From a bacterium (lineage in GTDB: Bacteria; UBA8248): a stretch of 64,000 nucleotides of DNA. Positions 1-64,000 of the stretch are shown piece by piece. How positions within the stretch are numbered: the first letter of the stretch is position 1; each line of letters begins with the position of its first letter. The notes beneath the pieces are model-generated. The model did not search any database. It saw only the letters and a list, made by a program, of their open reading frames with translations, and was not told the DNA's origin. The position numbers and the translations under genes are program-made. The stretch covers positions 2,854,777 to 2,918,776 of the forward strand of contig CBDBEV010000001.1 of the NCBI GenBank assembly GCA_965204535.1. Direction: 5' to 3'.

Positions 1-1
1 G

Positions 2-694
2 ACCATCACCCCCATCGCGACGCTGGACGTGGACCACATCTGCAACTTCGGCTTCACCACCACCACGCAGAGCTACACGCACTACGACGCGCCCTATCAC
101 TTTTTCCACGACGGGCTGAAGAACGACGAGTTGCCGCTCGATCACGTATGCGGCGACGCCTGCGTGCTCAAGGTGCCGGGCAAGGGCAATTCCGAGTCCG
201 TGACGGCCGAGGACCTGGAAGCCACGGGCGTCGAAGTGCGCCCCGGCGACATCGCCATCGTCAGCACGGAGTGGACCGACCGCATGTGGGGCTCGCGCGA
301 TTTCTGGGAGCACATGGTCTATCTCTCGACCGACGCGGCCGACTGGCTCATCGACAAGGGCATCAAGGCGCTCGTCCAGGATTTCATGACGTGCGACTCG
401 CCGCTCCATCCCCCCGAGGAGCGCAAGTGGCCGGCGCCGAACTGGAGCCCCAACCACATCAAGTTCCTGGAGCGCGGGATATGCCTCATCGAGTGGTGCA
501 CGAACATGGGCGCCATCCGCAAAGAGCGCGTCCTGCTGGTGACGGGCGCGGTGAAGCTCAAGGACACCGAGGGCGCGCCCGCGCGCGTCATCGCGGTCGA
601 GTTCTGGGACGAGGAGCCGCCCCGCGACGGCGCTCCTCCCCCCCTGCCGCCCCTCGAGAATCCCTATACGGATCGCGGCTCCTGGGCCGAATAA
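2..694 (+). CDS. Putative cyclase-family protein (kynurenine-formamidase-like fold); 5' end cut by the window edge
   Basis: The frame is open from base 2. The 'THYDAPYHF' metal-motif region sits too close to the N-terminus for a complete protein. GC3 bias is strong. It is a paralogue of the product of 5273-5902. Confidence 0.7.
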   Translation, partial: TITPIATLDVDHICNFGFTTTTQSYTHYDAPYHFFHDGLKNDELPLDHVCGDACVLKVPGKGNSESVTAEDLEATGVEVRPGDIAIVSTEWTDRMWGSRDFWEHMVYLSTDAADWLIDKGIKALVQDFMTCDSPLHPPEERKWPAPNWSPNHIKFLERGICLIEWCTNMGAIRKERVLLVTGAVKLKDTEGAPARVIAVEFWDEEPPRDGAPPPLPPLENPYTDRGSWAE

Positions 695-704
695 GGCGCG
701 CGAT

Positions 705-2087
705 ATGGTGGATCAAAGCCTGCGCGGCTTCCTGGAGATGGTGGAGCGAGACCACCCCGAAGAACTCGTGCGCATCGCAGAACCCGTCGGGAGGGAGGAC
801 ATCACGCCCACGGTGTTCGAGTTCGAGCGCGCGGGCAGATACCCCGTCATCATCTTCGAGCGCGTGGAGGGCTTCGAGGGTTCGGTCGTCACCAACATCG
901 CGGGCAACCGGAACCTCCTGGCGGCGTGTCTCGACGTGGCGCCGGGCGATCTGCCGACGGCCTACAAGGACCGCTGCCAGAATTACCTGCCCGTGGAGGT
1001 GGTCGAGGACGCCCCCTGGCGCGAAGTCGTCATCGAAGAAGACGAGGTGGATCTCAACAAGCTGCCCATCCCCTTCCATTTTCCCGTGGATGCGGCCCCC
1101 TACATCACGGCGGGCCAGATCGTGGCGCGAGACCCCGAGACGGGCGTGGACACGACGGGCTTCCATCGACTGCAGCTCAAGGGAAAGAACAGGTTGGGCG
1201 TCTCCCTGCATTCGCGTCGGCGGATGTACCATTTTCACAAAAAGGCCGAAGACGCCGGCGAGCCCCTGCCGGCGGCGGTCGTCATCGGGGTTCACCCCGT
1301 CCACTACATGGGTTCGATGGCCTATCACTACCCGCCGGGAGTGCGGAAGTACGAGATCATCGGCGCCCTGTTCGGCGAGTCGTATCGCGTCGCCCGGTGC
1401 GGCACGGCGGACCTGGAAGCGCCCGAGGGGGCGGAGATCGTGCTCGAAGGAGAGATTCTGAACGAGGTGCGCGAGGAGGAGGGCCCCTTCGGCGAGTTCA
1501 CCGGCTATGCGTCCTACCGCAGCACGCAGAACGTGTTCGTCGTCAAGCGCGTGCAGATGAGGGGCGACGCCATGCTCCACAGCGTGGCCTCGGGCATGTC
1601 GGCCGATCACATTCTCATCTCATGCGTGAGCCGCGAGGCCGAGATCCTGAACACGCTCAGGCGCAACCTGCCGGGCGTCACCGCCGTGCACGTGCCCTCG
1701 AACACGGCGGGCGCGCTTCTGGCCATCGTCCAGATGAAAAAGACGGCAGAGGGCCAGCCGCAACAGGCCATCATGGCGGCGCTCGGAACCGAGTTTTACT
1801 GCAAGTGCGTGGTCGTGGTCGATGAGGACGTGGACATCTTCAATCTCTCCGACGTTGCCTGGGCGGTCATCACGAGGACGCGCGCGGATAAGGACATCAA
1901 CTTCATCCACGGGGCGATGGGCGCCATCCTGGACCCGACTTCGGACCCCGAGACGCACACCCTCACGAAGGTGGGGGTCGACGCCACCAAACCCGCCGGG
2001 CGCGACTTTGCGGAACGGCTGCATATTCCAGACGAGCAGCGCGAGCGCGTGCGCGGGATTCTCGCGAGCGCGGGCATCCACCTTTAG
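705..2087 (+). CDS. UbiD-family (prFMN-dependent) decarboxylase
   Basis: The 460-aa product carries UbiD-type signatures ('GPFGEFTGYASY', 'ITAGQIVARDPETG'). It starts 11 bp after the upstream stop. Confidence 0.9.
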   Translation: MVDQSLRGFLEMVERDHPEELVRIAEPVGREDITPTVFEFERAGRYPVIIFERVEGFEGSVVTNIAGNRNLLAACLDVAPGDLPTAYKDRCQNYLPVEVVEDAPWREVVIEEDEVDLNKLPIPFHFPVDAAPYITAGQIVARDPETGVDTTGFHRLQLKGKNRLGVSLHSRRRMYHFHKKAEDAGEPLPAAVVIGVHPVHYMGSMAYHYPPGVRKYEIIGALFGESYRVARCGTADLEAPEGAEIVLEGEILNEVREEEGPFGEFTGYASYRSTQNVFVVKRVQMRGDAMLHSVASGMSADHILISCVSREAEILNTLRRNLPGVTAVHVPSNTAGALLAIVQMKKTAEGQPQQAIMAALGTEFYCKCVVVVDEDVDIFNLSDVAWAVITRTRADKDINFIHGAMGAILDPTSDPETHTLTKVGVDATKPAGRDFAERLHIPDEQRERVRGILASAGIHL

Positions 2088-2095
2088 GCCTTGAT

Positions 2096-3058
2096 GTGGC
2101 GGATAGAAAAGTAAAACTGGGCGTGCTTCTCCCCACGCGCGGGGTGCTGCTCTGGAACACAGGTGTCCCGGAGGTGGGATCCGTCATCGACCTGGCCGTG
2201 CGTGCGGAGGAACTCGGCTACGATTCCGTGTTCGTGGGGGATTCCGTTCTCGCCAAACCGAGACTCGAGGCGCTCAGCGTGCTCTCCGCCGTGGCGGTGA
2301 GAACCGAGCGCGTGAAGCTCGGCACCGCCGTCTTTCTGCCCTGCCTCAGAGACCCCGTATTCCTCGCCTATCAGGTCGCGACGCTCGACGTCATCTCGGG
2401 CGGGCGCGTGATTCTCGGCGTCGGCATCGGTCCGCCGAAGCCCCAGGAGTGCGTGCATGAGTTCGAGACCTTGGGCGTGCCGTTCAGAAAGCGCATGTTC
2501 TACATGCAGGAGCACATGACGCTCATGCGCAGGCTCTGGACGGAGGAGGACGTGACCTTTGAGGGCAGGTATTACCAGGTGGAAAACGTCACCTTGGCGC
2601 ACAAGCCCATCCAGAAGACCGTGCCCATGTGGGTAGCCTCAGCCACAGTGGACACCGCGTGGCAGAGGGTGGCCAGATTTGGGGACGGCTGGTTCCCCAA
2701 CCGCGTGACGCCCGAGGAGTTCCGCGACACCTGGGGGAAAATCGTCCGCTTGGCCTCTGAGAACGGGCGCGACCCCGGCACGCCCGCGTGGTACATGACC
2801 ACCTGCATCGACGACGACAAGGAATCCGCCATGAAAAACGGCGAGGAATTTTTGCTCGATTACTACTACACCCCGTTCTGGGGCGATTCCATCGAGAAAT
2901 GGGGCACGTACGGCCCCGCGGAAGACCTGATAGAGCGCATCAACGCCTTCATCGAGGCAGGGGCTGCGCATATCTCCCTGCGCTTCACCCACCGGGATCA
3001 GATGGGCCAGTTGGAGCGATTCACAGAGGAGGTGCTCCCGCACCTGAATCTGGAGTAA
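2096..3058 (+). CDS. LLM-class (luciferase-like, probably F420/flavin-dependent) oxidoreductase
   Basis: 320 aa with 'LGVLLPTRG...GYDSVFVGDSVLAKPRLEAL' typical of luciferase-like monooxygenases. GTG start 9 bp after the UbiD stop. Confidence 0.85.
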   Translation: MADRKVKLGVLLPTRGVLLWNTGVPEVGSVIDLAVRAEELGYDSVFVGDSVLAKPRLEALSVLSAVAVRTERVKLGTAVFLPCLRDPVFLAYQVATLDVISGGRVILGVGIGPPKPQECVHEFETLGVPFRKRMFYMQEHMTLMRRLWTEEDVTFEGRYYQVENVTLAHKPIQKTVPMWVASATVDTAWQRVARFGDGWFPNRVTPEEFRDTWGKIVRLASENGRDPGTPAWYMTTCIDDDKESAMKNGEEFLLDYYYTPFWGDSIEKWGTYGPAEDLIERINAFIEAGAAHISLRFTHRDQMGQLERFTEEVLPHLNLE

Positions 3059-3195
3059 GAAGGTTTTTCGCCGATCTTTGTCGTCTATCCTGCTCCGGAA
3101 AAAATTCAGGGGCAGTCAATTCCGGGTGAACACAAGGGTTTGCCAATACATGAGAGGGTAATGGCAACCCCCTTGAAAGCGAAATCCCATAACAT

Positions 3196-3220
3196 CACCC
3201 CCCCCTACCCCCCCCTTAAC
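3196..3220. repeat. Left part of a C8-TA-C8-TTAAC palindrome arm that the IS interrupts
   Basis: CACCCCCCCCTACCCCCCCCTTAAC. Joined to 4738-4746 (AGGGGGGTA), it is the exact reverse complement of 4793-4826. Confidence 0.75.
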
Positions 3221-4732
3221 GGGGCTGTTGAAAAACCCCTGGTTTTGTGATCGTATGGATGTATCCCCCCTCGCCCGAGATGGGAGATTCCCCGATGTTG
3301 GACCGCAAGAGGCGCGGGCAGATGGAATTGTTCGTGGCCGGTTCGCTGGAGCAGTTGATTCCCGAAGATTACATATTGTTCCGGGTGAACCGCGTACTGG
3401 ATTTGAGTTGGCTTCGCGAGGAGGTGGCGGAGTGCTATTGCGCGGACAACGGTCGACCGGGGATCGACCCGGAAGTGGTGGTGCGGTTGATGCTGGCGGG
3501 TCTTCTGCTGGGCCACGTTCACGACCGGCATCTGCTTCGCGAGGCGCAGGTGAACCTGGCGATCCGGTGGTTCATCGGTTACGAGCTGCACGAGGAGTTG
3601 CCGGATCATTCGAGCCTGACGCGGATTCGCCAGCGGTGGGGGGAGGCGCGGTTCAAGGAGATATTGCGCCGCACGGTTCAGGCGTGCCTGGAGGCGCAGG
3701 TGGCGAAGGGGGAAGTGGTTCACATGGACGCGTCTTTGATACGTGCGGACGTGAGTTGGGAGAGTCTGGCGGCGCGCCACGCGGAGAAGGTGGTGCGGGA
3801 GAACGACTCGGCGGATGAGGCGGGGAAGAAGGGCGGGGGTTCGGGGCCTGTGAGCCGAACGGACCCCGACGCGCGCCTGGCGCGCAAGAGCGCTCGGGCG
3901 GGGTTCGAGCCGAGCTACAAGCACCACGCGGTGGTGGACGACGAGCGTGGCGTTGTCCTCGACGTAGAGGTGACGGCGGGGACGTTGAACGAGCGGGAGA
4001 TGATGGAGCCGCAGTTGGATGCGGTTTGCGAGCTCACGGGTCGCGCGCCCGCGGTGGTGACGGCGGATAGTGGTTATGCGTATTCGAAGGTGTATGCGGG
4101 ATTGGAGCGGCGTGGCGTCGCCGCGGTGATACCGGCGAAGAAGGAGCCTTCCCAGAGCCGTGTTCCGCTGCAGTTGTTCCGCTACGACGAGCGGCGCAAG
4201 GTGGTGAAGTGTCCGGGCGGCAAGACGCTGCGCCCCCGGAAGGAAACGGAGCGGGGGCGCTACTATGGTTCGAGGACGCGCGATTGCGCGGGCTGCGCGC
4301 TGAGGTCGGATTGTCTTCCCAAGTCGCACACGAGCAGGACGGTGCTGATTCCGCATGAATATCCGGCGCTGTTGCGCGCGCGCCGCCGCCACGCGCGCCG
4401 GGGGGAGGAGGAGGGCCGGCTGTGGCGCCGCCACATGGGGCGCTCGGAGGGCTACCACGGCGAAGCGAAGAGTCGGCACGGACTGGGGCGGGCGGTGCGC
4501 CGGGGCCTTGCGAACATGAGGATCCAGGCCTACCTGACGGCGACTGCGGTGAACCTCAAGCGGCTGGCCGCCGCTTTTGCGGCGGGTATATTCGCTCTGT
4601 GGAGGGCCTGGGCCGCCCGGAGACGCCGAATGCGCGCATATCGCGGCCTCACGCGCCGATTGGGCTTCCTCTCCGCCGCCGCGTGAGCCGCCATTCAGCC
4701 CGCTCCCGAAACAGGGTTTTTCAACAGGCCCC
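3221..4732 (+). mobile_element. Intact IS5/IS1182-like insertion sequence with about 21-bp terminal inverted repeats and a TTAAC target duplication
   Basis: IRL is GGGGCTGTTGAAAAACCCCTG at 3221. IRR is CAGGGTTTTTCAACAGGCCCC, ending at 4732. TTAAC is present at 3216-3220 and again at 4733-4737. A single DDE transposase ORF lies inside. Confidence 0.85.
3295..4686 (+). CDS. DDE transposase, IS5/IS1182 (IS4-like) family
   Basis: N-terminal 'ELFVAGSLEQLIPEDYILFRVNRVLDLSWLREEV...GRPGIDPEVVVRLMLAGLLLG' plus a C-terminal Cys-rich, Arg-rich tail are typical of IS1182/IS5 transposases. The start is set at ATG 3295; the open frame extends back to GTG 3247. Confidence 0.85.
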   Translation: MLDRKRRGQMELFVAGSLEQLIPEDYILFRVNRVLDLSWLREEVAECYCADNGRPGIDPEVVVRLMLAGLLLGHVHDRHLLREAQVNLAIRWFIGYELHEELPDHSSLTRIRQRWGEARFKEILRRTVQACLEAQVAKGEVVHMDASLIRADVSWESLAARHAEKVVRENDSADEAGKKGGGSGPVSRTDPDARLARKSARAGFEPSYKHHAVVDDERGVVLDVEVTAGTLNEREMMEPQLDAVCELTGRAPAVVTADSGYAYSKVYAGLERRGVAAVIPAKKEPSQSRVPLQLFRYDERRKVVKCPGGKTLRPRKETERGRYYGSRTRDCAGCALRSDCLPKSHTSRTVLIPHEYPALLRARRRHARRGEEEGRLWRRHMGRSEGYHGEAKSRHGLGRAVRRGLANMRIQAYLTATAVNLKRLAAAFAAGIFALWRAWAARRRRMRAYRGLTRRLGFLSAAA

Positions 4733-4827
4733 TTAACAGGGGGGTATAAAAAGGCAACACCCGCCGCCGATGGAGGAGCTTTTGTTTTTTCTTACCCCCC
4801 TGTTAAGGGGGGGGTAGGGGGGGGTGG
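4733..4827. repeat. Remainder of the perfect palindrome hit by the IS: end of arm 1, about 46-bp spacer, and the G-tract arm 2
   Basis: TTAACAGGGGGGTA...TACCCCCCTGTTAAGGGGGGGGTAGGGGGGGGTGG. The G8-TA-G8 run could in principle form a G-quadruplex. Confidence 0.75.
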
Positions 4828-4918
4828 TTTCGAAGAGGGAGGTCGGGGGTTCGCGCGAAAGCGGCCTTCCCGCTAAAGGTAATGTCCCCCAACGAGGACT
4901 TTTTCAACAGCCCCTTTG

Positions 4919-5110
4919 CGGGTTGTTGAAAAGGCCTGTTTCGAGACTGGGCGGATACTTGGGTCCACCCCCGAGCGTCGTTTTGGTCGTAAGCCTGATG
5001 TAGGGGCCGCATATATGCGGCCCATGACGGGCGGCGAAAAAAGGCCGGGACGCATATATGCGTCCCCTACAGACCAAACCTGACCGAAGGGGGCTTTTTC
5101 AACAATCCCC
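4919..5110. mobile_element. MITE-like element (copy A) with IS-like terminal repeats, carrying a REP hairpin pair
   Basis: Ends are CGGGTTGTTGAAAAGGCC and GGCTTTTTCAACAATCCCC, which resemble the IS terminal repeats. CTTTG lies on both flanks (4914-4918 and 5111-5115). No ORF inside. Confidence 0.65.
5000..5070. repeat. REP-like palindrome pair
   Basis: GTAGGGGCCGCATATATGCGGCCC...GGGACGCATATATGCGTCCCCTAC. The same unit recurs at 12915, 36918, 61083 and 62274. Confidence 0.75.
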
Positions 5111-5272
5111 CTTTGAGGGAGGGGGAGTCATTTCATAAGCGTATGTCGATTGCGAATTCTGTTTTTGGGGGATTTTTCAAAGCTCCCGGAAGAGGGGGGT
5201 GTTCTGCGCCCAGGCGGACTCTAGGCGTGAGCCGGTCCGCGCCAGAAATGGGAAGCCGGATTCGAGAAGGGC

Positions 5273-5902
5273 CTAGAGCGGCCTCAAAACCGCGCGGGCG
5301 GGCGCGCCGTCGCGCCCCGGGAACAGGGCGGGCAGGGCGATGAGTTCGTAATCCCCCTCGGGCGCATCGCTCAGGTTCAGCCCTTCGAGCAGCACGACGC
5401 CCAGCGGCATCAGCAGCGAGTGGACGGGCACGTTGGGGTCGGGCGCGTCCACGCCGAGATAGTCCACGCCCAGCAGTTCCATCCCGTGGTCGTAGAGAAG
5501 CTGCCCGGCTTCTGCCGTCATGTGGCAGTAGTCGGGGCTGTAGGGTTTCGTCCACCACTGATCTTCCGAGTTCCGCGTCTTGATCAAGAAGCGCGTGGCG
5601 CCTTCGAGGTTCTTGGTCGCCAGTTCTTCCGCCGTGATGCACTCGTGGTTTTCGACCGCTATCACCCGGGCGGGACCCATGAGAGTCTCGAGGTTCAGCG
5701 TCTCGATGCCGCCCGCATCGTGCAGGTAGTGCATGGGCGCGTCGAGATGCGTGCCGGCGTGCACGCCGAATGTGACTTCGGTGAGGCAGACGTCGTCGCC
5801 TGCGTCAAAGGATTTGTGAAAGCGCATCGAAAGCCCGGGATTTCCGGGGTAGATGGGCATTTCGCCTTCCACTACGGGGACGGATATGTCGATGATGGCC
5901 AT
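5273..5902 (-). CDS. Putative cyclase-family protein (kynurenine-formamidase-like)
   Basis: 209 aa with 'GVHAGTHLDAPMHY' (HxGTHxDxPxH motif). Confidence 0.85.
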   Translation of the reverse strand: MAIIDISVPVVEGEMPIYPGNPGLSMRFHKSFDAGDDVCLTEVTFGVHAGTHLDAPMHYLHDAGGIETLNLETLMGPARVIAVENHECITAEELATKNLEGATRFLIKTRNSEDQWWTKPYSPDYCHMTAEAGQLLYDHGMELLGVDYLGVDAPDPNVPVHSLLMPLGVVLLEGLNLSDAPEGDYELIALPALFPGRDGAPARAVLRPL

Positions 5903-6312
5903 GGCTCTCCTCCGGCGGGATGGGGTGGGACAGGCGGGAGCAGATTACCAGAAAGCGGCGGCAGGTGTCCAAACGGGGGATTTCGAGAGGAGAGGACAAA
6001 GGGGAGGGTAACGAACGGAAAACGAGGTCCTTTTGAATCGTATAAAGATAGTTGATTGTGTGTGGTAATCTTATACGTGCGAAGCAGACGTATCCTGGAG
6101 AAATTCTTGACGAAGCGAAAACGGGAAGGAAGACGCGATGGGCACCCATCCTGTGAAAAACCGGCGCAAGGATAAACAGGCGAGCGAAACGGAAGAAACC
6201 GCCGAGGATGCGATTGATTTCGAGATAGCGGCGAAACGATGGCGCGATCTCAAGGAAGGCCGCGACTCGCTCGTTACGGATGAAGGACGGGTGGTCGTAT
6301 CTTGGTTCTTCC

Positions 6313-6576
6313 CTACATCGCCGTAGGTCTTGGCGGCGGCCATTCATCAGGGGCCAGGAGTTTGCCGAATCCATAGTCCATGGATTTCTCGATTCTATCG
6401 AATCCATCATCCATCTTTTTATCGATGGTCTCGAATCGGTCGTCGACGTTTTTGAGATTCTGATTCATTTCATATCGCATCTCATTCATTGATTCCTGGG
6501 CGCCTGCAATCGTTTCCCGCATTTCATCAAGCGATTCCTGAATGCCGGCGAAGGCTTGCCTCGTTTCATCGTCCAT
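6313..6576 (-). CDS. Hypothetical small Met/Asp/Glu-rich, probably coiled-coil, protein
   Basis: The ORF lies in an AT-richer pocket. An AGGGGA Shine-Dalgarno sits about 7 nt before ATG 6576. There is no recognisable domain. The mirror-frame ORF on the plus strand is shorter. Confidence 0.4.
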   Translation of the reverse strand: MDDETRQAFAGIQESLDEMRETIAGAQESMNEMRYEMNQNLKNVDDRFETIDKKMDDGFDRIEKSMDYGFGKLLAPDEWPPPRPTAM

Positions 6577-6789
6577 GGACATTCCCCTGATAAGTGTATC
6601 AGCGGCGGGCGTGATAGCCAGACGCCTGCCATGGTCGCTCTGCACTTGGGCGGTGAAGATATATTCCACTGGCAATCAGGGTGATGTCAAATGGTATCGC
6701 CGTATGTTCGCCTCTATTGCCCATTTTTTTTCGGAAGACGAACCGGACGGCGATCACTCAAGCGCAGTCCAAGGGCGCTCGGTAAACCC

Positions 6790-7890
6790 CTACTCGTGCA
6801 CGACCACGCTGCGGGCCACCTCGCCGTTCAGGAGCGCATCGTACGCCTCGTTGATCTGCTCGATGGGCCACTCCTTGGTGAGCAGGTCGTCGAGGTTGAG
6901 CTTTCCGGCCATGTAGAGGTCGATGAGCCGGGGCACGAAGATGCGCGGGTTGGAGGAGCCGTAGAGGGAGCCGATGAGGCGCTTTTCCTCCGTCACCAGG
7001 GAGACGGGGGGTATCGAGACCCTCGATTTCACGTCCGCGATGCCCACGATGACCGCCGTGCCGCCCGTGCGCACGCTCTCGAACGCGGTGGACATCACTT
7101 CGGGCACGCCGATGAGTTCGAAGGCGTAGTGCGCGCCCTTGCCGTCGGTGAGCGCGCGGATGGCCTCCACCGCGTCCTCATCGGAGGAGTTCACCGTGTG
7201 CGTCGCGCCGAATTTTTTCGCCATATCGAGCTTGTTCTGCATCAGGTCGACCGCGATGATGGGCTCCGCCCCGATCAAGGCCGCCCCCTGCACCGCGTTC
7301 AGCCCCACGCCGCCCGCACCGAACACGGCCACGCTCTCGCCCGGACGCACCTGCGCGCCGTTTACCACCGCGCCCACGCCCGTGATGACGGCGCAGCTCA
7401 CCACCGCCGCTTTTTCGAGCGACATGTCTTCCCGAATCTTCATGACCGATTTCTCGGACATCACCGAATGGGAACTGAACGTGGAGACGCCCAGGAAGTG
7501 GTGCACCCTCTCGCCGTTGATGGAAAAGCGCGTCGTTCCGTCCGAGAGCGTGCCGTCGGCGCGCATGCGGATGCCCTCGCCGCAGATGGCGGGCCGGCCC
7601 GCGAGGCAGAGTTCGCACGCGCCGCAGCTGTAGCGCCAGACGGTGACCACGTGGTCGCCCGGCTTCACCGACGTCACGCCGGGTCCCACCTCTTCCACGA
7701 CGCCAGCACCCTCGTGGCCCATGATGATGGGCGTGGGGACCGGGAACAGGCCCACCATGGCGTGGTGGTCGCTGTGGCAGACGCCGCCCGCGCGGTAGTG
7801 CACGAGCACCTCGCCTTCTTTGGGCGGTTCCACCTCGATGGGTTCGATGGTCATCGGTTTGCCGACTTCGTGGAAGATGGCTGCTTTCAT
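6790..7890 (-). CDS. Zn-dependent alcohol dehydrogenase (MDR superfamily)
   Basis: 'GVCHSDHH', '[12 protein letters not shown]' and '[12 protein letters not shown]' Zn-binding motifs, plus a GxGxxG Rossmann motif 'VFGAGGVGL'. Confidence 0.9.
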
Positions 7891-8049
7891 GGGGTGCTCC
7901 TCGGTCGATGGGGATGCGCGAGGCTCATTGAACCCGGCGATATCGAGTGGGTTTTCGTATTTTTACCCGAAAAAGGCGCGAATTGCACACGCCGGGTTCC
8001 CTTCGGGCGTTGCAAGTCGGGGCGCATCCGTATATGCTCTTTGGAGGAA

Positions 8050-8140
8050 GTCCCTGCTAGGGGTGTATGTACTGAGAGCCTGGAATCGCGGGCAACCCTT
8101 GGAACCTGCACTGGGTAATTCCAGCGAAGGGAAGCGGGCC
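8050..8140 (+). promoter_or_regulatory. TPP (THI-box) riboswitch aptamer upstream of thiS
   Basis: CTAGGGGTG...ACTGAGA...ACCCTTGGAACCTGCACTGGGTAATTCCAGCGAAGGGAAGC matches the conserved THI-box core (CUGAGA, ACCCUU-GAACCUG, GGUAAU-CCAGCG-AGGGAA). Boundaries are approximate. Confidence 0.8.
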
Positions 8141-8160
8141 GAAGAATCCGGGTGTTTCTG

Positions 8161-8190
8161 GCCGCTCCCGAATCGCGGGGCGGCTTTTTT
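8161..8190 (+). terminator. Probable riboswitch attenuator: GC hairpin followed by a T6 run
   Basis: GCCGCTCCCGAATCGCGGGGCGGCTTTTTT lies directly between the aptamer and the thiS start at 8192. Confidence 0.6.
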
Positions 8191-8191
8191 G

Positions 8192-8419
8192 ATGGGAAGT
8201 TTCCGGGGAGATCAATTCTTGCGTGTCCGCGTGAACGGAGAGGACAGGGAACTGGAAGAGGGTGTGAGCGTCGCCGCTCTTCTCGATTCGATGTCGCTCG
8301 AAGTGAACGGCATCGCCGTGGCGCTCAACATGGAGATCGTCCGCCGGGGCGAATACGGGGACACGCATTTATCCGATGGGGATGAGGTCGAGATCGTCCG
8401 CGCCGTGGGCGGGGGCTGA
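8192..8419 (+). CDS. thiS: Thiamine biosynthesis sulfur-carrier protein ThiS
   Basis: 75 aa ending in GG, with the ubiquitin-like ThiS pattern 'VNGE...VALN.EIV.R......L.DGDEVEIV'. It sits downstream of the TPP riboswitch. Confidence 0.85.
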   Translation: MGSFRGDQFLRVRVNGEDRELEEGVSVAALLDSMSLEVNGIAVALNMEIVRRGEYGDTHLSDGDEVEIVRAVGGG

Positions 8420-8470
8420 GCATACGTGAAAACGGGCGCGGCCACCGAGCCTGCGCCGGGAGGGGGTGTG

Positions 8471-9244
8471 ATGAGCACGTACGAGATTGGGGGCAGGACG
8501 TTCACTTCCCGCCTTTTGGTGGGTTCCGGCAAATATCCGAGTTTCGCCGTGATGCGCGATTCGCTCGAAGCGAGCGGGACGGAAATCGTCACCGTCGCGG
8601 TGCGCCGCGTGGACCTGGAAGACGATTCGTCCGAGGGCTTCTGGGCGCATTTCGATAAGGACAGGTATACGATGCTGCCCAACACGGCGGGCTGTTACGA
8701 CGTGAAGAGCGCGGTGACGACGGCGCGGCTCGCGCGCGAGGCCACGGGCTCGGACTTCGTGAAGGTCGAGGTCATCGGCGATGAGGACACGCTCTTCCCG
8801 GACAACGAGGGCCTGCTGGAGGCGTGCCGGATCCTGCTGGATGACGGCTTCATCGTGCTGCCCTACTGCATCGACGATCCCGTCATCTGCAAGAAGCTGG
8901 AGCAACTGGGTTGCCACGCCGTCATGCCGCTGGCAGCACCCATCGGCTCGGGCCTGGGGATACGGAATCCCTATAACCTCAGGATCATCCTGGAGCAGGT
9001 GTCGGTTCCCGTCATCGTGGACGCGGGCGTGGGCACGGCTTCTGACGCCGCGGTGGCGATGGAGCTCGGCGCCGCCGCCGTCCTGATGCAGACGGCCATC
9101 GCGGGGGCCGACGATCCGGTGAAGATGGCGCGCGCCATGAACCTCGCCGTCGAGGCGGGCAGGCTCGCGCACGAGGCCGGGCGCATCCCCATGAAGCTCT
9201 ACGCCACAGCGTCGAGTCCGCTGGCCGGCGTCATCGGCTCTTAG
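8471..9244 (+). CDS. thiG: Thiazole synthase ThiG
   Basis: '[17 protein letters not shown]', 'VKVEVIGD', 'LPY' and '[14 protein letters not shown]' are typical ThiG. ATG 8471 was chosen; the ORF is open back to 8426. Confidence 0.9.
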
Positions 9245-9263
9245 GGCTGATACCGGCGAGATT

Positions 9264-9890
9264 TTGGAATCATCATCGCTCGACCCGCTCTACCTCATCA
9301 CGGACAGGAACGCTCCCCCATCGGGCGATCTCCCGGGCGCGCTGGAGGCGGCCCTAAGAGGCGGGGTGCGCTTCGTCCAATACCGGGAAAAGGATCTGCC
9401 CTATACGGAAAGGTTTAGCCTGGGGCGGGAGGTCGCCGCCCTCACGAATGAACACGGCACGCGCCTGATCGTGAACGGCGACCCGGAACTCGCAGCCGCC
9501 CTGGGCGCGGACGGCGTACACCTCGGTAAGGGCACGTTAAGCGTTTCGGCGGTGCGCGCGGGCGGGTATCGAGGCCTGATCGGCTATTCCGCCCATTCAG
9601 GAGAAGAAGCGGCGGGCGCGTTCGCCGAGGGCGCGGATTTCGCCACGCTCAGCCCCGTATTCCCCACCAACAGCAAATTCTCATCCGGCCCCCTCATGGG
9701 GATTGATAAATTTGAGCGTGAAGTTACTCTCGCGGGCGGCCCCGTCTACGCCCTGGGCGGCGTGGGGGCGGAGAACGCGGCAACGTGTCTCGCAAGAGGC
9801 GCGCGCGGCGTCGCCCTCATCGGCGCGATTCTTGCGGCGGACGACCCCGCCAGTGCGGCGCGGGAGGTGCGCGCGGCGCTTGCGAATTGA
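9264..9890 (+). CDS. thiE: Thiamine-phosphate synthase ThiE
   Basis: 'LYLITD', 'VQYREKD', 'GADGVHLG' and 'YALGGV' motifs. The TTG start is inferred. Confidence 0.85.
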   Translation: MESSSLDPLYLITDRNAPPSGDLPGALEAALRGGVRFVQYREKDLPYTERFSLGREVAALTNEHGTRLIVNGDPELAAALGADGVHLGKGTLSVSAVRAGGYRGLIGYSAHSGEEAAGAFAEGADFATLSPVFPTNSKFSSGPLMGIDKFEREVTLAGGPVYALGGVGAENAATCLARGARGVALIGAILAADDPASAAREVRAALAN

Positions 9891-10066
9891 TTCGTCCTGC
9901 CCGTATCCGCGCACACCTACTTGAGAAATCCGCGCGAATATCCAACAATAGCGGAAAATCGCCAAGGATATAAAATTTCTTGGTTGTTGTTTTTGGACTA
10001 TTTATTCTTGTCCTCTATTTTTAGGGGTAGACCCGGAAATAGTGCTTGGAAAGAAATGAAAATGCA

Positions 10067-10870
10067 ATGATTTTGTATGAACAGATCGAATTGCTACGCA
10101 TCCATATTTCCGAACTGGAACAAGTTGAATATATCGGCACCCCTTTATTGGGCGGTGGGACAATGGACGCTTACACATTCAAGAAATATGTTTTGGTAGC
10201 AAGAGACATTCTGGCTTTCCTGAGTTTTGCGGATCCAGATGGGTCTATATTTCCGGAAATCAAGAGAGAAATTCGCTCCATTGAAGAAGATAAAGATATT
10301 TCATTGAAGCGCCTCCTAGGGATGATTGTTCACTTGAGCTACCTAGACCTCAATAATGACACTCCCCCAGAAACTTGCATCCTAGACGTAATAAACGACA
10401 GGGGGGAAAGGCATCGTGTTAAGTTGGGTGATTTTACATCAGCCTTAAATACACTTCTCTTGAAACCTCATCAGGTAGGTATTGCAGTGTGTTGCTTTAC
10501 AGATAGGCACATCAAAAAAATGGAGTCGTGCGGGAAGGATAAAATCCCAGAGATGTTCTTGAAACATTGGAATACGGCTACCTCCTGCAATTTCGATTGG
10601 TTACTCGCCAAATTTTGCAAAGATTTTTCATTGGAACAAGCAATCTTGAAGGAAATTTTTCAGTTTTCCATGATTGCAGAAACCCCGGATTGCGTTGATC
10701 CCAGAAGCTACATTTTTCATATGAATCCTACGAGATTAGACCTAGGGAAAATGAGCACCTCGCTTACTTGGAGCGACAGAAAAGAGAGAAAGATAAAAAT
10801 AGAGTCGGTTGGTGTTCGAAAGTTGATTTCTGTTATTCGAGGACACTTGGAATTGTATAATGTGGCTTAA
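10067..10870 (+). CDS. Hypothetical protein (AT-rich orphan gene; no recognisable domain)
   Basis: A long ORF in a clearly AT-richer stretch, with Lys/Ile/Asn/Phe-rich composition unlike its neighbours. It ends 30 bp before acs. ATG 10067 was chosen; the ORF is open back to TTG 10046. Confidence 0.6.
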   Translation: MILYEQIELLRIHISELEQVEYIGTPLLGGGTMDAYTFKKYVLVARDILAFLSFADPDGSIFPEIKREIRSIEEDKDISLKRLLGMIVHLSYLDLNNDTPPETCILDVINDRGERHRVKLGDFTSALNTLLLKPHQVGIAVCCFTDRHIKKMESCGKDKIPEMFLKHWNTATSCNFDWLLAKFCKDFSLEQAILKEIFQFSMIAETPDCVDPRSYIFHMNPTRLDLGKMSTSLTWSDRKERKIKIESVGVRKLISVIRGHLELYNVA

Positions 10871-10900
10871 ATTCAAACTGAGCCACTACCAAATTTTCAC

Positions 10901-12880
<1,980 letters not shown>

Positions 12881-12914
12881 GGGACGTCGGGCAAATAGGT
12901 CGGAAGTTTTATTG

Positions 12915-12943
12915 GTAGGGGACGCATATTATGCGTCCCTTAC
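12915..12943. repeat. Single REP-like palindrome
   Basis: GTAGGGGACGCATATTATGCGTCCCTTAC. A half-copy, GTAGGGGACG, overlaps the acs stop codon at 12877-12886. Confidence 0.7.
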
Positions 12944-12992
12944 TTGTATTGAGGTAGACACGATTACATTTTTTGAGGAGGTATCTTGAAGA

Positions 12993-14153
12993 ATGAGCTT
13001 AGAAGAAGTCTTGAAAAAGGCGGTCGAGCGCGTCCACGGAAGTGATTTGAAAGACGAAGAGGACAGCAAGCAGATTATAGAATCGATTTTGAGCAAATTA
13101 GGTTGGGATATTCATCATAAGAATGATGTGGAGAAGGAGTACGTCACGAAACGCAATACAGAAAAGAGGGGTAAGGATTCCAGCGTAGATTACGCGCTAA
13201 AAAGTAGTTACCAAGCCCCGGAAGTTTTTATCGAAGCCAAAAAAATTGGCAAAGCCGATGACAAGGCAGAGGAACAATTATTTGAATATGCCGCGAATGA
13301 AAAAGTTCTGTTCCTCGTTTTGACAGATGGACAGACTTGGACATTTTACGCAGGCGACAAAATAGGCAGGCGAGATGATAAGCCTGTTGATAGGCTGATC
13401 TGTCGAGTGAAATTGGACAGCAATGAACAGGAGCAAATCAAGGAATATGCCTCTAGTCTAAGTGCATATTTACGCAAGGATCGTATCGTTACTAAAAAAA
13501 CTGCTGAAAATAAGGCAAAAAAGCAATACGACAATAACATGAATCTCAAAAGGGCATGTGAGGCTATTCCGGTCGCTTGGCAACAGCTTGCGGAAACTTC
13601 GAATACAACCCTTTGTAATTTGCTTGCTAAAGGAGTAAAGAACCAATGTGGAACCAAGCCGAAACTTGAGGATATAGAGGCGTTCTTGAAGGGCCTTCGT
13701 CCCGGTTCCGCACCAACGACCCCTCATCGTCGGGCGAGTCAGTCAGCTACTACCTTGCCATTCCAGTCGTCGAAATCAGCCTCCATCCCATCACAATCAG
13801 CGGTCGGCAAGAAATCCAAACTCGTTGGTTTTTCCCTTGACAAAGAATCTTTTAATACCAGTTCTGCGAAAGAAACGCTGGCTGAAATACTAAAAAAGTT
13901 GCAAGACCGTGATCCCGGCTTCATGGACCGCCTTGCGAAGGAAACAGTAGGAAGGAAACGGAGGTTAGTGGCGAGAGACCGCAATGACCTTTATGACGAC
14001 CCCAAGTTCGTAAAGCAATCATCACTGGATTTGCAGAATGGATGGTGGCTAGGGCACCATCTCAGCACAGCGCAAGTCCAACGATACATAAAAACCGCCT
14101 GCGAAGTCGCGGGCGTGAAATACGGAACCCAGTTGACTCTGATTGAGCGCTAA
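12993..14153 (+). CDS. Stand-alone PD-(D/E)xK nuclease-like protein: HsdR-N-type N-terminal domain, Ser/Thr/Pro linker, and an uncharacterised C-terminal domain
   Basis: 'ILSKLGW...VDYAL...VFIEAKKIG...QLFEYA...LVLTDGQTW' follows the D...E-x-K core pattern of the type I restriction R-subunit N-terminal domain. The codon usage is AT-rich. Confidence 0.7.
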   Translation: MSLEEVLKKAVERVHGSDLKDEEDSKQIIESILSKLGWDIHHKNDVEKEYVTKRNTEKRGKDSSVDYALKSSYQAPEVFIEAKKIGKADDKAEEQLFEYAANEKVLFLVLTDGQTWTFYAGDKIGRRDDKPVDRLICRVKLDSNEQEQIKEYASSLSAYLRKDRIVTKKTAENKAKKQYDNNMNLKRACEAIPVAWQQLAETSNTTLCNLLAKGVKNQCGTKPKLEDIEAFLKGLRPGSAPTTPHRRASQSATTLPFQSSKSASIPSQSAVGKKSKLVGFSLDKESFNTSSAKETLAEILKKLQDRDPGFMDRLAKETVGRKRRLVARDRNDLYDDPKFVKQSSLDLQNGWWLGHHLSTAQVQRYIKTACEVAGVKYGTQLTLIER

Positions 14154-14198
14154 CTCCCAAGTATCCTGAAAAGCATTGGAAACAATTAAGAATGTTTT

Positions 14199-14231
14199 AT
14201 ACGCGGCTTCGCCGCTACTCAGGGTGAGGCG
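14199..14231 (+). repeat. 33-bp dispersed repeat
   Basis: ATACGCGGCTTCGCCGCTACTCAGGGTGAGGCG. Near-identical copies lie at 41236-41268 (reverse orientation) and 41659-41691. Confidence 0.55.
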
Positions 14232-14402
14232 GAGTGCCGGGCCGCGTGGTTTTCGAGGGGAGACGCTCTCCCGTCCACCGGGAGAGGGTTCCTCCGGGAT
14301 TCCCGGCGATTTGGCGGCGCGCGCGGGGACATGGTATCGTGGCTGTGCGCGAGGACTTCAAAGACCCATCTGAATCTTCATTCTGAGAGATGGGGGCGAG
14401 AG

Positions 14403-14672
14403 ATGACGGATTACCAGTTCTACATGTTGTTGGCCACGGCCGCCGGTCCCTTGGTGGCGCTCGGCGTCGGCGGCGCGCAATGCCTGCTGATCTTCAGCGG
14501 ACTCCGGCAGATGCGGGCGGCCTCGCGCGCGCGGGAACAGCTGCACGCAGAAACCATGGCGGCCATGGAATCGCGGCACGAGGAAACCATGGCGGCTTTG
14601 GAGAAGCAGCATGCCGAAAACATGGCTGTGCTGAAAGAACTCATCCGCCGCACCGGAAACGGGGCCGAATGA
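14403..14672 (+). CDS. Small single-TM protein with a Met/Glu-rich repeat tail (paralogue 1)
   Basis: 89 aa: a hydrophobic N-terminal helix 'YMLLATAAGPLVALGVGGAQCLLIFSGL', then 'ETMAA'-type repeats, ending 'HAENMAVLKELIRRTGNG'. It is conserved in a tandem copy and in a third locus. Confidence 0.65.
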   Translation: MTDYQFYMLLATAAGPLVALGVGGAQCLLIFSGLRQMRAASRAREQLHAETMAAMESRHEETMAALEKQHAENMAVLKELIRRTGNGAE

Positions 14673-14744
14673 GCGTGGTTCATGGCGGGCCGCGAGGACT
14701 TCAAAGACCCATCTGATTCTTCATTCGGAGAGATGGGGCGAGAG

Positions 14745-15035
14745 ATGACGGATTACCAGTTCTACATGTTGCTGGCCACGGCCGCCGGTCCCGTCGTGGA
14801 ACTCGCCGTCGGCGGCGCGCAATGCCTGCTGATCTTCAGCGGACTCCGGCAGATGCGGGAGGACTCGCGCGAGTACGAGAAGTTACGCGAAGCGAGAATG
14901 GCGGGCATGGAATCACGGCGCGCCGAAACGATGGCGGCTCACGCGGAAACGATGGCGGCTATAGAAAGGCAACATGCCGAAAACATGGCTGCGCTGAAAG
15001 AACTCATCCGCCGCACCGGAAACGGGATCGAGTAA
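14745..15035 (+). CDS. Small single-TM protein with a Met/Glu-rich repeat tail (paralogue 2)
   Basis: 96 aa. The first 38 residues differ from paralogue 1 at only 3 positions. It has an extra 'ETMAA' repeat unit and the same 'HAENMAALKELIRRTGNG' end. Confidence 0.65.
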   Translation: MTDYQFYMLLATAAGPVVELAVGGAQCLLIFSGLRQMREDSREYEKLREARMAGMESRRAETMAAHAETMAAIERQHAENMAALKELIRRTGNGIE

Positions 15036-15085
15036 TCGATCCGCAAGGGGAAGTGATTTCGAAGCGTATTACCTCACACGTCTCC

Positions 15086-16801
15086 TCACCCCGCCTTGCC
15101 GAGCATCTCTCTCGCGTGCTCTCGGGCGGCGTCGGTGATTTCGAGGCCCGTTCCCATGCGGGCGATCTCCTCCACGCGCTCATCGTCATCCAGAACCTCT
15201 ACGCGCGTCTGCGTGCGCTCCCCGGCGACGTGTTTTTCCACCCGGAAATGGCGATCACCCAGGCTCGCGACCTGCGGCAGGTGGGTGACGACGAGCACCT
15301 GATGGCTCGCCGATACCCCTTTCAGTTTTCTGCCCACGACCTCGGCCACCGCCCCGCCGATCCCTGCATCCACCTCGTCGAAGATGAGGGTGGGGATCAA
15401 GTCGGCGCGCCTTAAGACGGATTCCAGGGCCAGCATCAGCCGCGATAGTTCACCGCCCGAGGCGACGCGGCTTAAAGAGCGCGGCGGCTCGCCGGGGTTG
15501 GGTGAGAAGTGAAACTGCGCGCGGTCGACGCCGTCGGCGCGAACGGCCACGGGGCGTCCTTCCACGTGGATGAAGCCCTCGGGGTCTTCCTGATGCGTGA
15601 TGAGCGTCTGGAATTTCGCGCCCGTGAGGCCCAGTTCACCCAACGCCTCTTCCATGCGGGCATCGAGGCTTTCTGCGGCGCCTGCTCTTTTCTCGGAAAG
15701 AGCGAGGGCGGCTTTTGCGAGTTCGGCCCTGATCGAGTCGCGCTCCTCCACGAGGCGCGCCTCGGTCCCCTCCTCATCCGAAATTGCGGCGAGGCTGCTC
15801 CGGCACTCCTCGAGATACGCGAGGCATTCCGCCTCGTCGCTCCCGTATTTCCTGATCATCTCTCTTATCAGCGCGCGTCTGGCTTCCAGGGCTTCGAGGC
15901 GTTCGGGGTCGTGCTCGATTCCATCTGTGTAATCGCGGAGCGAATCGGCAAGGTTCTCAAGCTGCGCTTGTGCGGATGCGGCTTCCTCCGCAAGGGAAGC
16001 CAGTGAATTATCGAGTTCACTCATGCCTTCGAGTTCGCGCAGGATTTCTCCCGTTTTTTCGACGACCGACCCTTCCGCCTCATGGAGCCGCTCATAAAGC
16101 GACGCCGCGCCTTCTATCAGGCGGCCCGCGTTCCTGAGCCTCGGCAGTTCGGTCTCAATCTCCGAGAGTTCACCTGCGCGCAGGGCTGCTTTTTCCAGTT
16201 CCTCCACCTGGAAGCGCAGGAGGTCCGCCCTCTGGGCGCGTTCGCGCACGCCTTCGCGGTGCGCGTTCAGTTTTTCCTCTGCAGTTTTCAGTTCGCGCAC
16301 CATCTCGCCCAGGGCGGCTCTTTCTCCGCTAGTGTCCGCAAAGTCGTCCAGCAGCCCCAGGTGGGATACGGGGCGCAGGAGGCTTTGGTGCGCGTGCTGG
16401 CCGTGGATGTTCACGAGGCGCTCGCCCACCCGGGAGAGCAGCGAGGCCGTGCCGAGGACACCGTTTAAGTAGATACGGCTTCTTCCCGCCTCCGCCACCC
16501 GGCGCCGCACGATGAGTTCACCGCCATCTTCCATTTCCACGCCCGCTTCTTCGAGCAGGGAGCGGGCCGAAATACCGCCTGCGGTATCGGGTATCTCGAA
16601 GAGCGATTCGACGACGGCCTCTTTTGCGCCCCCCCGAACGAGGTCGCCCCCTGCGCGGGCGCCCAGGGTGAGGTTCAGGGCGTCGAAGATGATGGATTTC
16701 CCGGCGCCCGTCTCGCCCGTCAGGACGTTCAGGCCAGAGCCGAAGGCGATTTCCAGGTCGTCGATGATGGCGAAATTCGTGATCTTGAGGAGGCGGAGCA
16801 T
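15086..16801 (-). CDS. recN: DNA repair protein RecN
   Basis: 'MLRLLKITNFAIIDDLEIAF...LTGETGAGKSII' Walker A, a long coiled-coil middle and a C-terminal 'SGGELSRLMLAL...LIFDEVDAGIGG'. The start is set at ATG 16801. Confidence 0.9.
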   Translation of the reverse strand: MLRLLKITNFAIIDDLEIAFGSGLNVLTGETGAGKSIIFDALNLTLGARAGGDLVRGGAKEAVVESLFEIPDTAGGISARSLLEEAGVEMEDGGELIVRRRVAEAGRSRIYLNGVLGTASLLSRVGERLVNIHGQHAHQSLLRPVSHLGLLDDFADTSGERAALGEMVRELKTAEEKLNAHREGVRERAQRADLLRFQVEELEKAALRAGELSEIETELPRLRNAGRLIEGAASLYERLHEAEGSVVEKTGEILRELEGMSELDNSLASLAEEAASAQAQLENLADSLRDYTDGIEHDPERLEALEARRALIREMIRKYGSDEAECLAYLEECRSSLAAISDEEGTEARLVEERDSIRAELAKAALALSEKRAGAAESLDARMEEALGELGLTGAKFQTLITHQEDPEGFIHVEGRPVAVRADGVDRAQFHFSPNPGEPPRSLSRVASGGELSRLMLALESVLRRADLIPTLIFDEVDAGIGGAVAEVVGRKLKGVSASHQVLVVTHLPQVASLGDRHFRVEKHVAGERTQTRVEVLDDDERVEEIARMGTGLEITDAAREHAREMLGKAG

Positions 16802-16806
16802 GGGAG

Positions 16807-17712
16807 TTACATCTTCCGCCCGCCGCGCGGGTGGGTCTCCCACAAGAGCTTTTCTCTCAAGGTCTGAAAAAAATCCGCACCCCTGGGCCGGATGATCCGC
16901 ACGGGGGTGCGGCTTTTCCGGATTTTCACCGAATCGCCCGCTTCGAGTTCGCAACCCGGGAAGCCGTCGAGCGTGAGGAGAACCTCTCGTCCTTCCGCTT
17001 CGGTATCCGGGAAGATCGTGATTTCAAGCTCCGTCTCGGCGGGAACGACGATGGGCCGGTTGCTGAGCGTGTGCGGGCATATCGGGTTGATGAGCATCAC
17101 GTTCAGATCGGGCAGCACGAGCGGCCCGCCCGCGGAGAGGGAGTAGGCCGTGGAGCCCGTGGGTGTGGCGACGATGAGGCCGTCCGCGCGGAAATAGCCC
17201 AGATGCCTGCCTTCCATCTGAACCTCGTATTCGACCATGCGCGCCAGAGGCCCGGTGGTGAGCACGATATCGTTCAGCGTATCGGACAGCGCAGGCGCCG
17301 CGCCCCCGTTGATTTGAACCTCCGCGCCGAGGCGCATGCGCGATTCGATGGAAAATTCTTTTTTTATCAGTATCCGCTCGAGCGCCGGGTAGAGTTCGGC
17401 CTGGGGGATGTCCGCCAGAAAGCCCAGGTGCCCGGTGTTGATGCCCAAAAGGAGCGGGGATTCCGCCCCGATGTTGTGCGCGGTGCGCAGCATGGAGCCG
17501 TCGCCGCCGAAGACGATGACCAGGTCGGCGCGCTTGACGACCTCCTCGCGCGCGGCGCCCGTTTCCTCTCCCGCCATCCGGGCCGTGTCCAGATCGAGAT
17601 GGACCTCGAAGCCTCTCTCCTTCAGCCAGGCGGTAAGGCCGGTGAAATCGAGCGGGCTTTTTTGCGCCTCCGCCCATGCGGTCAGTGCGATGCGCTCAAT
17701 GTTCGTCGCCAC
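16807..17712 (-). CDS. nadK: NAD+ kinase
   Basis: 'DLVIVFGGDGSMLR', 'GINTGHLGFL' and 'ATPTGSTAYSLSAGGP' motifs. The conserved nadK-recN pairing is present. The GTG 17712 start is inferred; the ORF is open to 17793. Confidence 0.85.
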   Translation of the reverse strand: MATNIERIALTAWAEAQKSPLDFTGLTAWLKERGFEVHLDLDTARMAGEETGAAREEVVKRADLVIVFGGDGSMLRTAHNIGAESPLLLGINTGHLGFLADIPQAELYPALERILIKKEFSIESRMRLGAEVQINGGAAPALSDTLNDIVLTTGPLARMVEYEVQMEGRHLGYFRADGLIVATPTGSTAYSLSAGGPLVLPDLNVMLINPICPHTLSNRPIVVPAETELEITIFPDTEAEGREVLLTLDGFPGCELEAGDSVKIRKSRTPVRIIRPRGADFFQTLREKLLWETHPRGGRKM

Positions 17713-17851
17713 GTGATGAATCTCCCGAATCAGCCTCGGTGGCAAGGTATCCCAGGGTCTGCGCCCCGGCAACCGCATGCCGAAAACGAGCACGGCGGAA
17801 CTAATACCCTTAGTCTAACTATTTATATGATGAATCTTCGTTGGACAATGA

Positions 17852-18721
17852 TTAGTTTCGCGGTGCTATATGCTTGGGCGGCGTTTTGCCGTTTATCCAG
17901 TCGACGATAGCGGCCACGGTTTCACGTTCCACCCCAAAGAAGCCATGCTGACTTCTGGCTTGGCACGGTCGGCTTTTGGGTTCACGTCCTCCGCTCACTG
18001 TAACAAAATGCTTGCGCGGATTGTCGGGCAGTTCATAGAAAATTCCTTGAGCGGCGTCGTCGTAAGACGTTGCTCGGCATCCATCGTCGATGTGATGAAC
18101 AACCAGCGTCGGTCGTTTGATCCGGCTTGCATCATGGACGACTTCGTTCATGCTCGCAGTCAATATATAGCCTTTGACGTTTGGATGCTCCATGACGGTT
18201 GCTAGGTATCCTACGGAAAGCGTGCCCCTGCTGGTTCCTGCCAGATAGACGCCGCACGACTTTTCCTTTTTCGTGAGAAAATCCACTGCCGCGCGTATAT
18301 CCTCGTGATGTTCTTTCGAAGTACGGTAGGAATCGCTCAACATTTTCTTGTCCGATGGAAAGTCAAGCAGAACGGTAATGAGCCCCTCTCTGGCGAAAAG
18401 CGGCGAACTTCTGATGAGAAAGTTTCCTCCCAGCCTCAAGCGCCCGCCCTTACGTTTCGTAATCCGCGCCGTTTTTCCGCCGATGAACAACATCACCGCC
18501 AAACATCCCGTCTTTTCTCTTTTGGCAACCAGAAACCTTTGCTTGACTCCCGGGCGAGTGGGTATCTTGATGGCTTCCCACAGCAGCGTAGCGTCGGGGT
18601 CCCTGAAATCGGCATGGGGAATGACGTGTAGGTACTTACGCTCAATCATGTCCGCATGTCCGAATGGAACACCAAAAAAGATGAACAGAAATACCGCCGT
18701 AATAATTCGTTTGAAGTGCAT
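17852..18721 (-). CDS. Secreted alpha/beta-hydrolase (dienelactone-hydrolase-like)
   Basis: Signal-peptide-like 'MHFKRIITAVFLFIFFGVPFGHA', a 'GTSRG' nucleophile elbow, and later Asp ('HHIDDG') and His ('SQHGFF'). The gene is AT-richer than its neighbours. Confidence 0.75.
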   Translation of the reverse strand: MHFKRIITAVFLFIFFGVPFGHADMIERKYLHVIPHADFRDPDATLLWEAIKIPTRPGVKQRFLVAKREKTGCLAVMLFIGGKTARITKRKGGRLRLGGNFLIRSSPLFAREGLITVLLDFPSDKKMLSDSYRTSKEHHEDIRAAVDFLTKKEKSCGVYLAGTSRGTLSVGYLATVMEHPNVKGYILTASMNEVVHDASRIKRPTLVVHHIDDGCRATSYDDAAQGIFYELPDNPRKHFVTVSGGREPKSRPCQARSQHGFFGVERETVAAIVDWINGKTPPKHIAPRN

Positions 18722-18838
18722 TTCAGACCTTTCTCTGTTTCGATGTTTTGTCAAATGTTATCTACCTGGGGAAGCGGAAATATGCGTGATTATATATTTC
18801 CCAGAAGCCATTGCTTGATACAAACACATCCCCGCCGT

Positions 18839-19756
18839 TCACCCGCGCGCCTGCAACGCGGCGTCTTTTCTTCGCTGGGGCAGACGCCGCCAGTAGCGGC
18901 AGGCATCCTGCAGGGGGCAGCCCGCGCAGAGTTTGATGTCTCTTTTGCTCGGACAATGCTTCAAGATGCCCATCCGCGAGATGGCGAAATCGTAGCGCAC
19001 CGGGTCGTCGGGGTCGATGCGCTTCAGGTTTCTCGTGATCTCGAGCGCCATCTTGAGGTCGGGCGTTTTCCTGTCGGTGAGGCCCAGCAGGCGCCCGATG
19101 CGTGCGATGTGGGTGTCGAGCGGTATGATGAGCTGATGGGTTTTCGGCGTCTTCCAGAGGCCCAGGTCCAGGCCGTCGTCGGGCCGCACCATCCACCTGA
19201 GAAACAGGTGGAGACGCTTGCACGCGCTGCCGCTCGCGGGATCGGGCAGGAGATAGTGAATGCCGCGCTCGATTTTCGCGTCCGCGGGCGCCGCCGGGAG
19301 GGAGCGGAACAGGCGCTCCCTGAATCTTTTGAGCGCCCCCTGGAGCGTCTCCTCCTCGGCGCAATAGCCTTTGAGGAAAAGCGCTTCGAGCGATCCCTCG
19401 TTCCTGAGCGCGGCCCCGATCGCCTGGGCGAAAACGCCGATGGCCTCGGGACCCACCCAGCGGTGGTAGAGACCTTCGAAGAGGCGGGCGCTCTCCTCGG
19501 GAAGATGGCTGCGCAGCGCGTCGGCGGGCCGGGGGCCGAGGCGCTCCATGATGCGCTTTACGCTCATCCGTATCGCGGCGGCGTTGCCGAAGGCCAGGGA
19601 TGCGCTCAGAAACGCCGCGACCTCGCGATCCCGCGCGCCCCGGTAGGCGTGCGCAAGGCCGAGCGGGTCGGTGGCCAGATAGCCGTCGTGATAGGCGTGG
19701 GCGAGCGCGTCCAGCTTCTCCTTGAGAAGCGGCACGTCTCCCGCCCTGAGAGGCAC
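18839..19756 (-). CDS. TIGR02757/DUF2400-family protein (HhH-GPD-like fold)
   Basis: 'IPLDTHIARIGRLLGLT' and a C-terminal Cys cluster 'CAGCPLQDAC'. The family assignment is from memory of that family's pattern. Confidence 0.7.
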   Translation of the reverse strand: MPLRAGDVPLLKEKLDALAHAYHDGYLATDPLGLAHAYRGARDREVAAFLSASLAFGNAAAIRMSVKRIMERLGPRPADALRSHLPEESARLFEGLYHRWVGPEAIGVFAQAIGAALRNEGSLEALFLKGYCAEEETLQGALKRFRERLFRSLPAAPADAKIERGIHYLLPDPASGSACKRLHLFLRWMVRPDDGLDLGLWKTPKTHQLIIPLDTHIARIGRLLGLTDRKTPDLKMALEITRNLKRIDPDDPVRYDFAISRMGILKHCPSKRDIKLCAGCPLQDACRYWRRLPQRRKDAALQARG

Positions 19757-20205
19757 TAGAACGCGCCCTTGGAATCCAGCAGCAGGGTGACGGGGCCGTC
19801 GTTCACGAGTTCGACTTCCATCATCGCGCCGAAGCGGCCCGTCGCGACGCGAACCCCGAGATTTTCGACCCGCGCGACGAATCGCTCATACAGAGGCTCC
19901 GCCTGCTCGGGCGGGGCCGCGGCGATGAAGGCGGGACGCCTTCCCTTTCGGCAATCGCCGTGCAGGGTGAACTGGCTGACGACGAGCATCGCTCCGTCCG
20001 CGTCGAGAAGCGAGAGGTTCATTTTCTGCGCCTCATCGGGGAATATCCTCAAGTTGGTGGTTTTATCGGCGAGGAAATCGACGTCTTTTTCAGTATCCTC
20101 GCGTCCGACCCCCAGGAAAACGAGGAGTCCGCCCCGGATTTCTCCAACGATCTCGGAATCCACACGGACACAGGCCTTGCTCACGCGCTGAACGACGGCT
20201 CTCAT
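19756..20205 (-). CDS. dtd: D-aminoacyl-tRNA deacylase
   Basis: 'MRAVVQRV...', '[15 protein letters not shown]' and '[13 protein letters not shown]' are typical Dtd. Confidence 0.9.
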
Positions 20206-20482
20206 ATTCGTTTGTCCCGCGGGGTCATTTTATTATCTCCGGGCCAGCGCTATCCCTGTTCCACCGTATGCCGGCGATGGGTCCAGAATATACGGCGAGT
20301 CTCTTGAAATTCAACGCCTTGAAACATCGCCCCGCCCGCGCGGCGTTTTCAAGTTCCCTTTGTCGTTTTCCTTGGTTGAAATGCGGGGAGCAATGTGCGA
20401 GAAATCATTTGCGAATTTTTCGCACCATTCATTCACATATAGCGAATGCGGCATCATATCCTAGCCACAATCGGGGCGGCCA

Positions 20483-21085
20483 TTGTCCAGCGCGGAAAAA
20501 TTGTCCAGAAAAAAAGTGTTCACCACGTTCGAAGTCGCGGAAATTTGCGACGTCACGCCGGTCACGATTCAAAACTGGATAGACAAGGGCTGGCTGCTCG
20601 CATACCGAACGCCGGGAGGCCATAGAAGGGTGAGGAAAGAGGCGCTTCTCTCTTTCCTGGAATCACGCGACATGCCCCATCCCTTTCGGGAAAAGGGGGG
20701 TGTTCCCCGGGTGCTCATCGTGAATGGCGATCAGGGCCTTGCCGACTCTCTCAAAGAAGCGCTCTCGTTGGATGAGCCGGGCTATGAAATTCAGGTGGCG
20801 CACGACGGGTTCCGGGCCGGTGTCCTCTATTCCAGTTCGCATCCGGATGTGGTGATACTCGATCTGAATCATTCCAGCGTGGATGGTTACGAGGTGTGCC
20901 GCCAGATAAAACAGAGCGAGGCCGGCGGCGAAACGTGCGTCGTGGCGCTCGGCGGCGTCGATGGGGACGAACGCAGGCGCATTCTCGATATGGGCGCGGC
21001 GCATTGCCTCCCCAAGCCGGTGGACTCCGTGGGTCTCAGGAATCTGGTGAAAGAGGCCGTCCTGAATCGCTGGAGGTCCCCTTAG
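20483..21085 (+). CDS. Excisionase/MerR-type HTH fused to a receiver-like (possibly pseudo-receiver) domain
   Basis: 'FTTFEVAEICDVTPVTIQNWIDKGWLLAYRTPGGHRRVRKEAL' is an excisionase-family HTH. It is followed by a CheY-like domain that keeps the phospho-acceptor Asp ('VILDLN') and Lys ('LPKP'), but whose N-terminal acidic pair reads 'NGD'. The start is uncertain (TTG 20483 or GTG 20516). Confidence 0.75.
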   Translation: MSSAEKLSRKKVFTTFEVAEICDVTPVTIQNWIDKGWLLAYRTPGGHRRVRKEALLSFLESRDMPHPFREKGGVPRVLIVNGDQGLADSLKEALSLDEPGYEIQVAHDGFRAGVLYSSSHPDVVILDLNHSSVDGYEVCRQIKQSEAGGETCVVALGGVDGDERRRILDMGAAHCLPKPVDSVGLRNLVKEAVLNRWRSP

Positions 21086-21177
21086 GCGCGTTCGGCATCG
21101 GGAGCCAAATCGGCGCAGCCCCGTGATTTTCATGGCGTGGGCTTGTGGTAACGCCCGTGTCGGGCTGAAATGTGTTG

Positions 21178-22065
21178 CTAGTTCTCCTCGGGCGCATCCT
21201 CATCGGCGCCCCGGTTTCTCAGAAAACGCTCCAGTTCCCTGGCCAGCTCATCTCCCGAGGGAAGCTCGCCCGGCTGGGTTTCTTCATCGAAGCCGTCGTC
21301 TCTGAGTTTTAGCTGTTCCACGTAGTCTCTCACCGATTTGTTCTTGTCGAGCGCCTCGTCGACTTTCTCTTCGAATTCATGCGCGCCCGCCTCGAGCTCG
21401 GAGAGATTGAGGGGGTAGGAGAGAAACTCGCTGAGCCGCTCCACGAGGGCGAGCGCCGCCTTCGGGTTGGGCGTCACGTTCACGTAGTGGGGCACGTTCG
21501 CCCATACGCTGACGGCGGGGAGGTTTTCGTCGCGGAACAGGTTGTTCAGCACGCCGACGATTCCGGTGGGTCCCTCATAGCGCGAGGGTTTGAGGCCCAG
21601 TTGAGAGGCGAGATCGGGGTTCGTGGAGGTGCCGGTAATCCGGACCCTGCTTCGGTGGTAGACGTCGGCGAGCAGGGCGCCCACCGTCACGGCCATCCGC
21701 ACCCGGCATTCGCGCACCATGGACAATATGATTTTCGAAAAGCGCTCCCATTGCAGATGAGGCTCCACGCCCAGGAACACCACCACATCGTGTTCGAGGT
21801 TCGGCGTCTCGCATGCGTAGAACGTGTTCGAGGGCCAGGTGATTTTCCGGCGGCTGTCCTCATCGAGGCTGACGTGGGGCCGCATGTCCTGAAAATTGTA
21901 GAACGGGTCGGAATCGATCCGGGCGAATTCCGACCCCCCCATTTTCTCGGTGATGAAACTGGCGGCGGTCGTGGCGGCGCTGCTGGCGTCGTTCCAGCCC
22001 GCGAAAGCCATGAGTAAAGCGGGGTCTCTGAGCTTCGGCGTTTCCTTGATGTCGAGATGTTCCAT
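21178..22065 (-). CDS. PAC2-family (proteasome-assembly-chaperone-like) protein
   Basis: 'LLMAFAGWNDASSAAT', 'VVFLGVEPHLQWERF' and 'YEGPTGIVGVL' follow the bacterial PAC2 family pattern. Confidence 0.75.
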   Translation of the reverse strand: MEHLDIKETPKLRDPALLMAFAGWNDASSAATTAASFITEKMGGSEFARIDSDPFYNFQDMRPHVSLDEDSRRKITWPSNTFYACETPNLEHDVVVFLGVEPHLQWERFSKIILSMVRECRVRMAVTVGALLADVYHRSRVRITGTSTNPDLASQLGLKPSRYEGPTGIVGVLNNLFRDENLPAVSVWANVPHYVNVTPNPKAALALVERLSEFLSYPLNLSELEAGAHEFEEKVDEALDKNKSVRDYVEQLKLRDDGFDEETQPGELPSGDELARELERFLRNRGADEDAPEEN

Positions 22066-22342
22066 TTGTTTGTCCCCCCAGTCCGCCTTATGAATCCAAG
22101 AACAAAGACTTTATCGGTTCAAGGAGAAAAGAAAGAAAACCATTGTATGAGGTCTCGGGAGGGGATTCAATCCTTTATTTCGGGGATTCTCGTGCGGCGT
22201 TTGATGGAGGCGCGCCGGTGGGATATAAATTTTCAGCCCGTGAGCCTGCGGCGTTTTCCGGCGGGGGGAGGCGATCTTCCTTCTTCCGGGGCGGAGATGT
22301 AGAGGAGCGGGCCGAATGCGGGTGGAACGTGAGGGATCGGTT

Positions 22343-23125
22343 ATGAACGCCCCTGAATCGTCGGATATGAAGGATAAGGTCGTCCTGGTGACCGGCGGCT
22401 CGCGCGGCATCGGCGCGGCCATTGCGAGGCGATTCGCGCGCGAGGGCGCGCATCTGGCCTTGAACCACAGGGACGGGAAGGGGAGGTCCGTCCAGATGGC
22501 GGACGAACTTTGCCGCGAGTTTGAGGCCGCCGGAGGACGGGCGGTCGCCATCCCTGCGGACATTTCGAAAAAAGACGCCGTAAAGGCCATGTTCGCGCAG
22601 GTGGAAGAGGAGTTCGGGCGACTCGACGTGCTCGTCCTGAACGCGGCGCGCGCGCCCTTCAAGCCGTGGGAGAAGCTCCTGGAGCGCGACCTCAAGCTCT
22701 TGGTGGAGACGAATTTTCTGGGCAACGTCTTCTGCCTGCAGGGGGCGCTTCCGTTGCTCTCGCGCCGGGGCGGGACCGTCGTGTTCATATCGAGTCTGGG
22801 GGGCCGCTTTTATCACCCCGAATACCCCCTGGGGCCCATGAAGGCGGCCATGGAGGCGGCGGTCACGCATTGGGCGGAAAGTTTCGAGGAGAGAGGCGTA
22901 TCGGTCAACGCCGTCTGCGCGGGGCTGGTGAAGACCGATTCGTTCAAGACGCTGCGCATGGTTCAGCCGGAGCTGGAAGAGCTGCCCGAGCGTTATTTCG
23001 TGACGCCGGAAGAAGTGGCGGAATCGGTCTATTTTCTCGCGGGCGCCGGCGCGGCTTCCATACGCGGGCAGACCCTCGTGGTCGACAGGGGACTCAGCAA
23101 CCGCCTGAACCGCCCCCCGGGGTGA
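22343..23125 (+). CDS. SDR oxidoreductase, FabL/FabI-like putative enoyl-ACP reductase
   Basis: It has 'VLVTGGSRGIG'. The catalytic region 'SSLGGRFYHPEYPLGPMKAAME' has a longer Tyr-to-Lys spacing than the classical YxxxK, as in enoyl reductases. Confidence 0.8.
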   Translation: MNAPESSDMKDKVVLVTGGSRGIGAAIARRFAREGAHLALNHRDGKGRSVQMADELCREFEAAGGRAVAIPADISKKDAVKAMFAQVEEEFGRLDVLVLNAARAPFKPWEKLLERDLKLLVETNFLGNVFCLQGALPLLSRRGGTVVFISSLGGRFYHPEYPLGPMKAAMEAAVTHWAESFEERGVSVNAVCAGLVKTDSFKTLRMVQPELEELPERYFVTPEEVAESVYFLAGAGAASIRGQTLVVDRGLSNRLNRPPG

Positions 23126-23260
23126 TGGAGCGGGGGAGATTCCTCGGAGAAGGTTGATTTTCGTTCCCCTCCTTGGTTGTATACGCTTGGATGCGTGGGG
23201 GAGGTTTGCATGCGTCCCTACACGAGGACGGGCCGCGCTTGATCGTTACAGAGGACTGCT

Positions 23261-23824
23261 ATGTCGCAAAACCTGGTATCAGACGATACGATTTTGGAAG
23301 AGGTGAAAAAGGCGATCGCCCACACCACGGGAATCGACGAGGAAACCATCGAGCCGGACAGCTCCCTGGTGGACGACCTGGGCGTCTTGTCGCTCGATTT
23401 TCTGGACGTGAACTTTCGCCTCGAGCAGGTGTTCGGCATCAAGATGGCGCGCAATTTCGTTCTGGAACACGTGGAGGAGATGTTCGGCGAAGGCGTGGCC
23501 ATCAACGAGGAGAGCGAGGTGACGGAAACAGGTGTCGAGGTCTTGAAGCTGCGCTTGAACGAAGCCGCTGCGGATCTCGAGCCCGGCATCCCCGTGGATG
23601 AGCTGCCGGCCCTCGTTACGCCGAAGACGCTGGCGGGCGCGGTGCGCGACGTACTGAACTGCCTGCCCGAGAAGAGCCCGGCGGGGGCGGACTGGAAGGC
23701 CGAGGATGGAACGCGCATCGTATGCGCGCAGACGAACGAACCCGCCGCTTTGCCCGGCGGCGATGAAGTGGTCCAGAACTGGCTGAACCGGGTGCAGGAA
23801 GAAAGGGGCCTCTTCTCCTCCTGA
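23261..23824 (+). CDS. Atypical long acyl carrier protein (187 aa)
   Basis: 'LVDDLGVLSLDFLDVNFRLEQVFGI' is an ACP helix-II motif with the phosphopantetheine Ser present but LSL in place of DSL. There is also an insertion of about 45 aa and a C-terminal extension of about 60 aa. Confidence 0.7.
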   Translation: MSQNLVSDDTILEEVKKAIAHTTGIDEETIEPDSSLVDDLGVLSLDFLDVNFRLEQVFGIKMARNFVLEHVEEMFGEGVAINEESEVTETGVEVLKLRLNEAAADLEPGIPVDELPALVTPKTLAGAVRDVLNCLPEKSPAGADWKAEDGTRIVCAQTNEPAALPGGDEVVQNWLNRVQEERGLFSS

Positions 23825-23868
23825 GGCCGCAGGCTTCATTCAAGCCGTTTTACCGGGAGAACATGTGA

Positions 23869-25179
23869 ATGGCCGGTAACGACAGGCGGGTCGTGATCAC
23901 CGGATACGGGGCGATGACGCCCCTGGGCAAGGACGTCGCCTCCACGTTCGACGCCGCTCGTGAGGGACGCTCGGGAATCGACGTGGTCCGCCGCTTCGAC
24001 CCCGAAAAGCTACCCTGCCGCATTGCCGGCGAGGTGGACGACGAGTGGATAGCCTCGCAGGAGAACGGTGCTGCGCGCAGGCTCGATAAATTCTCCACCC
24101 GGGGCGTGCGGATGATGCGCGTGGCCGTATCCCAGGCGGCGCAGACGGCGCGCTTGGGCGAAGTTCCCGAGAGAAAGCGAGTCGGCGTCGCGCTCGGCTC
24201 CCACGGCGATCACCCCCATGTCGAAGAGTTGCTCCGCATCTTCCCCTACTGGAAGCCGGAAGGCAGCGATCCCTTACAGGGCGGGTGGGACATCGAAGGC
24301 CTCAAAAGCCGCGGCGCCTATGATCTGATGACGTTTTTCAGAAGAAAGTCCGACGTGGCGACTTCGGTCGTCGCCTTGGATTTCGACTGCCGGGGTCCCA
24401 TGGTCTCCATCTGCTCGGCTTGTGCGGCGGGGGCGCAGGCGATCGGCGAGTCGGTGCGCCTCATCCGCGACGCGAAGGCGGACGTTATGGTGGCGGGCGG
24501 CTGCGAGGCGCCCATCACATACGTGGGGTTTCTCGGGTTCGTCCTGCTCACCGCGCTGGTGGAGAGATACGAAACCCCGCAGAGCGCGTCCCGTCCCTTC
24601 GACAGGAGGCGGAACGGCTTCGTGATGTCCGAAGGCGCGGGCGCGATGATACTCGAGAGCTACGAACACGCGCGTGCACGGGGCGCCGAGGTCCTCGGCG
24701 AAGTGCTCGGCTACGGCGATTCATCGGATGCGTTTCGCATCACCGACATGCACCCTAAGGGTCTCGGCGCGGTGTTCGCCATGAAAAAGGCGATCGAGGA
24801 TGCGCGAATCACGCCCGATCAAGTCGAATACGTCAACGCGCACGGCACCTCGACGCCCAAGAACGATTCCACCGAAACCAGGGCCATCAAGGAGGTGTTC
24901 GGCGCCCACGCGGAGAAGATGCCCGTCAGTTCCAACAAGTCCATGATCGGCCACACCATCGGCGCGGCGGGAGCCGTCGAAGCGATTCTGGCCGTGGAGG
25001 GGATGCGCCGCTCGGAGATTCTGCCGACCATCAACTACCAGAACCGCGATCCGAAGTGCGACCTCGACTACGTGCCCAACGAGACGAGGACGCAGGCCCA
25101 TCGCGTGGCTCTCTCCAACAGCTTCGGTTTCGGCGGGCAGAACGCCTGCCTTTGCCTGGGTGGTCCCGAGATCGCGTGA
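23869..25179 (+). CDS. Beta-ketoacyl-ACP synthase (FabF/KAS II-like, catalytically complete)
   Basis: The Cys-His-His triad is readable: 'SICSACAAGAQ', 'VNAHGTSTPKND' and 'SNKSMIGHTIGAAG'. Confidence 0.9.
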   Translation: MAGNDRRVVITGYGAMTPLGKDVASTFDAAREGRSGIDVVRRFDPEKLPCRIAGEVDDEWIASQENGAARRLDKFSTRGVRMMRVAVSQAAQTARLGEVPERKRVGVALGSHGDHPHVEELLRIFPYWKPEGSDPLQGGWDIEGLKSRGAYDLMTFFRRKSDVATSVVALDFDCRGPMVSICSACAAGAQAIGESVRLIRDAKADVMVAGGCEAPITYVGFLGFVLLTALVERYETPQSASRPFDRRRNGFVMSEGAGAMILESYEHARARGAEVLGEVLGYGDSSDAFRITDMHPKGLGAVFAMKKAIEDARITPDQVEYVNAHGTSTPKNDSTETRAIKEVFGAHAEKMPVSSNKSMIGHTIGAAGAVEAILAVEGMRRSEILPTINYQNRDPKCDLDYVPNETRTQAHRVALSNSFGFGGQNACLCLGGPEIA

Positions 25180-26366
25180 ATTTTCCGTCCATTCCGATCA
25201 CCGGCGTCGGCCTCGTAACGGCGGCGGGTCGAGGCGCCCAACCCGCCTGGGAGGCCCTTTGCGCGGGCCGCTCCCTCCTTGCTCCGGATGCTGATCCCGA
25301 ACTCGCTGGCTTCCCCCCCATCGAAACAGCGCAGTGCGCGCGAATCGACCCCGAATCGGTCGGCGCGTATCGACGTGCGGCGAGAATCATGGGCCACCAT
25401 ACCCACATGCTCCTGGCGGCGGTTCAAGATGTGATGGCCGACGCCCCTGCCGACCCGGAGATGACGGAGGAAGATATCGCCTTTTTCGCTGGCATGGACT
25501 CTGTCGATCCGGATAAAGACGATTTGGTAGGCGCAGTGAGGGAATCGGAAGATCTGGTGGATTTGGGGCATTTCTTCAGCGAGGGGATGGACGCCATCCC
25601 CCCGCTTTGGCCGCTCGGCATGTTGAACGCGATAGCTTTCAGCCAGGCGGCGATTCAGCACAGGTGGCGGGGCGAGAACGCCGTTTTCAGCACGGGCCCG
25701 GAGGCGACGGCGCGCGCCCTCTGCGAGGCGGCGGACTCGGTCGGATCAGGCAAGTCGAGGCTCGCTCTGTGCGCCGGCGTAAGCGGGGTGGTTTCCGCAA
25801 GAATGCTGGCCCGCGCGAAGCGGCGGGGCGCGTGGCCCGCTGCGGGCGGACTCGGAGAGGGCGCGGGCGTGATTCGCTTCGAGAAGACCGAAGTTGCCCA
25901 TTCGTCCAAAATTCTTGGCTGGTTCAAGGGCCAATCTTCTGTGCGCGCGTTAAAAAAAAGAGGCGGCCTCGTCCGGGCAATTCAAGAGTCGGCCCAGGGC
26001 GCGCTCGCGTGTGCCGGTCTCAAGCCCGAGGGAGTGGACCTTCTCGTGATTCATGGGGAGGGGGAATCTCGGGCGGATGGCGCCGAGGCGGAAGCGGTTT
26101 CCGCCGTTTTCGGCGGCCACAAGCCTTGGGGGCTTGCGACGAAGGGCGTATTCGGCCACCTTTGGGGGGGAAGCCCGGCGCTGGACCTGATTATGGCGAT
26201 GAAAGCCCTGGCCGAAGGCGCGGCGCCCCCATCTCCCGCATCGGAGAAGGAATTATTCCGGGATGCGGCAGATGGCTCCAGGCGGGATGAGCTCCGAAAC
26301 GCGCTGGTGCTTCTCCAGGGCTTCGACGGCGTATGCTCGGGGCTGGTGGTGGGAAAAGGCGCTTGA
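25176..26366 (+). CDS. Ketosynthase-like protein lacking the active-site Cys (chain-length-factor / KS-beta-like partner)
   Basis: It has a thiolase-fold layout, but the Cys position reads 'VFSTGPEATA'. Both His regions are retained ('VIHGEGES', 'KGVFGHLWGG'). Its GTG start overlaps the upstream stop (GTGA). Confidence 0.8.
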   Translation: MNFPSIPITGVGLVTAAGRGAQPAWEALCAGRSLLAPDADPELAGFPPIETAQCARIDPESVGAYRRAARIMGHHTHMLLAAVQDVMADAPADPEMTEEDIAFFAGMDSVDPDKDDLVGAVRESEDLVDLGHFFSEGMDAIPPLWPLGMLNAIAFSQAAIQHRWRGENAVFSTGPEATARALCEAADSVGSGKSRLALCAGVSGVVSARMLARAKRRGAWPAAGGLGEGAGVIRFEKTEVAHSSKILGWFKGQSSVRALKKRGGLVRAIQESAQGALACAGLKPEGVDLLVIHGEGESRADGAEAEAVSAVFGGHKPWGLATKGVFGHLWGGSPALDLIMAMKALAEGAAPPSPASEKELFRDAADGSRRDELRNALVLLQGFDGVCSGLVVGKGA

Positions 26367-26381
26367 CGGGAGAACGGGAAA

Positions 26382-26834
26382 TTGCGGTTTCTCTTTTTCG
26401 ATCAGATCAAGGAGATGGTGCGCGGCGAGCGGATCGTGGGCGTCAAGACGTTTCCGCTCTCAGAAGCATATTTGAACGCCCATTTCCGGCGCGCGCCCCG
26501 GGTGCCCGGCTCGATCCTCATCGAGGCGATGGCGCAGATCACGGGGTGGCTCGTAATCTACACCTATGATTTCAAGACCTCGTGCGTCATCTCGCTCATC
26601 GACGACGTGGAGGTGGCGAACGACCTGCGACCGGGCGTTACCGTGGAGATTCATGGCGAGATAATCGACACGAACGAACGGGCGAGCCTGTGCCGCGCGC
26701 GTATCGAAAAAGACGGTGTCGCTGTGGCCAAAGCCGAGCGGTTCGTGTATCCCCACTTTCCCAATGACGATCCAGAAAGCCTCAAGGAGCGCTTTAGAAG
26801 CTACGGCTGGCTGGCGTTCGAGGAGACGGCATGA
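26382..26834 (+). CDS. Hot-dog 3-hydroxyacyl-ACP dehydratase (FabZ/FabA-like) 1
   Basis: 'HFRRAPRVPGSILIEAMAQITGW' matches the FabZ His-containing motif HFPxxPxxPGxLxxEAxAQ. TTG start. Confidence 0.8.
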   Translation: MRFLFFDQIKEMVRGERIVGVKTFPLSEAYLNAHFRRAPRVPGSILIEAMAQITGWLVIYTYDFKTSCVISLIDDVEVANDLRPGVTVEIHGEIIDTNERASLCRARIEKDGVAVAKAERFVYPHFPNDDPESLKERFRSYGWLAFEETA

Positions 26835-28096
26835 GCGCGCAGGTATTCATCACCGGCCTCGGCATGGTGACCTCTTTGGGCGCCGACGTGGAGACTTGCT
26901 GGCGGCGGGCGCTGGCCGGTGAATCGGGCCTCGCGCCGATCACGTCTTTCGACGCGAAAGCGCTGCCCGTCGCCGGAGCGGGCGAGGTTTCTGAGGAGAC
27001 GCTCCGCGCCATCCGGGAGAGGCTTCCCGAGGAATATGCGGGCGAGGGGGAGCGCAGGGTGTTGTTCGCGCTCGACGCCGCGCAGAACGCGATGACGGAC
27101 GCCGGGATGCGCCCCGGCGATTATGCCCCCGAGCGCGCGGGCGTGGTGATGGGGACCGGGCTGAGCAGCTACCGGCTGGAGGATTTCGCCGCCTGGGCGG
27201 ACCCTGAAAACGGCTTCGACGCCGTCCGCTTCGCTGAAGAGCTTGAGATGACGCAAGTCTCCGGCTACTTCAACAACCCGCCCGAGCGGGCGACCTCCCT
27301 GATGGCGGAGTGGTTCGAACTCGCCGGTCCCACCGGCACGATCACCTCCGCCTGCGCGGCGGCGGGTCAGGCGATTGGCCTCGGGATGCGCATGATCCGA
27401 AGGGGCGAGGCGGACGTGGTTCTTTGCGGCGGGGCCGATTCGATGATCCATCCCGTCGGGATGGCCATATTCCTCCTGCTGGGCGCGGCGTCCAAATCGA
27501 AAGACCCCATCTGCCGTCCTTTCGACAGAAGACGCTCCGGCCTCGCCGTGGGCGAAGGGTCGGGCGTGGTGGTTCTGGAGTCGCAAGACCATGCGCGCGC
27601 GCGGGGCGCTGCGCCCTACGCCGTTCTATCGGGCTACGGCGCGAGCATGGACGCGCACCAGGTGACGGCCCCGCACCCGGCGGGCCGGGGCGCCGTTCGG
27701 TCGATGAGCGAGGCGATGGAAGATGCGGGCCTGGCTCCTGATGATGTCGCCTACGTCAACGCGCACGGCACGGGCACGAAACTGAACGATCCGGTCGAGA
27801 CCAGGGCGATTCGCGAGGTGTTCGGCGCGCGGGCGGATGCGCTGGCGGTGAGTTCGTCCAAATCCATGATCGGGCATCTCATCGCCGCCTGCGGCGCGCC
27901 CGAGTTCATCTTCACGGCCTTGAGCGTCGCGCGCGATATCGTGCATCCTACGACGTGCCTTGAGAACCCGGACCCGAAGTGCGATCTCGACTACGTGGCC
28001 GGGGGGGCGAGGGAGATGCCCGTGCCCGCCGCCATCACGAATTCCTTTGGTTTCGGCGGGCAAAACGCCACCTTGCTCGTGAGAAAGGCGGCCTAG
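26831..28096 (+). CDS. Beta-ketoacyl-ACP synthase (FabF-like, catalytically complete)
   Basis: 'ITSACAAAGQA', 'VNAHGTGTKLND' and 'SSKSMIGHLIAACG'. Its ATG overlaps the upstream stop (ATGA). Confidence 0.9.
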   Translation: MSAQVFITGLGMVTSLGADVETCWRRALAGESGLAPITSFDAKALPVAGAGEVSEETLRAIRERLPEEYAGEGERRVLFALDAAQNAMTDAGMRPGDYAPERAGVVMGTGLSSYRLEDFAAWADPENGFDAVRFAEELEMTQVSGYFNNPPERATSLMAEWFELAGPTGTITSACAAAGQAIGLGMRMIRRGEADVVLCGGADSMIHPVGMAIFLLLGAASKSKDPICRPFDRRRSGLAVGEGSGVVVLESQDHARARGAAPYAVLSGYGASMDAHQVTAPHPAGRGAVRSMSEAMEDAGLAPDDVAYVNAHGTGTKLNDPVETRAIREVFGARADALAVSSSKSMIGHLIAACGAPEFIFTALSVARDIVHPTTCLENPDPKCDLDYVAGGAREMPVPAAITNSFGFGGQNATLLVRKAA

Positions 28097-28113
28097 ATGA
28101 GAGGTGATACGGA

Positions 28114-28866
28114 ATGAAAATCGATTTGAGCGGAAAAATCGCGCTGGTGACCGGAGGCGGGCGGGGCATCGGGCGCGCCTGCTGCACGGCCCTGGCCGAG
28201 GCGGGGGCTTCGGTGGCGGTCAACTACAGCCGCTCGGCGGAGGCCGCCGAGGAGGTAAAGGGGGAGATCGAAGCGGCCGGCGGGCAGGCGAATACCTACC
28301 AGGCCGACGTCTCCTCTTTCGAGGACGTATCGGCGATGTTCGAGCAGGTAAAAGAGGATTTCGGCACGCTCGATATTCTCGTCAACAACGCGGGCGTGAT
28401 ACAGGACGGCTTGCTGCTCACCATGAAGCCCGCAGGCTGGCGCAAGGTGCTCGGCGTGAGCCTGGACGGCGCTTACCACTGCACGAAGGCGGCCGGCGAG
28501 ATCATGCTCCGGAAGCGCTCCGGCAAGGTGATCAGCATCTCCTCCGTCATGGGGGTTTCGGGCGGGGCCGGGCAGACGAACTACGCCTCCGCCAAGGCGG
28601 GCATCATCGCCTTCATGCGCGCCTGCGCGGCGGAGATGGGAAAGCGGGGAATCCAGTTCAACACCATATTGCCGGGCATGATCGTCACCGACATGAGCGA
28701 GCGCGTGCGCGAGAAGGGCGGCGACGTGATTATGGGGCGCATACCGGCGGGCCGCTTCGGCGAACCGGAGGACGTGGCCAGGCTCGTGGTGTTCCTGGCG
28801 TCCGCGGAATCGGATTACATCAACGGACAGGCGATAGCCGTGGACGGCGGTCTGCTCACGGGCTGA
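28114..28866 (+). CDS. fabG: 3-oxoacyl-ACP reductase (FabG-type SDR)
   Basis: 'ALVTGGGRGIG', 'NNAGV' and 'SSVMGVSGGAGQTNYASAKAG' (S...YxxxK). Confidence 0.9.
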   Translation: MKIDLSGKIALVTGGGRGIGRACCTALAEAGASVAVNYSRSAEAAEEVKGEIEAAGGQANTYQADVSSFEDVSAMFEQVKEDFGTLDILVNNAGVIQDGLLLTMKPAGWRKVLGVSLDGAYHCTKAAGEIMLRKRSGKVISISSVMGVSGGAGQTNYASAKAGIIAFMRACAAEMGKRGIQFNTILPGMIVTDMSERVREKGGDVIMGRIPAGRFGEPEDVARLVVFLASAESDYINGQAIAVDGGLLTG

Positions 28867-28884
28867 GCGCGGGGGATATTCGGG

Positions 28885-29301
28885 ATGCAGCTGTACCAGG
28901 GGGTGGATTTGGTGGAGGTCGCGCGCTTGAAGGAGGCCTATGAGCGCCACGAGGCGTTCGGCGAGGACGTGTTCACCGAAGCCGAGCGGGCGTATTGCCT
29001 GAAGCGCCGGAACCCCTATCCCCACTTCGCGGCCCGCTTCGCGGCGAAAGAAGCCTGCCTCAAGGCATTCGGCCTCGGCATTTCCGAGCCGGGCGGGCTG
29101 GGCGGCAGGGGGCGTTTGCGCGAGATCGAGGTGGAATCGATGGCTTCGGGCAAACCCACGCTCAAACTGAGCGGCTCGATGGAGCGCATGAGCGCGCGAA
29201 AGAAGATCACGCAGTCCACCATTTCGATGAGCCATACGCTCGATCTGGCGGTGGCCCAGGTGATCCTCCTGGGCGAGGACGCGCCGGAAGAAGCTGATTA
29301 A
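28885..29301 (+). CDS. acpS: Holo-ACP synthase (AcpS-type 4'-phosphopantetheinyl transferase)
   Basis: 'GVDLVEVARL', 'FTEAERAYC', 'FAARFAAKEACLKA' and 'SMSHT' are typical AcpS. Confidence 0.85.
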   Translation: MQLYQGVDLVEVARLKEAYERHEAFGEDVFTEAERAYCLKRRNPYPHFAARFAAKEACLKAFGLGISEPGGLGGRGRLREIEVESMASGKPTLKLSGSMERMSARKKITQSTISMSHTLDLAVAQVILLGEDAPEEAD

Positions 29302-29313
29302 GGAGTCCTTGGT

Positions 29314-29775
29314 TTGAGATATATGCTCGTGGACAGGGTGACGGCGTGGGAGGCGGGGGTCTCCATCCAGGGGGTGAAGAACGTCACGATGAGCGAGGAT
29401 TTTCTGGAGTTCCATTTCCCGCGGTTTCCCGTCATGCCGGGCGCGCTGATATTCGAGGCGCTGGTGCAGCTGGCAGGCTGGCTCGAAGCGGCGGAATCCG
29501 ATTTCACCCGGTGGATTCTTTTGGAAAAGGTTCGAAGCGTCAGGTACTATGGATTCGCCTTTCCGGGGGATCAGGTCCTCCTGAACGTGGAGGCGCGGGG
29601 AGAGGAAGAAGGTCTCAAGAACTTCAGGGGCGTTGCCACCGTGGAGGGCGAGCGTCGGGTGGTCGCCGATTTTGGCGGAAAGGCGGCGCCGCTCGCGGAT
29701 TATGAGGATCCCGAGGAGCAGCGCCATCATTTTCGTGTTCTCGGACGCGAGATTCGGTTGAGCCAGGCGGGATGA
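29314..29775 (+). CDS. Hot-dog 3-hydroxyacyl-ACP dehydratase (FabZ/FabA-like) 2
   Basis: 'FHFPRFPVMPGALIFEALVQLAGW'. An AAGGAG Shine-Dalgarno lies 8 nt before TTG 29314. Confidence 0.8.
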   Translation: MRYMLVDRVTAWEAGVSIQGVKNVTMSEDFLEFHFPRFPVMPGALIFEALVQLAGWLEAAESDFTRWILLEKVRSVRYYGFAFPGDQVLLNVEARGEEEGLKNFRGVATVEGERRVVADFGGKAAPLADYEDPEEQRHHFRVLGREIRLSQAG

Positions 29776-29778
29776 GCG

Positions 29779-31077
29779 ATGCGAGGCGAGGAAGTCTGGA
29801 TTACGGGCGTGGGTTTGCTGACTTCCATAGGCGAGAATGCCGGGGAAAACTGGGAGTCGCTTTGCGCCGGAAAATGCGGGGTCGCCTGTCATCCAAGCGA
29901 GGATAACGGCTCTCTTCCGGATAATTTCGCCTACCATGGCGCAATCCCCGGCCATGAAGACCCGCCCGAGGTGCCGCCCAAACTCGCGAGCCAGCGCAAA
30001 TTCCTGAACAGAAGCTCCATCCTGGGGCTTTACGCCGCCGCCGAGGCGGTGGCCTGCTCTGGTCTCGACATGGGAGAGGTGGCGCCCGAGAGAAAGTCCC
30101 TCTACGTCGGTTCGGGCGATTTCACCAGGGTGGGCTATGTGGATTTCTATGCCGCGCTCAAACAAACGGCCGGCGAGGCGTGGGACGCGCCCGAACCCGC
30201 CTCCCTCAACGAGGCGTCGCTCCACAGGGTAAGCCCTTTTTTCCTGCTCGAGGGATTGCCCAACAATCTTTTCAGCTATCTCTCGGGCATCTACGAATTC
30301 ATGGGGCCGAACGGCAGTTTTTCCAGCCTTTCATCCTGCGGCGCGCAGGCGCTCGAGAATTGCGACCGCGTGCTTCGCTTCGGCGAGGCCGACGTCGGCC
30401 TCGTCGTGGGCTGCGGGAGTTGGGCGCACCCCATGGTGCTCCTGGAACTCGACGGGCTGGGCATTCTCTCCCGGGCGAAAGAGGGGGCCGAGTCGTTCCG
30501 GCCCTTCGACAGGAGGCGCGATGGATTCTTCCCCGGAGAGGGCGCCGCCGCCCTGGTGCTCGAGAGCGCCGAATCCGCCTGTGCGCGGGGCGCGAAGCCC
30601 CTGGGCCGCGTTCTGGGGACGGCGAACTGCCAGGAATACTCCTCTGAGCGCTATATTCCCGTTCCCACCGGCGCGGTGCGCCATTCGGTGGAATCGGCGG
30701 TGGCCGAGGCGGGCGTCACGAGCGATGATCTGGCCTTCATCCTTCCCCACGGGAGTGCGACGCCCCAGGGAGACGCGGGCGAATTGTCCGCCTTGCTGGA
30801 ATACGGCGATAAGGTCAAGGGCCCGATTCCGCTCGCCGGCTGGAAGCCCTATACGGGACACATGGGCTCCGCCAGCGATTTGGCCGAGATCGTGCTGGGA
30901 CTCTCTGCCCTCAATGAGGGCCGCCTTCCCCCCACGCCGGGCCTTGAGCAAAAAGACGATGCCTTCGAGGCCCTCCACATCCCCACCGAAGAATGCGCCG
31001 TCTCGGGGGCCGCGTTCCTGTCCCTGAGTCACGGCATCGGCGGGCAATCCTCCGCAACCATCGTCGCCGCGCAGTGA
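29779..31077 (+). CDS. Divergent beta-ketoacyl synthase (Cys-His-His retained in unusual sequence contexts)
   Basis: Thiolase fold with 'SSLSSCGAQALE', 'ILPHGSATPQGD' and 'KPYTGHMGSASD'. Confidence 0.8.
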   Translation: MRGEEVWITGVGLLTSIGENAGENWESLCAGKCGVACHPSEDNGSLPDNFAYHGAIPGHEDPPEVPPKLASQRKFLNRSSILGLYAAAEAVACSGLDMGEVAPERKSLYVGSGDFTRVGYVDFYAALKQTAGEAWDAPEPASLNEASLHRVSPFFLLEGLPNNLFSYLSGIYEFMGPNGSFSSLSSCGAQALENCDRVLRFGEADVGLVVGCGSWAHPMVLLELDGLGILSRAKEGAESFRPFDRRRDGFFPGEGAAALVLESAESACARGAKPLGRVLGTANCQEYSSERYIPVPTGAVRHSVESAVAEAGVTSDDLAFILPHGSATPQGDAGELSALLEYGDKVKGPIPLAGWKPYTGHMGSASDLAEIVLGLSALNEGRLPPTPGLEQKDDAFEALHIPTEECAVSGAAFLSLSHGIGGQSSATIVAAQ

Positions 31078-32060
31078 ACAAATCCGCAGAATCCACCAAG
31101 AGAAAACGCAGCAAAGACAAGGGCGCGTTTCACCAATGGGTGGAATACGCCCTGCTCGTTTCGTTTCTGTGGTTGATCCGCCTGCTGCCCTATGGTGTCT
31201 GCCGCGCGGTTTCCGTTTTGATAGGGGAGGCGATTTTCCGCTTCGCCCCCAGGAGAAGGCGCATCGCGCGCGCCAACCTGCGCATCGCGTTCCCCGAACT
31301 CAATGAAGCGCAGCGCTCCGTTCTGGCGAGGCGCAGTTGCCGTTCGTTTATTCTCACCTGCCTGGAGGGAGCGAAGTTTCTGACCCGCTTCGATTTGCGA
31401 CGCGCCGAGAAAACGGTGCGCGAGATCGTGGACGAGGCGGAGGAGACAATAGATAAGGTGCGCGTGATTCACGAAGATGCGGGCGGCTGCGTGTTCGTCG
31501 TGCCGCATCTGGGGAACTGGGAATTCCTCGCCCATGCCGGCGCGCTGGCGGGAATTCCGCTCACCATCCCGGTGCGTCCCCTGGACAATCGAAAGCTCGA
31601 AGCCTCGCTGTATGCAATGCGCGCATCCTCCGGACAGGAGATTCTTTCGAAGAAAAACGCCTTCTTTCACCTGCGCGAGGCGCTGCGCAAGGGCCGTTCG
31701 GTGGCGATTCTGGCGGATCAGAACGCGGGTGGCGAGGGAATCGACGCGCCGTTTTTCGGCAAGCCCGCCAGGACGACGCTCGCTCCCGCAGCCCTCGCGG
31801 TTCTCTACAACCGGCCCATTGTCCTGATCTCGTGTCTCAGAAAAGGCGGTGGCCGGCGCTATGAGGTCTTGCTCAGCGAGCCGATAGCGCCCGATATGAA
31901 CGCGCAAAGCGCCAAAAAAGAAATCGAGAGGCTCACGATGGCGGTGAACGAGGAGACGGAAAATTTTATTCGAAAAGGGCCGGAGCAGTACTTATGGATC
32001 CATGACAGGTGGAAACTCACCAAAAGCCAGGGACCGTCCCGGTGGGCCGATTCAAGTTGA
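31074..32060 (+). CDS. LpxL/HtrB-family (lipid A secondary acyltransferase-like, LPLAT) acyltransferase
   Basis: An N-terminal TM segment 'YALLVSFLWLIRLL', then 'FVVPHLGNWEF' (the HxxxxE/D acyltransferase motif of the LpxL family) and 'ILADQNAG'. Its GTG overlaps the upstream stop (GTGA). Confidence 0.8.
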   Translation: MNKSAESTKRKRSKDKGAFHQWVEYALLVSFLWLIRLLPYGVCRAVSVLIGEAIFRFAPRRRRIARANLRIAFPELNEAQRSVLARRSCRSFILTCLEGAKFLTRFDLRRAEKTVREIVDEAEETIDKVRVIHEDAGGCVFVVPHLGNWEFLAHAGALAGIPLTIPVRPLDNRKLEASLYAMRASSGQEILSKKNAFFHLREALRKGRSVAILADQNAGGEGIDAPFFGKPARTTLAPAALAVLYNRPIVLISCLRKGGGRRYEVLLSEPIAPDMNAQSAKKEIERLTMAVNEETENFIRKGPEQYLWIHDRWKLTKSQGPSRWADSS

Positions 32061-32459
32061 AGCTTCAGGGGAGGATACGGTTTCTTTCAGATGCTTGAAG
32101 AAGGGAACCCCCAGTTTTTCGAGTTTCGCCTCGAGCTTTTCCGTGCAGTCGCAATCGCCGCAGACGGGATAGCCTTCGCAATCTTCAGGTTTGCGGGCGA
32201 AGCGCACGTCGATCTCCTCGAAATACGCCTCCCAGTAGGGTAGTTCCTCATACAGCTCATAACCCGGCCCGAACGCCTCGCGGCAGTAGCAGACCTCGAG
32301 CCAGCGAACCTGGCCTTTCTCGGTGAGCCTCGCCTCTTTCATGCACTTGAGAAACGTCCGGTGCGCGATGGAGCCTCGCCCGAGTTCGCCCGATTCGATG
32401 GCTTCGAGCAGGGCGGCGCTCTTGCCCTCGATGACTTTTCCGCGCACGAGATAACGCAT
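32052..32459 (-). CDS. Hypothetical Cys-rich protein
   Basis: 135 aa with good GC3 bias and a GGAGG Shine-Dalgarno upstream. It has a 'CYC' and a 'C-x5-C-x2-C-x-C' cluster but no recognised domain. Its 3' end overlaps the acyltransferase 3' end by 9 bp. Confidence 0.6.
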   Translation of the reverse strand: MRYLVRGKVIEGKSAALLEAIESGELGRGSIAHRTFLKCMKEARLTEKGQVRWLEVCYCREAFGPGYELYEELPYWEAYFEEIDVRFARKPEDCEGYPVCGDCDCTEKLEAKLEKLGVPFFKHLKETVSSPEAST

Positions 32460-32601
32460 GGAACCTCCACGCTTTTTTCATGAACCCTTCATTCGATTGT
32501 AACATACACGATATGATTCATGTATAGATTGCCGGATGCTTCGGAGCATCGACGGCGTAAGGCGGCAGGGCGAGGAGCCCATGAACCCTGGGATAGGCGG
32601 G

Positions 32602-34062
32602 ATGACGGACAAACCAATCGAAATCACCATGGTGGCGAGCGAGATGTTCCCCTTCGCCAAATCGGGCGGGCTGGGCGACGTCATCGGTGCGCTGCCTTCG
32701 GCCCTGGCGAGGTTGGGCCACAAGGTCTGCGTCTACCTGCCCGCGTACCGTGCTGCTCTCAATGAATATGACCCCGGTTCTCCCGCGCAGGTCGCAGACG
32801 TCTTCGCCGAGGCGCGCTGCGAGGTGTTCTCGCTCGAACACGAGGGGGTTTCGGTCAGACTCGTCGCCGCGGATGATCTGTTCGATCGGGATGGATTCTA
32901 CGGAGACGCGCGCGGAGCGTTTCCCGACAACGCGGAGCGCTTCGCCCGTTTCGCCAGAGGCGCGCTCTCCCACATGGAGAGCGAAAAAGCGTATCCGTTC
33001 ATCATCCACTGCCATGACTGGCAAAGCGCCCTGATCCCGCCCTTGCTGCAGTATCGCCGCGCTGACGAAACGAAATGGCGCGGGGTCTCCAGTGTTTTCA
33101 CGGTTCACAACCTGGCGTACCAGGGCCGCTTCCACCGGGATGATTTCGCGCACACTTGTCTGCCCGATGAAATGATGGGCATGGAGGGGCTTGAGTTTCA
33201 CGGCGACATCAACTTCATGAAGGGCGGCATCCTGTTCAGCGGAGCGGTCTCCACCGTGAGCGAGCGTTATGCGCAGGAGATGCTGACGGAAGAGCAGGGA
33301 GAAGGGCTCGAAGGAGTGGTCGCTCTCAGAAGGGATTCTTTGTTCGGCATCATGAACGGCATCGACGATGTGGTCTGGAATCCCGAAAGCGACCCCCACG
33401 TTCCGGCGCCGTTCTCGATCGCGCGCCCGGAGGGCAAGGCGAAGTGCAAGGCGGCGCTTCAGGAGGAATTGAGGCTGGACGCAGGCGCGGAGGGGCCTTT
33501 GTGCGTCGTCGTCTCGCGGCTGGCGCATCAGAAGGGAATCGACCTGATCCTCGAAACGATGGATGAATGGATGAAGCTGGGCGTAAGCCTGGCCGTTCTG
33601 GGAACCGGCGAGGAGGCGTTGGAAGGTGGCCTCGCCGAAGCCGCTTCGACCCATCCGGGCCGGGTGGCCTTCGTGCCCGCCTATGACGAGGCGCTCTCCC
33701 ACCGCATGTACGCAGGCGGCGACGTCCTGCTCATGCCCTCACGCTATGAGCCTTCGGGCCTGAACCAGCTGTACGCCATGCGCTACGGCGCCCTTCCTTA
33801 CGTGCGGCGGGTCGGCGGACTTGCGGACTCGGTGATTTCATCCCCAACCCCCGAAGCGGACTCGGACACCGGCTTCCATTTCGACGCGTTCGCCCCGGCC
33901 GATTTCCTCACCGGGATGGAGAGGATTTGCCGGGTGTTTTTGGATCAGGGCCTTTGGCGTATGATGATGCGCAACGCGATGGAGAAGGACTCCGGTTGGG
34001 ACGGCGTCGCGCCCCGCTACGTCGGTTTGTACGAAAAGGCGATGCGCCCGCAGCCGCGTTGA
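32602..34062 (+). CDS. glgA: Glycogen synthase (ADP-glucose type)
   Basis: 'MVASEMFPFAKSGGLGDV', 'HCHDWQSAL', 'TVHNLAYQG' and 'MPSRYEPSGLNQ'. The start could also be ATG 32581. Confidence 0.9.
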   Translation: MTDKPIEITMVASEMFPFAKSGGLGDVIGALPSALARLGHKVCVYLPAYRAALNEYDPGSPAQVADVFAEARCEVFSLEHEGVSVRLVAADDLFDRDGFYGDARGAFPDNAERFARFARGALSHMESEKAYPFIIHCHDWQSALIPPLLQYRRADETKWRGVSSVFTVHNLAYQGRFHRDDFAHTCLPDEMMGMEGLEFHGDINFMKGGILFSGAVSTVSERYAQEMLTEEQGEGLEGVVALRRDSLFGIMNGIDDVVWNPESDPHVPAPFSIARPEGKAKCKAALQEELRLDAGAEGPLCVVVSRLAHQKGIDLILETMDEWMKLGVSLAVLGTGEEALEGGLAEAASTHPGRVAFVPAYDEALSHRMYAGGDVLLMPSRYEPSGLNQLYAMRYGALPYVRRVGGLADSVISSPTPEADSDTGFHFDAFAPADFLTGMERICRVFLDQGLWRMMMRNAMEKDSGWDGVAPRYVGLYEKAMRPQPR

Positions 34063-34088
34063 GACGAATCGAACAGAGGAGCCGGATA

Positions 34089-35318
34089 TTGGATTCGCGC
34101 GATCCCAGAGTCATATCTTTCGTCATGGCGGGCGGCGCCGGAAACAGGCTCCACCCCCTCACGGTCGCGCGCGGCAAGCCGGCCGTGCCGTTCGGTTCGA
34201 AATACCGCATCATCGACTTCGTGCTGAGCAACCTGGTGAACTCGGGCTATCAGTCCATCTACGTGCTGGTGCAGTACCTGGCGCAATCGCTGATCGAGCA
34301 TTTGAGGCGCTCGTGGAACATCAGCGGAACGCTCGGCAAGAATTTCGTGACGGCCGTTCCGCCCCAGCAGCGCGCAGGCGAGTTCTGGTTCAAGGGCACG
34401 GCCGATTCCATCCATCAGAACAGAAACCTGGTGACCGACAATGCGCCCGACATCGTGCTGGTGTTCGGGGCGGACCACATCTACCGCATGGACGTGAGCC
34501 AGATGGTTCGCTTTCACCTCGAAAGCGGGGCGGACGCGACGATATCGGCCCTGCCCGCGCCGGTCGAAGACGCCCGGGAATTCGGCGTGCTGGCCGTGGA
34601 CGAGGAGGGACGGGTGGAGCGTTTTGACGAAAAGCCCTCCCGCCCCCGCCCCATGCCGGGCGACCCCTCGCGCGCGCTGTGCTCGATGGGAAATTACGTG
34701 TTTTCCTCCCAGGTGCTGATGGATGCGCTCATCAGCGATGCGGCGCGTGAGGGGGAGCACGACTTCGGGCGAACGATCATCCCCGCTCTTCTCGGCGAGC
34801 GTAAAAAACTCTACGCCTACGATTTCATGAAAAACGAGATTCCGGGGGTTCGGCCCACCGAGGAAAGAGGCTACTGGCGCGACGTGGGCACCATCAAGAG
34901 CTACTGGGAGACGCAGATGGACCTTTTGGGGGAGACGCCGCTCCTTGACTTGAGCAACCCCGACTGGCCGATTCACACCAGCGCCTATCCGGGGCCGGGC
35001 AGCCGCATCGTGTCCACGCAGGTGGAAGACGCCTTGATCGGAGAGGGGTGCCAGATTGTGGGGGCGCGGATCGAGCGCTCCGTCATCGGCCGCGGCGTGG
35101 TAATCGAAAAAGGGGCGGAGATCGTCGATTCCATCGTCATGGACCACACCCACATCGGGGCGGGGGCGCATCTGCAAAAAGCGATTGTCGACAGGTTCAA
35201 CCAGATAGAAGCGGGCGCTTCGGTGGCGATTGAAAGGGCCGATTCCTTCCCTGGCGCCGTCTCCGACCCTTCCGGCATCATCGTCCTGCCGCGCGGGTTC
35301 ACCCGGCCCGTCATTTGA
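34089..35318 (+). CDS. glgC: Glucose-1-phosphate adenylyltransferase
   Basis: 'VMAGGAGNRLHPLTVARGKPAVPFG..YRIIDFVLSN', 'FGADHIYRMD' and 'YWRDVGT'. The start is uncertain (TTG 34059, TTG 34089 or ATG 34125). Confidence 0.85.
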   Translation: MDSRDPRVISFVMAGGAGNRLHPLTVARGKPAVPFGSKYRIIDFVLSNLVNSGYQSIYVLVQYLAQSLIEHLRRSWNISGTLGKNFVTAVPPQQRAGEFWFKGTADSIHQNRNLVTDNAPDIVLVFGADHIYRMDVSQMVRFHLESGADATISALPAPVEDAREFGVLAVDEEGRVERFDEKPSRPRPMPGDPSRALCSMGNYVFSSQVLMDALISDAAREGEHDFGRTIIPALLGERKKLYAYDFMKNEIPGVRPTEERGYWRDVGTIKSYWETQMDLLGETPLLDLSNPDWPIHTSAYPGPGSRIVSTQVEDALIGEGCQIVGARIERSVIGRGVVIEKGAEIVDSIVMDHTHIGAGAHLQKAIVDRFNQIEAGASVAIERADSFPGAVSDPSGIIVLPRGFTRPVI

Positions 35319-35323
35319 AATCC

Positions 35324-36817
35324 ATGGATATATCGGAAATCAGAATCCGCGCCGAGGCTTTTCTCGGCGAATCGCGAAAAGAGTGGTACGAGGTCGGCGC
35401 CGGTCTCAAGGAAGAAGTGCGACTGAGCGAGATTTTCGCCGAATACGCCGATCTTTTCACGCGCGAGAACGTCGAGGCGTTCGCTTCCCTCGCCGGACCG
35501 GAGGAAGATGCGGCCGAAGCCCTGAAATTGGCCGAGTTGCGCGGGTTTCTGACCCTGGGCCACATACGCGACGCGACGAGGGAGTTGAGCGAGCAGGCGC
35601 TTCTCTTCGAAACCAAAACCACCGTGAAAACGTCCGAGGGCGAATCCATCCCCTACCGGCAAAGCGCCGTCGCGCTCCTGAACGAATCGGAGCGTGAGAA
35701 GCGGCGTTTTCTGGAAAACGCCCGCTGTGATGCCCTGGCGGAGAAGAACGAATTTTTACGGCAAATTCATCGCACGACCCATGAAATGGCCGATGATTTG
35801 GGGTTCGAGGGCTATCTGGGCATGATGGCGGCGCTCAAACGCTACCCGCTTGAGCCTGTTCGTGAGGAGATGGCGCGGTTTTTAGGGCGCACCGAAGCGC
35901 TTTACGCCGAGGCGATGGGAGAGGAACTGAGCCAGGCGGGGGTTCCTCCGGCGTCCGCGCAGCGACACGATGCGCAGTACTGTTTTCGGGGTGCGGAGTA
36001 TGACGCTCTTTTCCCGGCGGAGAAGATCGAAACTTCTGCGCGGGAGATTTGCGCGTCGATGGGCCTCGATCTCTCGGCGGCGGGCAGGGTGCGCCTCGAC
36101 ATCGAGGACCGCCCCTTGAAGAGCCCCCGCGCGTTTTGCGCTTCCCTGCGCGTGCCGGATGAAGTCTATCTCGTCATCAGGCCCCGGGGCGGTTATGACG
36201 ATTACCGCGCGTTCTGGCACGAACTCGGCCACGCGCTTCATTTCGCGGGCGTGGCGGCGGACGCGCCTTTCGAGTGGAAGCGCCTGGGGGACAACTCCGT
36301 GACGGAGGGGTTCGCCATGCTCTTCGATCATCTGCTCTTCGAACCGCTCTGGCTGGAAGACGCCCTGGGCGGGGAGGCGTCGGACTACGCGGCGTTTCTG
36401 GCGCATCACGCGCTTTTCGAACTCTACATGCTCAGGCGCTACGCGGCGAAAATCGACTATGAACTCACGCTTCACCAGGGCGCAGGTCTGGAAGGCAAGG
36501 ACGCCGCTTACCGGGAGAAGCTGAGCGCGGCGACGGGGGTGGAATACCCTGGCGTCTCCTATCTCGACGACGTGGACCCGTTTTTCTACTGCGCGAATTA
36601 TCTGAGGGCGTGGATGCTACAGGCGCAGATGTCGGAAATTCTCAAGACGAAGTTCGGCAAGCGGTGGTGGGCCAACCAAAAGAGCGGCGGTTTCCTGGCG
36701 GAAATCTGGCGCGACGGCCAGCGCCACGACGGCGACTCCCTCTCCCGCCACTTGGGCTACGAGAAACTCACCACCGAACCGCTCGAGGCGCAGATCAGGA
36801 ATCTCATGCCGCGCTAG
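35324..36817 (+). CDS. HExxH zinc metallopeptidase, M3/oligoendopeptidase-F-like
   Basis: The 'FWHELGHALHF' zincin motif sits in a protein of about 500 aa whose layout resembles M3B peptidases. The family call is tentative. Confidence 0.6.
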   Translation: MDISEIRIRAEAFLGESRKEWYEVGAGLKEEVRLSEIFAEYADLFTRENVEAFASLAGPEEDAAEALKLAELRGFLTLGHIRDATRELSEQALLFETKTTVKTSEGESIPYRQSAVALLNESEREKRRFLENARCDALAEKNEFLRQIHRTTHEMADDLGFEGYLGMMAALKRYPLEPVREEMARFLGRTEALYAEAMGEELSQAGVPPASAQRHDAQYCFRGAEYDALFPAEKIETSAREICASMGLDLSAAGRVRLDIEDRPLKSPRAFCASLRVPDEVYLVIRPRGGYDDYRAFWHELGHALHFAGVAADAPFEWKRLGDNSVTEGFAMLFDHLLFEPLWLEDALGGEASDYAAFLAHHALFELYMLRRYAAKIDYELTLHQGAGLEGKDAAYREKLSAATGVEYPGVSYLDDVDPFFYCANYLRAWMLQAQMSEILKTKFGKRWWANQKSGGFLAEIWRDGQRHDGDSLSRHLGYEKLTTEPLEAQIRNLMPR

Positions 36818-36839
36818 CGGGAATGCGAACTACCCCTAC

Positions 36840-37022
36840 GGAGGCTGTTGAGAAGGCCCGCCTCGCTTGGAATTCATCCCCTGAGGATTTGGCGCGACCG
36901 TGGAGGGGGCGGTTTTTGTAGGGGACGCATATATGCGTCCCTGCGTTTTCGACGTCGAAACACGGGCCGCATACTATGCGGCCCCTACAATTTGCCGGCA
37001 TTGCAGGGTTTTTCAACAACTC
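36840..37022. mobile_element. MITE-like element (copy B) with IS-like ends, carrying a REP hairpin pair
   Basis: Ends are GGAGGCTGTTGAGAAGGCCC and CAGGGTTTTTCAACAACTC. CCTAC lies on both flanks (36835-36839 and 37023-27). The internal REP pair is at 36918-36989. Confidence 0.7.
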
Positions 37023-37057
37023 CCTACAGGAGCGATCGCGCTTCATCCGCCCGGGCC

Positions 37058-38116
37058 TTAAAGCGTGACGGGCTGGCCCTCCTTGCACGAACGGTCCGCC
37101 GCCATGGTGAGGGCGAGCACCTCTCTCGCGTGCGCGCCCGTGGCGAGTCCCACCCCGCCGATTCCCAGGATGTGGCGCACGAAGGCGTCGGTTTCCTCCT
37201 TCATGGGGCCGAAGAACTCGCCCATCACGAAGTCCCCCGGCATGGCGGAACCCAGGAAGGCGACGTTCACCTGGTGTTCGGGCGTGTAGGGGCAGGGAAT
37301 CGGGTCCTCGGGCGCGAGGATGACGTCCCGGTGGGCGTCGTCCACGTTCAGCGAGCCTTTCGTGCCTTGGAGGTCGATCTCCATCGTCGCCGTATAGGCG
37401 GGCCAGTGGTGGGGCGGGAGCCAGCTCGTGCCCAGCGTGGCCACGCTCCCGTCGTCGAAGGTGACGATCATCCACTGGAAATCGTCGCGGTTGTATTTCT
37501 TGAACACGAAGCTCGCCGCGCGGGCGTAGACCTCGACGGGCTTTTTCCCCTCCATGTACCATAGGATGAGGTCGACCATGTAGGTGAGGGTGTTGATGGA
37601 GGGCGTGGTGTTGGGCGAGCGCCTCGCCACCGCCTCGCCCACCGCGCGGGTGACGTAGATCTTGCCGAGCGCCATCACGATGTCGCCGAGTTGTCCGGCG
37701 AAGGCCGCCTGCTTGGCGAGCAGAAAGCGCCTCCTGTAGCGCTGGGTGTAGCCCACGAAAATCTCGGCGCCCGACTCATCGGCCTTCGCCAGAATGTCGT
37801 CCGCCTCGTCCAGGTCCAAGACGAAGGGTTTTTCGATGAGCACGGGTTTTCCGAGTTTGGCCGCCAGGGCGGCGGGGCCGTGGTGGTACTCCTCGTCCGA
37901 GGAGACGATGACGGCGCCCACGCGCTCGTCCCGAATCGCCACCTCGTATTTTTCCGTCGCCACGTCGGCCCGCACCGACTCCGCGAGGCGGTCGAGCTTC
38001 TCGGGCACGATGTCGCACACGGCGAGGTAGTCCACCTGGGGGATTTGCGCGCAAGAATGCGCCCTGAGCGTTCCGATGCCGCCCGCGCCGATGACGGCTA
38101 CTCCTGTCGTTTTCAC
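37058..38116 (-). CDS. Gfo/Idh/MocA-family NAD(P)-dependent oxidoreductase
   Basis: 'GVAVIGAGGIGTLRAH...VDYLAVCD' Rossmann N-terminus. GTG 38116 is preceded by a GAGGAG Shine-Dalgarno; the ORF is open to 38290. Confidence 0.85.
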   Translation of the reverse strand: MKTTGVAVIGAGGIGTLRAHSCAQIPQVDYLAVCDIVPEKLDRLAESVRADVATEKYEVAIRDERVGAVIVSSDEEYHHGPAALAAKLGKPVLIEKPFVLDLDEADDILAKADESGAEIFVGYTQRYRRRFLLAKQAAFAGQLGDIVMALGKIYVTRAVGEAVARRSPNTTPSINTLTYMVDLILWYMEGKKPVEVYARAASFVFKKYNRDDFQWMIVTFDDGSVATLGTSWLPPHHWPAYTATMEIDLQGTKGSLNVDDAHRDVILAPEDPIPCPYTPEHQVNVAFLGSAMPGDFVMGEFFGPMKEETDAFVRHILGIGGVGLATGAHAREVLALTMAADRSCKEGQPVTL

Positions 38117-38212
38117 AATCGTCTCCTCACTTGAATTTGCATCCGGTTCATTCTGGGGGAATAATCCCCTCTGTCCAATATCAAGGTTCCCGTCATATAT
38201 CTGGAGAATTCC

Positions 38213-39190
38213 ATGCGCATCGATGTTCAGACCCATCATGTACCACAAGCCTACGTCAAAGCGCTCGCCGCCCGCTCCGATTTTCCGCACTACGAGAAGG
38301 CGGAGGATTTCTGGTGGGCGTGGGCGAGCCCGGATGAAAAGCTCCCGATGCGTTCTCCCGCGCTGGACATCTCCATCAAGCTCGCCGAAATGGATGAGCA
38401 GGAAATCGATATTGCCCTAATCAGCATGAACATTCCAGGCCCGGACCTCGCCAGAAGCCCCGGGGACGCGGACGAGCTCGCGCGAATCGGGAACGACGGG
38501 CTGGCCGAGGCGGCGGCGCTTCACCCGGGGCGGTTTCGCGGCTTGGCCTCACTCGGCTTCGGGGATATGGACGCGACCTGCCGCGAGCTGCAGCGCTGCG
38601 TGGACGATCTTGGTTTCGTGGGCCTGCAGGTGTTCTCCTACATCGGCGGCAGGCGCTACATCGACGACGCGGCCTATGAGCCCTTGTGGGGGCTATTGGC
38701 CGAGCGCGGCGTTCCGCTCGTGCTGCATCCGGGGCCTTCTCCCTCCGGGCCGCAGTACAAGGATCACTGGCTGGGGCCGATGATCGGCTTCATGTTCGAT
38801 GAGTGCCTGGCGGCGCTGCGGCTCATCCTGAGCGGCGTGCTGGAGCGCCACCCGAACCTCAAGGTGCTCCTGCCGCACGGGGGCGCGTCGCTCCCGCTGT
38901 TCATCGGGCGGGTGGACAACCTGAGTTCGCGCTACCGTGAGGATCAGGACCTCATCACACGCGACCCGAGCGAATACTTCGCGCGCTTCCACACGGACAC
39001 GGTGGTTCACTCCCAGACGGCGCTCGAATTTTCTCTCAAGGAGATGGGCGCATCGCGCATGATGTTCGCGAGCGACGCCCCCTGGGTGCCCGTGAAGCGC
39101 CACGCCGACATGATGGACGCGCTGGATATTTCTGCGGAAGACGCGGAACGAATCTGGAGCGGCACGGCGAAAGCGTTTTTCGGTTTGTAG
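38213..39190 (+). CDS. Amidohydrolase-2 family protein (ACMSD-like decarboxylase/hydrolase)
   Basis: 'MRIDVQTHHVP' and 'LLPHGGASLP...FASDAPW' fit the amidohydrolase_2 pattern. Confidence 0.8.
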   Translation: MRIDVQTHHVPQAYVKALAARSDFPHYEKAEDFWWAWASPDEKLPMRSPALDISIKLAEMDEQEIDIALISMNIPGPDLARSPGDADELARIGNDGLAEAAALHPGRFRGLASLGFGDMDATCRELQRCVDDLGFVGLQVFSYIGGRRYIDDAAYEPLWGLLAERGVPLVLHPGPSPSGPQYKDHWLGPMIGFMFDECLAALRLILSGVLERHPNLKVLLPHGGASLPLFIGRVDNLSSRYREDQDLITRDPSEYFARFHTDTVVHSQTALEFSLKEMGASRMMFASDAPWVPVKRHADMMDALDISAEDAERIWSGTAKAFFGL

Positions 39191-39200
39191 AGCGCTGGTT

Positions 39201-39656
39201 TTATGTGTCGCTTCTGAGCAGCATGCGCTTAACATCGTATTCGAGCACCACCTCGCCGTTCTGGTTGCGCACCCTCTGGTGTGTTGCGACGACGCCGCGA
39301 TCGGGCCTGCTTTTGGAGGGGCGCACGTCGGTCGTCTCGACTTCCACCGTGAGCGTATCGCCCACGTAGACAGGCGCGCGCGCCACGAGGCCGTCCACGC
39401 CCAAAAGCGCTATCGCGTAATCGTGCAAAACGCCCGTCTGGACGATGAGGGTATCCGCGATGCCGCAGGTGAAAAGAGCCGGGGCCATGCGCCTTTCGTG
39501 GCCTTTCCCCCTCAAGAACTCCATGTCGAGGAACAGGCTTTCCGTATAGCCCACGAGGTTGACGTAGTTCACCACGTCGGTCTCGGTGATGGTCCTGCCC
39601 CGGGTGGTGAATTTGCTCCCGACTTCCCATTTTTCGAACGCGACGCCTTCGCTCAT
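39201..39656 (-). CDS. MaoC-family (R)-hydratase/dehydratase (single hot-dog)
   Basis: 151 aa with 'GRTITETDVVNYVNLVGY' and 'YVGDTLTVEVE', typical of MaoC-like hot-dog folds. Confidence 0.85.
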   Translation of the reverse strand: MSEGVAFEKWEVGSKFTTRGRTITETDVVNYVNLVGYTESLFLDMEFLRGKGHERRMAPALFTCGIADTLIVQTGVLHDYAIALLGVDGLVARAPVYVGDTLTVEVETTDVRPSKSRPDRGVVATHQRVRNQNGEVVLEYDVKRMLLRSDT

Positions 39657-39809
39657 GAAACCTGAAACCTCCCGAATAGTTGTGTGATTCCGCGGGAGGC
39701 GATTCTACAGGCGGGCGCGTAAATCTTCAAAGTTCGCGCGCTCGATAGTGCCTCACTTATAAAATAGGAACATCGCAAAGGCGGGATATGAAACTGGCGG
39801 GTTCCGGTC

Positions 39810-40037
39810 TCAGCCTCCGGTGCGCTCGATGAGCACTTTCTGCCCTTCGATGAGCGCCTTGAGCGCAGACATGTTCTCTTCTCTGCTAGTCCTGATCTCT
39901 TCCATATTCTCCATGTGCCGCCGAATGCTTTCCTGTTCCCTGCGTTCGGTCCCTTTTCTCATGGAGTGAATGCCGTAGAAAATCAGCCCAAGACCGATGT
40001 ACTGCCCGAAGATGCTGAACATTTCATAGGAAGTCAT
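39810..40037 (-). CDS. Small single-TM protein, third member of the 14403/14745 family
   Basis: 75 aa: 'MTSYEMF' then the TM helix 'SIFGQYIGLGLIFYGI', then 'HMENMEEIRTSREENMSALKALIEGQKVLIERTGG'. It shares the MTxY start, the topology and the ENMxALKxLI...RTG tail. A GGAGAT Shine-Dalgarno precedes the ATG. Confidence 0.55.
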   Translation of the reverse strand: MTSYEMFSIFGQYIGLGLIFYGIHSMRKGTERREQESIRRHMENMEEIRTSREENMSALKALIEGQKVLIERTGG

Positions 40038-40422
40038 GGTATCTCCTTTCCATAGGCGTCTTCTATTCTCCGTTAAATTTTCAAGAAGCGTCAAGGCCTC
40101 TCTTGAATATATCTGATTGATAGAACCATTTTGCCATTGCATCATTCTCCCGCCAAATATCTGCATGTGGTCCCGTAAGTCGGGTCTCCCGCTGAATACA
40201 AAACCGCTCCTGCGGGAATAAGCAGGACCTCACATCAACGTGCGGATGTTTGGCGACCGACCCGGCTTCGCTGAGAGGCGCTTTGTGATGAAACAGGGTA
40301 ATCATTAAAATATCAATAAGTTAGGTGAGATGGAACCCGGCGGCGTCGAATAGTATAATAAGCAGGTCGCTGGTTCACGTCTTTTCCCGGCAAACGGGTA
40401 AAGCTACAGGGGAGACGGACAG

Positions 40423-41163
40423 ATGAAGCGCTATGGGGTCATCATTGCATTGAGTGCTTTGGCGGTTGTTTTTCTGATCAATTCTGCGGCGGCGGATGAC
40501 CGTCGAGGCAGGCGCCACGGAATCAAGCGGCACCATAAATACAAATCGCACCGGCACCACAGAGCGCATCAGCATCGCAAATGGCATCGCCATCATCGCC
40601 GTCCCCGCGTCATCGTTCGCCATAATTTCTGGTACGGCTATCCTGCCTGGTATGGCTATCCGGTCTGGACCGGCCCGCGCGTCATTTATCGCCCCTACCC
40701 GCGTGAGCGCTACGTCTATCATTCGACGGGCGATGATTGCGCGGTCTATTACACGAACAACGACAACGAGGTTCTCGGCTCGGTCATCGGCGCGATCGGC
40801 GGCGGCGTCATCGGGCATCAACTCGGCAAGGGAAGCGGTCACGGACTGGCCACCTTCGCGGGCGTGCTTCTCGGCAGCGTGGTGGGCGGGCAGATCGGGC
40901 GCGACCTGGACGAGGCCGAGCGGCTCAGGCTCGCGAGCGCCACGCAGTACGCGCTCGAGAACCAGCGCTCCGGCACGCGCACCGTTTGGGACAACCCCGA
41001 CAGGCGGGTCTGCGGCGTCGTCGTTCCCAGGCCGGCCTTCAAGAACGAACTCGACCAGTACTGCCGGGAGTTCCAGCAGACGATCGTCGTAGACGGCAAA
41101 AAGCAAAACGCCTACGGCACCGCCTGCAGGCAGCCCGATGGACAGTGGAAGATCGCCAACTAG
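40423..41163 (+). CDS. Secreted His/Arg-rich protein with a glycine-zipper (17-kDa surface-antigen-like) segment and a Cys-containing C-terminal domain
   Basis: A signal peptide 'MKRYGVIIALSALAVVFLINSAAA', then an 'RHHKYKSHRHHRAHQHRKWHRHHRRPR' tract, then the glycine zipper 'GSVIGAIGGGVIGHQLG...GVLLGSVVGGQIG', then a 'surface antigen'-like tail. Confidence 0.75.
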   Translation: MKRYGVIIALSALAVVFLINSAAADDRRGRRHGIKRHHKYKSHRHHRAHQHRKWHRHHRRPRVIVRHNFWYGYPAWYGYPVWTGPRVIYRPYPRERYVYHSTGDDCAVYYTNNDNEVLGSVIGAIGGGVIGHQLGKGSGHGLATFAGVLLGSVVGGQIGRDLDEAERLRLASATQYALENQRSGTRTVWDNPDRRVCGVVVPRPAFKNELDQYCREFQQTIVVDGKKQNAYGTACRQPDGQWKIAN

Positions 41164-41324
41164 CCCGCTGACGCTTAAGTGGGTTGTTGAATAACCCCTG
41201 GATGCGACCCCTGCACAAACCGCCAACGCCTCTTTCCTCACCCTGAGTAGCCGCCGGAGGCGGCGTATCAAAGGGTGAGAGGAGTTGAACGCCTCGCGCC
41301 GGGCGGAGCAATCGCTTCCGCATT

Positions 41325-41635
41325 GGGGCTGTTGAAAAACCCTGGAACACTGGATTTGTCGTATATAACTGACCGACGAGAGAGAAAAATCACTCCCCCC
41401 TTGAGGGTCGGGCTTCCCGAGGGGAAAGCCCGACAGAAGCCGAGCGTTTTTTGCGAAGGCTGATGCGGTGGGGGGTGAAATGCGTTTTATCGCCATTGCG
41501 AATTATACCCCCCACCGAATCGCTTGCGGGCTTACGCCCTTAGCTCTTCGTCTGGCTTTCCCCTCGGGAAGCCCGACCCCCTCAAGGGGGGAGTGAAATC
41601 TAGCGCGCTCCTTCTGTGGGTTTTTCAACAGCCCC
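41325..41635. mobile_element. MITE-like element (copy C) with IS-like ends and a long nested-hairpin cargo
   Basis: Ends are GGGGCTGTTGAAAAACCCTGG and GTGGGTTTTTCAACAGCCCC. GCATT lies on both flanks (41320-24 and 41636-40). Confidence 0.65.
41391..41596. repeat. About 206-bp long imperfect palindrome: 50-bp arms plus an inner 11-bp inverted repeat
   Basis: TCACTCCCCCCTTGAGGGTCGGGCTTCCCGAGGGGAAAGCCCGACAGAAG is mirrored at 41546-41596. The inner pair is CGGTGGGGGGT / ACCCCCCACCG, at 41467-77 and 41508-18. Confidence 0.7.
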
Positions 41636-41750
41636 GCATTAGGCGCGATTGACCTTCGATACGCGACTTCGCCGCTACTCAAGATGAGGCGACGGGGAGA
41701 CCCTGCGCACCGAATCACGAAATCAGGGCTTATTCAAGAAATCCCTAAGC

Positions 41751-42791
41751 CTAGTCCATCACGATGACCGCGCGGCCCGTGACGGCCGCGACTTCCAGCC
41801 GTTCGTGCACTTTTTCCACCTCTTCGGCGTTGAACGAGTAGGTCTCCGTCACCACGGGCCAGACGTCGCCCCGCGCCACCAGATCGAGCGATTCCTTGAG
41901 TTCCTGTTTCGAACAGTATCGGCTGCCCAAGAGTTCGAGTTCTTTCGTCACCATATCGCGCGCCGCGGCCTGGAACGGCTGCCCCGTGCCGCCCAGCGTC
42001 ACCAGGCGCCCGCCGATTCCCAGGGATTGAACGCCCGCTTCCATCGTGGCGGCGGAGGAGACGAAGTCGACCACCACGTCTACGCCCTCCCCGTTCGTCA
42101 AGTCCATGAGCGCGCCAGCCACGTCTCCCTGGGATGCGTCGACGACCTCGTCCGCGCCCACGTCGCGGCACTTGCCCAGCTTGTTCGCCGCGGCGTCCAC
42201 GGCGATGACCCTCGCGTGCGCCCACTTCGCCATCATCACCATGTGGATGCCCACGCCGCCGCCCGCGCCGATGACGGCCACGTTCTCGAGCGGCGCGATG
42301 CGCGCGCGCTTCGTTACTTTATACGGGGTGGCTATCGCGTCGCAGATAACGGAGACCTCCGCCGCGTTATTCTCGTAATCCAGCCCGGCGGGGATTTTGA
42401 TGAAATTCCGTGCGGGCAGCTTGATGTATTCGGCATAGGCGCCCTGCACCTGGCGGCCGATGTAGCCCGTGAAGTTCTCGCACAGCGTTTCGCGGTTGAT
42501 AAGGCACCACTTGCACCTCCCGCACGTGACGTAGAAATGGGCGGTCACCGCGTCGCCCTCCTGGAGGCCCTCCACGCCTTCGCCCAGGGCGGTGATGACG
42601 GCGGTGATCTCATGGCCGATGATGAGGGGATAGGTCACATCGGGCACCCGGCCCATGCGGGCGTGGTGGATGGTCAGCCCCGCGCCGCATGCCAGTACCT
42701 TCGCGACCGCCTCCCCCGGCCCCGCCACGGGGTCCGGATATTCTTCCTCGACAAAGGGTTCTCCAGGTCCTCTCAGCACCATCGCCTTCAA
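41751..42791 (-). CDS. Zn-dependent alcohol dehydrogenase-family oxidoreductase (MDR)
   Basis: 'GHEITAVITALGEGV', 'CGRCKWC' and 'VIGAGGGVG' motifs. Confidence 0.9.
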   Translation of the reverse strand: MKAMVLRGPGEPFVEEEYPDPVAGPGEAVAKVLACGAGLTIHHARMGRVPDVTYPLIIGHEITAVITALGEGVEGLQEGDAVTAHFYVTCGRCKWCLINRETLCENFTGYIGRQVQGAYAEYIKLPARNFIKIPAGLDYENNAAEVSVICDAIATPYKVTKRARIAPLENVAVIGAGGGVGIHMVMMAKWAHARVIAVDAAANKLGKCRDVGADEVVDASQGDVAGALMDLTNGEGVDVVVDFVSSAATMEAGVQSLGIGGRLVTLGGTGQPFQAAARDMVTKELELLGSRYCSKQELKESLDLVARGDVWPVVTETYSFNAEEVEKVHERLEVAAVTGRAVIVMD

Positions 42792-42920
42792 TGGGCGTCC
42801 TCCTCAAATAAATGAATGGGATTTCAGTCACGCGATTACAACACACGGGAGAGCGCCTAGGCAACGAGGAGCGGATGGCGTACCCTCACGGGGCGGCGTC
42901 CGAAGGGAAAGCGAGAGAAG

Positions 42921-43304
42921 ATGAACGAACCCCCCGTAAGTGAAGAGAGAGTGTTCGACGCGCAGCGCGCGGCCAGGACCACGCTGCTGGTCGGCGCGTT
43001 GCTCATCGTCTTCACCGCGTCTGCGATGTATATGGACCAGCCGGGCAGGGTGGGCTACGGCTGGGCGACGCTGGGGGCGGGAGCGGCCCTGGGCCTGTTC
43101 GGGCTGGCGACACTGCGGGGGTTCGCGTGGTGTAGTTATCTCTCGGTCCTTGTTCTGGGCGTGTTCGATTTCATCTGGATGGTGCGGGTGCTCGAGGGTT
43201 TCGACGTCGGCCTCGCCATCTGGATAGCGATATGCTTTTTCGCCATCCGCGAGATATGGCCGGGCATCGACGAGAAATTTCCGTGGGTGAAGCGCAATCC
43301 CTGA
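42921..43304 (+). CDS. Hypothetical integral membrane protein (about 4 TM segments)
   Basis: 127 aa with four hydrophobic stretches (LLVGALLIVFTASAMYM, ATLGAGAALGLFGLATL, YLSVLVLGVFDFIWMV, LAIWIAICFFAI). No domain recognised. Confidence 0.5.
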   Translation: MNEPPVSEERVFDAQRAARTTLLVGALLIVFTASAMYMDQPGRVGYGWATLGAGAALGLFGLATLRGFAWCSYLSVLVLGVFDFIWMVRVLEGFDVGLAIWIAICFFAIREIWPGIDEKFPWVKRNP

Positions 43305-43330
43305 GGGCGCGTCCGCGAGGCTACAACGTA

Positions 43331-44437
43331 TTACATTCTTTCCATCACGTATCGAACGCACTCGAAATGACGCGGTGCATTGCTAGGCGCGAATTCAGGC
43401 GCGTTCAGGGCCCATAGCGGCACGATGCTCTCATGCAGCGAGCCGTGGCTTCTGAGCCTGACCTCGCGCTCGGCTTCTTCCATCACGCCGAATACGGTCT
43501 CTGAATCAGCCAGCACCATGACCTCGCCCACCCGCCCGGGCATCAACTGGAAGCGCGCGGCGGCCTCTTGACGCGTGAGCGCATCGTCGATGCCGGGGTG
43601 CGCTTTCAGAATGGCGATGGCCTCGGCAAGTGAATCCTCGTTTTCCAGGTGGACATAGGCGGCGCCGCCCTGGTTGCCGTGGTGGACGACGTAGCGGTCC
43701 TTGATGATGGGCACGGCTTCCGCGCCGACGCCCTCAGCTCTCACAATGACGCCCGGATCGAGCGCCCGCGTCTTATCAAGCATGCCGTGGTCGGCGGTGA
43801 TGAAGATCGCCCCGTCCTTGTGAATACGCAACCAGCTATCGACGAGTTTTCCGACTTCCGCATCAAGCGCGGCGTGGTGCGCCTGCGCCTCTTCGCTTTC
43901 AGGGCCGTATTTGTGCTGCATGTAGTCCGTCGTGGTGACGTAGAGAAGGTCCGGTTTTTCCTCTTCCAGCACTGTGCGCGCCGCCCGCAGGAGCCAGAGG
44001 TTCACGGCCCCGCTGTATATCTCCTCTTTAGGCCCTGCTATTCGGGTGAGCCACTCCGGCGGGTCTTCCGCGGTGACGACCGTCTCCGCTCCTTTGCCTA
44101 TCATGTCGCAGAGCTTTTGTTTGGACGCCAGGACGGCGGTCTTACGTCCCGCCGCGCTGCCCGTCTCCATGAGGGTGGGCGCAAGAACGAAATCCCCCGA
44201 TTCCATATAGACTTCCTCGCCCGTCTCTGCGTTCAGGAAGTAGTTGGCCGTAATGCCGTGCGCGGCGGGGGGCGCGCCGCAGATCATCGAGACGTTGTTC
44301 ACGTTGGTGACAGAGGGCATCTGGCACGAGACGGTGTAGCGTGCCCCCTCGCTCTCGATTCTGTCGAGATTCGGCGTGTGGGAGGCTTCGAAATAGGCGG
44401 GGTCGCCCCCGTCGATCAGGATGATGAGAGCGCGCAT
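43331..44437 (-). CDS. Alkaline-phosphatase-superfamily protein, phosphonoacetate-hydrolase/NPP-like
   Basis: 'LIILIDGGDPAYF', 'MPSVTNVNNVSMICGAPPAAHGITANYF' and 'ITADHGM' fit the nucleotide pyrophosphatase / PhnA-like branch. Confidence 0.7.
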   Translation of the reverse strand: MRALIILIDGGDPAYFEASHTPNLDRIESEGARYTVSCQMPSVTNVNNVSMICGAPPAAHGITANYFLNAETGEEVYMESGDFVLAPTLMETGSAAGRKTAVLASKQKLCDMIGKGAETVVTAEDPPEWLTRIAGPKEEIYSGAVNLWLLRAARTVLEEEKPDLLYVTTTDYMQHKYGPESEEAQAHHAALDAEVGKLVDSWLRIHKDGAIFITADHGMLDKTRALDPGVIVRAEGVGAEAVPIIKDRYVVHHGNQGGAAYVHLENEDSLAEAIAILKAHPGIDDALTRQEAAARFQLMPGRVGEVMVLADSETVFGVMEEAEREVRLRSHGSLHESIVPLWALNAPEFAPSNAPRHFECVRYVMERM

Positions 44438-44459
44438 GCGGAACCGGGAGCCTGCCGAA

Positions 44460-45740
44460 TCAGCCGAGACGCCTTAAAGCCTTGGCGCCGATGTCTTTTC
44501 GGAAATAAACGTCTTCCCAGTAAATCAGGTCGCACGCCTCATAGGCGCGCGCGATGGCGGTGCGGATGTCCATCCCGCGCGCGGTGACGCCCAGCACACG
44601 GCCGCCTGCGGTCACGACTTCTCCTTCGTCGTTCAGGCTCGTTCCGGCGTGAAAGACGTGGACGCCGGGCAGGGCGTCGGCGTCTTCGATTCCCTGTATC
44701 GCGTCGCCGCTCCGGTAGGCGTCCGGGTAGCCGCCCGCCGCCATGACGACGCAAACGGCGGCGTCGTTCGAGTAGCGGATGGTCGTCTCGTGCAGCTTGC
44801 CCTCCACGCACGCCATGAGGACGGGCAGCAAGTCCCCCTCCATGCGGGTGAGCAGGGGCTGGCATTCGGGGTCGCCGAAGCGGCAGTTGAATTCCAGCAC
44901 CTTCAAATCATCGCCCTGCACCATGAGGCCGGCATAAAGAACGCCCCGATAGGGGGTGCCCCGCCTCGCCATGGCGCGGATGGCGGGCTTGACCACGGTT
45001 TCGAGCGTGCGTTCCTCCAACGCGCCCGAGAGCACGGGCGCAGGCGAATACGCACCCATGCCGCCCGTGTTGGGGCCGGTGTCGCCCTCGCCGATAGCCT
45101 TGTGATCCTGCGCCGAAGCCATCGGGAGCGCGGTTTCTCCGTCTGCGAAGGCGAGAAAACTCGCCTCCTCGCCCTCCAGGAATTCCTCGACCACGCACTT
45201 GGCGCCCGCATCGCCGAACGCTCTTTCCTCCATGATTTGCGCGATGGCCGCATGCGCGCTCGATGAGTCTGCGCAAAGGAGCACGCCCTTGCCGGCGGCG
45301 AGACCGTCCGCCTTCACCGCCCATGCGCCGCCGCGCTCTGATACGAAATCTCTGGCTGCGCCTGCATCCTCGAAGACGCCGTAGGCGGCGGTGGGGATTC
45401 CCGCCTCGTCCATCAGGGCTTTGGAGAACGCCTTGCTCGCCTCGATGCGGGCGGCCTCGGCGGATGGACCGAACGCGGGGATTCCGAGCGCTTCGAGTTC
45501 ATCCACCAGCCCCAGGGCGAGGGGGGCTTCGGGGCCGACGACGACCAGGCCCGGAGATTCTTCTTTCGCCAGCGAGAGAAGACCAGCGATGTCCTCCGCG
45601 CCGACGGGTACATTCCGCCCGACCCGGGCGGTGCCCGCGTTACCGGGCGCGCAGACTATCGTCTCCACGTCCGGGCTTTGGCTGAGCTTCCAGGCCAGGG
45701 CGTGCTCGCGACCGCCCCCGCCGACAATGATGACCTTCAT
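44460..45740 (-). CDS. purD: Phosphoribosylamine--glycine ligase
   Basis: 'MKVIIVGGGGREHALAWKL', 'KADGLAAGKGV' and 'EFNCRFGDPE'. ATG 45740 was chosen. Confidence 0.95.
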   Translation of the reverse strand: MKVIIVGGGGREHALAWKLSQSPDVETIVCAPGNAGTARVGRNVPVGAEDIAGLLSLAKEESPGLVVVGPEAPLALGLVDELEALGIPAFGPSAEAARIEASKAFSKALMDEAGIPTAAYGVFEDAGAARDFVSERGGAWAVKADGLAAGKGVLLCADSSSAHAAIAQIMEERAFGDAGAKCVVEEFLEGEEASFLAFADGETALPMASAQDHKAIGEGDTGPNTGGMGAYSPAPVLSGALEERTLETVVKPAIRAMARRGTPYRGVLYAGLMVQGDDLKVLEFNCRFGDPECQPLLTRMEGDLLPVLMACVEGKLHETTIRYSNDAAVCVVMAAGGYPDAYRSGDAIQGIEDADALPGVHVFHAGTSLNDEGEVVTAGGRVLGVTARGMDIRTAIARAYEACDLIYWEDVYFRKDIGAKALRRLG

Positions 45741-45816
45741 CGGATGTTCCCGTGAGAAAATAGTGATGCCCACAACCTAAGGCGGCGCAAAAAAGGTGTC
45801 AAACGATCTGGACGCA

Positions 45817-46587
45817 TCAGCCCATGTCGCCCAGGGCGTGCTGCGCGATGGTGAGGAGCGAGATGGGCGCGGTGTCTGCGCGCAGGATTCTGGGTCCCAG
45901 GGACACCGGCAGGAAGCCGCTCTCCATCGCCTGTTCCGCCTCCTCGTCCGTGAGGTCGCCCTCTGGGCCAGTCAGGATGGCGATGCGAAGGGGCGCGGTG
46001 GTTTTGCCTCCAGTCTCGCGTGATAAAGCCTCTTTGACCGGAAGCGCATTTTCTCCCAGGAATCCTAAGATTTTGAGGTCGAAATCCTCCGTCGCAGCGA
46101 GAAACCCTCCCAGCCCTCCGAGCGGATGCGCAGCAGGCGGGGGCACGCGGTCGCACTGCTTGGCGGCTTCGAGGACGATGCGCCGCCAACGCCTGTGGCG
46201 CTCTGCGCTTCTCTTCTCCTGAATCCTGACTTCACAGCGTTCGAGCGCGAGAGGATGGAAGGCATCGGCGCCCAGCTCACACCCTTTCTGGAGTACCCAT
46301 TCGAAACGCTCCCCTTTGAGCAGGGGCAGCCCCAAGGCGACCGACAGGGGAGAGGGTGGTCTTTCGGGCAGGCGCTCGATGATTCTGGCGGTGCTCTCCC
46401 TAGCGGATATTGCCGTCAGTTCCACCTTGTATTCACGGCCATCCTCGGTCGCGACACGGCAAATCGCGCCCGTCCCCATCTTGAGCACGCGGCGTATGTG
46501 CGCGGATTCCTCCGCCCCCAGGATGACCTGCTCATCCTGAATCGCCTCTGGAGCGATGTAGAAAAGCCGCAGCCCGTCGCGCGTCAT
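45817..46587 (-). CDS. rsmE: 16S rRNA (uracil1498-N3)-methyltransferase
   Basis: 'RLFY...HIRRVLKM', 'KGERFEWVLQKGCELG' and 'LTGPEGDLTDEE' are typical RsmE. It overlaps prmA by 4 nt. Confidence 0.85.
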   Translation of the reverse strand: MTRDGLRLFYIAPEAIQDEQVILGAEESAHIRRVLKMGTGAICRVATEDGREYKVELTAISARESTARIIERLPERPPSPLSVALGLPLLKGERFEWVLQKGCELGADAFHPLALERCEVRIQEKRSAERHRRWRRIVLEAAKQCDRVPPPAAHPLGGLGGFLAATEDFDLKILGFLGENALPVKEALSRETGGKTTAPLRIAILTGPEGDLTDEEAEQAMESGFLPVSLGPRILRADTAPISLLTIAQHALGDMG

Positions 46588-47462
46588 GGTTTTATTGCCT
46601 CGATGCTCGCCCATTCCTCGATCCGGTTCGTATTCTCGACCCTGAAACCGGCTTCTTCGTAGATGCGGGCGAGCGTCTCCGCCCCCTCAAAACCGATTCC
46701 CGAGAGCACGGCCCGGCCCCCCGTGGCGAGCGTCCCGTGAATGAGCGGCGCGAGTTCTCTCAAAGCGTCAAGAAAAATGTTCGCCGCAATGAAATCCACC
46801 CGGCCCCACCATTCTCCAAGCGCCCCGGGCGTGAGCGTCGTGCCCAGCGCCGTCATGTGGTCTCCCACGCCGTTTCGCTCCGCAAGTGCAATGGTTTCCT
46901 CCACGGCTTTGGGGTCGAGGTCGAACCCCGTTACGTGGTTTGCGCCATAGAGAAGGGCGGCGACGCCCAGGATGCCGGAACCGCAGCCTAAGTCCACCAT
47001 ACGCTCGGGAGGTTTTCGTGCGAATTGGCGCTCAATTGCGAGGAGAGCCAGACGTGTGGAAGGGTGTCTGCCGGTGCCGAAGGCGAGGCCGGGTTCCAGT
47101 ATCAACTCGACGCGCCCTTCGGGTATTTCGTTTTCATCCCAGGGCGGCTTCACCCAGAGTTTCTCGCCGTACGCTTCGCCCTTGAAATGGCCGCGCGACC
47201 GGGCAACCCAGTCCTGATCCTCGATGTTTTTTAACGTGATGGCGCTTTTCCCGACGCCCATGTCGGCGAGAAGCGCTTCTATCGCGCGGAGTTTTTGGGT
47301 CGCGCCGTCTTCCAAAGCGATGTGCGTGATGAGCACGGACGCGCCCCCCAAGCCATTTCGCTCCTCCACGGCGGAAGCGCCCGCCTCCAGTATCCGGGCG
47401 GAGGCGTCCTCGGCCAGGGTTTCAGAAACCTCGATGATGAGTTCGAGCCATTTTTTCTTCAC
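46584..47462 (-). CDS. prmA: Ribosomal protein L11 methyltransferase
   Basis: 'PGLAFGTGRHPSTRL' and 'DLGCGSGILG' SAM-binding motifs. Confidence 0.9.
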   Translation of the reverse strand: MKKKWLELIIEVSETLAEDASARILEAGASAVEERNGLGGASVLITHIALEDGATQKLRAIEALLADMGVGKSAITLKNIEDQDWVARSRGHFKGEAYGEKLWVKPPWDENEIPEGRVELILEPGLAFGTGRHPSTRLALLAIERQFARKPPERMVDLGCGSGILGVAALLYGANHVTGFDLDPKAVEETIALAERNGVGDHMTALGTTLTPGALGEWWGRVDFIAANIFLDALRELAPLIHGTLATGGRAVLSGIGFEGAETLARIYEEAGFRVENTNRIEEWASIEAIKP

Positions 47463-47475
47463 AGGCTCTCGCGAT

Positions 47476-48561
47476 TTACTCCGGCAGGCGGACGACGGCC
47501 GAGCCCGCCGTCGCCAGCTCGCCCTCCTGGTTCGTTCCGGTGATCTCCACCTTCACGGTGCGCTCGGCCTCGTTTTTCTCGACCACCTCTCCCTTATGCC
47601 AGATGGTGTCGCCGTAGATCATGGGGCGGCGCACCTGGACGTAGAGGTTCTTCAGGAACGCGTCGTCCCCCATCCAGTTCGTGATGAAGGGGCTCACCCA
47701 GGCGAAGCGCATGACGCCGTTGTCGAAAGGTCCCGGCATCCCGCGCCCCGAGGCGAGGTTGAAGTCCTCGTGCTGCTGGGAGTTTTTCACCTGGATCCCG
47801 ATCTGGGGGATCAGGACGGCGTTGTGCGGCGCTTTTTTGAGGTCGAGATAGCCGCGCCTGCCCGCCTTGTAGGAGGGGCCGTTGCCCGCGTTCCAGGCCA
47901 CCATGTCGCCGATGGTGAGGGGGCCGCGGAGCATGGGCGGGAGCTCATCGCCGACCGATACGTCCCCAAAGCGGCGCTTCTCACCCCCTCGTCTTTCTTC
48001 GGCCTGGTAGGCGTTTTCGATTTCTTGGAATTCCGCCTCGTCGTACTTCTTGACGGGCCGCTCGTAGAGGAGCGTATTTCCTTCCTGCAGAGTCCTGATC
48101 ATCGTGCCGATACCCCTGGCGACGACCTCATCCGCCTCGTTCCAGTAGGTGCACTCCGAGATGATGAAGATGAGCTGTCGGCCCGCCTTGTTCGTCTTAA
48201 CGAACGAATCCTTCTGGATGGATTCGGCGCGCAGCCTGGCTCCCTGGGAGACGGGTTTTTCCCACTCGAATTCCACGCCCCCGATGAGGGAGGAGAGGGG
48301 CACTTCCATGGGCGCACCGTGGAGGATCGGGTAGAGGACCGACACCAGAAACGCGGGCGGCGCCATGATGTCCTTGTGAGATGTGCCGGATGCGTATCCG
48401 GCGTCCAGCCAGAGCGGGTTGTCGTCGTCGATGCCGTAGGCGAAATGGCGGATGGCGTCGGCGCTCGCCTCGTTGTTCCACGCCTCGCGCTCGCGCACGG
48501 GCTTGCCGTTCAGTGCTTGTGTCTTCTCGATGAACTCATCGATATGTGCTTGATTCGACAA
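47476..48561 (-). CDS. Double hot-dog MaoC/FAS1-like acyl dehydratase
   Basis: 361 aa. An N-terminal MaoC-N-like half ('IRHFAYGIDDDNPLWLD') and a C-terminal MaoC-like half ('YGDTIWHKGEVVEK'). Confidence 0.7.
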   Translation of the reverse strand: MSNQAHIDEFIEKTQALNGKPVREREAWNNEASADAIRHFAYGIDDDNPLWLDAGYASGTSHKDIMAPPAFLVSVLYPILHGAPMEVPLSSLIGGVEFEWEKPVSQGARLRAESIQKDSFVKTNKAGRQLIFIISECTYWNEADEVVARGIGTMIRTLQEGNTLLYERPVKKYDEAEFQEIENAYQAEERRGGEKRRFGDVSVGDELPPMLRGPLTIGDMVAWNAGNGPSYKAGRRGYLDLKKAPHNAVLIPQIGIQVKNSQQHEDFNLASGRGMPGPFDNGVMRFAWVSPFITNWMGDDAFLKNLYVQVRRPMIYGDTIWHKGEVVEKNEAERTVKVEITGTNQEGELATAGSAVVRLPE

Positions 48562-48677
48562 TGTAGGATGCTCCTGTGTCTTTTGTACGAGGGTATACTG
48601 AATTGTGCGGTGAAATTCGATTTCTGGATGAGTTATGTAGCAGGAAATTCAGGGCGCAACAAGGCGGCCCGGGTCCC

Positions 48678-49763
48678 TCATTCGAGAAGGCCTCTCATCT
48701 TCTCCAGAAACGACCGGGTTCTCGGGTGCGTAGACGGCGAGGAGATTTTCTGGAACTCATCGAGAATTTCACGCTGGCGCTCGTTGAGCTTGGTGGGCGT
48801 TTCGATGATTACGCGAATGAGCAGGTCGCCCGTGTTGCGTCCGCCCGCCGGCGAGAGCCCCGCTCCCTTCAGGCGAAATACCCGGCCCGACTGGGTTCCC
48901 GCGGGAATCCTGATCGTCCGCGCGTCCTGGAGCGTGGGGGCAAGGGCTTCGTGGCCGAGGGCGGCCTGGGATATGCTCACCGGCAGGTCGAAGAGGATGT
49001 CGTTGCCCTCCCTTCGGAAAAGAGGGTGCGGCTTCGCACGCACCGTGACGATGAGGTCTCCCGCATCGCCCGATCGCGCCTCCTCATCGCCCTTGCCCTT
49101 GATCTTGATTTGAGCGCCCTCTCTGGTCGCGGCGGGAATCGTCACTCTCAGGTTCTCCCGCCTGCTAACGCGACCCTCTCCTCCACAGTCCCGGCATGCA
49201 AGACCTGTGTGAGCACCGTTTCCATCACAAGCCGAGCAGGGAACCCACAACTCCGCGAGTCCCTGCCTGTAGCGAACCTCGCCCGCGCCCTTACACGCCG
49301 GACAGGCGCCCATCCGCGCGCCCGCCTCAAAGCCGCGGCCCTCGCATGAGGCGCAGCGGACGCGGCGGGAAGCGGGAATCTCTTTTTCGGAGTCCCGCTT
49401 CAGTTCCTCGAGTGTCACCTCGACCTGGGCGTGCAAGTCCCGGGACTTGGGTTTTTTCTCATCCGCCGGCTCACGCGCGTTCTTGAAGATATGGGAGAAA
49501 ATGTCCTCCCATTTTTCCTCGTATTCGCCTCTTTGGCGCGCCGATTTCCGTCCCCGAGGCGTCCCGCCAAGGCCCGGGCGTTTCGGGTTTTGGAGGGTTT
49601 CGTGAGCGATGACGATCTGCTTGAAGCGCCTTTCGGCTTCCGCGTCGCCCGGGTTTCTGTCCGGATGGAATTCCAGGGCCAGCTTCTTGTAGGCGCTTTT
49701 AAGTCGGGACCCCGAGGGGTTTTTCTCCAGGCCCAGGATTTTCAGAGCGTCGGCGATCTTCAA
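48678..49763 (-). CDS. dnaJ: Molecular chaperone DnaJ (type I, four CxxCxGxG zinc-finger repeats; short or atypical G/F region)
   Basis: J-domain 'YKKLALEFHPDRNPGD', plus 'CASCEGRG', 'CPACKGAG', 'CSACDGNG' and 'CRDCGGEG'. Confidence 0.85.
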   Translation of the reverse strand: MKIADALKILGLEKNPSGSRLKSAYKKLALEFHPDRNPGDAEAERRFKQIVIAHETLQNPKRPGLGGTPRGRKSARQRGEYEEKWEDIFSHIFKNAREPADEKKPKSRDLHAQVEVTLEELKRDSEKEIPASRRVRCASCEGRGFEAGARMGACPACKGAGEVRYRQGLAELWVPCSACDGNGAHTGLACRDCGGEGRVSRRENLRVTIPAATREGAQIKIKGKGDEEARSGDAGDLIVTVRAKPHPLFRREGNDILFDLPVSISQAALGHEALAPTLQDARTIRIPAGTQSGRVFRLKGAGLSPAGGRNTGDLLIRVIIETPTKLNERQREILDEFQKISSPSTHPRTRSFLEKMRGLLE

Positions 49764-49811
49764 GGAATCATGACCTCCGCCGGGGGGAGCCGGAAGGAAA
49801 GCGCGGTTCGT

Positions 49812-50864
49812 CTATCGCTCGCCCGAGGAGAGGAATTTCGACACCGAATCCGCCGTCCATTCCACCAGCGAGACGGCGCGATCGTAGCGCATGCGCTTGG
49901 GGCCGATGATGCCGATGCTGCCGAGCGGCCGGTCGTCCATATAGTAGCGCTGGGCGACGACGCTGCAGTCCTTCATCTCATCGAAATCGTTCTCCGAACC
50001 GATGAGAATGGTGATGTCCGAGGATTCCAGGCACTTGTCCAGCAGGCGCACCAGCTTTTCCCGCTCCTCGAACGTGCGGTAGAGCGTCTGGAGCTTTTCG
50101 GCGTTGGTGGCGAAATCAGGCTGCGAGAACACGCGCGAGGCCCCCTCGACGAAAATGGATTCCTGCGCCGCTTCGCTTTCCGAGAGCGCCTCTTTGCTGA
50201 GTTTGAGGGCCTGCCGGTAGAGGGCGTCGAGGCCTTCGCGCGCATGGGCCATTTTCTGGATGATTTTCTCGCGCACCTCTCTTAAGGCGAGGCCGCCGAA
50301 CTCCTCGTTCAGCATGTTCGATATCCTGTTCAACTCGTCCTGGCTCATGGGGGTCTCGGTCGGGATGACGCGGTTTTGCACCACCCCGCTCATGGAGACG
50401 ATGACGGCCAGGGTCTTTTCCTCCGACATCTTCACGAAGTTGATGTGCTTGAAGTGGAGCTGTTCCCCTGCGGGCAGGAGCACGAGCCCCGCCGTGTTCG
50501 TGAGTTCCGAGAGCACGCGCGTCGCCTGCGCGAGCACCTGTTCGATCTGGGCGGCCTGCGCGGAAGCGCCCAGGCGCATGGATTCCTGCTCCTCGCTCGT
50601 GAGGGTGTGAGAATCCATCAGATCGTCGACGAAGACGCGGTAGCCCAGGTCGGTGGGGAGCCTGCCCGAGGAGACGTGGGGCTTGGTCAGGAATCCCGCA
50701 TCGGCCAGGTCGCTCATGATGTTCCGGATGGTGGCGGGGCTCAAGGCGATGTCCGCGTGTTTCGAGAGCGTGCGGCTCCCCACCGGTTCGCCCGTGTCCA
50801 CGAAAGTGTTGATGATGGCGCGCAGGATTTCCCGGTTTCTCTGGGCAAGTTCCAGGGCGTCCAT
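49812..50864 (-). CDS. hrcA: Heat-inducible transcription repressor HrcA
   Basis: 'REILRAIINTFVDTGEPVGSRTL' winged-helix N-terminus with a CIRCE operator just upstream. ATG 50864 was chosen; the ORF is open to 51233. Confidence 0.9.
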   Translation of the reverse strand: MDALELAQRNREILRAIINTFVDTGEPVGSRTLSKHADIALSPATIRNIMSDLADAGFLTKPHVSSGRLPTDLGYRVFVDDLMDSHTLTSEEQESMRLGASAQAAQIEQVLAQATRVLSELTNTAGLVLLPAGEQLHFKHINFVKMSEEKTLAVIVSMSGVVQNRVIPTETPMSQDELNRISNMLNEEFGGLALREVREKIIQKMAHAREGLDALYRQALKLSKEALSESEAAQESIFVEGASRVFSQPDFATNAEKLQTLYRTFEEREKLVRLLDKCLESSDITILIGSENDFDEMKDCSVVAQRYYMDDRPLGSIGIIGPKRMRYDRAVSLVEWTADSVSKFLSSGER

Positions 50865-50909
50865 TTCGCGAGTCTCCCGCTGAGGCGTCTTTCGCGCTGA
50901 ATTTTGGTG

Positions 50910-50935
50910 TGGCACTCCGGCGCATGGAGTGCTAA
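50910..50935 (-). promoter_or_regulatory. CIRCE operator (HrcA binding site)
   Basis: On the minus strand it reads TTAGCACTC-CATGCGCCG-GAGTGCCA. Against the consensus TTAGCACTC-N9-GAGTGCTAA, one arm is perfect and the other has two mismatches. It lies 46 bp upstream of the hrcA start. Confidence 0.8.
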
Positions 50936-51075
50936 TTTGTGCAAGATATGGGGCGATTTTCCCCGTGTCAAGGGCGCGGCGCCGGGGCGGGGAAAGGATT
51001 TCCCGAATTAGAAACCCGTACCCTGAGACCCGGCGCCGGGGCTGAGCGAAAGAGGCCGCTTTTCGAGGGAAGCCG

Positions 51076-53304
51076 ATGCCGAACGCATGGACGAGAGCCT
51101 TTCGAGTCATACGGAGGCGATGGTTCGGGCGGCGGACGCCGCCGCGCGACGAGACGATCCATGAAACCGGGGATTCGGCGCGTTCACGCATCGCCCGCTC
51201 ACGCCGGGCGAACCGGAAGTTCCAGTACTGCACGATAGGCGCGACGTTCGTGTTGATAGTGATATTGAGTTTTCTTTCCTATCGCATCTACGTGGATACC
51301 AAGATCGAGATAGAGGAAAGATCCAATCGCCGGCAGCTTCTTCTCGTGGAGCAGGCCGGCGATCGTATCGCCTCCTTCCTGGAGGCGCTCACGGCCTCTT
51401 TGCGCTACAGCGCGGGGTTTCTGCGCACCATCGAGCCCGATCATCCCGGACGTATGGCGGTGATGATGGGGCTGTATGAAAGGCTGGGCGGAGGGTTTCA
51501 GGTAAATGAACTGGGCTACCTGCAGGGAGCGGGTCAGCAGATCGCCGCGATTCCCGAGGGATTACTCGAAAAACTCGCGAACTGCTCCTTGTCGCAGGGC
51601 GCCTGCATCATCGTGATTCGCGATGAAGCCCAAAGGGTTTCCTCCCTGTTCGCGGCTGTCCCCGTGGCGTTAATCGGGGATGAGACCGAAGGATCCGAGG
51701 CGCAGAGAAAACGCGACTGGCTCTACGCGCGAATTGCCATGCCGAATCTGGTGCGTTCCTTCATCGAACCCGTTCAATCGGGCGGTCGCGAGCGGGCGTG
51801 GCTCGTGGACGGCGAAGGCAGAATCATCCTCCCTCCGGGCATCCCCCGGCTGGAGGGCGTTCATTTGTCCACCCTCGCGCGTGAGCTGCGGGATGAGAGG
51901 CTCGAAAAACTCGTTGGTCGGATGAAGAAAGAAGTGAAAGGGTTTGACTGGCACCTCGACTTGAGACCCGGGAACGAAGAAAAACGCATGCGTTACCTGA
52001 CGGCATTCAGCAACTTCCCGGTAGGGGGCGAGAAATGGACTTTCGCCCTCACGGCGCCGTCCACCGAGTTCGTCGGGTTAATCGGACGACTTTTCCGAAA
52101 AGGCTGGCTGTTGACGGGTTTCGGGTTCATCGCCCTGGTTCTGGCGGCTCTTTTGATACTCGACCGTGAGCGCAGGCGCATACGGGCCGAGGACAGAATC
52201 ATCTGGTCCCAGCAGGTGTTCGAGAGCAACAGGCGGCTTCAGGCGCTGTTCGACGGCATCACGGACGCCATCGGCATTCTGGACAAGGATTTCCGCATAC
52301 GGATGCTCAATCGCTCGATGGGGAGGCTCTTCGGGCGCGATACGTCCGATTTGCTGGATCAGAAATGGGAGATATCGCCGCTCACCCCGGTGCCGGAGTC
52401 ATTCGTCGAGCGCGCCATCGTGGTCGACACGTTCGCGACCGGCGAGCCGGGTTTTTTCGAAAAGTCGATTTCATGGGAAGATGGACGCCGGATGGCTATG
52501 GAATACTATACCTACCCGATTCTCGACGCCTCGGGAGCGACGTTGCAGGTGATTTTGTATTTGAAGGACGTGACGGAGCGCAAGGCGCTCGAAAAAGAGG
52601 TTCTCCAAAGCGAGAGGCTCTCGATCGTCGGCAAGATGAGCGAGCAGGTGGCGCATTCCATACGCAACCCTCTCTCGGCCATCAACCTGAGCGCGGAATT
52701 GCTCGGCGATGAGTTGTCGCAATTCAAGGGGGCGGACACCTCCGAGGCGTGGGCGCTGCTCAAATCCGTGAGGGCGGAGGTGGCTATCCTCAGCCAGGTG
52801 ACGGCCGATTATCTCAAATTCGTGCGCATGCCCAGTCTGGAGAGAACGCCTATCAACTGCAACGAAATGATTGAGGATTTGCTGGACCTGCACGCGGAAG
52901 TGGCGGCGAGCAGAAAAATCCAGGTCGAAAAGGAACTCGAAAGGGACATCCCCGAGGTCGTCCTGGATGAAACGCAAATGCGCGTCGCGATTCAGAACCT
53001 CATCTTGAACGGTTTCGACGCAATGCCCGACGGCGGTCGCCTCCTGGTGAAAACGGAACTCGAAAACCGGCATCTCGCCATCCGCATATCGGACAGCGGG
53101 GAAGGCATCAGCCGCGAGGATCAGGCCTCGTTGTTCACGCCGTTTTTCACGACGAAGGCGAACGGAACCGGCCTCGGCCTCGTGTTGAGCCGGCAAATCA
53201 TCACCGAGCACGACGGCGGCATCCACTTCGAGAGCAGGGAGGGGGCGGGCGCCACCTTCATCGTCGAACTCCCGCTCCCGGTTGCGCAGGAGGCGAAGGC
53301 ATGA
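51076..53304 (+). CDS. Membrane sensor histidine kinase (periplasmic domain, PAS, HisKA, HATPase)
   Basis: TM segments flank a region of about 260 aa. A PAS-like segment ('LQALFDGITDAIGILDKDFRI') is followed by the H-box 'VAHSIRNPLSAI' and the G-boxes 'DSGEGI' and 'GTGLGLVLSRQI'. Confidence 0.8.
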   Translation: MPNAWTRAFRVIRRRWFGRRTPPRDETIHETGDSARSRIARSRRANRKFQYCTIGATFVLIVILSFLSYRIYVDTKIEIEERSNRRQLLLVEQAGDRIASFLEALTASLRYSAGFLRTIEPDHPGRMAVMMGLYERLGGGFQVNELGYLQGAGQQIAAIPEGLLEKLANCSLSQGACIIVIRDEAQRVSSLFAAVPVALIGDETEGSEAQRKRDWLYARIAMPNLVRSFIEPVQSGGRERAWLVDGEGRIILPPGIPRLEGVHLSTLARELRDERLEKLVGRMKKEVKGFDWHLDLRPGNEEKRMRYLTAFSNFPVGGEKWTFALTAPSTEFVGLIGRLFRKGWLLTGFGFIALVLAALLILDRERRRIRAEDRIIWSQQVFESNRRLQALFDGITDAIGILDKDFRIRMLNRSMGRLFGRDTSDLLDQKWEISPLTPVPESFVERAIVVDTFATGEPGFFEKSISWEDGRRMAMEYYTYPILDASGATLQVILYLKDVTERKALEKEVLQSERLSIVGKMSEQVAHSIRNPLSAINLSAELLGDELSQFKGADTSEAWALLKSVRAEVAILSQVTADYLKFVRMPSLERTPINCNEMIEDLLDLHAEVAASRKIQVEKELERDIPEVVLDETQMRVAIQNLILNGFDAMPDGGRLLVKTELENRHLAIRISDSGEGISREDQASLFTPFFTTKANGTGLGLVLSRQIITEHDGGIHFESREGAGATFIVELPLPVAQEAKA

Positions 53305-54680
53305 GCGACCACGCCGGGGCGCGCGTGCTGGTGGTGGACGACAAGCGCGGCAGCCGCGAGGCCCTCCAGAAGATGATCACCAAAGAGGGGTTCGACGTCG
53401 CCATGGCGCACGACGCGGAAACCGCCGCAGAGATGTTCGGCGCGGAACCCGCCAATCTGGTGATCACCGATCTCAGAATGCCCGGAATGGACGGCATCGG
53501 CCTGCTCAAGGAGGTGAAGCGTCTCAGCCCGGATACGGAAGTGATCCTGATCTCCGGCGCCGGGAGCATCGAGTCGGCCGTCGAGGCGATGCGTGAGGGG
53601 GCGTATGATTTTCTCACAAAGCCCCTGGAGCGCGTGGTTGTCCTCAAGGCGATAGACAAGGCGCTCGAAAAACAGGCCCTCCTGCGCGAGAACGCGGATT
53701 TGCGGGCGCAACTCCAGAGCCTGAGAGACACCTCGGGCATGATGGGGGACCACTCCTCGATTCGCCGGGTGAAGGACATGGTTCGCCAGGTCGCGCCCAC
53801 CTCCGCCACGGTGCTTATACTGGGCGAAAGCGGCACGGGCAAGGAACTGGTGGCGAACGCCCTGCACGAGGGAAGCGAGCGGGCGGGCAAGGCGATGGTG
53901 AAGGTGAACTGCGCGGCACTTCCCGAGACGCTCCTCGAGAGCGAGTTGTTCGGCTACGAGCGCGGGGCGTTCACGGGCGCGGCGGGCCGGAAGGAGGGGC
54001 GCTTCAAGATCGCGCACGAAGGCACGCTGTTTCTCGATGAAATCGGGGATATGCCCCTCGTTTTGCAGCCGAAGATTCTTCGGGTTTTACAGGAAGGGGA
54101 ATTCGAGCGCGTCGGTGGGACGGAGACTTTGAAGGTGGACGCGCGTATCGTGGCCTCCACCAACGCGGACTTGCAAACCGCCGTGGCCGACAAGAGGTTT
54201 CGCGAGGATCTCTATTATCGCCTGAACGTGATCACCATCCACATGCCGGCCCTGAGGGACAGGCGCAGCGATATTCCGCTGCTCGCCGAGCATTTCCTCC
54301 AGCGCTTCGCCGCGAAGAACAACCGGCCCGTCCTCGCGTTTTCGCGCGAGGCGCTCGATGCGATGTCGAACTACCATTGGCCGGGAAATGTGCGTGAACT
54401 CGAAAACATGGTGGAGCGCGCCGTGGTGCTGAGCCGCGGAGAGATTCTCTCGGTGGATGATTTGCCCGCGCAAATCGCCCGGGGCGAGCCCACGAATGGG
54501 GAGCAGTCCGTGGCGTCGGACTCGCCACTCATCAATCTCGAGGTCGGCACCCCGCTCGCGGAAGTCGAGCGGCGGGTCATTCTGGAGACTCTCCGGTATA
54601 CGGGCGGCGACAAGAGCGCCGCCGCACGCCTCCTGGGAATCGCCACGCGCACCATATACCGGAAGCTGGACGGGAACTGA
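53301..54680 (+). CDS. Sigma-54-dependent response regulator (NtrC family: REC-AAA+-Fis HTH)
   Basis: 'VLVVDD...ITDLRMPGMDG', 'GESGTGKE', the 'GAFTGA' loop, 'ELFGYERGAFTGA' and a C-terminal Fis-type HTH. Its ATG overlaps the kinase stop. Confidence 0.9.
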   Translation: MSDHAGARVLVVDDKRGSREALQKMITKEGFDVAMAHDAETAAEMFGAEPANLVITDLRMPGMDGIGLLKEVKRLSPDTEVILISGAGSIESAVEAMREGAYDFLTKPLERVVVLKAIDKALEKQALLRENADLRAQLQSLRDTSGMMGDHSSIRRVKDMVRQVAPTSATVLILGESGTGKELVANALHEGSERAGKAMVKVNCAALPETLLESELFGYERGAFTGAAGRKEGRFKIAHEGTLFLDEIGDMPLVLQPKILRVLQEGEFERVGGTETLKVDARIVASTNADLQTAVADKRFREDLYYRLNVITIHMPALRDRRSDIPLLAEHFLQRFAAKNNRPVLAFSREALDAMSNYHWPGNVRELENMVERAVVLSRGEILSVDDLPAQIARGEPTNGEQSVASDSPLINLEVGTPLAEVERRVILETLRYTGGDKSAAARLLGIATRTIYRKLDGN

Positions 54681-54753
54681 TCGCTCGCATGCCGCCCGCC
54701 CCATGAGCGGGTTGTGGTAAGGTGTGGCGCGGGAATTTTCCGGGAGTTTGCCG

Positions 54754-55407
54754 ATGCGGGGTCGTTTCATCACATTCGAGGGTGTGGAGGGTTGCGGCAA
54801 GTCGACCCAGATGGCGCGCCTGCGGGATTGGATGAAAGAAGTGGGCCTGCCTGTTCGCGCCACGCGCGAACCCGGCGGCACGAAGGTCGGCGAGGGGATT
54901 CGCGAGTTATTGCTCGCTCCACGCGATGAGGGCTTGGATGCCGCCACGGAGCTCCTGCTCTACGAGGCGGCGCGGGCGCAGCACGTGAGCGAGGTGATTC
55001 GGCCGGCCCTGGAGGCGGGCGTCCACGTTCTTTGCGACCGGTTCTTCGACTCCACGACGGCGTACCAGGCGTTCGGACGGGGGCTGGACGAGGAGATGGT
55101 GCGGGAGCTCAACCGGATGGCGAGCGGGGGGATTATCCCCGACCTCACGCTGTTGTTCTCCGTATCGATTGAGGAAGGTCTCGGTCGCGCGCGCGGCGGA
55201 AGCGCGGGCGACCGGCTCGAGGGCGAAAGTCTGGCGTTTCACCGCAGGGTGCAGGCGGGCTTCGACGCGCTGGCGAAGCGCGAGCCCGGGCGGTTCCGCA
55301 CCCTGGGCGAGGGCGCGATTGAGCAGGTGCACGAAGAGGTGGTGCGCATCGTAAAGGAAAGATTCGAATGGGCTGGGAATCCATCCGCGGCCAGGACGCA
55401 GCCCTAG
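54754..55407 (+). CDS. tmk: dTMP (thymidylate) kinase
   Basis: 'GRFITFEGVEGCGKSTQ' P-loop and 'DRFFDSTTAYQ'. Confidence 0.9.
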   Translation: MRGRFITFEGVEGCGKSTQMARLRDWMKEVGLPVRATREPGGTKVGEGIRELLLAPRDEGLDAATELLLYEAARAQHVSEVIRPALEAGVHVLCDRFFDSTTAYQAFGRGLDEEMVRELNRMASGGIIPDLTLLFSVSIEEGLGRARGGSAGDRLEGESLAFHRRVQAGFDALAKREPGRFRTLGEGAIEQVHEEVVRIVKERFEWAGNPSAARTQP

Positions 55408-56393
55408 ACCTGCTGCGAAGGGACTTATCCTCCGGCCAGGCGGCGGGCGCTTATCTGTTTTACGGCCCCGACGGGGTCGGCAAGGCGAGCGCTGCGCGCC
55501 TGTTCGCCCAGGCCCTCCAATGCACGGGCGATGCGCCGCCGTGCGGAAGCTGTGCGGCGTGCGAGAAGGTGCGCGCGAACGTACACCCCGACGTCGTCTC
55601 CATCGGCCCCGTCGCGGGGTCTCGCTCCATCAAGGCGGAGTCGGTCCGAGAGGAAGTGATCTGGCGCGCCCACCAGCGTCCCAACGAGGGGATGCGGCAG
55701 GTCTTCATCATCGAAGACGCCCATCTGCTGACGCGAGTGAGCCAGAACGTCCTGCTCAAGACGCTGGAGGAGCCTGGCGCAGACACGGTATTGATACTGG
55801 TGACGCCGAACCTCCACACCCTGCTGCCGACGATCGTCTCGCGTTGCCGGAGGCTCAGGTTCCAGGCTCTGGCGCGGGCGGATATGGCCGCCATTCTGGA
55901 GGAGTGCCTCGGTGACGACGACGCCGACGTGGACAAACTCGTCTCCCTCAGCATGGGAAGACTGGGCGTCGCGGTGTCTTCCGACGTCGAGGCCCTCTCC
56001 GAGCGCAGGGAGGAGGCGATGAGGTTCCTGGAGGAGTTGAGCGCGCCGGCGGGCCGGGCGGACGAGGTGACCCTCATCACGCTCGCCTCCGAGCGGGCGG
56101 GCAGCGGGGCAACTGGCAGAAATGAAACAATTCTCTTTTTGGAAATGCTTCGGGGGCTGCTTCGCGATATACTCATCACCCAGGAAGCGCCCGAGGCGAT
56201 AGATTTGTGGCACACGGACATTCGGGCGGCGTTGGCCGCCATGGGAGAGCGCTGGGGGAGCGCAGGCTTGACCCGTGCCCTCGAGAGGGTGGGAGAGGCC
56301 ATGCGCGACGTGGACGGCGGGAACACCAACCCGTCCCTGACGCTCGAGACTTTGGTATATTCCCTGCGGGAGACGGTCCCCGCCGGGGTTTGA
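55368..56393 (+). CDS. holB: DNA polymerase III delta' subunit
   Basis: 'AYLFYGPDGVGK', Zn module 'CGSCAACEKV' and 'LLKTLEEP'. The conserved tmk-holB order is present. Confidence 0.85.
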   Translation: MGWESIRGQDAALDLLRRDLSSGQAAGAYLFYGPDGVGKASAARLFAQALQCTGDAPPCGSCAACEKVRANVHPDVVSIGPVAGSRSIKAESVREEVIWRAHQRPNEGMRQVFIIEDAHLLTRVSQNVLLKTLEEPGADTVLILVTPNLHTLLPTIVSRCRRLRFQALARADMAAILEECLGDDDADVDKLVSLSMGRLGVAVSSDVEALSERREEAMRFLEELSAPAGRADEVTLITLASERAGSGATGRNETILFLEMLRGLLRDILITQEAPEAIDLWHTDIRAALAAMGERWGSAGLTRALERVGEAMRDVDGGNTNPSLTLETLVYSLRETVPAGV

Positions 56394-56402
56394 GGTGAAC
56401 GA

Positions 56403-57341
56403 ATGAGTGAAACAACCAATGGCGGCGCGGCCCTCGAGGCGCCGCCCGAGCCGCGCAAGATCGGCGTGGTCGGGGTCAAGACGCGCTTCGGCGCACGGCC
56501 GCTTCATCACACCTACGGGGAACTCAGGCTTCGGGTCGGCATGAAGGTGATGGTCAAGACCAGGGACGGGGATACGGAGTTCGGCGAGATATCCGAAAAC
56601 CCCCGGGTCATGGATTCGCGCTATTTTCCCGATCCGCTGCCCGAGGTGTTGCGGTTGGCCACCGAAGATGACGATAAAAAGGTGGCCCGCAACGAGGCGA
56701 ATGAGAAGAGCGCCTATGATTTTTGCCGCATGAAGATATCCGAGCTCAAACTCCCCATGCGCCTCATCGAGGTTCGCTACATTCACTCGAACAAGAAGGC
56801 GACGTTTTATTTCTCCTCCGACGGCCGCGTGGATTTCCGCAAGCTGGTGCGGGTGCTCGCCGAGCGCCTCTCGGTTCGCGTGGAGATGCGCCAGATCGGA
56901 GTGCGCGACGAGGCGGGCATGAAGGGCGGCTGCGGGGATTGCGGGCGCACCTATTGCTGCAGTTCCTTTCTCAAGTCGTTCGACCCCATTTCGGTCCGCA
57001 TGGCGAAGGATCAGAACCTGAGCTTGAACCCCGTAAAACTCTCCGGCGGCTGCGGGCGGCTCAAGTGCTGCCTGCGCTTCGAACATTCCCACTACGTGTC
57101 GGTGAAGAAGCGATTACCCGCCTGCAAGAAGAAAGTCGGCGGCTGCGACTGCGGCGCGACCGTCGTGCGCCAGGACCTGCTCAAGGAAGAGGTGACTCTC
57201 GCTCTCGAGACGGGAGACTTCATGACGGTTCGCGCGGAGGACTTGATGCGCTTGCCCACAGGCCAGTTTTCTCTTAAAACCGGCGTCCAGAACGATACAT
57301 CCCTCAACGTCTTGCCCAGGGAAAACGGCCCGAAACGATGA
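56403..57341 (+). CDS. ricT: PSP1-domain protein (RicT/YaaT-like)
   Basis: 'KATFYFSSDGRVDFRKLVRVLAERLSVRVEMRQIGVRDEA', 'GGCGDCGRTYCCSSFL' and 'GGCGRLKCCLRFE' are typical of PSP1/RicT. It follows holB, as in many genomes. Confidence 0.8.
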   Translation: MSETTNGGAALEAPPEPRKIGVVGVKTRFGARPLHHTYGELRLRVGMKVMVKTRDGDTEFGEISENPRVMDSRYFPDPLPEVLRLATEDDDKKVARNEANEKSAYDFCRMKISELKLPMRLIEVRYIHSNKKATFYFSSDGRVDFRKLVRVLAERLSVRVEMRQIGVRDEAGMKGGCGDCGRTYCCSSFLKSFDPISVRMAKDQNLSLNPVKLSGGCGRLKCCLRFEHSHYVSVKKRLPACKKKVGGCDCGATVVRQDLLKEEVTLALETGDFMTVRAEDLMRLPTGQFSLKTGVQNDTSLNVLPRENGPKR

Positions 57342-59287
57342 GCAAAAAACCGTTTTACGTCACCACGCCGATATATTACGTCAACGACAAGCCGCACCTC
57401 GGCCATGCCTACACGACGGTGGCCTGCGACGCCAAGGCGCGCTTCCACAGGCTCCGGGGCGAGCCGACGCAGTTTCTCACCGGAACCGACGAGCACGGCC
57501 AGAAACTCGAGCGCGCGGCCCGAGAGGCCGGCATGGACCCCCTCGCGTTCTGCGACATGAACAGCGCGAAATTCCGCGAGCTCTGGGAGAAGCTCGATAT
57601 CTCCTACGACGATTACATCCGCACGACCGAGGAGCGCCACGTCCGCGGGGTGCAGGAGCTTTGGCGGCGCGTGGAGGCCGCGGGCGACATCTACCTGGGC
57701 GCCTACGCGGGCTGGTACGCCGTTCGCGACGAAGCGTTCTACACCGAGAGCGAACTCACCGAAGGCCCCGACGGCGTGAAACTCGCGCCCACGGGGGCCG
57801 AGGTCGAATGGGTGGAGGAGCCGAGTTATTTCTTCCGCCTGAGCAAGTACGCCGAGCCGCTTCTTGCGCATTATGAGAAAAATCCCCAATTCGTTCAGCC
57901 CGAGAGCCGCAGGAACGAGGTGATGAGCTTCGTGCGGGGGGGACTCAAGGACCTGTCGCTCTCGCGTACGAGCTTTCAGTGGGGCATCCCCGTGCCGGGG
58001 GACGAGAAACACGTGATCTACGTGTGGTTCGACGCGCTGAGCAACTACCTGACCGCTCCGGGCTTCGATGAGAGCGGGATGCACGAGGGAAGCTCCTGGC
58101 CGACGGACCAGCACTTCATCGGCAAGGACATCCTGAGGTTCCACGCGGTCTACTGGCCCGCCTTTCTGCTCTCCGCCGGTGTCCCCCTGCCGGGCCAGGT
58201 CTTCAGTCACGGGTGGTGGACGGTCGAGGGCCAGAAGATGTCCAAGAGCCTGGGCAACGCGGTCGACCCGCACTGGCTCATCGAGGAATACGGCGTCGAC
58301 GCCATCCGTTACTTCCTGCTCAAGGAAATCCCCTTCGGGCTGGATGGGGATTTCTCCCACAGCGCGCTGATCGACCGCATCAACAGCGATCTGGCGAACG
58401 ATCTGGGCAACCTGCTCTACCGCACGCTGAACATGGTGAAGCGCTACCGGGATGGCCGCCTCGAGCGCTCCGCGGCGGGCGATACCGAGGCGGAGAACGC
58501 GTTCTGTGAATTCGTCGCCGATGCGGCCGGGAAATACGAGAGCGGCATGGCGGCGACCCACTTCCAGAACGGTCTGAGAGCCGCCTGGGAGGTGATTTCC
58601 TGCGCGAATAAATACATCGACGCGAACGCTCCCTGGACGCTCGCGAAAGAGGGTGAGGAGGCCCGCCTGTGCTCGGTGCTCTGGCACGCCGTGGCGTCGA
58701 TGCGCGTCGTCGCGGCCATGATATCGCCCGTCATGCCCGCCTCGGCGCAGAAGATAGCGGTGCAAATCGGCCTGGCCGAAGACTGGGCGAGTGCGCCTTA
58801 TTCGGAATTGATGGACATGCGGAGGCTGCCGGAGGAGTTGGTGACCAACATCGGCGCTCCCCTTTTCCCGCGCATCGAGGATGAGGCGAAAGAAGCCATA
58901 CAGGAGAAGGTGGCCCGGCGCATCGCGGGCGGCGACGAGGCAGCGCCCGGAGAGGATGCGACAGAACGGATATCTTTCGAGGAATTTCAAAAGATGGATT
59001 TGCGCGTCGCCGAGGTGCTCGAGGCCGAGCGGATACCCAAGTCGAAAAACCTGCTGAAGCTCACCGTCTCTCTCGGCGAGGAACCCCGGACCGTCGTGGC
59101 GGGCATTGCGAAACACTACGCGCCCGAGGATTTGCCGGGCCGCAAGGTGATTCTGGTGGCCAACCTCGAACCCGCCAGGCTGATGGGCGTGGAATCCCAG
59201 GGCATGGTTCTCGCCGCCGAGGACGGGAAGAATCTCCTGCTCGCAGGCGTGGACGAGACGGCAACGCCGGGCGCGCCGATCCGGTAG
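57338..59287 (+). CDS. metG: Methionine--tRNA ligase with a C-terminal tRNA-binding (EMAP/Trbp111-like) domain
   Basis: 'PIYYVNDKPHLGHAY' (HIGH), 'KMSKSLGN' (KMSKS) and a C-terminal 'VAEVLEAERIPKSKNLLKLTV' OB domain. Confidence 0.95.
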   Translation: MSKKPFYVTTPIYYVNDKPHLGHAYTTVACDAKARFHRLRGEPTQFLTGTDEHGQKLERAAREAGMDPLAFCDMNSAKFRELWEKLDISYDDYIRTTEERHVRGVQELWRRVEAAGDIYLGAYAGWYAVRDEAFYTESELTEGPDGVKLAPTGAEVEWVEEPSYFFRLSKYAEPLLAHYEKNPQFVQPESRRNEVMSFVRGGLKDLSLSRTSFQWGIPVPGDEKHVIYVWFDALSNYLTAPGFDESGMHEGSSWPTDQHFIGKDILRFHAVYWPAFLLSAGVPLPGQVFSHGWWTVEGQKMSKSLGNAVDPHWLIEEYGVDAIRYFLLKEIPFGLDGDFSHSALIDRINSDLANDLGNLLYRTLNMVKRYRDGRLERSAAGDTEAENAFCEFVADAAGKYESGMAATHFQNGLRAAWEVISCANKYIDANAPWTLAKEGEEARLCSVLWHAVASMRVVAAMISPVMPASAQKIAVQIGLAEDWASAPYSELMDMRRLPEELVTNIGAPLFPRIEDEAKEAIQEKVARRIAGGDEAAPGEDATERISFEEFQKMDLRVAEVLEAERIPKSKNLLKLTVSLGEEPRTVVAGIAKHYAPEDLPGRKVILVANLEPARLMGVESQGMVLAAEDGKNLLLAGVDETATPGAPIR

Positions 59288-59325
59288 AGACGAGAAGCCC
59301 CGCCCGGGAGATTGGAGTTTGTGGA

Positions 59326-61056
59326 GTGAACGAATCTATGGAATCCGGGCCGGATTCATCCGGCGATAAGGACTCATTCGCGGGTAAGGACAGAAAGGGA
59401 CGCTCCCAGCGCCGCAGAAGAAGACGCGGCCGAAGGGGCGGAAAACGTCCGGAACACAAAGAACGTCAGAATACATCCGGGGCGACCGAACCCGCCGCGC
59501 ACGCGCAAAACGGAGAGAAAACCGCCCAGCGCGCTGAAAACGGTGGTGCGCGCGATAGCGATTCCCGGCGCGGGCGAGGCGGACGCAGGACTAAGAACCG
59601 CTGGCGGCACGAGCGGAGGAAAAAAGCCCGGCCCCAGGTCATCATCGCCGACTTGCCGGATACGAACGGGCTGCCCGTGCTGGTCGATACCCATGCGCAT
59701 CTCATCGACAAGGCGTTCGATCCGGACCGCCAGGGGGCGGTGGAGCGCGCCATCGAGGAGGGGGTGCACTACATCATCTCGATGGGCACCTGCCTGGAAT
59801 CGAGCCGCCGGACCGTCGACCTCGCGGCTTCCTACGCGGGCGTCTACGCGGCGGTCGGCGTGCATCCGAGCGACGTGAGCGGCGTGAACGAGAGAACCAT
59901 CAAGGATATCGCCAAACTCACGGCAGAGCCCAAGGTGGTGGCCGTCGGCGAGATAGGCCTGGACTACTACCGGGAGGGCGCCCCGCGCAAGGCCCAGCGC
60001 AGGTGGTTCCGGGAGCAAATCAGGGTGGCCGTCGATGTGGGCAAGCCCATCATCGTCCATTGCCGCGACTCTGCGGATGACATCTATGAGATTCTGGAGG
60101 AAGAGAGGGCGTGGCGCGCGGGCGGCGTCATCCACTGCTTCACGGGCGATGACGAGCAGGCCCGAAAATTCCTGGACATCGATTTTCACCTGGGTGCGGG
60201 CGGGGCCATCACGTTCTCGCGCTCGGAAGGGTTGAGGGAAGTCTTCGAGCGGGTTCCTGTAGAGCGCGTTCTGCTCGAGACGGACAGCCCCTATCTCGCT
60301 CCCCCGCCGCACCGGGGCAAGCGAAACGAGCCGGCCTACGTCGCGCGCGTGGCGGAGACCCTGGCCGAACTCCACGGGATGACGACGGAGGCGGTGACGC
60401 GCCTCACGACGGAGAACGTGCGCCGCCTGTTCGGGGTAGGGCCGGAGCCTGACGGGGGAAGCGTCGCCTACTCGGTCGGGGAGACGCTCTACCTCAACGT
60501 CACGAACGATTGCCAGAATTCGTGCTTTTTCTGCGGGCTTCTGAGTGATTGCGTCTACAAGGGACACAATCTGAAACTCGCGCAGGAACCCGACGCGGCG
60601 GAGGTGCTCGCCGCCGCCGGCGACCCGTCGCGCTTCACCGAAGTCGTATTCAGCGGATTCGGCGAGCCGACGCTCAGGCTCGACGTGGTGAAAGAGGTGG
60701 CCGGCGAGCTCAAGCGCCGCGGCGCCCGGCGGATCCGCCTGGTGACGAACGGGCTCGCCAACAAGACGCACGAGAGAAACATTCTGCCCGAACTCCGCGG
60801 CCTCGTGGACGCGGTATCCATCAGCATGCAGGCGGAAAGCCCCGAAGCCTACGCGAAAATCTGCAAGACCAAGGGCGTGGAAGAACCTTATCCCTCGGTC
60901 AAGGAGTTCGTGAGGTGGTCCAAGAACTACATCCCCGAGGTGGAGGTGACGGCCGTCAAGATGAGCGGCCTCATCGACATCGAAGCGTGCGAGAAGGTGG
61001 CGACAGAAGAGCTGGGCGTGCCCTTCCGCGCGCATGAATATGTGAGGATGGATTAG
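59326..61056 (+). CDS. TatD-family metal-dependent hydrolase fused to a C-terminal radical SAM domain, with an Arg/Lys/Gly-rich N-terminal extension
   Basis: TatD core: 'LVDTHAHL', 'VAVGEIGLDY', 'IVHCRD', 'VIHCFTG' and 'LLETDSPYL'. Then 'LNVTNDCQNSCFFC' (CxxxCxxC) and 'GFGEPTL'. The first 110 codons or so are low-complexity and basic. The real start could instead be GTG near 59677. Confidence 0.75.
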   Translation: MNESMESGPDSSGDKDSFAGKDRKGRSQRRRRRRGRRGGKRPEHKERQNTSGATEPAAHAQNGEKTAQRAENGGARDSDSRRGRGGRRTKNRWRHERRKKARPQVIIADLPDTNGLPVLVDTHAHLIDKAFDPDRQGAVERAIEEGVHYIISMGTCLESSRRTVDLAASYAGVYAAVGVHPSDVSGVNERTIKDIAKLTAEPKVVAVGEIGLDYYREGAPRKAQRRWFREQIRVAVDVGKPIIVHCRDSADDIYEILEEERAWRAGGVIHCFTGDDEQARKFLDIDFHLGAGGAITFSRSEGLREVFERVPVERVLLETDSPYLAPPPHRGKRNEPAYVARVAETLAELHGMTTEAVTRLTTENVRRLFGVGPEPDGGSVAYSVGETLYLNVTNDCQNSCFFCGLLSDCVYKGHNLKLAQEPDAAEVLAAAGDPSRFTEVVFSGFGEPTLRLDVVKEVAGELKRRGARRIRLVTNGLANKTHERNILPELRGLVDAVSISMQAESPEAYAKICKTKGVEEPYPSVKEFVRWSKNYIPEVEVTAVKMSGLIDIEACEKVATEELGVPFRAHEYVRMD

Positions 61057-61082
61057 GGCAATCGCGACCGAGGAGAGAGATT

Positions 61083-61152
61083 GTAGGGGTCGCATAAATG
61101 CGACCCGTGTCACGTCGGTGAAAAATGAGGGACGCATATATGCGTCCCCTAC
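61083..61152. repeat. REP-like palindrome pair
   Basis: GTAGGGGTCGCATAAATGCGACCC...GGGACGCATATATGCGTCCCCTAC. There are no IS-like ends on its flanks. Confidence 0.75.
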
Positions 61153-61323
61153 ACTTGCGTCGACGTGAGCGACGTCTGGATATGTAACCACGCCCCTGGG
61201 AGCCAGCAGGTACAACCCCGCCCCGTTGCGCTAGAATGCCCCCATGAATAACCGACGTTCCCCGGCAAAATTCACAATTCCTTTTGGGCGAAATCTGTTC
61301 GTGTTCCCCCGGGCCAACCCTCG

Positions 61324-62256
61324 ATGAGCAAGCCCTTCTACATCCTCTCGCTCGACGGCGGGGGATCGCTCGGGGTCTACACCCTGGGCGTTCTGGCGGA
61401 AACCGAGCGCATGTTGGGACGCCCATTGCATGAAGTGTTCAATCTTGTCTACGGCGTCAGCACGGGTTCGATCATCGCCACGATGATTGCGCTGGGCGAT
61501 GCGGTCGAGCCGACGATTGCGAACCGCTATTTCGAACTCGCGCCCGACGTGCTGGGGCCCCTGCTCGCGCGCTCCAAAACGAACGCGCTGCAAAGGCACT
61601 CGCAAGCGATATACGGCGAGAGGACTTTCGAGGATTTCAAGATGGACTTAGGCATCCTCGTCACCCACGCGGATCATGACCGCCCCATGGTATTCAAGCG
61701 CACCATCGGCCCATCGCACGGCGATCTCGATAGTTTCTTGTCGGGCGAGGGCATGAAGATATCGGACGCGATACTGGCGTCTTGCGCCGCGCATCCGTTC
61801 CTGAAGCAAAAACGCATCGCCGCGCCCAAAATCGAGGAACGCACGGCGCTCGACGGCGGGTTCACGGCGAACAACCCGGCCCTTTTCGCCATCGCGGACG
61901 CCACCGGGCCGCTCGGAATCCCCCCCGAGGATATCCGGATATTAAGCGTCGGGACGGGCAGTTATCCCGAATCGAGACGCTGGACGCGGCGGATCATCGC
62001 AGGGATCAGGCCGCTCAAGACCTACATGACGCTATCGAGGACGAGTTCGAACACCGTCGATACGCTGCGCGGGATGTTCTTCCCGGACGTCCGTACCCTG
62101 CGCATCAACGACTCCTTCACCGACCGCGCCTATGAGACGGACTTCATGGAGCACGACCCGCGCAAGCTCCGGGCCATATTCGGGCTCGGGCGCAAGTCTT
62201 TCGAGAAAGCGGAGGCCGAGGTGCGGGAGTTTTTTGGGGACGTGCGCTCTGAGTAG
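61324..62256 (+). CDS. Patatin-like phospholipase
   Basis: 'LSLDGGGSLGVY' oxyanion motif, 'GVSTGS' (GxSxG) and 'LDGGFTANNP' (catalytic Asp). Confidence 0.85.
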   Translation: MSKPFYILSLDGGGSLGVYTLGVLAETERMLGRPLHEVFNLVYGVSTGSIIATMIALGDAVEPTIANRYFELAPDVLGPLLARSKTNALQRHSQAIYGERTFEDFKMDLGILVTHADHDRPMVFKRTIGPSHGDLDSFLSGEGMKISDAILASCAAHPFLKQKRIAAPKIEERTALDGGFTANNPALFAIADATGPLGIPPEDIRILSVGTGSYPESRRWTRRIIAGIRPLKTYMTLSRTSSNTVDTLRGMFFPDVRTLRINDSFTDRAYETDFMEHDPRKLRAIFGLGRKSFEKAEAEVREFFGDVRSE

Positions 62257-62273
62257 TGTGAGGTTTTGGTTTT

Positions 62274-62302
62274 GTAGGGGTCAGACATATATGTCTGACT
62301 AC
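62274..62302. repeat. REP-like palindrome variant
   Basis: GTAGGGGTCAGACATATATGTCTGACTAC. Confidence 0.6.
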
Positions 62303-62390
62303 GTGTCCTCCCTTTTTGTTTACCGTCCTGATCGCATTGTATCTATTGTGGCAGGCACACAGGTCCGCCCCTGCTGCCACAAAGACATTG

Positions 62391-62534
62391 CCGTCATTCC
62401 GGCGAATGCCGGAATCCAGGGGTTTTGTCTTTTGTCTTTCTTTTTTTCTCGTCGCTCTATGGATGCGAGGTAATAGAACGCCGCGTATTTTCAACCTACC
62501 CGGTTCTGGATTCCGGCATTCGCCGGAATGACGG
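62391..62534. repeat. Perfect 29-bp inverted repeat pair flanking an 86-bp T-rich spacer; each arm is itself a hairpin
   Basis: CCGTCATTCCGGCGAATGCCGGAATCCAG at 62391-62419 is the exact reverse complement of 62506-62534. Each arm contains an internal stem ATTCCGGC-GAAT-GCCGGAAT. Confidence 0.8.
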
Positions 62535-62586
62535 TGTATTGTATCCGTGGGTCATTTCTACCGAAAAAGGGCAGGATCGCTTTATT

Positions 62587-62611
62587 GGGACAGGTCGCGA
62601 CCTGTCCCTAC
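62587..62611. repeat. Palindromic REP variant
   Basis: GGGACAGGTCGCGACCTGTCCCTAC. Confidence 0.5.
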
Positions 62612-62663
62612 GGTCTACGGGCCCCCTTCCATCCGGCCCCGTTTGGGGTAGAATACCCCCGCT

Positions 62664-64000
62664 ATGGACAGACACTCCTTTCATCCGCTGATCGCGCGCT
62701 GGTTCGCTGAAAAATTCGGGGAGCCGAGCGCTCCCCAGGATGCCGGCTGGCCCGAGATAGCCACCGGGCGCGACACGCTCATCGCGGCGCCCACGGGCAC
62801 CGGCAAGACGCTGGCCGCCTTTCTGTGGTCGCTCGACGGACTGATTCGAGACGCGCTCGCGGGCGCACTCGATGATGAATGCCGCCTCGTCTACATCTCT
62901 CCCTTGAAGGCACTCGGCAACGACATCCAGAAGAACCTGCAGGAGCCATTGAGCGAGATTCGCGCACTCGCGAAGAAAGAGGGCGTGGAGTTGCCGGAGA
63001 TACGCGTGGCGGTGCGCTCCGGCGACACGCCCGCGCGCGAGCGCAGGCTCATGCTTAAAAAACGCCCCCACATCCTCATCACCACGCCCGAGTCGCTCTA
63101 CATCCTCCTGACGGCAGAGCGCAGCCGAAAAGTATTGGAGACCGCGCGCGCCGTCATCGTGGACGAGATACACGCCGTCGCGGGGGACAAGCGCGGCGCG
63201 CACCTGGCGATCTCCTTGGAGCGGCTCGACGCGCTATGCGATACGCGGCTGCAGCGTATCGGGCTCAGCGCCACGCAAAAGCCGATCGGCGAGATAGCGC
63301 GCCTGCTCATCGGCGCGGAAAGGCGAGGGGAGGACGGCGCTCCCGATTGCGCTATCGTGGACGTGGGCCACAAGCGTGAGATGGCGCTCACGGTCGAGGT
63401 GGCCGATCAGGATATCGGCCCCATCGCCTCGCACGAGTACTGGGGGGAAGTGTTCGACCGCATCGCCGCCCACATCGAAAGCCACCGCACGACCATCGTG
63501 TTCGTCCACACGAGGCGGCTGGCGGAGCGCGTCGCCCACCGGCTCACGGAGAGACTCGGCGAGGGGCGGGTGGCGGCGCACCACGGCTCCCTGTCGCGCA
63601 AGATCAGGCTCGACGCCGAAGAGCGGCTGAAATCGGGCGCGCTCTCCGCCATCGTCGCCACGGCGTCCCTGGAACTCGGCATCGACATCGGTCACGTCGA
63701 CCTCGTCTGCCACCTGGGCGCGCCGAGAACGCTCGCCTCCCTGCTCCAGCGCGTGGGGCGCTCGGGCCACTGGAAGGGCGCTATCCCTAAGGGAATCGTC
63801 TTTCCCATGACGCGGGACGAACTGCTGCAAAGCGCCGCCGCGATCCGCTCGGTGAGAGGAGGCGCGCTCGATCTGGTGATCTTCCCCAAGGCGCCGCTCG
63901 ACATCCTCGCCCAGCAGATGGTGGCCGAGGTCGCGGCGCAAGAGGAGATAGGAGAGGAGTCGCTCTGGGCGCTCGTCAGGCGCGCGCAGCCTTATGGAGA
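62664..64000 (+). CDS. lhr: Lhr-type ATP-dependent DEAD/DEAH-box helicase (3' end beyond the window)
   Basis: My own translation from ATG 62664 gives 'MDRHSFHPLIARWFAEKFGEPSAPQ...LIAAPTGTGKTLAAF', then 'YISPLKALGNDIQKNL' and 'VVDEIHAV'. The frame stays open to the window end. Confidence 0.85.
   Translation, partial: MDRHSFHPLIARWFAEKFGEPSAPQDAGWPEIATGRDTLIAAPTGTGKTLAAFLWSLDGLIRDALAGALDDECRLVYISPLKALGNDIQKNLQEPLSEIRALAKKEGVELPEIRVAVRSGDTPARERRLMLKKRPHILITTPESLYILLTAERSRKVLETARAVIVDEIHAVAGDKRGAHLAISLERLDALCDTRLQRIGLSATQKPIGEIARLLIGAERRGEDGAPDCAIVDVGHKREMALTVEVADQDIGPIASHEYWGEVFDRIAAHIESHRTTIVFVHTRRLAERVAHRLTERLGEGRVAAHHGSLSRKIRLDAEERLKSGALSAIVATASLELGIDIGHVDLVCHLGAPRTLASLLQRVGRSGHWKGAIPKGIVFPMTRDELLQSAAAIRSVRGGALDLVIFPKAPLDILAQQMVAEVAAQEEIGEESLWALVRRAQPYG

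Follow-up and report, generated by a model that had tools for sequence, protein, structure and literature searches.

Eleven co-oriented genes of an uncultured Nitrospinota bacterium, on the plus strand at positions 22316/22343–32060 of the window (the whole 64,000-nucleotide stretch of DNA analysed), form a self-contained lipid module whose last gene encodes an LpxL-family acyltransferase. We lean towards reading it as an accessory, dedicated type II fatty-acid synthase (FAS II) that would make a specialised, probably very long and largely saturated chain for a membrane glycolipid, most likely as a secondary acyl group of lipid A. All eleven proteins have domain identities and their catalytic residues are conserved; for carrier protein and transferase alike the evidence indicates the AcpXL/LpxXL type, by matches that all lie under the curated XL-family cut-offs, at identities of 27–43%. 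The first-pass annotation had proposed such a specialised module with LpxL-family transfer at its end, which our analysis supports, and had matched the architecture to no described pathway; our literature searches likewise found none with these 11 genes.

Gene order and distribution of the module

All open reading frames of the cluster are present, and Pfam and NCBIfam comparisons bear out the positions and domain identities first assigned to the 11 genes. Three start/stop overlaps also reported then are found where the β-ketoacyl-ACP synthase (KS) gene KS1 runs into its CLF-like neighbour (GTGA at 25176), where the first dehydratase gene (DH1) runs into KS2 (ATGA at 26831) and where KS3 runs into the acyltransferase gene (GTGA at 31074). 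The accompanying figure of 3–45 bp for the other gaps fits most junctions (3–44 bp) but not that between the enoyl reductase (ER) and acyl carrier protein (ACP) genes, which measures 135 bp. Conjecturally, as suggested earlier, translational coupling would yield stoichiometric co-production. The ER–ACP spacer (23126–23260, plus strand) holds a promoter-like block, GGTTGATTTTCGyTCCCCTCCTTGGTTGTATACGCTTG, that is kept among the closer Nitrospinota loci and may act as a promoter. A sigma-70 scan of the spacer did not call the block, and the spacer has no Rfam match. In agreement with the first description, the cluster itself contains no FabD, FabH, adenylation enzyme, thioesterase, glycosyltransferase, LolA or MMPL. 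The genes on either side are housekeeping ones unrelated to it: upstream lie PAC2 and a response regulator, downstream glgA and a glgC-like gene.

A synteny search, proposed at the outset, recovered the identical gene order in 56 independent loci running from the ER to the LpxL-like gene, so the arrangement is not due to chance. The module is conserved in order in uncultured Nitrospinota and turns up in five further phyla, in MAGs that are labelled Nitrospirota, Syntrophobacteraceae, Acidobacteriota, Planctomycetota and Gammaproteobacteria (one MAG in the last case). It was detected in about 75 of 185,579 species genomes, and searches for carriers found no cultured organism with the cluster. 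Within Nitrospinota the genes flanking the module are conserved too, but no flanking gene family is common to Nitrospinota loci and the others; the eleven-gene module itself is the conserved unit. Apart from DH1, undetected in one locus, the only genes ever missing are those for the ketoreductase (KR; absent from 14 of 31 non-Nitrospinota loci) and the phosphopantetheinyl transferase (PPTase; absent from 6 of the 31). These two droppable genes are the ones with housekeeping equivalents, FabG and AcpS.

Carrier, cycle enzymes and synthase homologues

Active sites were examined across 57–78 orthologs, depending on the protein. The 187-aa ACP (23261–23824) is long and specialised, with a PP-binding domain at residues 14–70, an AcpXL-like core and a Ser44 that is invariant among orthologs. 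Its top NCBIfam match is NF005079 (50.8 bits, cut-off 83), established as AcpXL by scanning S. meliloti proteins, and in BLASTP it shares 43% identity with S. meliloti AcpXL over 76 aa; against the AcpP model it scores 35.6 bits (cut-off 70.45). The R. palustris specialised ACP 2KW2/3LMO is the top PDB sequence match, and 3LMO is also the top Foldseek match (122 columns) of an AlphaFold2 model with a pLDDT of 91.5. The C-terminal extension is zinc-ribbon-like, with a CxxC...CxxC motif seen in orthologs outside Nitrospinota and degenerate within that phylum. The AcpS-type PPTase (28885–29301; PF01648) exceeds the TIGR00516 cut-off (63.8 against 59.8 bits) and retains invariant Asp8, Glu56 and Lys60 among orthologs.

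The putative enoyl-ACP reductase (22316–23125, with an alternative ATG start at 22343 and GAGGGA ahead of it) is a FabL-like SDR whose top NCBIfam match is the FabL equivalog NF005975 (184 bits, cut-off 328; runner-up family 148 bits) and whose top PDB match is B. subtilis FabL 3OIC (126 bits). Ser160 and Tyr170-x5-Lys176 are invariant in 68 orthologs; the Tyr-x5-Lys spacing, Tyr-x6-Lys in FabL, counts against FabL identity along with the sub-cut-off score. The gene is found in all full loci, and conservation of the enzyme's active site favours a saturated chain over a polyene. The KR (28114–28866) is a FabG-like 3-oxoacyl-ACP reductase scoring 281 bits against TIGR01830 (cut-off 297.75), with 40% identity to E. 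coli FabG and 37% to ApeQ. Both dehydratases are FabZ-like hot-dog proteins of PF07977. DH1 (26382–26834) falls under the cut-offs of the FabZ models, is 27% identical to FabZXL and has a near-invariant His34 (69 of 70 orthologs) and an invariant Glu48; DH2 (29314–29775) reaches 91 bits with the FabZ model NF000582 (cut-off 113), and both residues are invariant among its orthologs.

KS1 (23869–25179; Cys185/His325/His362) reaches 449 bits with the fabF model TIGR03150 (cut-off 493.75) and 440 bits with NF005589, over the cut-off of 387; its identity to E. coli FabF is 40%, compared with 36% to FabF1XL and 31% to ApeR. KS2 (26831–28096; Cys175/His312/His349) scores 388 bits against TIGR03150. 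The intact triads first noted for both hold over orthologs, with Cys in 78 of 78 and the two His in 77 and 78 of 78 for KS1, and Cys in 66 of 66 and His in all except one or two rows for KS2, the exceptions being one or two gapped or atypical alignment rows. By these residues KS1 is an active synthase and KS2 a second one; KS1 is also the likely partner of the CLF. The CLF-like inactive homologue (25176–26366) has Pro at the Cys position, occupied by Pro, Ala or Gly in orthologs, which confirms the earlier description of a Cys-less protein, and both His are retained in only about 55% of orthologs. Two Acidobacteriota loci have a true FabF adjoining the cluster (549 and 557 bits against TIGR03150, cut-off 493.75), compared with 449, 388 and 182 bits for KS1, KS2 and KS3.

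KS3 (29779–31077) had been called a third, divergent KS; divergent it is, but it goes further, with a Ser185-His324-His361 set that lacks Cys. Alignment to FabF 4QAV places Ser at the catalytic Cys position, and all 57 orthologs share it; the two His are retained in 55 of the 57, all that align there, and (H/Y)GIGG stands in place of the FGFGG gate. Of 1.84 billion proteins, this type accounts for only about 12 representative clusters, and the Ser is present in 10 of the 12 nearest full-length representatives. In a KS phylogeny, also suggested at first pass, KS1, KS2, KS3 and the CLF are each monophyletic across phyla (89–98% bootstrap; KS2 a separate clade at 89%, CLF at 98%) and lie outside the FabF, FabF1XL and aryl-polyene (APE) KS groups; KS3 groups with the CLF and FabF2XL at 70%. 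KS3 may be a malonyl-ACP decarboxylase, an initiation factor or a partner of KS2, and in the first two roles could account for the missing starter enzyme. It is the residue pattern that suggests a priming role; the Ser nucleophile could equally serve acyl transfer.

The six steps of the route we propose are inferred, the data themselves supplying the enzyme identities and active sites. The PPTase would convert the AcpXL-like ACP to its holo form, and because the cluster lacks FabD, a housekeeping FabD would load malonate. KS3, with both decarboxylation His kept and Ser for Cys, would decarboxylate malonyl-ACP to prime synthesis, possibly as a non-condensing partner of KS2; this priming would make FabH unnecessary. 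KS2 and the KS1/CLF heterodimer would carry out early and late elongation, the CLF contributing to setting chain length, and each cycle would be fully reduced by the KR, the two dehydratases and the ER. The LpxXL-like PF03279 acyltransferase would finally move the finished chain from ACP to a hydroxyl group on lipid A or on a comparable glycolipid of the outer membrane.

Acyl acceptor and alternative readings

The membrane acyltransferase (31074–32060) scores 177.7 bits against PF03279, and its PHLGNWE motif (His145...Glu150) and Asp215 are invariant. Its top NCBIfam match is NF005120 (135.8 bits, cut-off 273), established as LpxXL by scanning S. meliloti proteins, with other LpxL-type models ranking next; BLASTP gives 27% identity to S. 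meliloti LpxXL over 269 aa. PF03279/LpxL-family enzymes also acylate glycolipids other than lipid A, an example being PatA, which acts on phosphatidylinositol mannosides and whose chains are among the five PDB matches of the acyltransferase. Together with an LpxXL score so far under its cut-off, this leaves some room for the same FAS II chemistry serving a different acceptor, candidates being a different glycolipid of the outer or cytoplasmic membrane, a conjugate of a hopanoid or aminolipid, or a mannoside-type lipid as with PatA. Next to the cluster in Syntrophobacteraceae-type loci lies a convergent MlaC-MMPL-OEP operon with the look of a lipid exporter, a hint that the lipid may be trafficked separately, but that neighbourhood is confined to one lineage. 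Since the best curated family and the best reference BLAST match are lipid A late acyltransferases, LpxXL first, and the ACP is of AcpXL type, we consider a non-lipid-A acceptor rather unlikely.

The first-pass annotation saw a resemblance to APE clusters, which a direct comparison with the E. coli CFT073 apeA-apeR cluster did not bear out. The two have in common a KS/CLF pair with further KSs, two dehydratases of the hot-dog type, a FabG-like KR, an acyltransferase and a dedicated ACP, and an APE-like or highly reducing type II PKS could in principle make a lipid-anchored pigment that is a polyene or partly unsaturated; precomputed annotations of DH2 orthologs also list an ApeI-like family, and with the flexirubin FlxB model the KR reaches 240 bits. 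However, the acyltransferase belongs to PF03279, whereas ApeD is a PlsC-type enzyme of PF01553; the CLF is not PF13723, the family of ApeC; and the dehydratases match FabZXL, not ApeI (PF22818) or ApeP (PF22817). BLAST found no match of the CLF to ApeC, of the acyltransferase to ApeD or of DH1 and DH2 to ApeI or ApeP. All proteins of shared type are nearer FAS II than APE proteins, FabF being a nearer match to KS1 and KS2 than ApeO or ApeR, and FabG the nearer match to the KR, and scores against NF005490 and NF006618, which we take to be APE-type KS models, are lower than those against FabF. Here an ER is present, with its active site conserved in all full loci, and the adenylation enzyme, thioesterase, methyltransferase, GT2, LolA and MMPL of APE clusters are not. 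These differences rule out identity with an APE cluster and make a pigment product improbable.

That the cluster is the organism's housekeeping fatty-acid synthase is hardly credible: it has a complete KS-KR-DH-ER cycle with ACP and AcpS, and conserved Nitrospinota flanks that look core-genome, but it lacks FabD, FabH and acetyl-CoA carboxylase genes, is rare among species genomes, has an ACP far from AcpP, places its three KSs, KR and both dehydratases under equivalog cut-offs, can dispense with KR and PPTase, lies beside a bona fide FabF in two Acidobacteriota loci and ends in a lipid A-type acyltransferase.

Relation to known lipid synthases

The closest characterised system to the accessory FAS II that we favour is the rhizobial acpXL-lpxXL cluster for very-long-chain fatty acids of lipid A, absent from the first-pass annotation. 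The rhizobial genes, acpXL-fabZXL-fabF2XL-fabF1XL-adhA2XL-lpxXL, make the 27-OH-C28 fatty acid of lipid A (PMC11901934). Both clusters are co-oriented and tightly packed, with a dedicated specialised ACP (the best family, PDB sequence and fold matches here being AcpXL-type), FabZ-like dehydratases and, as last gene, a PF03279 late acyltransferase whose best curated family here is LpxXL. In both, too, an active FabF-like KS is accompanied by a KS homologue without the Cys, FabF2XL itself having Glu at that position. The Nitrospinota cluster has 11 genes against six, the additions being an ER, a KR and a PPTase of its own, another dehydratase and a further two KS-type proteins, one of them the Ser-His-His KS; it has no Zn-dependent alcohol dehydrogenase, and its ACP is twice as long as AcpXL, with the zinc-ribbon-like tail. 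Its host phyla differ, and its proteins all score under XL-family cut-offs (27–43% identity).

KS1 matches PDB 9S5H, presumably the anammox FabF heterodimer, at 275 bits, against 335 bits for ordinary FabF. In anammox 'Cluster I' (amxACP, amxFabZ and amxFabFmut/amxFabF2), a FAS-type KS/inactive-KS heterodimer primes by malonyl-ACP decarboxylation (bioRxiv 10.64898/2026.05.19.726425), a precedent for the decarboxylative priming proposed here. Each of the two clusters has a FAS-type KS with an inactive KS homologue, an atypical ACP of its own and a dehydratase of FabZ type. 'Cluster I' has a radical SAM enzyme and a phytoene-desaturase homologue missing here, and lacks the LpxL-type acyltransferase, ER, KR and PPTase found here.

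The mycobacterial FAS-II elongation set (AcpM, KasA/KasB, MabA, HadABC and InhA) also resembles this cluster, with an extended ACP, two active KSs, a KR, paired dehydratases and an ER dedicated to very-long-chain elongation. The likeness is one of design, scores against the KasA/KasB and AcpM models being low and specific sequence kinship absent; the chain goes to Pks13 in mycobacteria and would go to an LpxL-type transferase here.

Gene content and distribution of the module

The ORF listing and Pfam/NCBIfam scans of the window bore out the eleven co-oriented, plus-strand genes proposed in the first-pass annotation. The series opens with a FabL-like SDR enoyl reductase (ER; 22316–23125, or from an ATG at 22343) and an acyl carrier protein (ACP; 23261–23824) of 187 amino acids whose sole domain is PP-binding, at residues 14–70. 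It continues with an active ketosynthase (KS1; 23869–25179), a Cys-less ketosynthase homologue (CLF; 25176–26366), a FabZ-like dehydratase (DH1; 26382–26834), a second active ketosynthase (KS2; 26831–28096), a FabG-like ketoreductase (KR; 28114–28866), an AcpS-type PPTase (28885–29301) and a second FabZ-like dehydratase (DH2; 29314–29775), and ends with a third ketosynthase homologue without the Cys (KS3; 29779–31077) and an LpxL-like acyltransferase of family PF03279 (31074–32060). An exact look-up of the window CLF returned no match, since gene calling had given it a shorter start (P0014). The start/stop overlaps are real (GTGA at 25176, ATGA at 26831 and GTGA at 31074). The accompanying claim that all other gaps are short holds for most junctions (3–44 bp) and fails between ER and ACP, which lie 135 bp apart. 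Window scans likewise agreed that the cluster and its immediate neighbourhood carry no FabD, FabH, adenylation enzyme, thioesterase, LolA or MMPL.

The ER–ACP spacer (23126–23260) contains a block of about 40 nt, including a TTGATT −35-like hexamer, that is kept in the closer Nitrospinota loci and may act as an internal promoter for the ACP gene. Such a promoter has been reported for acpXL in Agrobacterium. A consensus promoter scan did not call the block, and promoter/terminator and Rfam scans of the cluster region gave nothing above chance.

BLAST of the eleven window proteins against related loci recovered the window gene order in other uncultured Nitrospinota loci and, at 30–60% identity, in MAGs labelled Nitrospirota, Syntrophobacteraceae/"delta proteobacterium", Acidobacteriota and Planctomycetota, as well as in one Gammaproteobacteria MAG. 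The CLF family is almost restricted to Nitrospinota (47–90% identity), beyond which identity falls to about 32%. Profile scanning across 185,579 species genomes yielded 78 loci, and judged by its nearest named relatives the window comes from an uncultured Nitrospinota bacterium. Fifty-six loci run from ER to LpxL. Of these, 38 have all eleven genes; the others lack KR only (11), PPTase only (3) or both (3), and in one DH1 was undetected. ER is found in every full locus. When the ACP was used as query, all matches were metagenomic or MAG proteins, named at most "acyl carrier protein" or "hypothetical", and no cultured carrier was recovered; the N. gracilis genome paper mentions neither the cluster nor fab genes.

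In the window, the genes upstream (PAC2, a MerR-type response regulator, Dtd, DUF2400, NAD kinase and RecN) and downstream (glgA, a glgC-like gene and, further along, purD) are housekeeping genes unrelated to the cluster. No flanking gene family is common to the Nitrospinota loci and the remaining loci, and the conserved unit is therefore the module itself. Just downstream of the LpxL-like gene, 15–19 loci of the Syntrophobacteraceae-type lineage (within L048–L080), and of this lineage only, carry a convergent MlaC, MMPL-RND and TolC-like OEP operon that looks like a lipid export system (minus strand; for example, 15718–18251 in L066 and 17351–20218 in L064). Because this operon is lineage-specific and no flanking family is common to Nitrospinota and the other carriers, flanking genes were dropped as a clue to the acceptor.

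Several other features of the window were recorded. A 135-amino-acid Cys-rich ORF (32052–32459, minus strand) with no Pfam/NCBIfam match converges on the LpxL-like gene, overlapping its 3′ end by 9 bp; it keeps this position in three Nitrospinota loci (L001, L003 and L006) and does not recur in the flanks of other loci. Low-GC islands at 9,900–10,950 and 12,950–14,200 (41–49% against a background of about 62%) lie on either side of an acetyl-CoA synthetase gene (10901–12880) and may be acquired DNA; an ORF at 12993–14153 has a weak match to HSDR_N, a restriction enzyme N-terminus. An IS-type transposase with DUF772 and DDE_Tnp_1 domains (3247–4686, plus strand) sits amid housekeeping genes. 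A 361-residue protein with a FAS1-like dehydratase-region domain of the MaoC/hot-dog type (47476–48561, minus strand) has prmA and dnaJ as its neighbours and no link to the cluster.

Active sites and unusual proteins

For a survey of active sites, orthologs were gathered from 84 related loci and each family was aligned. The triads of KS1 (Cys185/His325/His362) and KS2 (Cys175/His312/His349) are kept across orthologs except in one or two gapped or atypical rows. In CLF, Pro, Ala or Gly takes the place of the Cys, and each of its His residues is present in only about 55% of sequences. Both dehydratases retain the FabZ His and Glu, ER retains Ser160 and Tyr170-x5-Lys176 (with FabL as best family and best PDB match), the acyltransferase retains His145-x4-Glu150 and Asp215, and the ACP retains Ser44. 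Because catalytic residues are kept in this way, all eleven proteins look functional and under selection.

KS3 had been annotated as a divergent third ketosynthase. It is divergent, and more than that: Ser replaces the catalytic Cys in 57 of 57 orthologs, both His residues are retained in all 55 orthologs that align there, and the FGFGG gate has become (H/Y)GIGG. Across 1.84 billion representatives, an exhaustive HMMER search found KS3-like proteins in only about a dozen clusters. Ser is present in 10 of the 12 closest full-length representatives, and the next relatives are CLF-like proteins of other systems. One of the nearest relatives, P0370 (878 amino acids), fuses an active, Cys-containing KS to a C-terminal Cys-less KS homologue with Gly at the Cys position; it belongs to an unrelated system.

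The KS3 pattern, in which the decarboxylation residues are kept and Ser stands in for Cys, recalls KS-Q/KS-S loading domains and the chain-initiation role of CLFs in general. From these residues we propose that KS3 may provide the priming unit, possibly in partnership with KS2, which would explain the missing FabH; an acyl-transfer role for KS3 is equally open. In a recent preprint, a FAS-type heterodimer of a KS and an inactive KS was shown to prime synthesis through malonyl-ACP decarboxylation (bioRxiv 10.64898/2026.05.19.726425).

The ACP is 185–195 amino acids long in every lineage. Outside Nitrospinota, in Nitrospirota, Syntrophobacteraceae, Acidobacteriota, Planctomycetota and the one Gammaproteobacteria MAG, its C-terminal 50 or so residues bear a zinc-ribbon-like CxxC...CxxC pattern; Nitrospinota tails, including that of the window (residues ~135–187; 23663–23824), have a single Cys left. 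The module has two parts without a characterised counterpart: the Ser-His-His KS homologue and the zinc-ribbon-tailed, double-length AcpXL-like ACP.

Proposed pathway and product

For enzymes of established identity, we infer the following roles. The ACP would be activated by the PPTase and malonate loaded by a housekeeping FabD, after which KS3 would prime synthesis and KS2 and KS1/CLF would elongate the chain, with each cycle fully reduced by KR, DH1/DH2 and ER. Transfer of the completed chain onto lipid A or another, related glycolipid would then fall to the LpxXL-like enzyme, whose start codon overlaps the stop of KS3. The combination of a full reducing set with two active KSs and an enlarged AcpXL-like carrier suggests a very long chain.

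We tentatively put forward that, in several uncultured phyla, the module makes an undescribed acyl chain bound to lipid A or an outer-membrane glycolipid. The chain would be very long (C26 or more, for example) or unusual in some other way, the Ser-His-His KS homologue would serve as a novel kind of chain-initiation factor or of KS partner, and the zinc-ribbon-tailed, double-length AcpXL-like protein would be the carrier. This reading is possible, and we rate its likelihood somewhat short of even. Among the carriers are uncultured lineages of ecological importance: Nitrospinota (to which the major marine nitrite oxidizers belong), Nitrospirota, Syntrophobacteraceae from peat, Acidobacteriota and Planctomycetota. 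If the model is right, it would predict that these groups have a new envelope lipid, which could serve as a biomarker; the cluster would then offer a compact and portable cassette of 11 genes for making unusual acyl chains, as well as two new enzyme parts to study, the Ser-His-His KS and the zinc-ribbon ACP.

Planctomycetes contain residually bound C26–C32 (omega-1)-hydroxy acids (PMC3327967). If the proposal is true, the module could be the source of the orphan very-long-chain residually bound acids that lipid surveys of planctomycetes and of environmental samples have turned up (PMC3327967). A link to the cultured planctomycetes with such acids was not established, as the planctomycete ACP search gave MAGs only.

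Comparison with known systems

Were the module the organism's housekeeping FAS II, its proteins would be ordinary Fab enzymes; instead, all KSs, the KR, both dehydratases and the ACP fall below their family cut-offs. The window KSs reach 449, 388 and 182 bits against the FabF model (cut-off 493.75), the ACP 35.6 bits against AcpP (70.45), KR 281 bits against FabG (297.75) and the dehydratases 58.7 and 84.9 bits against FabZ (155). Neither FabD nor FabH is encoded within the window cluster, and the two dispensable genes, KR and PPTase, are the two with housekeeping equivalents. In two Acidobacteriota MAGs, moreover, a genuine FabF (549 and 557 bits against TIGR03150, exceeding 493.75) lies divergently upstream of the cluster (L052, 5370–6635, and L068, 5373–6623, both on the minus strand). 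On these grounds we infer that the module is not the housekeeping FAS II of the window organism.

The resemblance to aryl-polyene clusters suggested by the first-pass annotation did not survive direct comparison with the fetched E. coli CFT073 cluster. ApeC belongs to PF13723, whereas the window CLF matches PF00109 and PF02801 only; ApeD is a PlsC-type PF01553 protein, whereas the window acyltransferase is PF03279; neither pair gives a BLAST match. DH1 and DH2 match only PF07977 at E ≤ 0.001 and have no BLAST match to ApeI (PF22818) or ApeP (PF22817), and precomputed annotations of DH2 orthologs list an ApeI-like family. For KS1, KS2 and KR, the E. coli proteins FabF and FabG are closer matches than ApeO, ApeR and ApeQ. 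No adenylating ApeH, thioesterase, GT2, LolA or MMPL lies in or beside the window cluster, and aryl-polyene clusters lack the enoyl reductase that every full locus of the module carries. Overall, the observations of the first-pass annotation stand with two corrections, to the ER–ACP gap and to the Ser of KS3, and its interpretation stands in part, without the aryl-polyene likeness.

Anammox ladderane Cluster I, in which a B12-radical SAM enzyme and a phytoene-desaturase homologue adjoin amxACP, FabZ and a FabF pair (bioRxiv 10.64898/2026.05.19.726425), was rejected because neither of those two genes is found in or beside the window cluster. A KS-alpha/KS-beta pair of an aromatic type II PKS was rejected because the CLF position is Pro, Ala or Gly rather than Gln, cyclase/aromatase genes are absent and a full reducing set is present.

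A KS phylogeny had been proposed as a check for membership of a known group. We built a neighbour-joining (distance) tree with 200 bootstraps and with E. coli FabF and FabB, alphaproteobacterial FabFs, FabF1XL, FabF2XL, ApeO and ApeR as references, and no window KS nests within FabF, FabF1XL or the aryl-polyene KSs. Cross-phylum clades were recovered for KS1 (98% bootstrap), KS2 (89%), KS3 (97%) and CLF (98%); each spans phyla, and the four-KS design is therefore older than the spread of the module. Grouping of the window KSs with FabF1XL received 0–1% bootstrap. The Cys-less proteins KS3, CLF and FabF2XL cluster together at 70%, to which long-branch attraction could contribute.

The product that defines the rhizobial AcpXL–LpxXL system is an (omega-1)-hydroxy acyl chain of C26–C34 on lipid A. 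For comparison with this system, NCBIfam models were calibrated with the recovered S. meliloti acpXL-fabZXL-fabF2XL-fabF1XL-adhA2XL-lpxXL cluster, which tied NF005079 to AcpXL, NF005120 to LpxXL, NF005076 to FabF1XL and NF005084 to FabF2XL. The window ACP scores 50.8 bits against NF005079, below the cut-off of 83, yet this is its top curated family (S. meliloti AcpXL, 189.5); the acyltransferase scores 135.8 bits against NF005120, below the cut-off of 273, yet this too is its top family (S. meliloti LpxXL, 492.5). KS1 reaches 341.8 bits against NF005076 (below 629) and KS3 71.8 bits against NF005084 (below 320), which CLF does not match. By BLASTP, the ACP is 43% identical to AcpXL over 76 amino acids, the LpxL-like protein 27% identical to LpxXL over 269 amino acids, DH1 and DH2 27–28% identical to FabZXL and KS1 36% identical to FabF1XL. 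The best PDB sequence match of the ACP is RPA2022 of Rhodopseudomonas palustris, entered as a "specialised acyl carrier protein" (43 bits versus 31 for the next distinct natural ACP), which we take to be an AcpXL-type carrier for the very-long-chain fatty acid of lipid A. RPA2022 is also the best Foldseek match of the AlphaFold2 model of the ACP (pLDDT 91.5), aligning over 122 columns versus about 60 for ordinary ACPs. The rhizobial system, too, pairs an active KS with an inactive one, since FabF2XL carries Glu in place of the Cys.

Two further matches were set aside. A Zn-dependent alcohol dehydrogenase gene lies beside purD (41751–42791, minus strand), about 10 kb downstream, and about 3 kb from the cluster in three other loci (L006, L030 and L031); it was rejected as an AdhA2XL counterpart, its 30% identity being at family level, and its proximity is probably inherited synteny. 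A Hyphomicrobiales plasmid match (H1) was rejected as an acpXL cluster, as it carries an LpxL homologue only.

To our knowledge, almost all characterised dedicated FASs that put very long chains on lipid A come from Rhizobiales and a few of their relatives, where these chains make the outer membrane more rigid and influence both stress tolerance and interaction with the host. The module would resemble the rhizobial system in function, with an AcpXL-type carrier and an LpxXL-type transferase as best families, but its proteins fall under every XL-family cut-off and the gene content is very different. It is a phylogenetically scattered, uncharacterised variation on the pairing of a dedicated FAS with a late acyltransferase for lipid A, much more elaborate than its rhizobial relative and largely self-sufficient save for malonyl loading.
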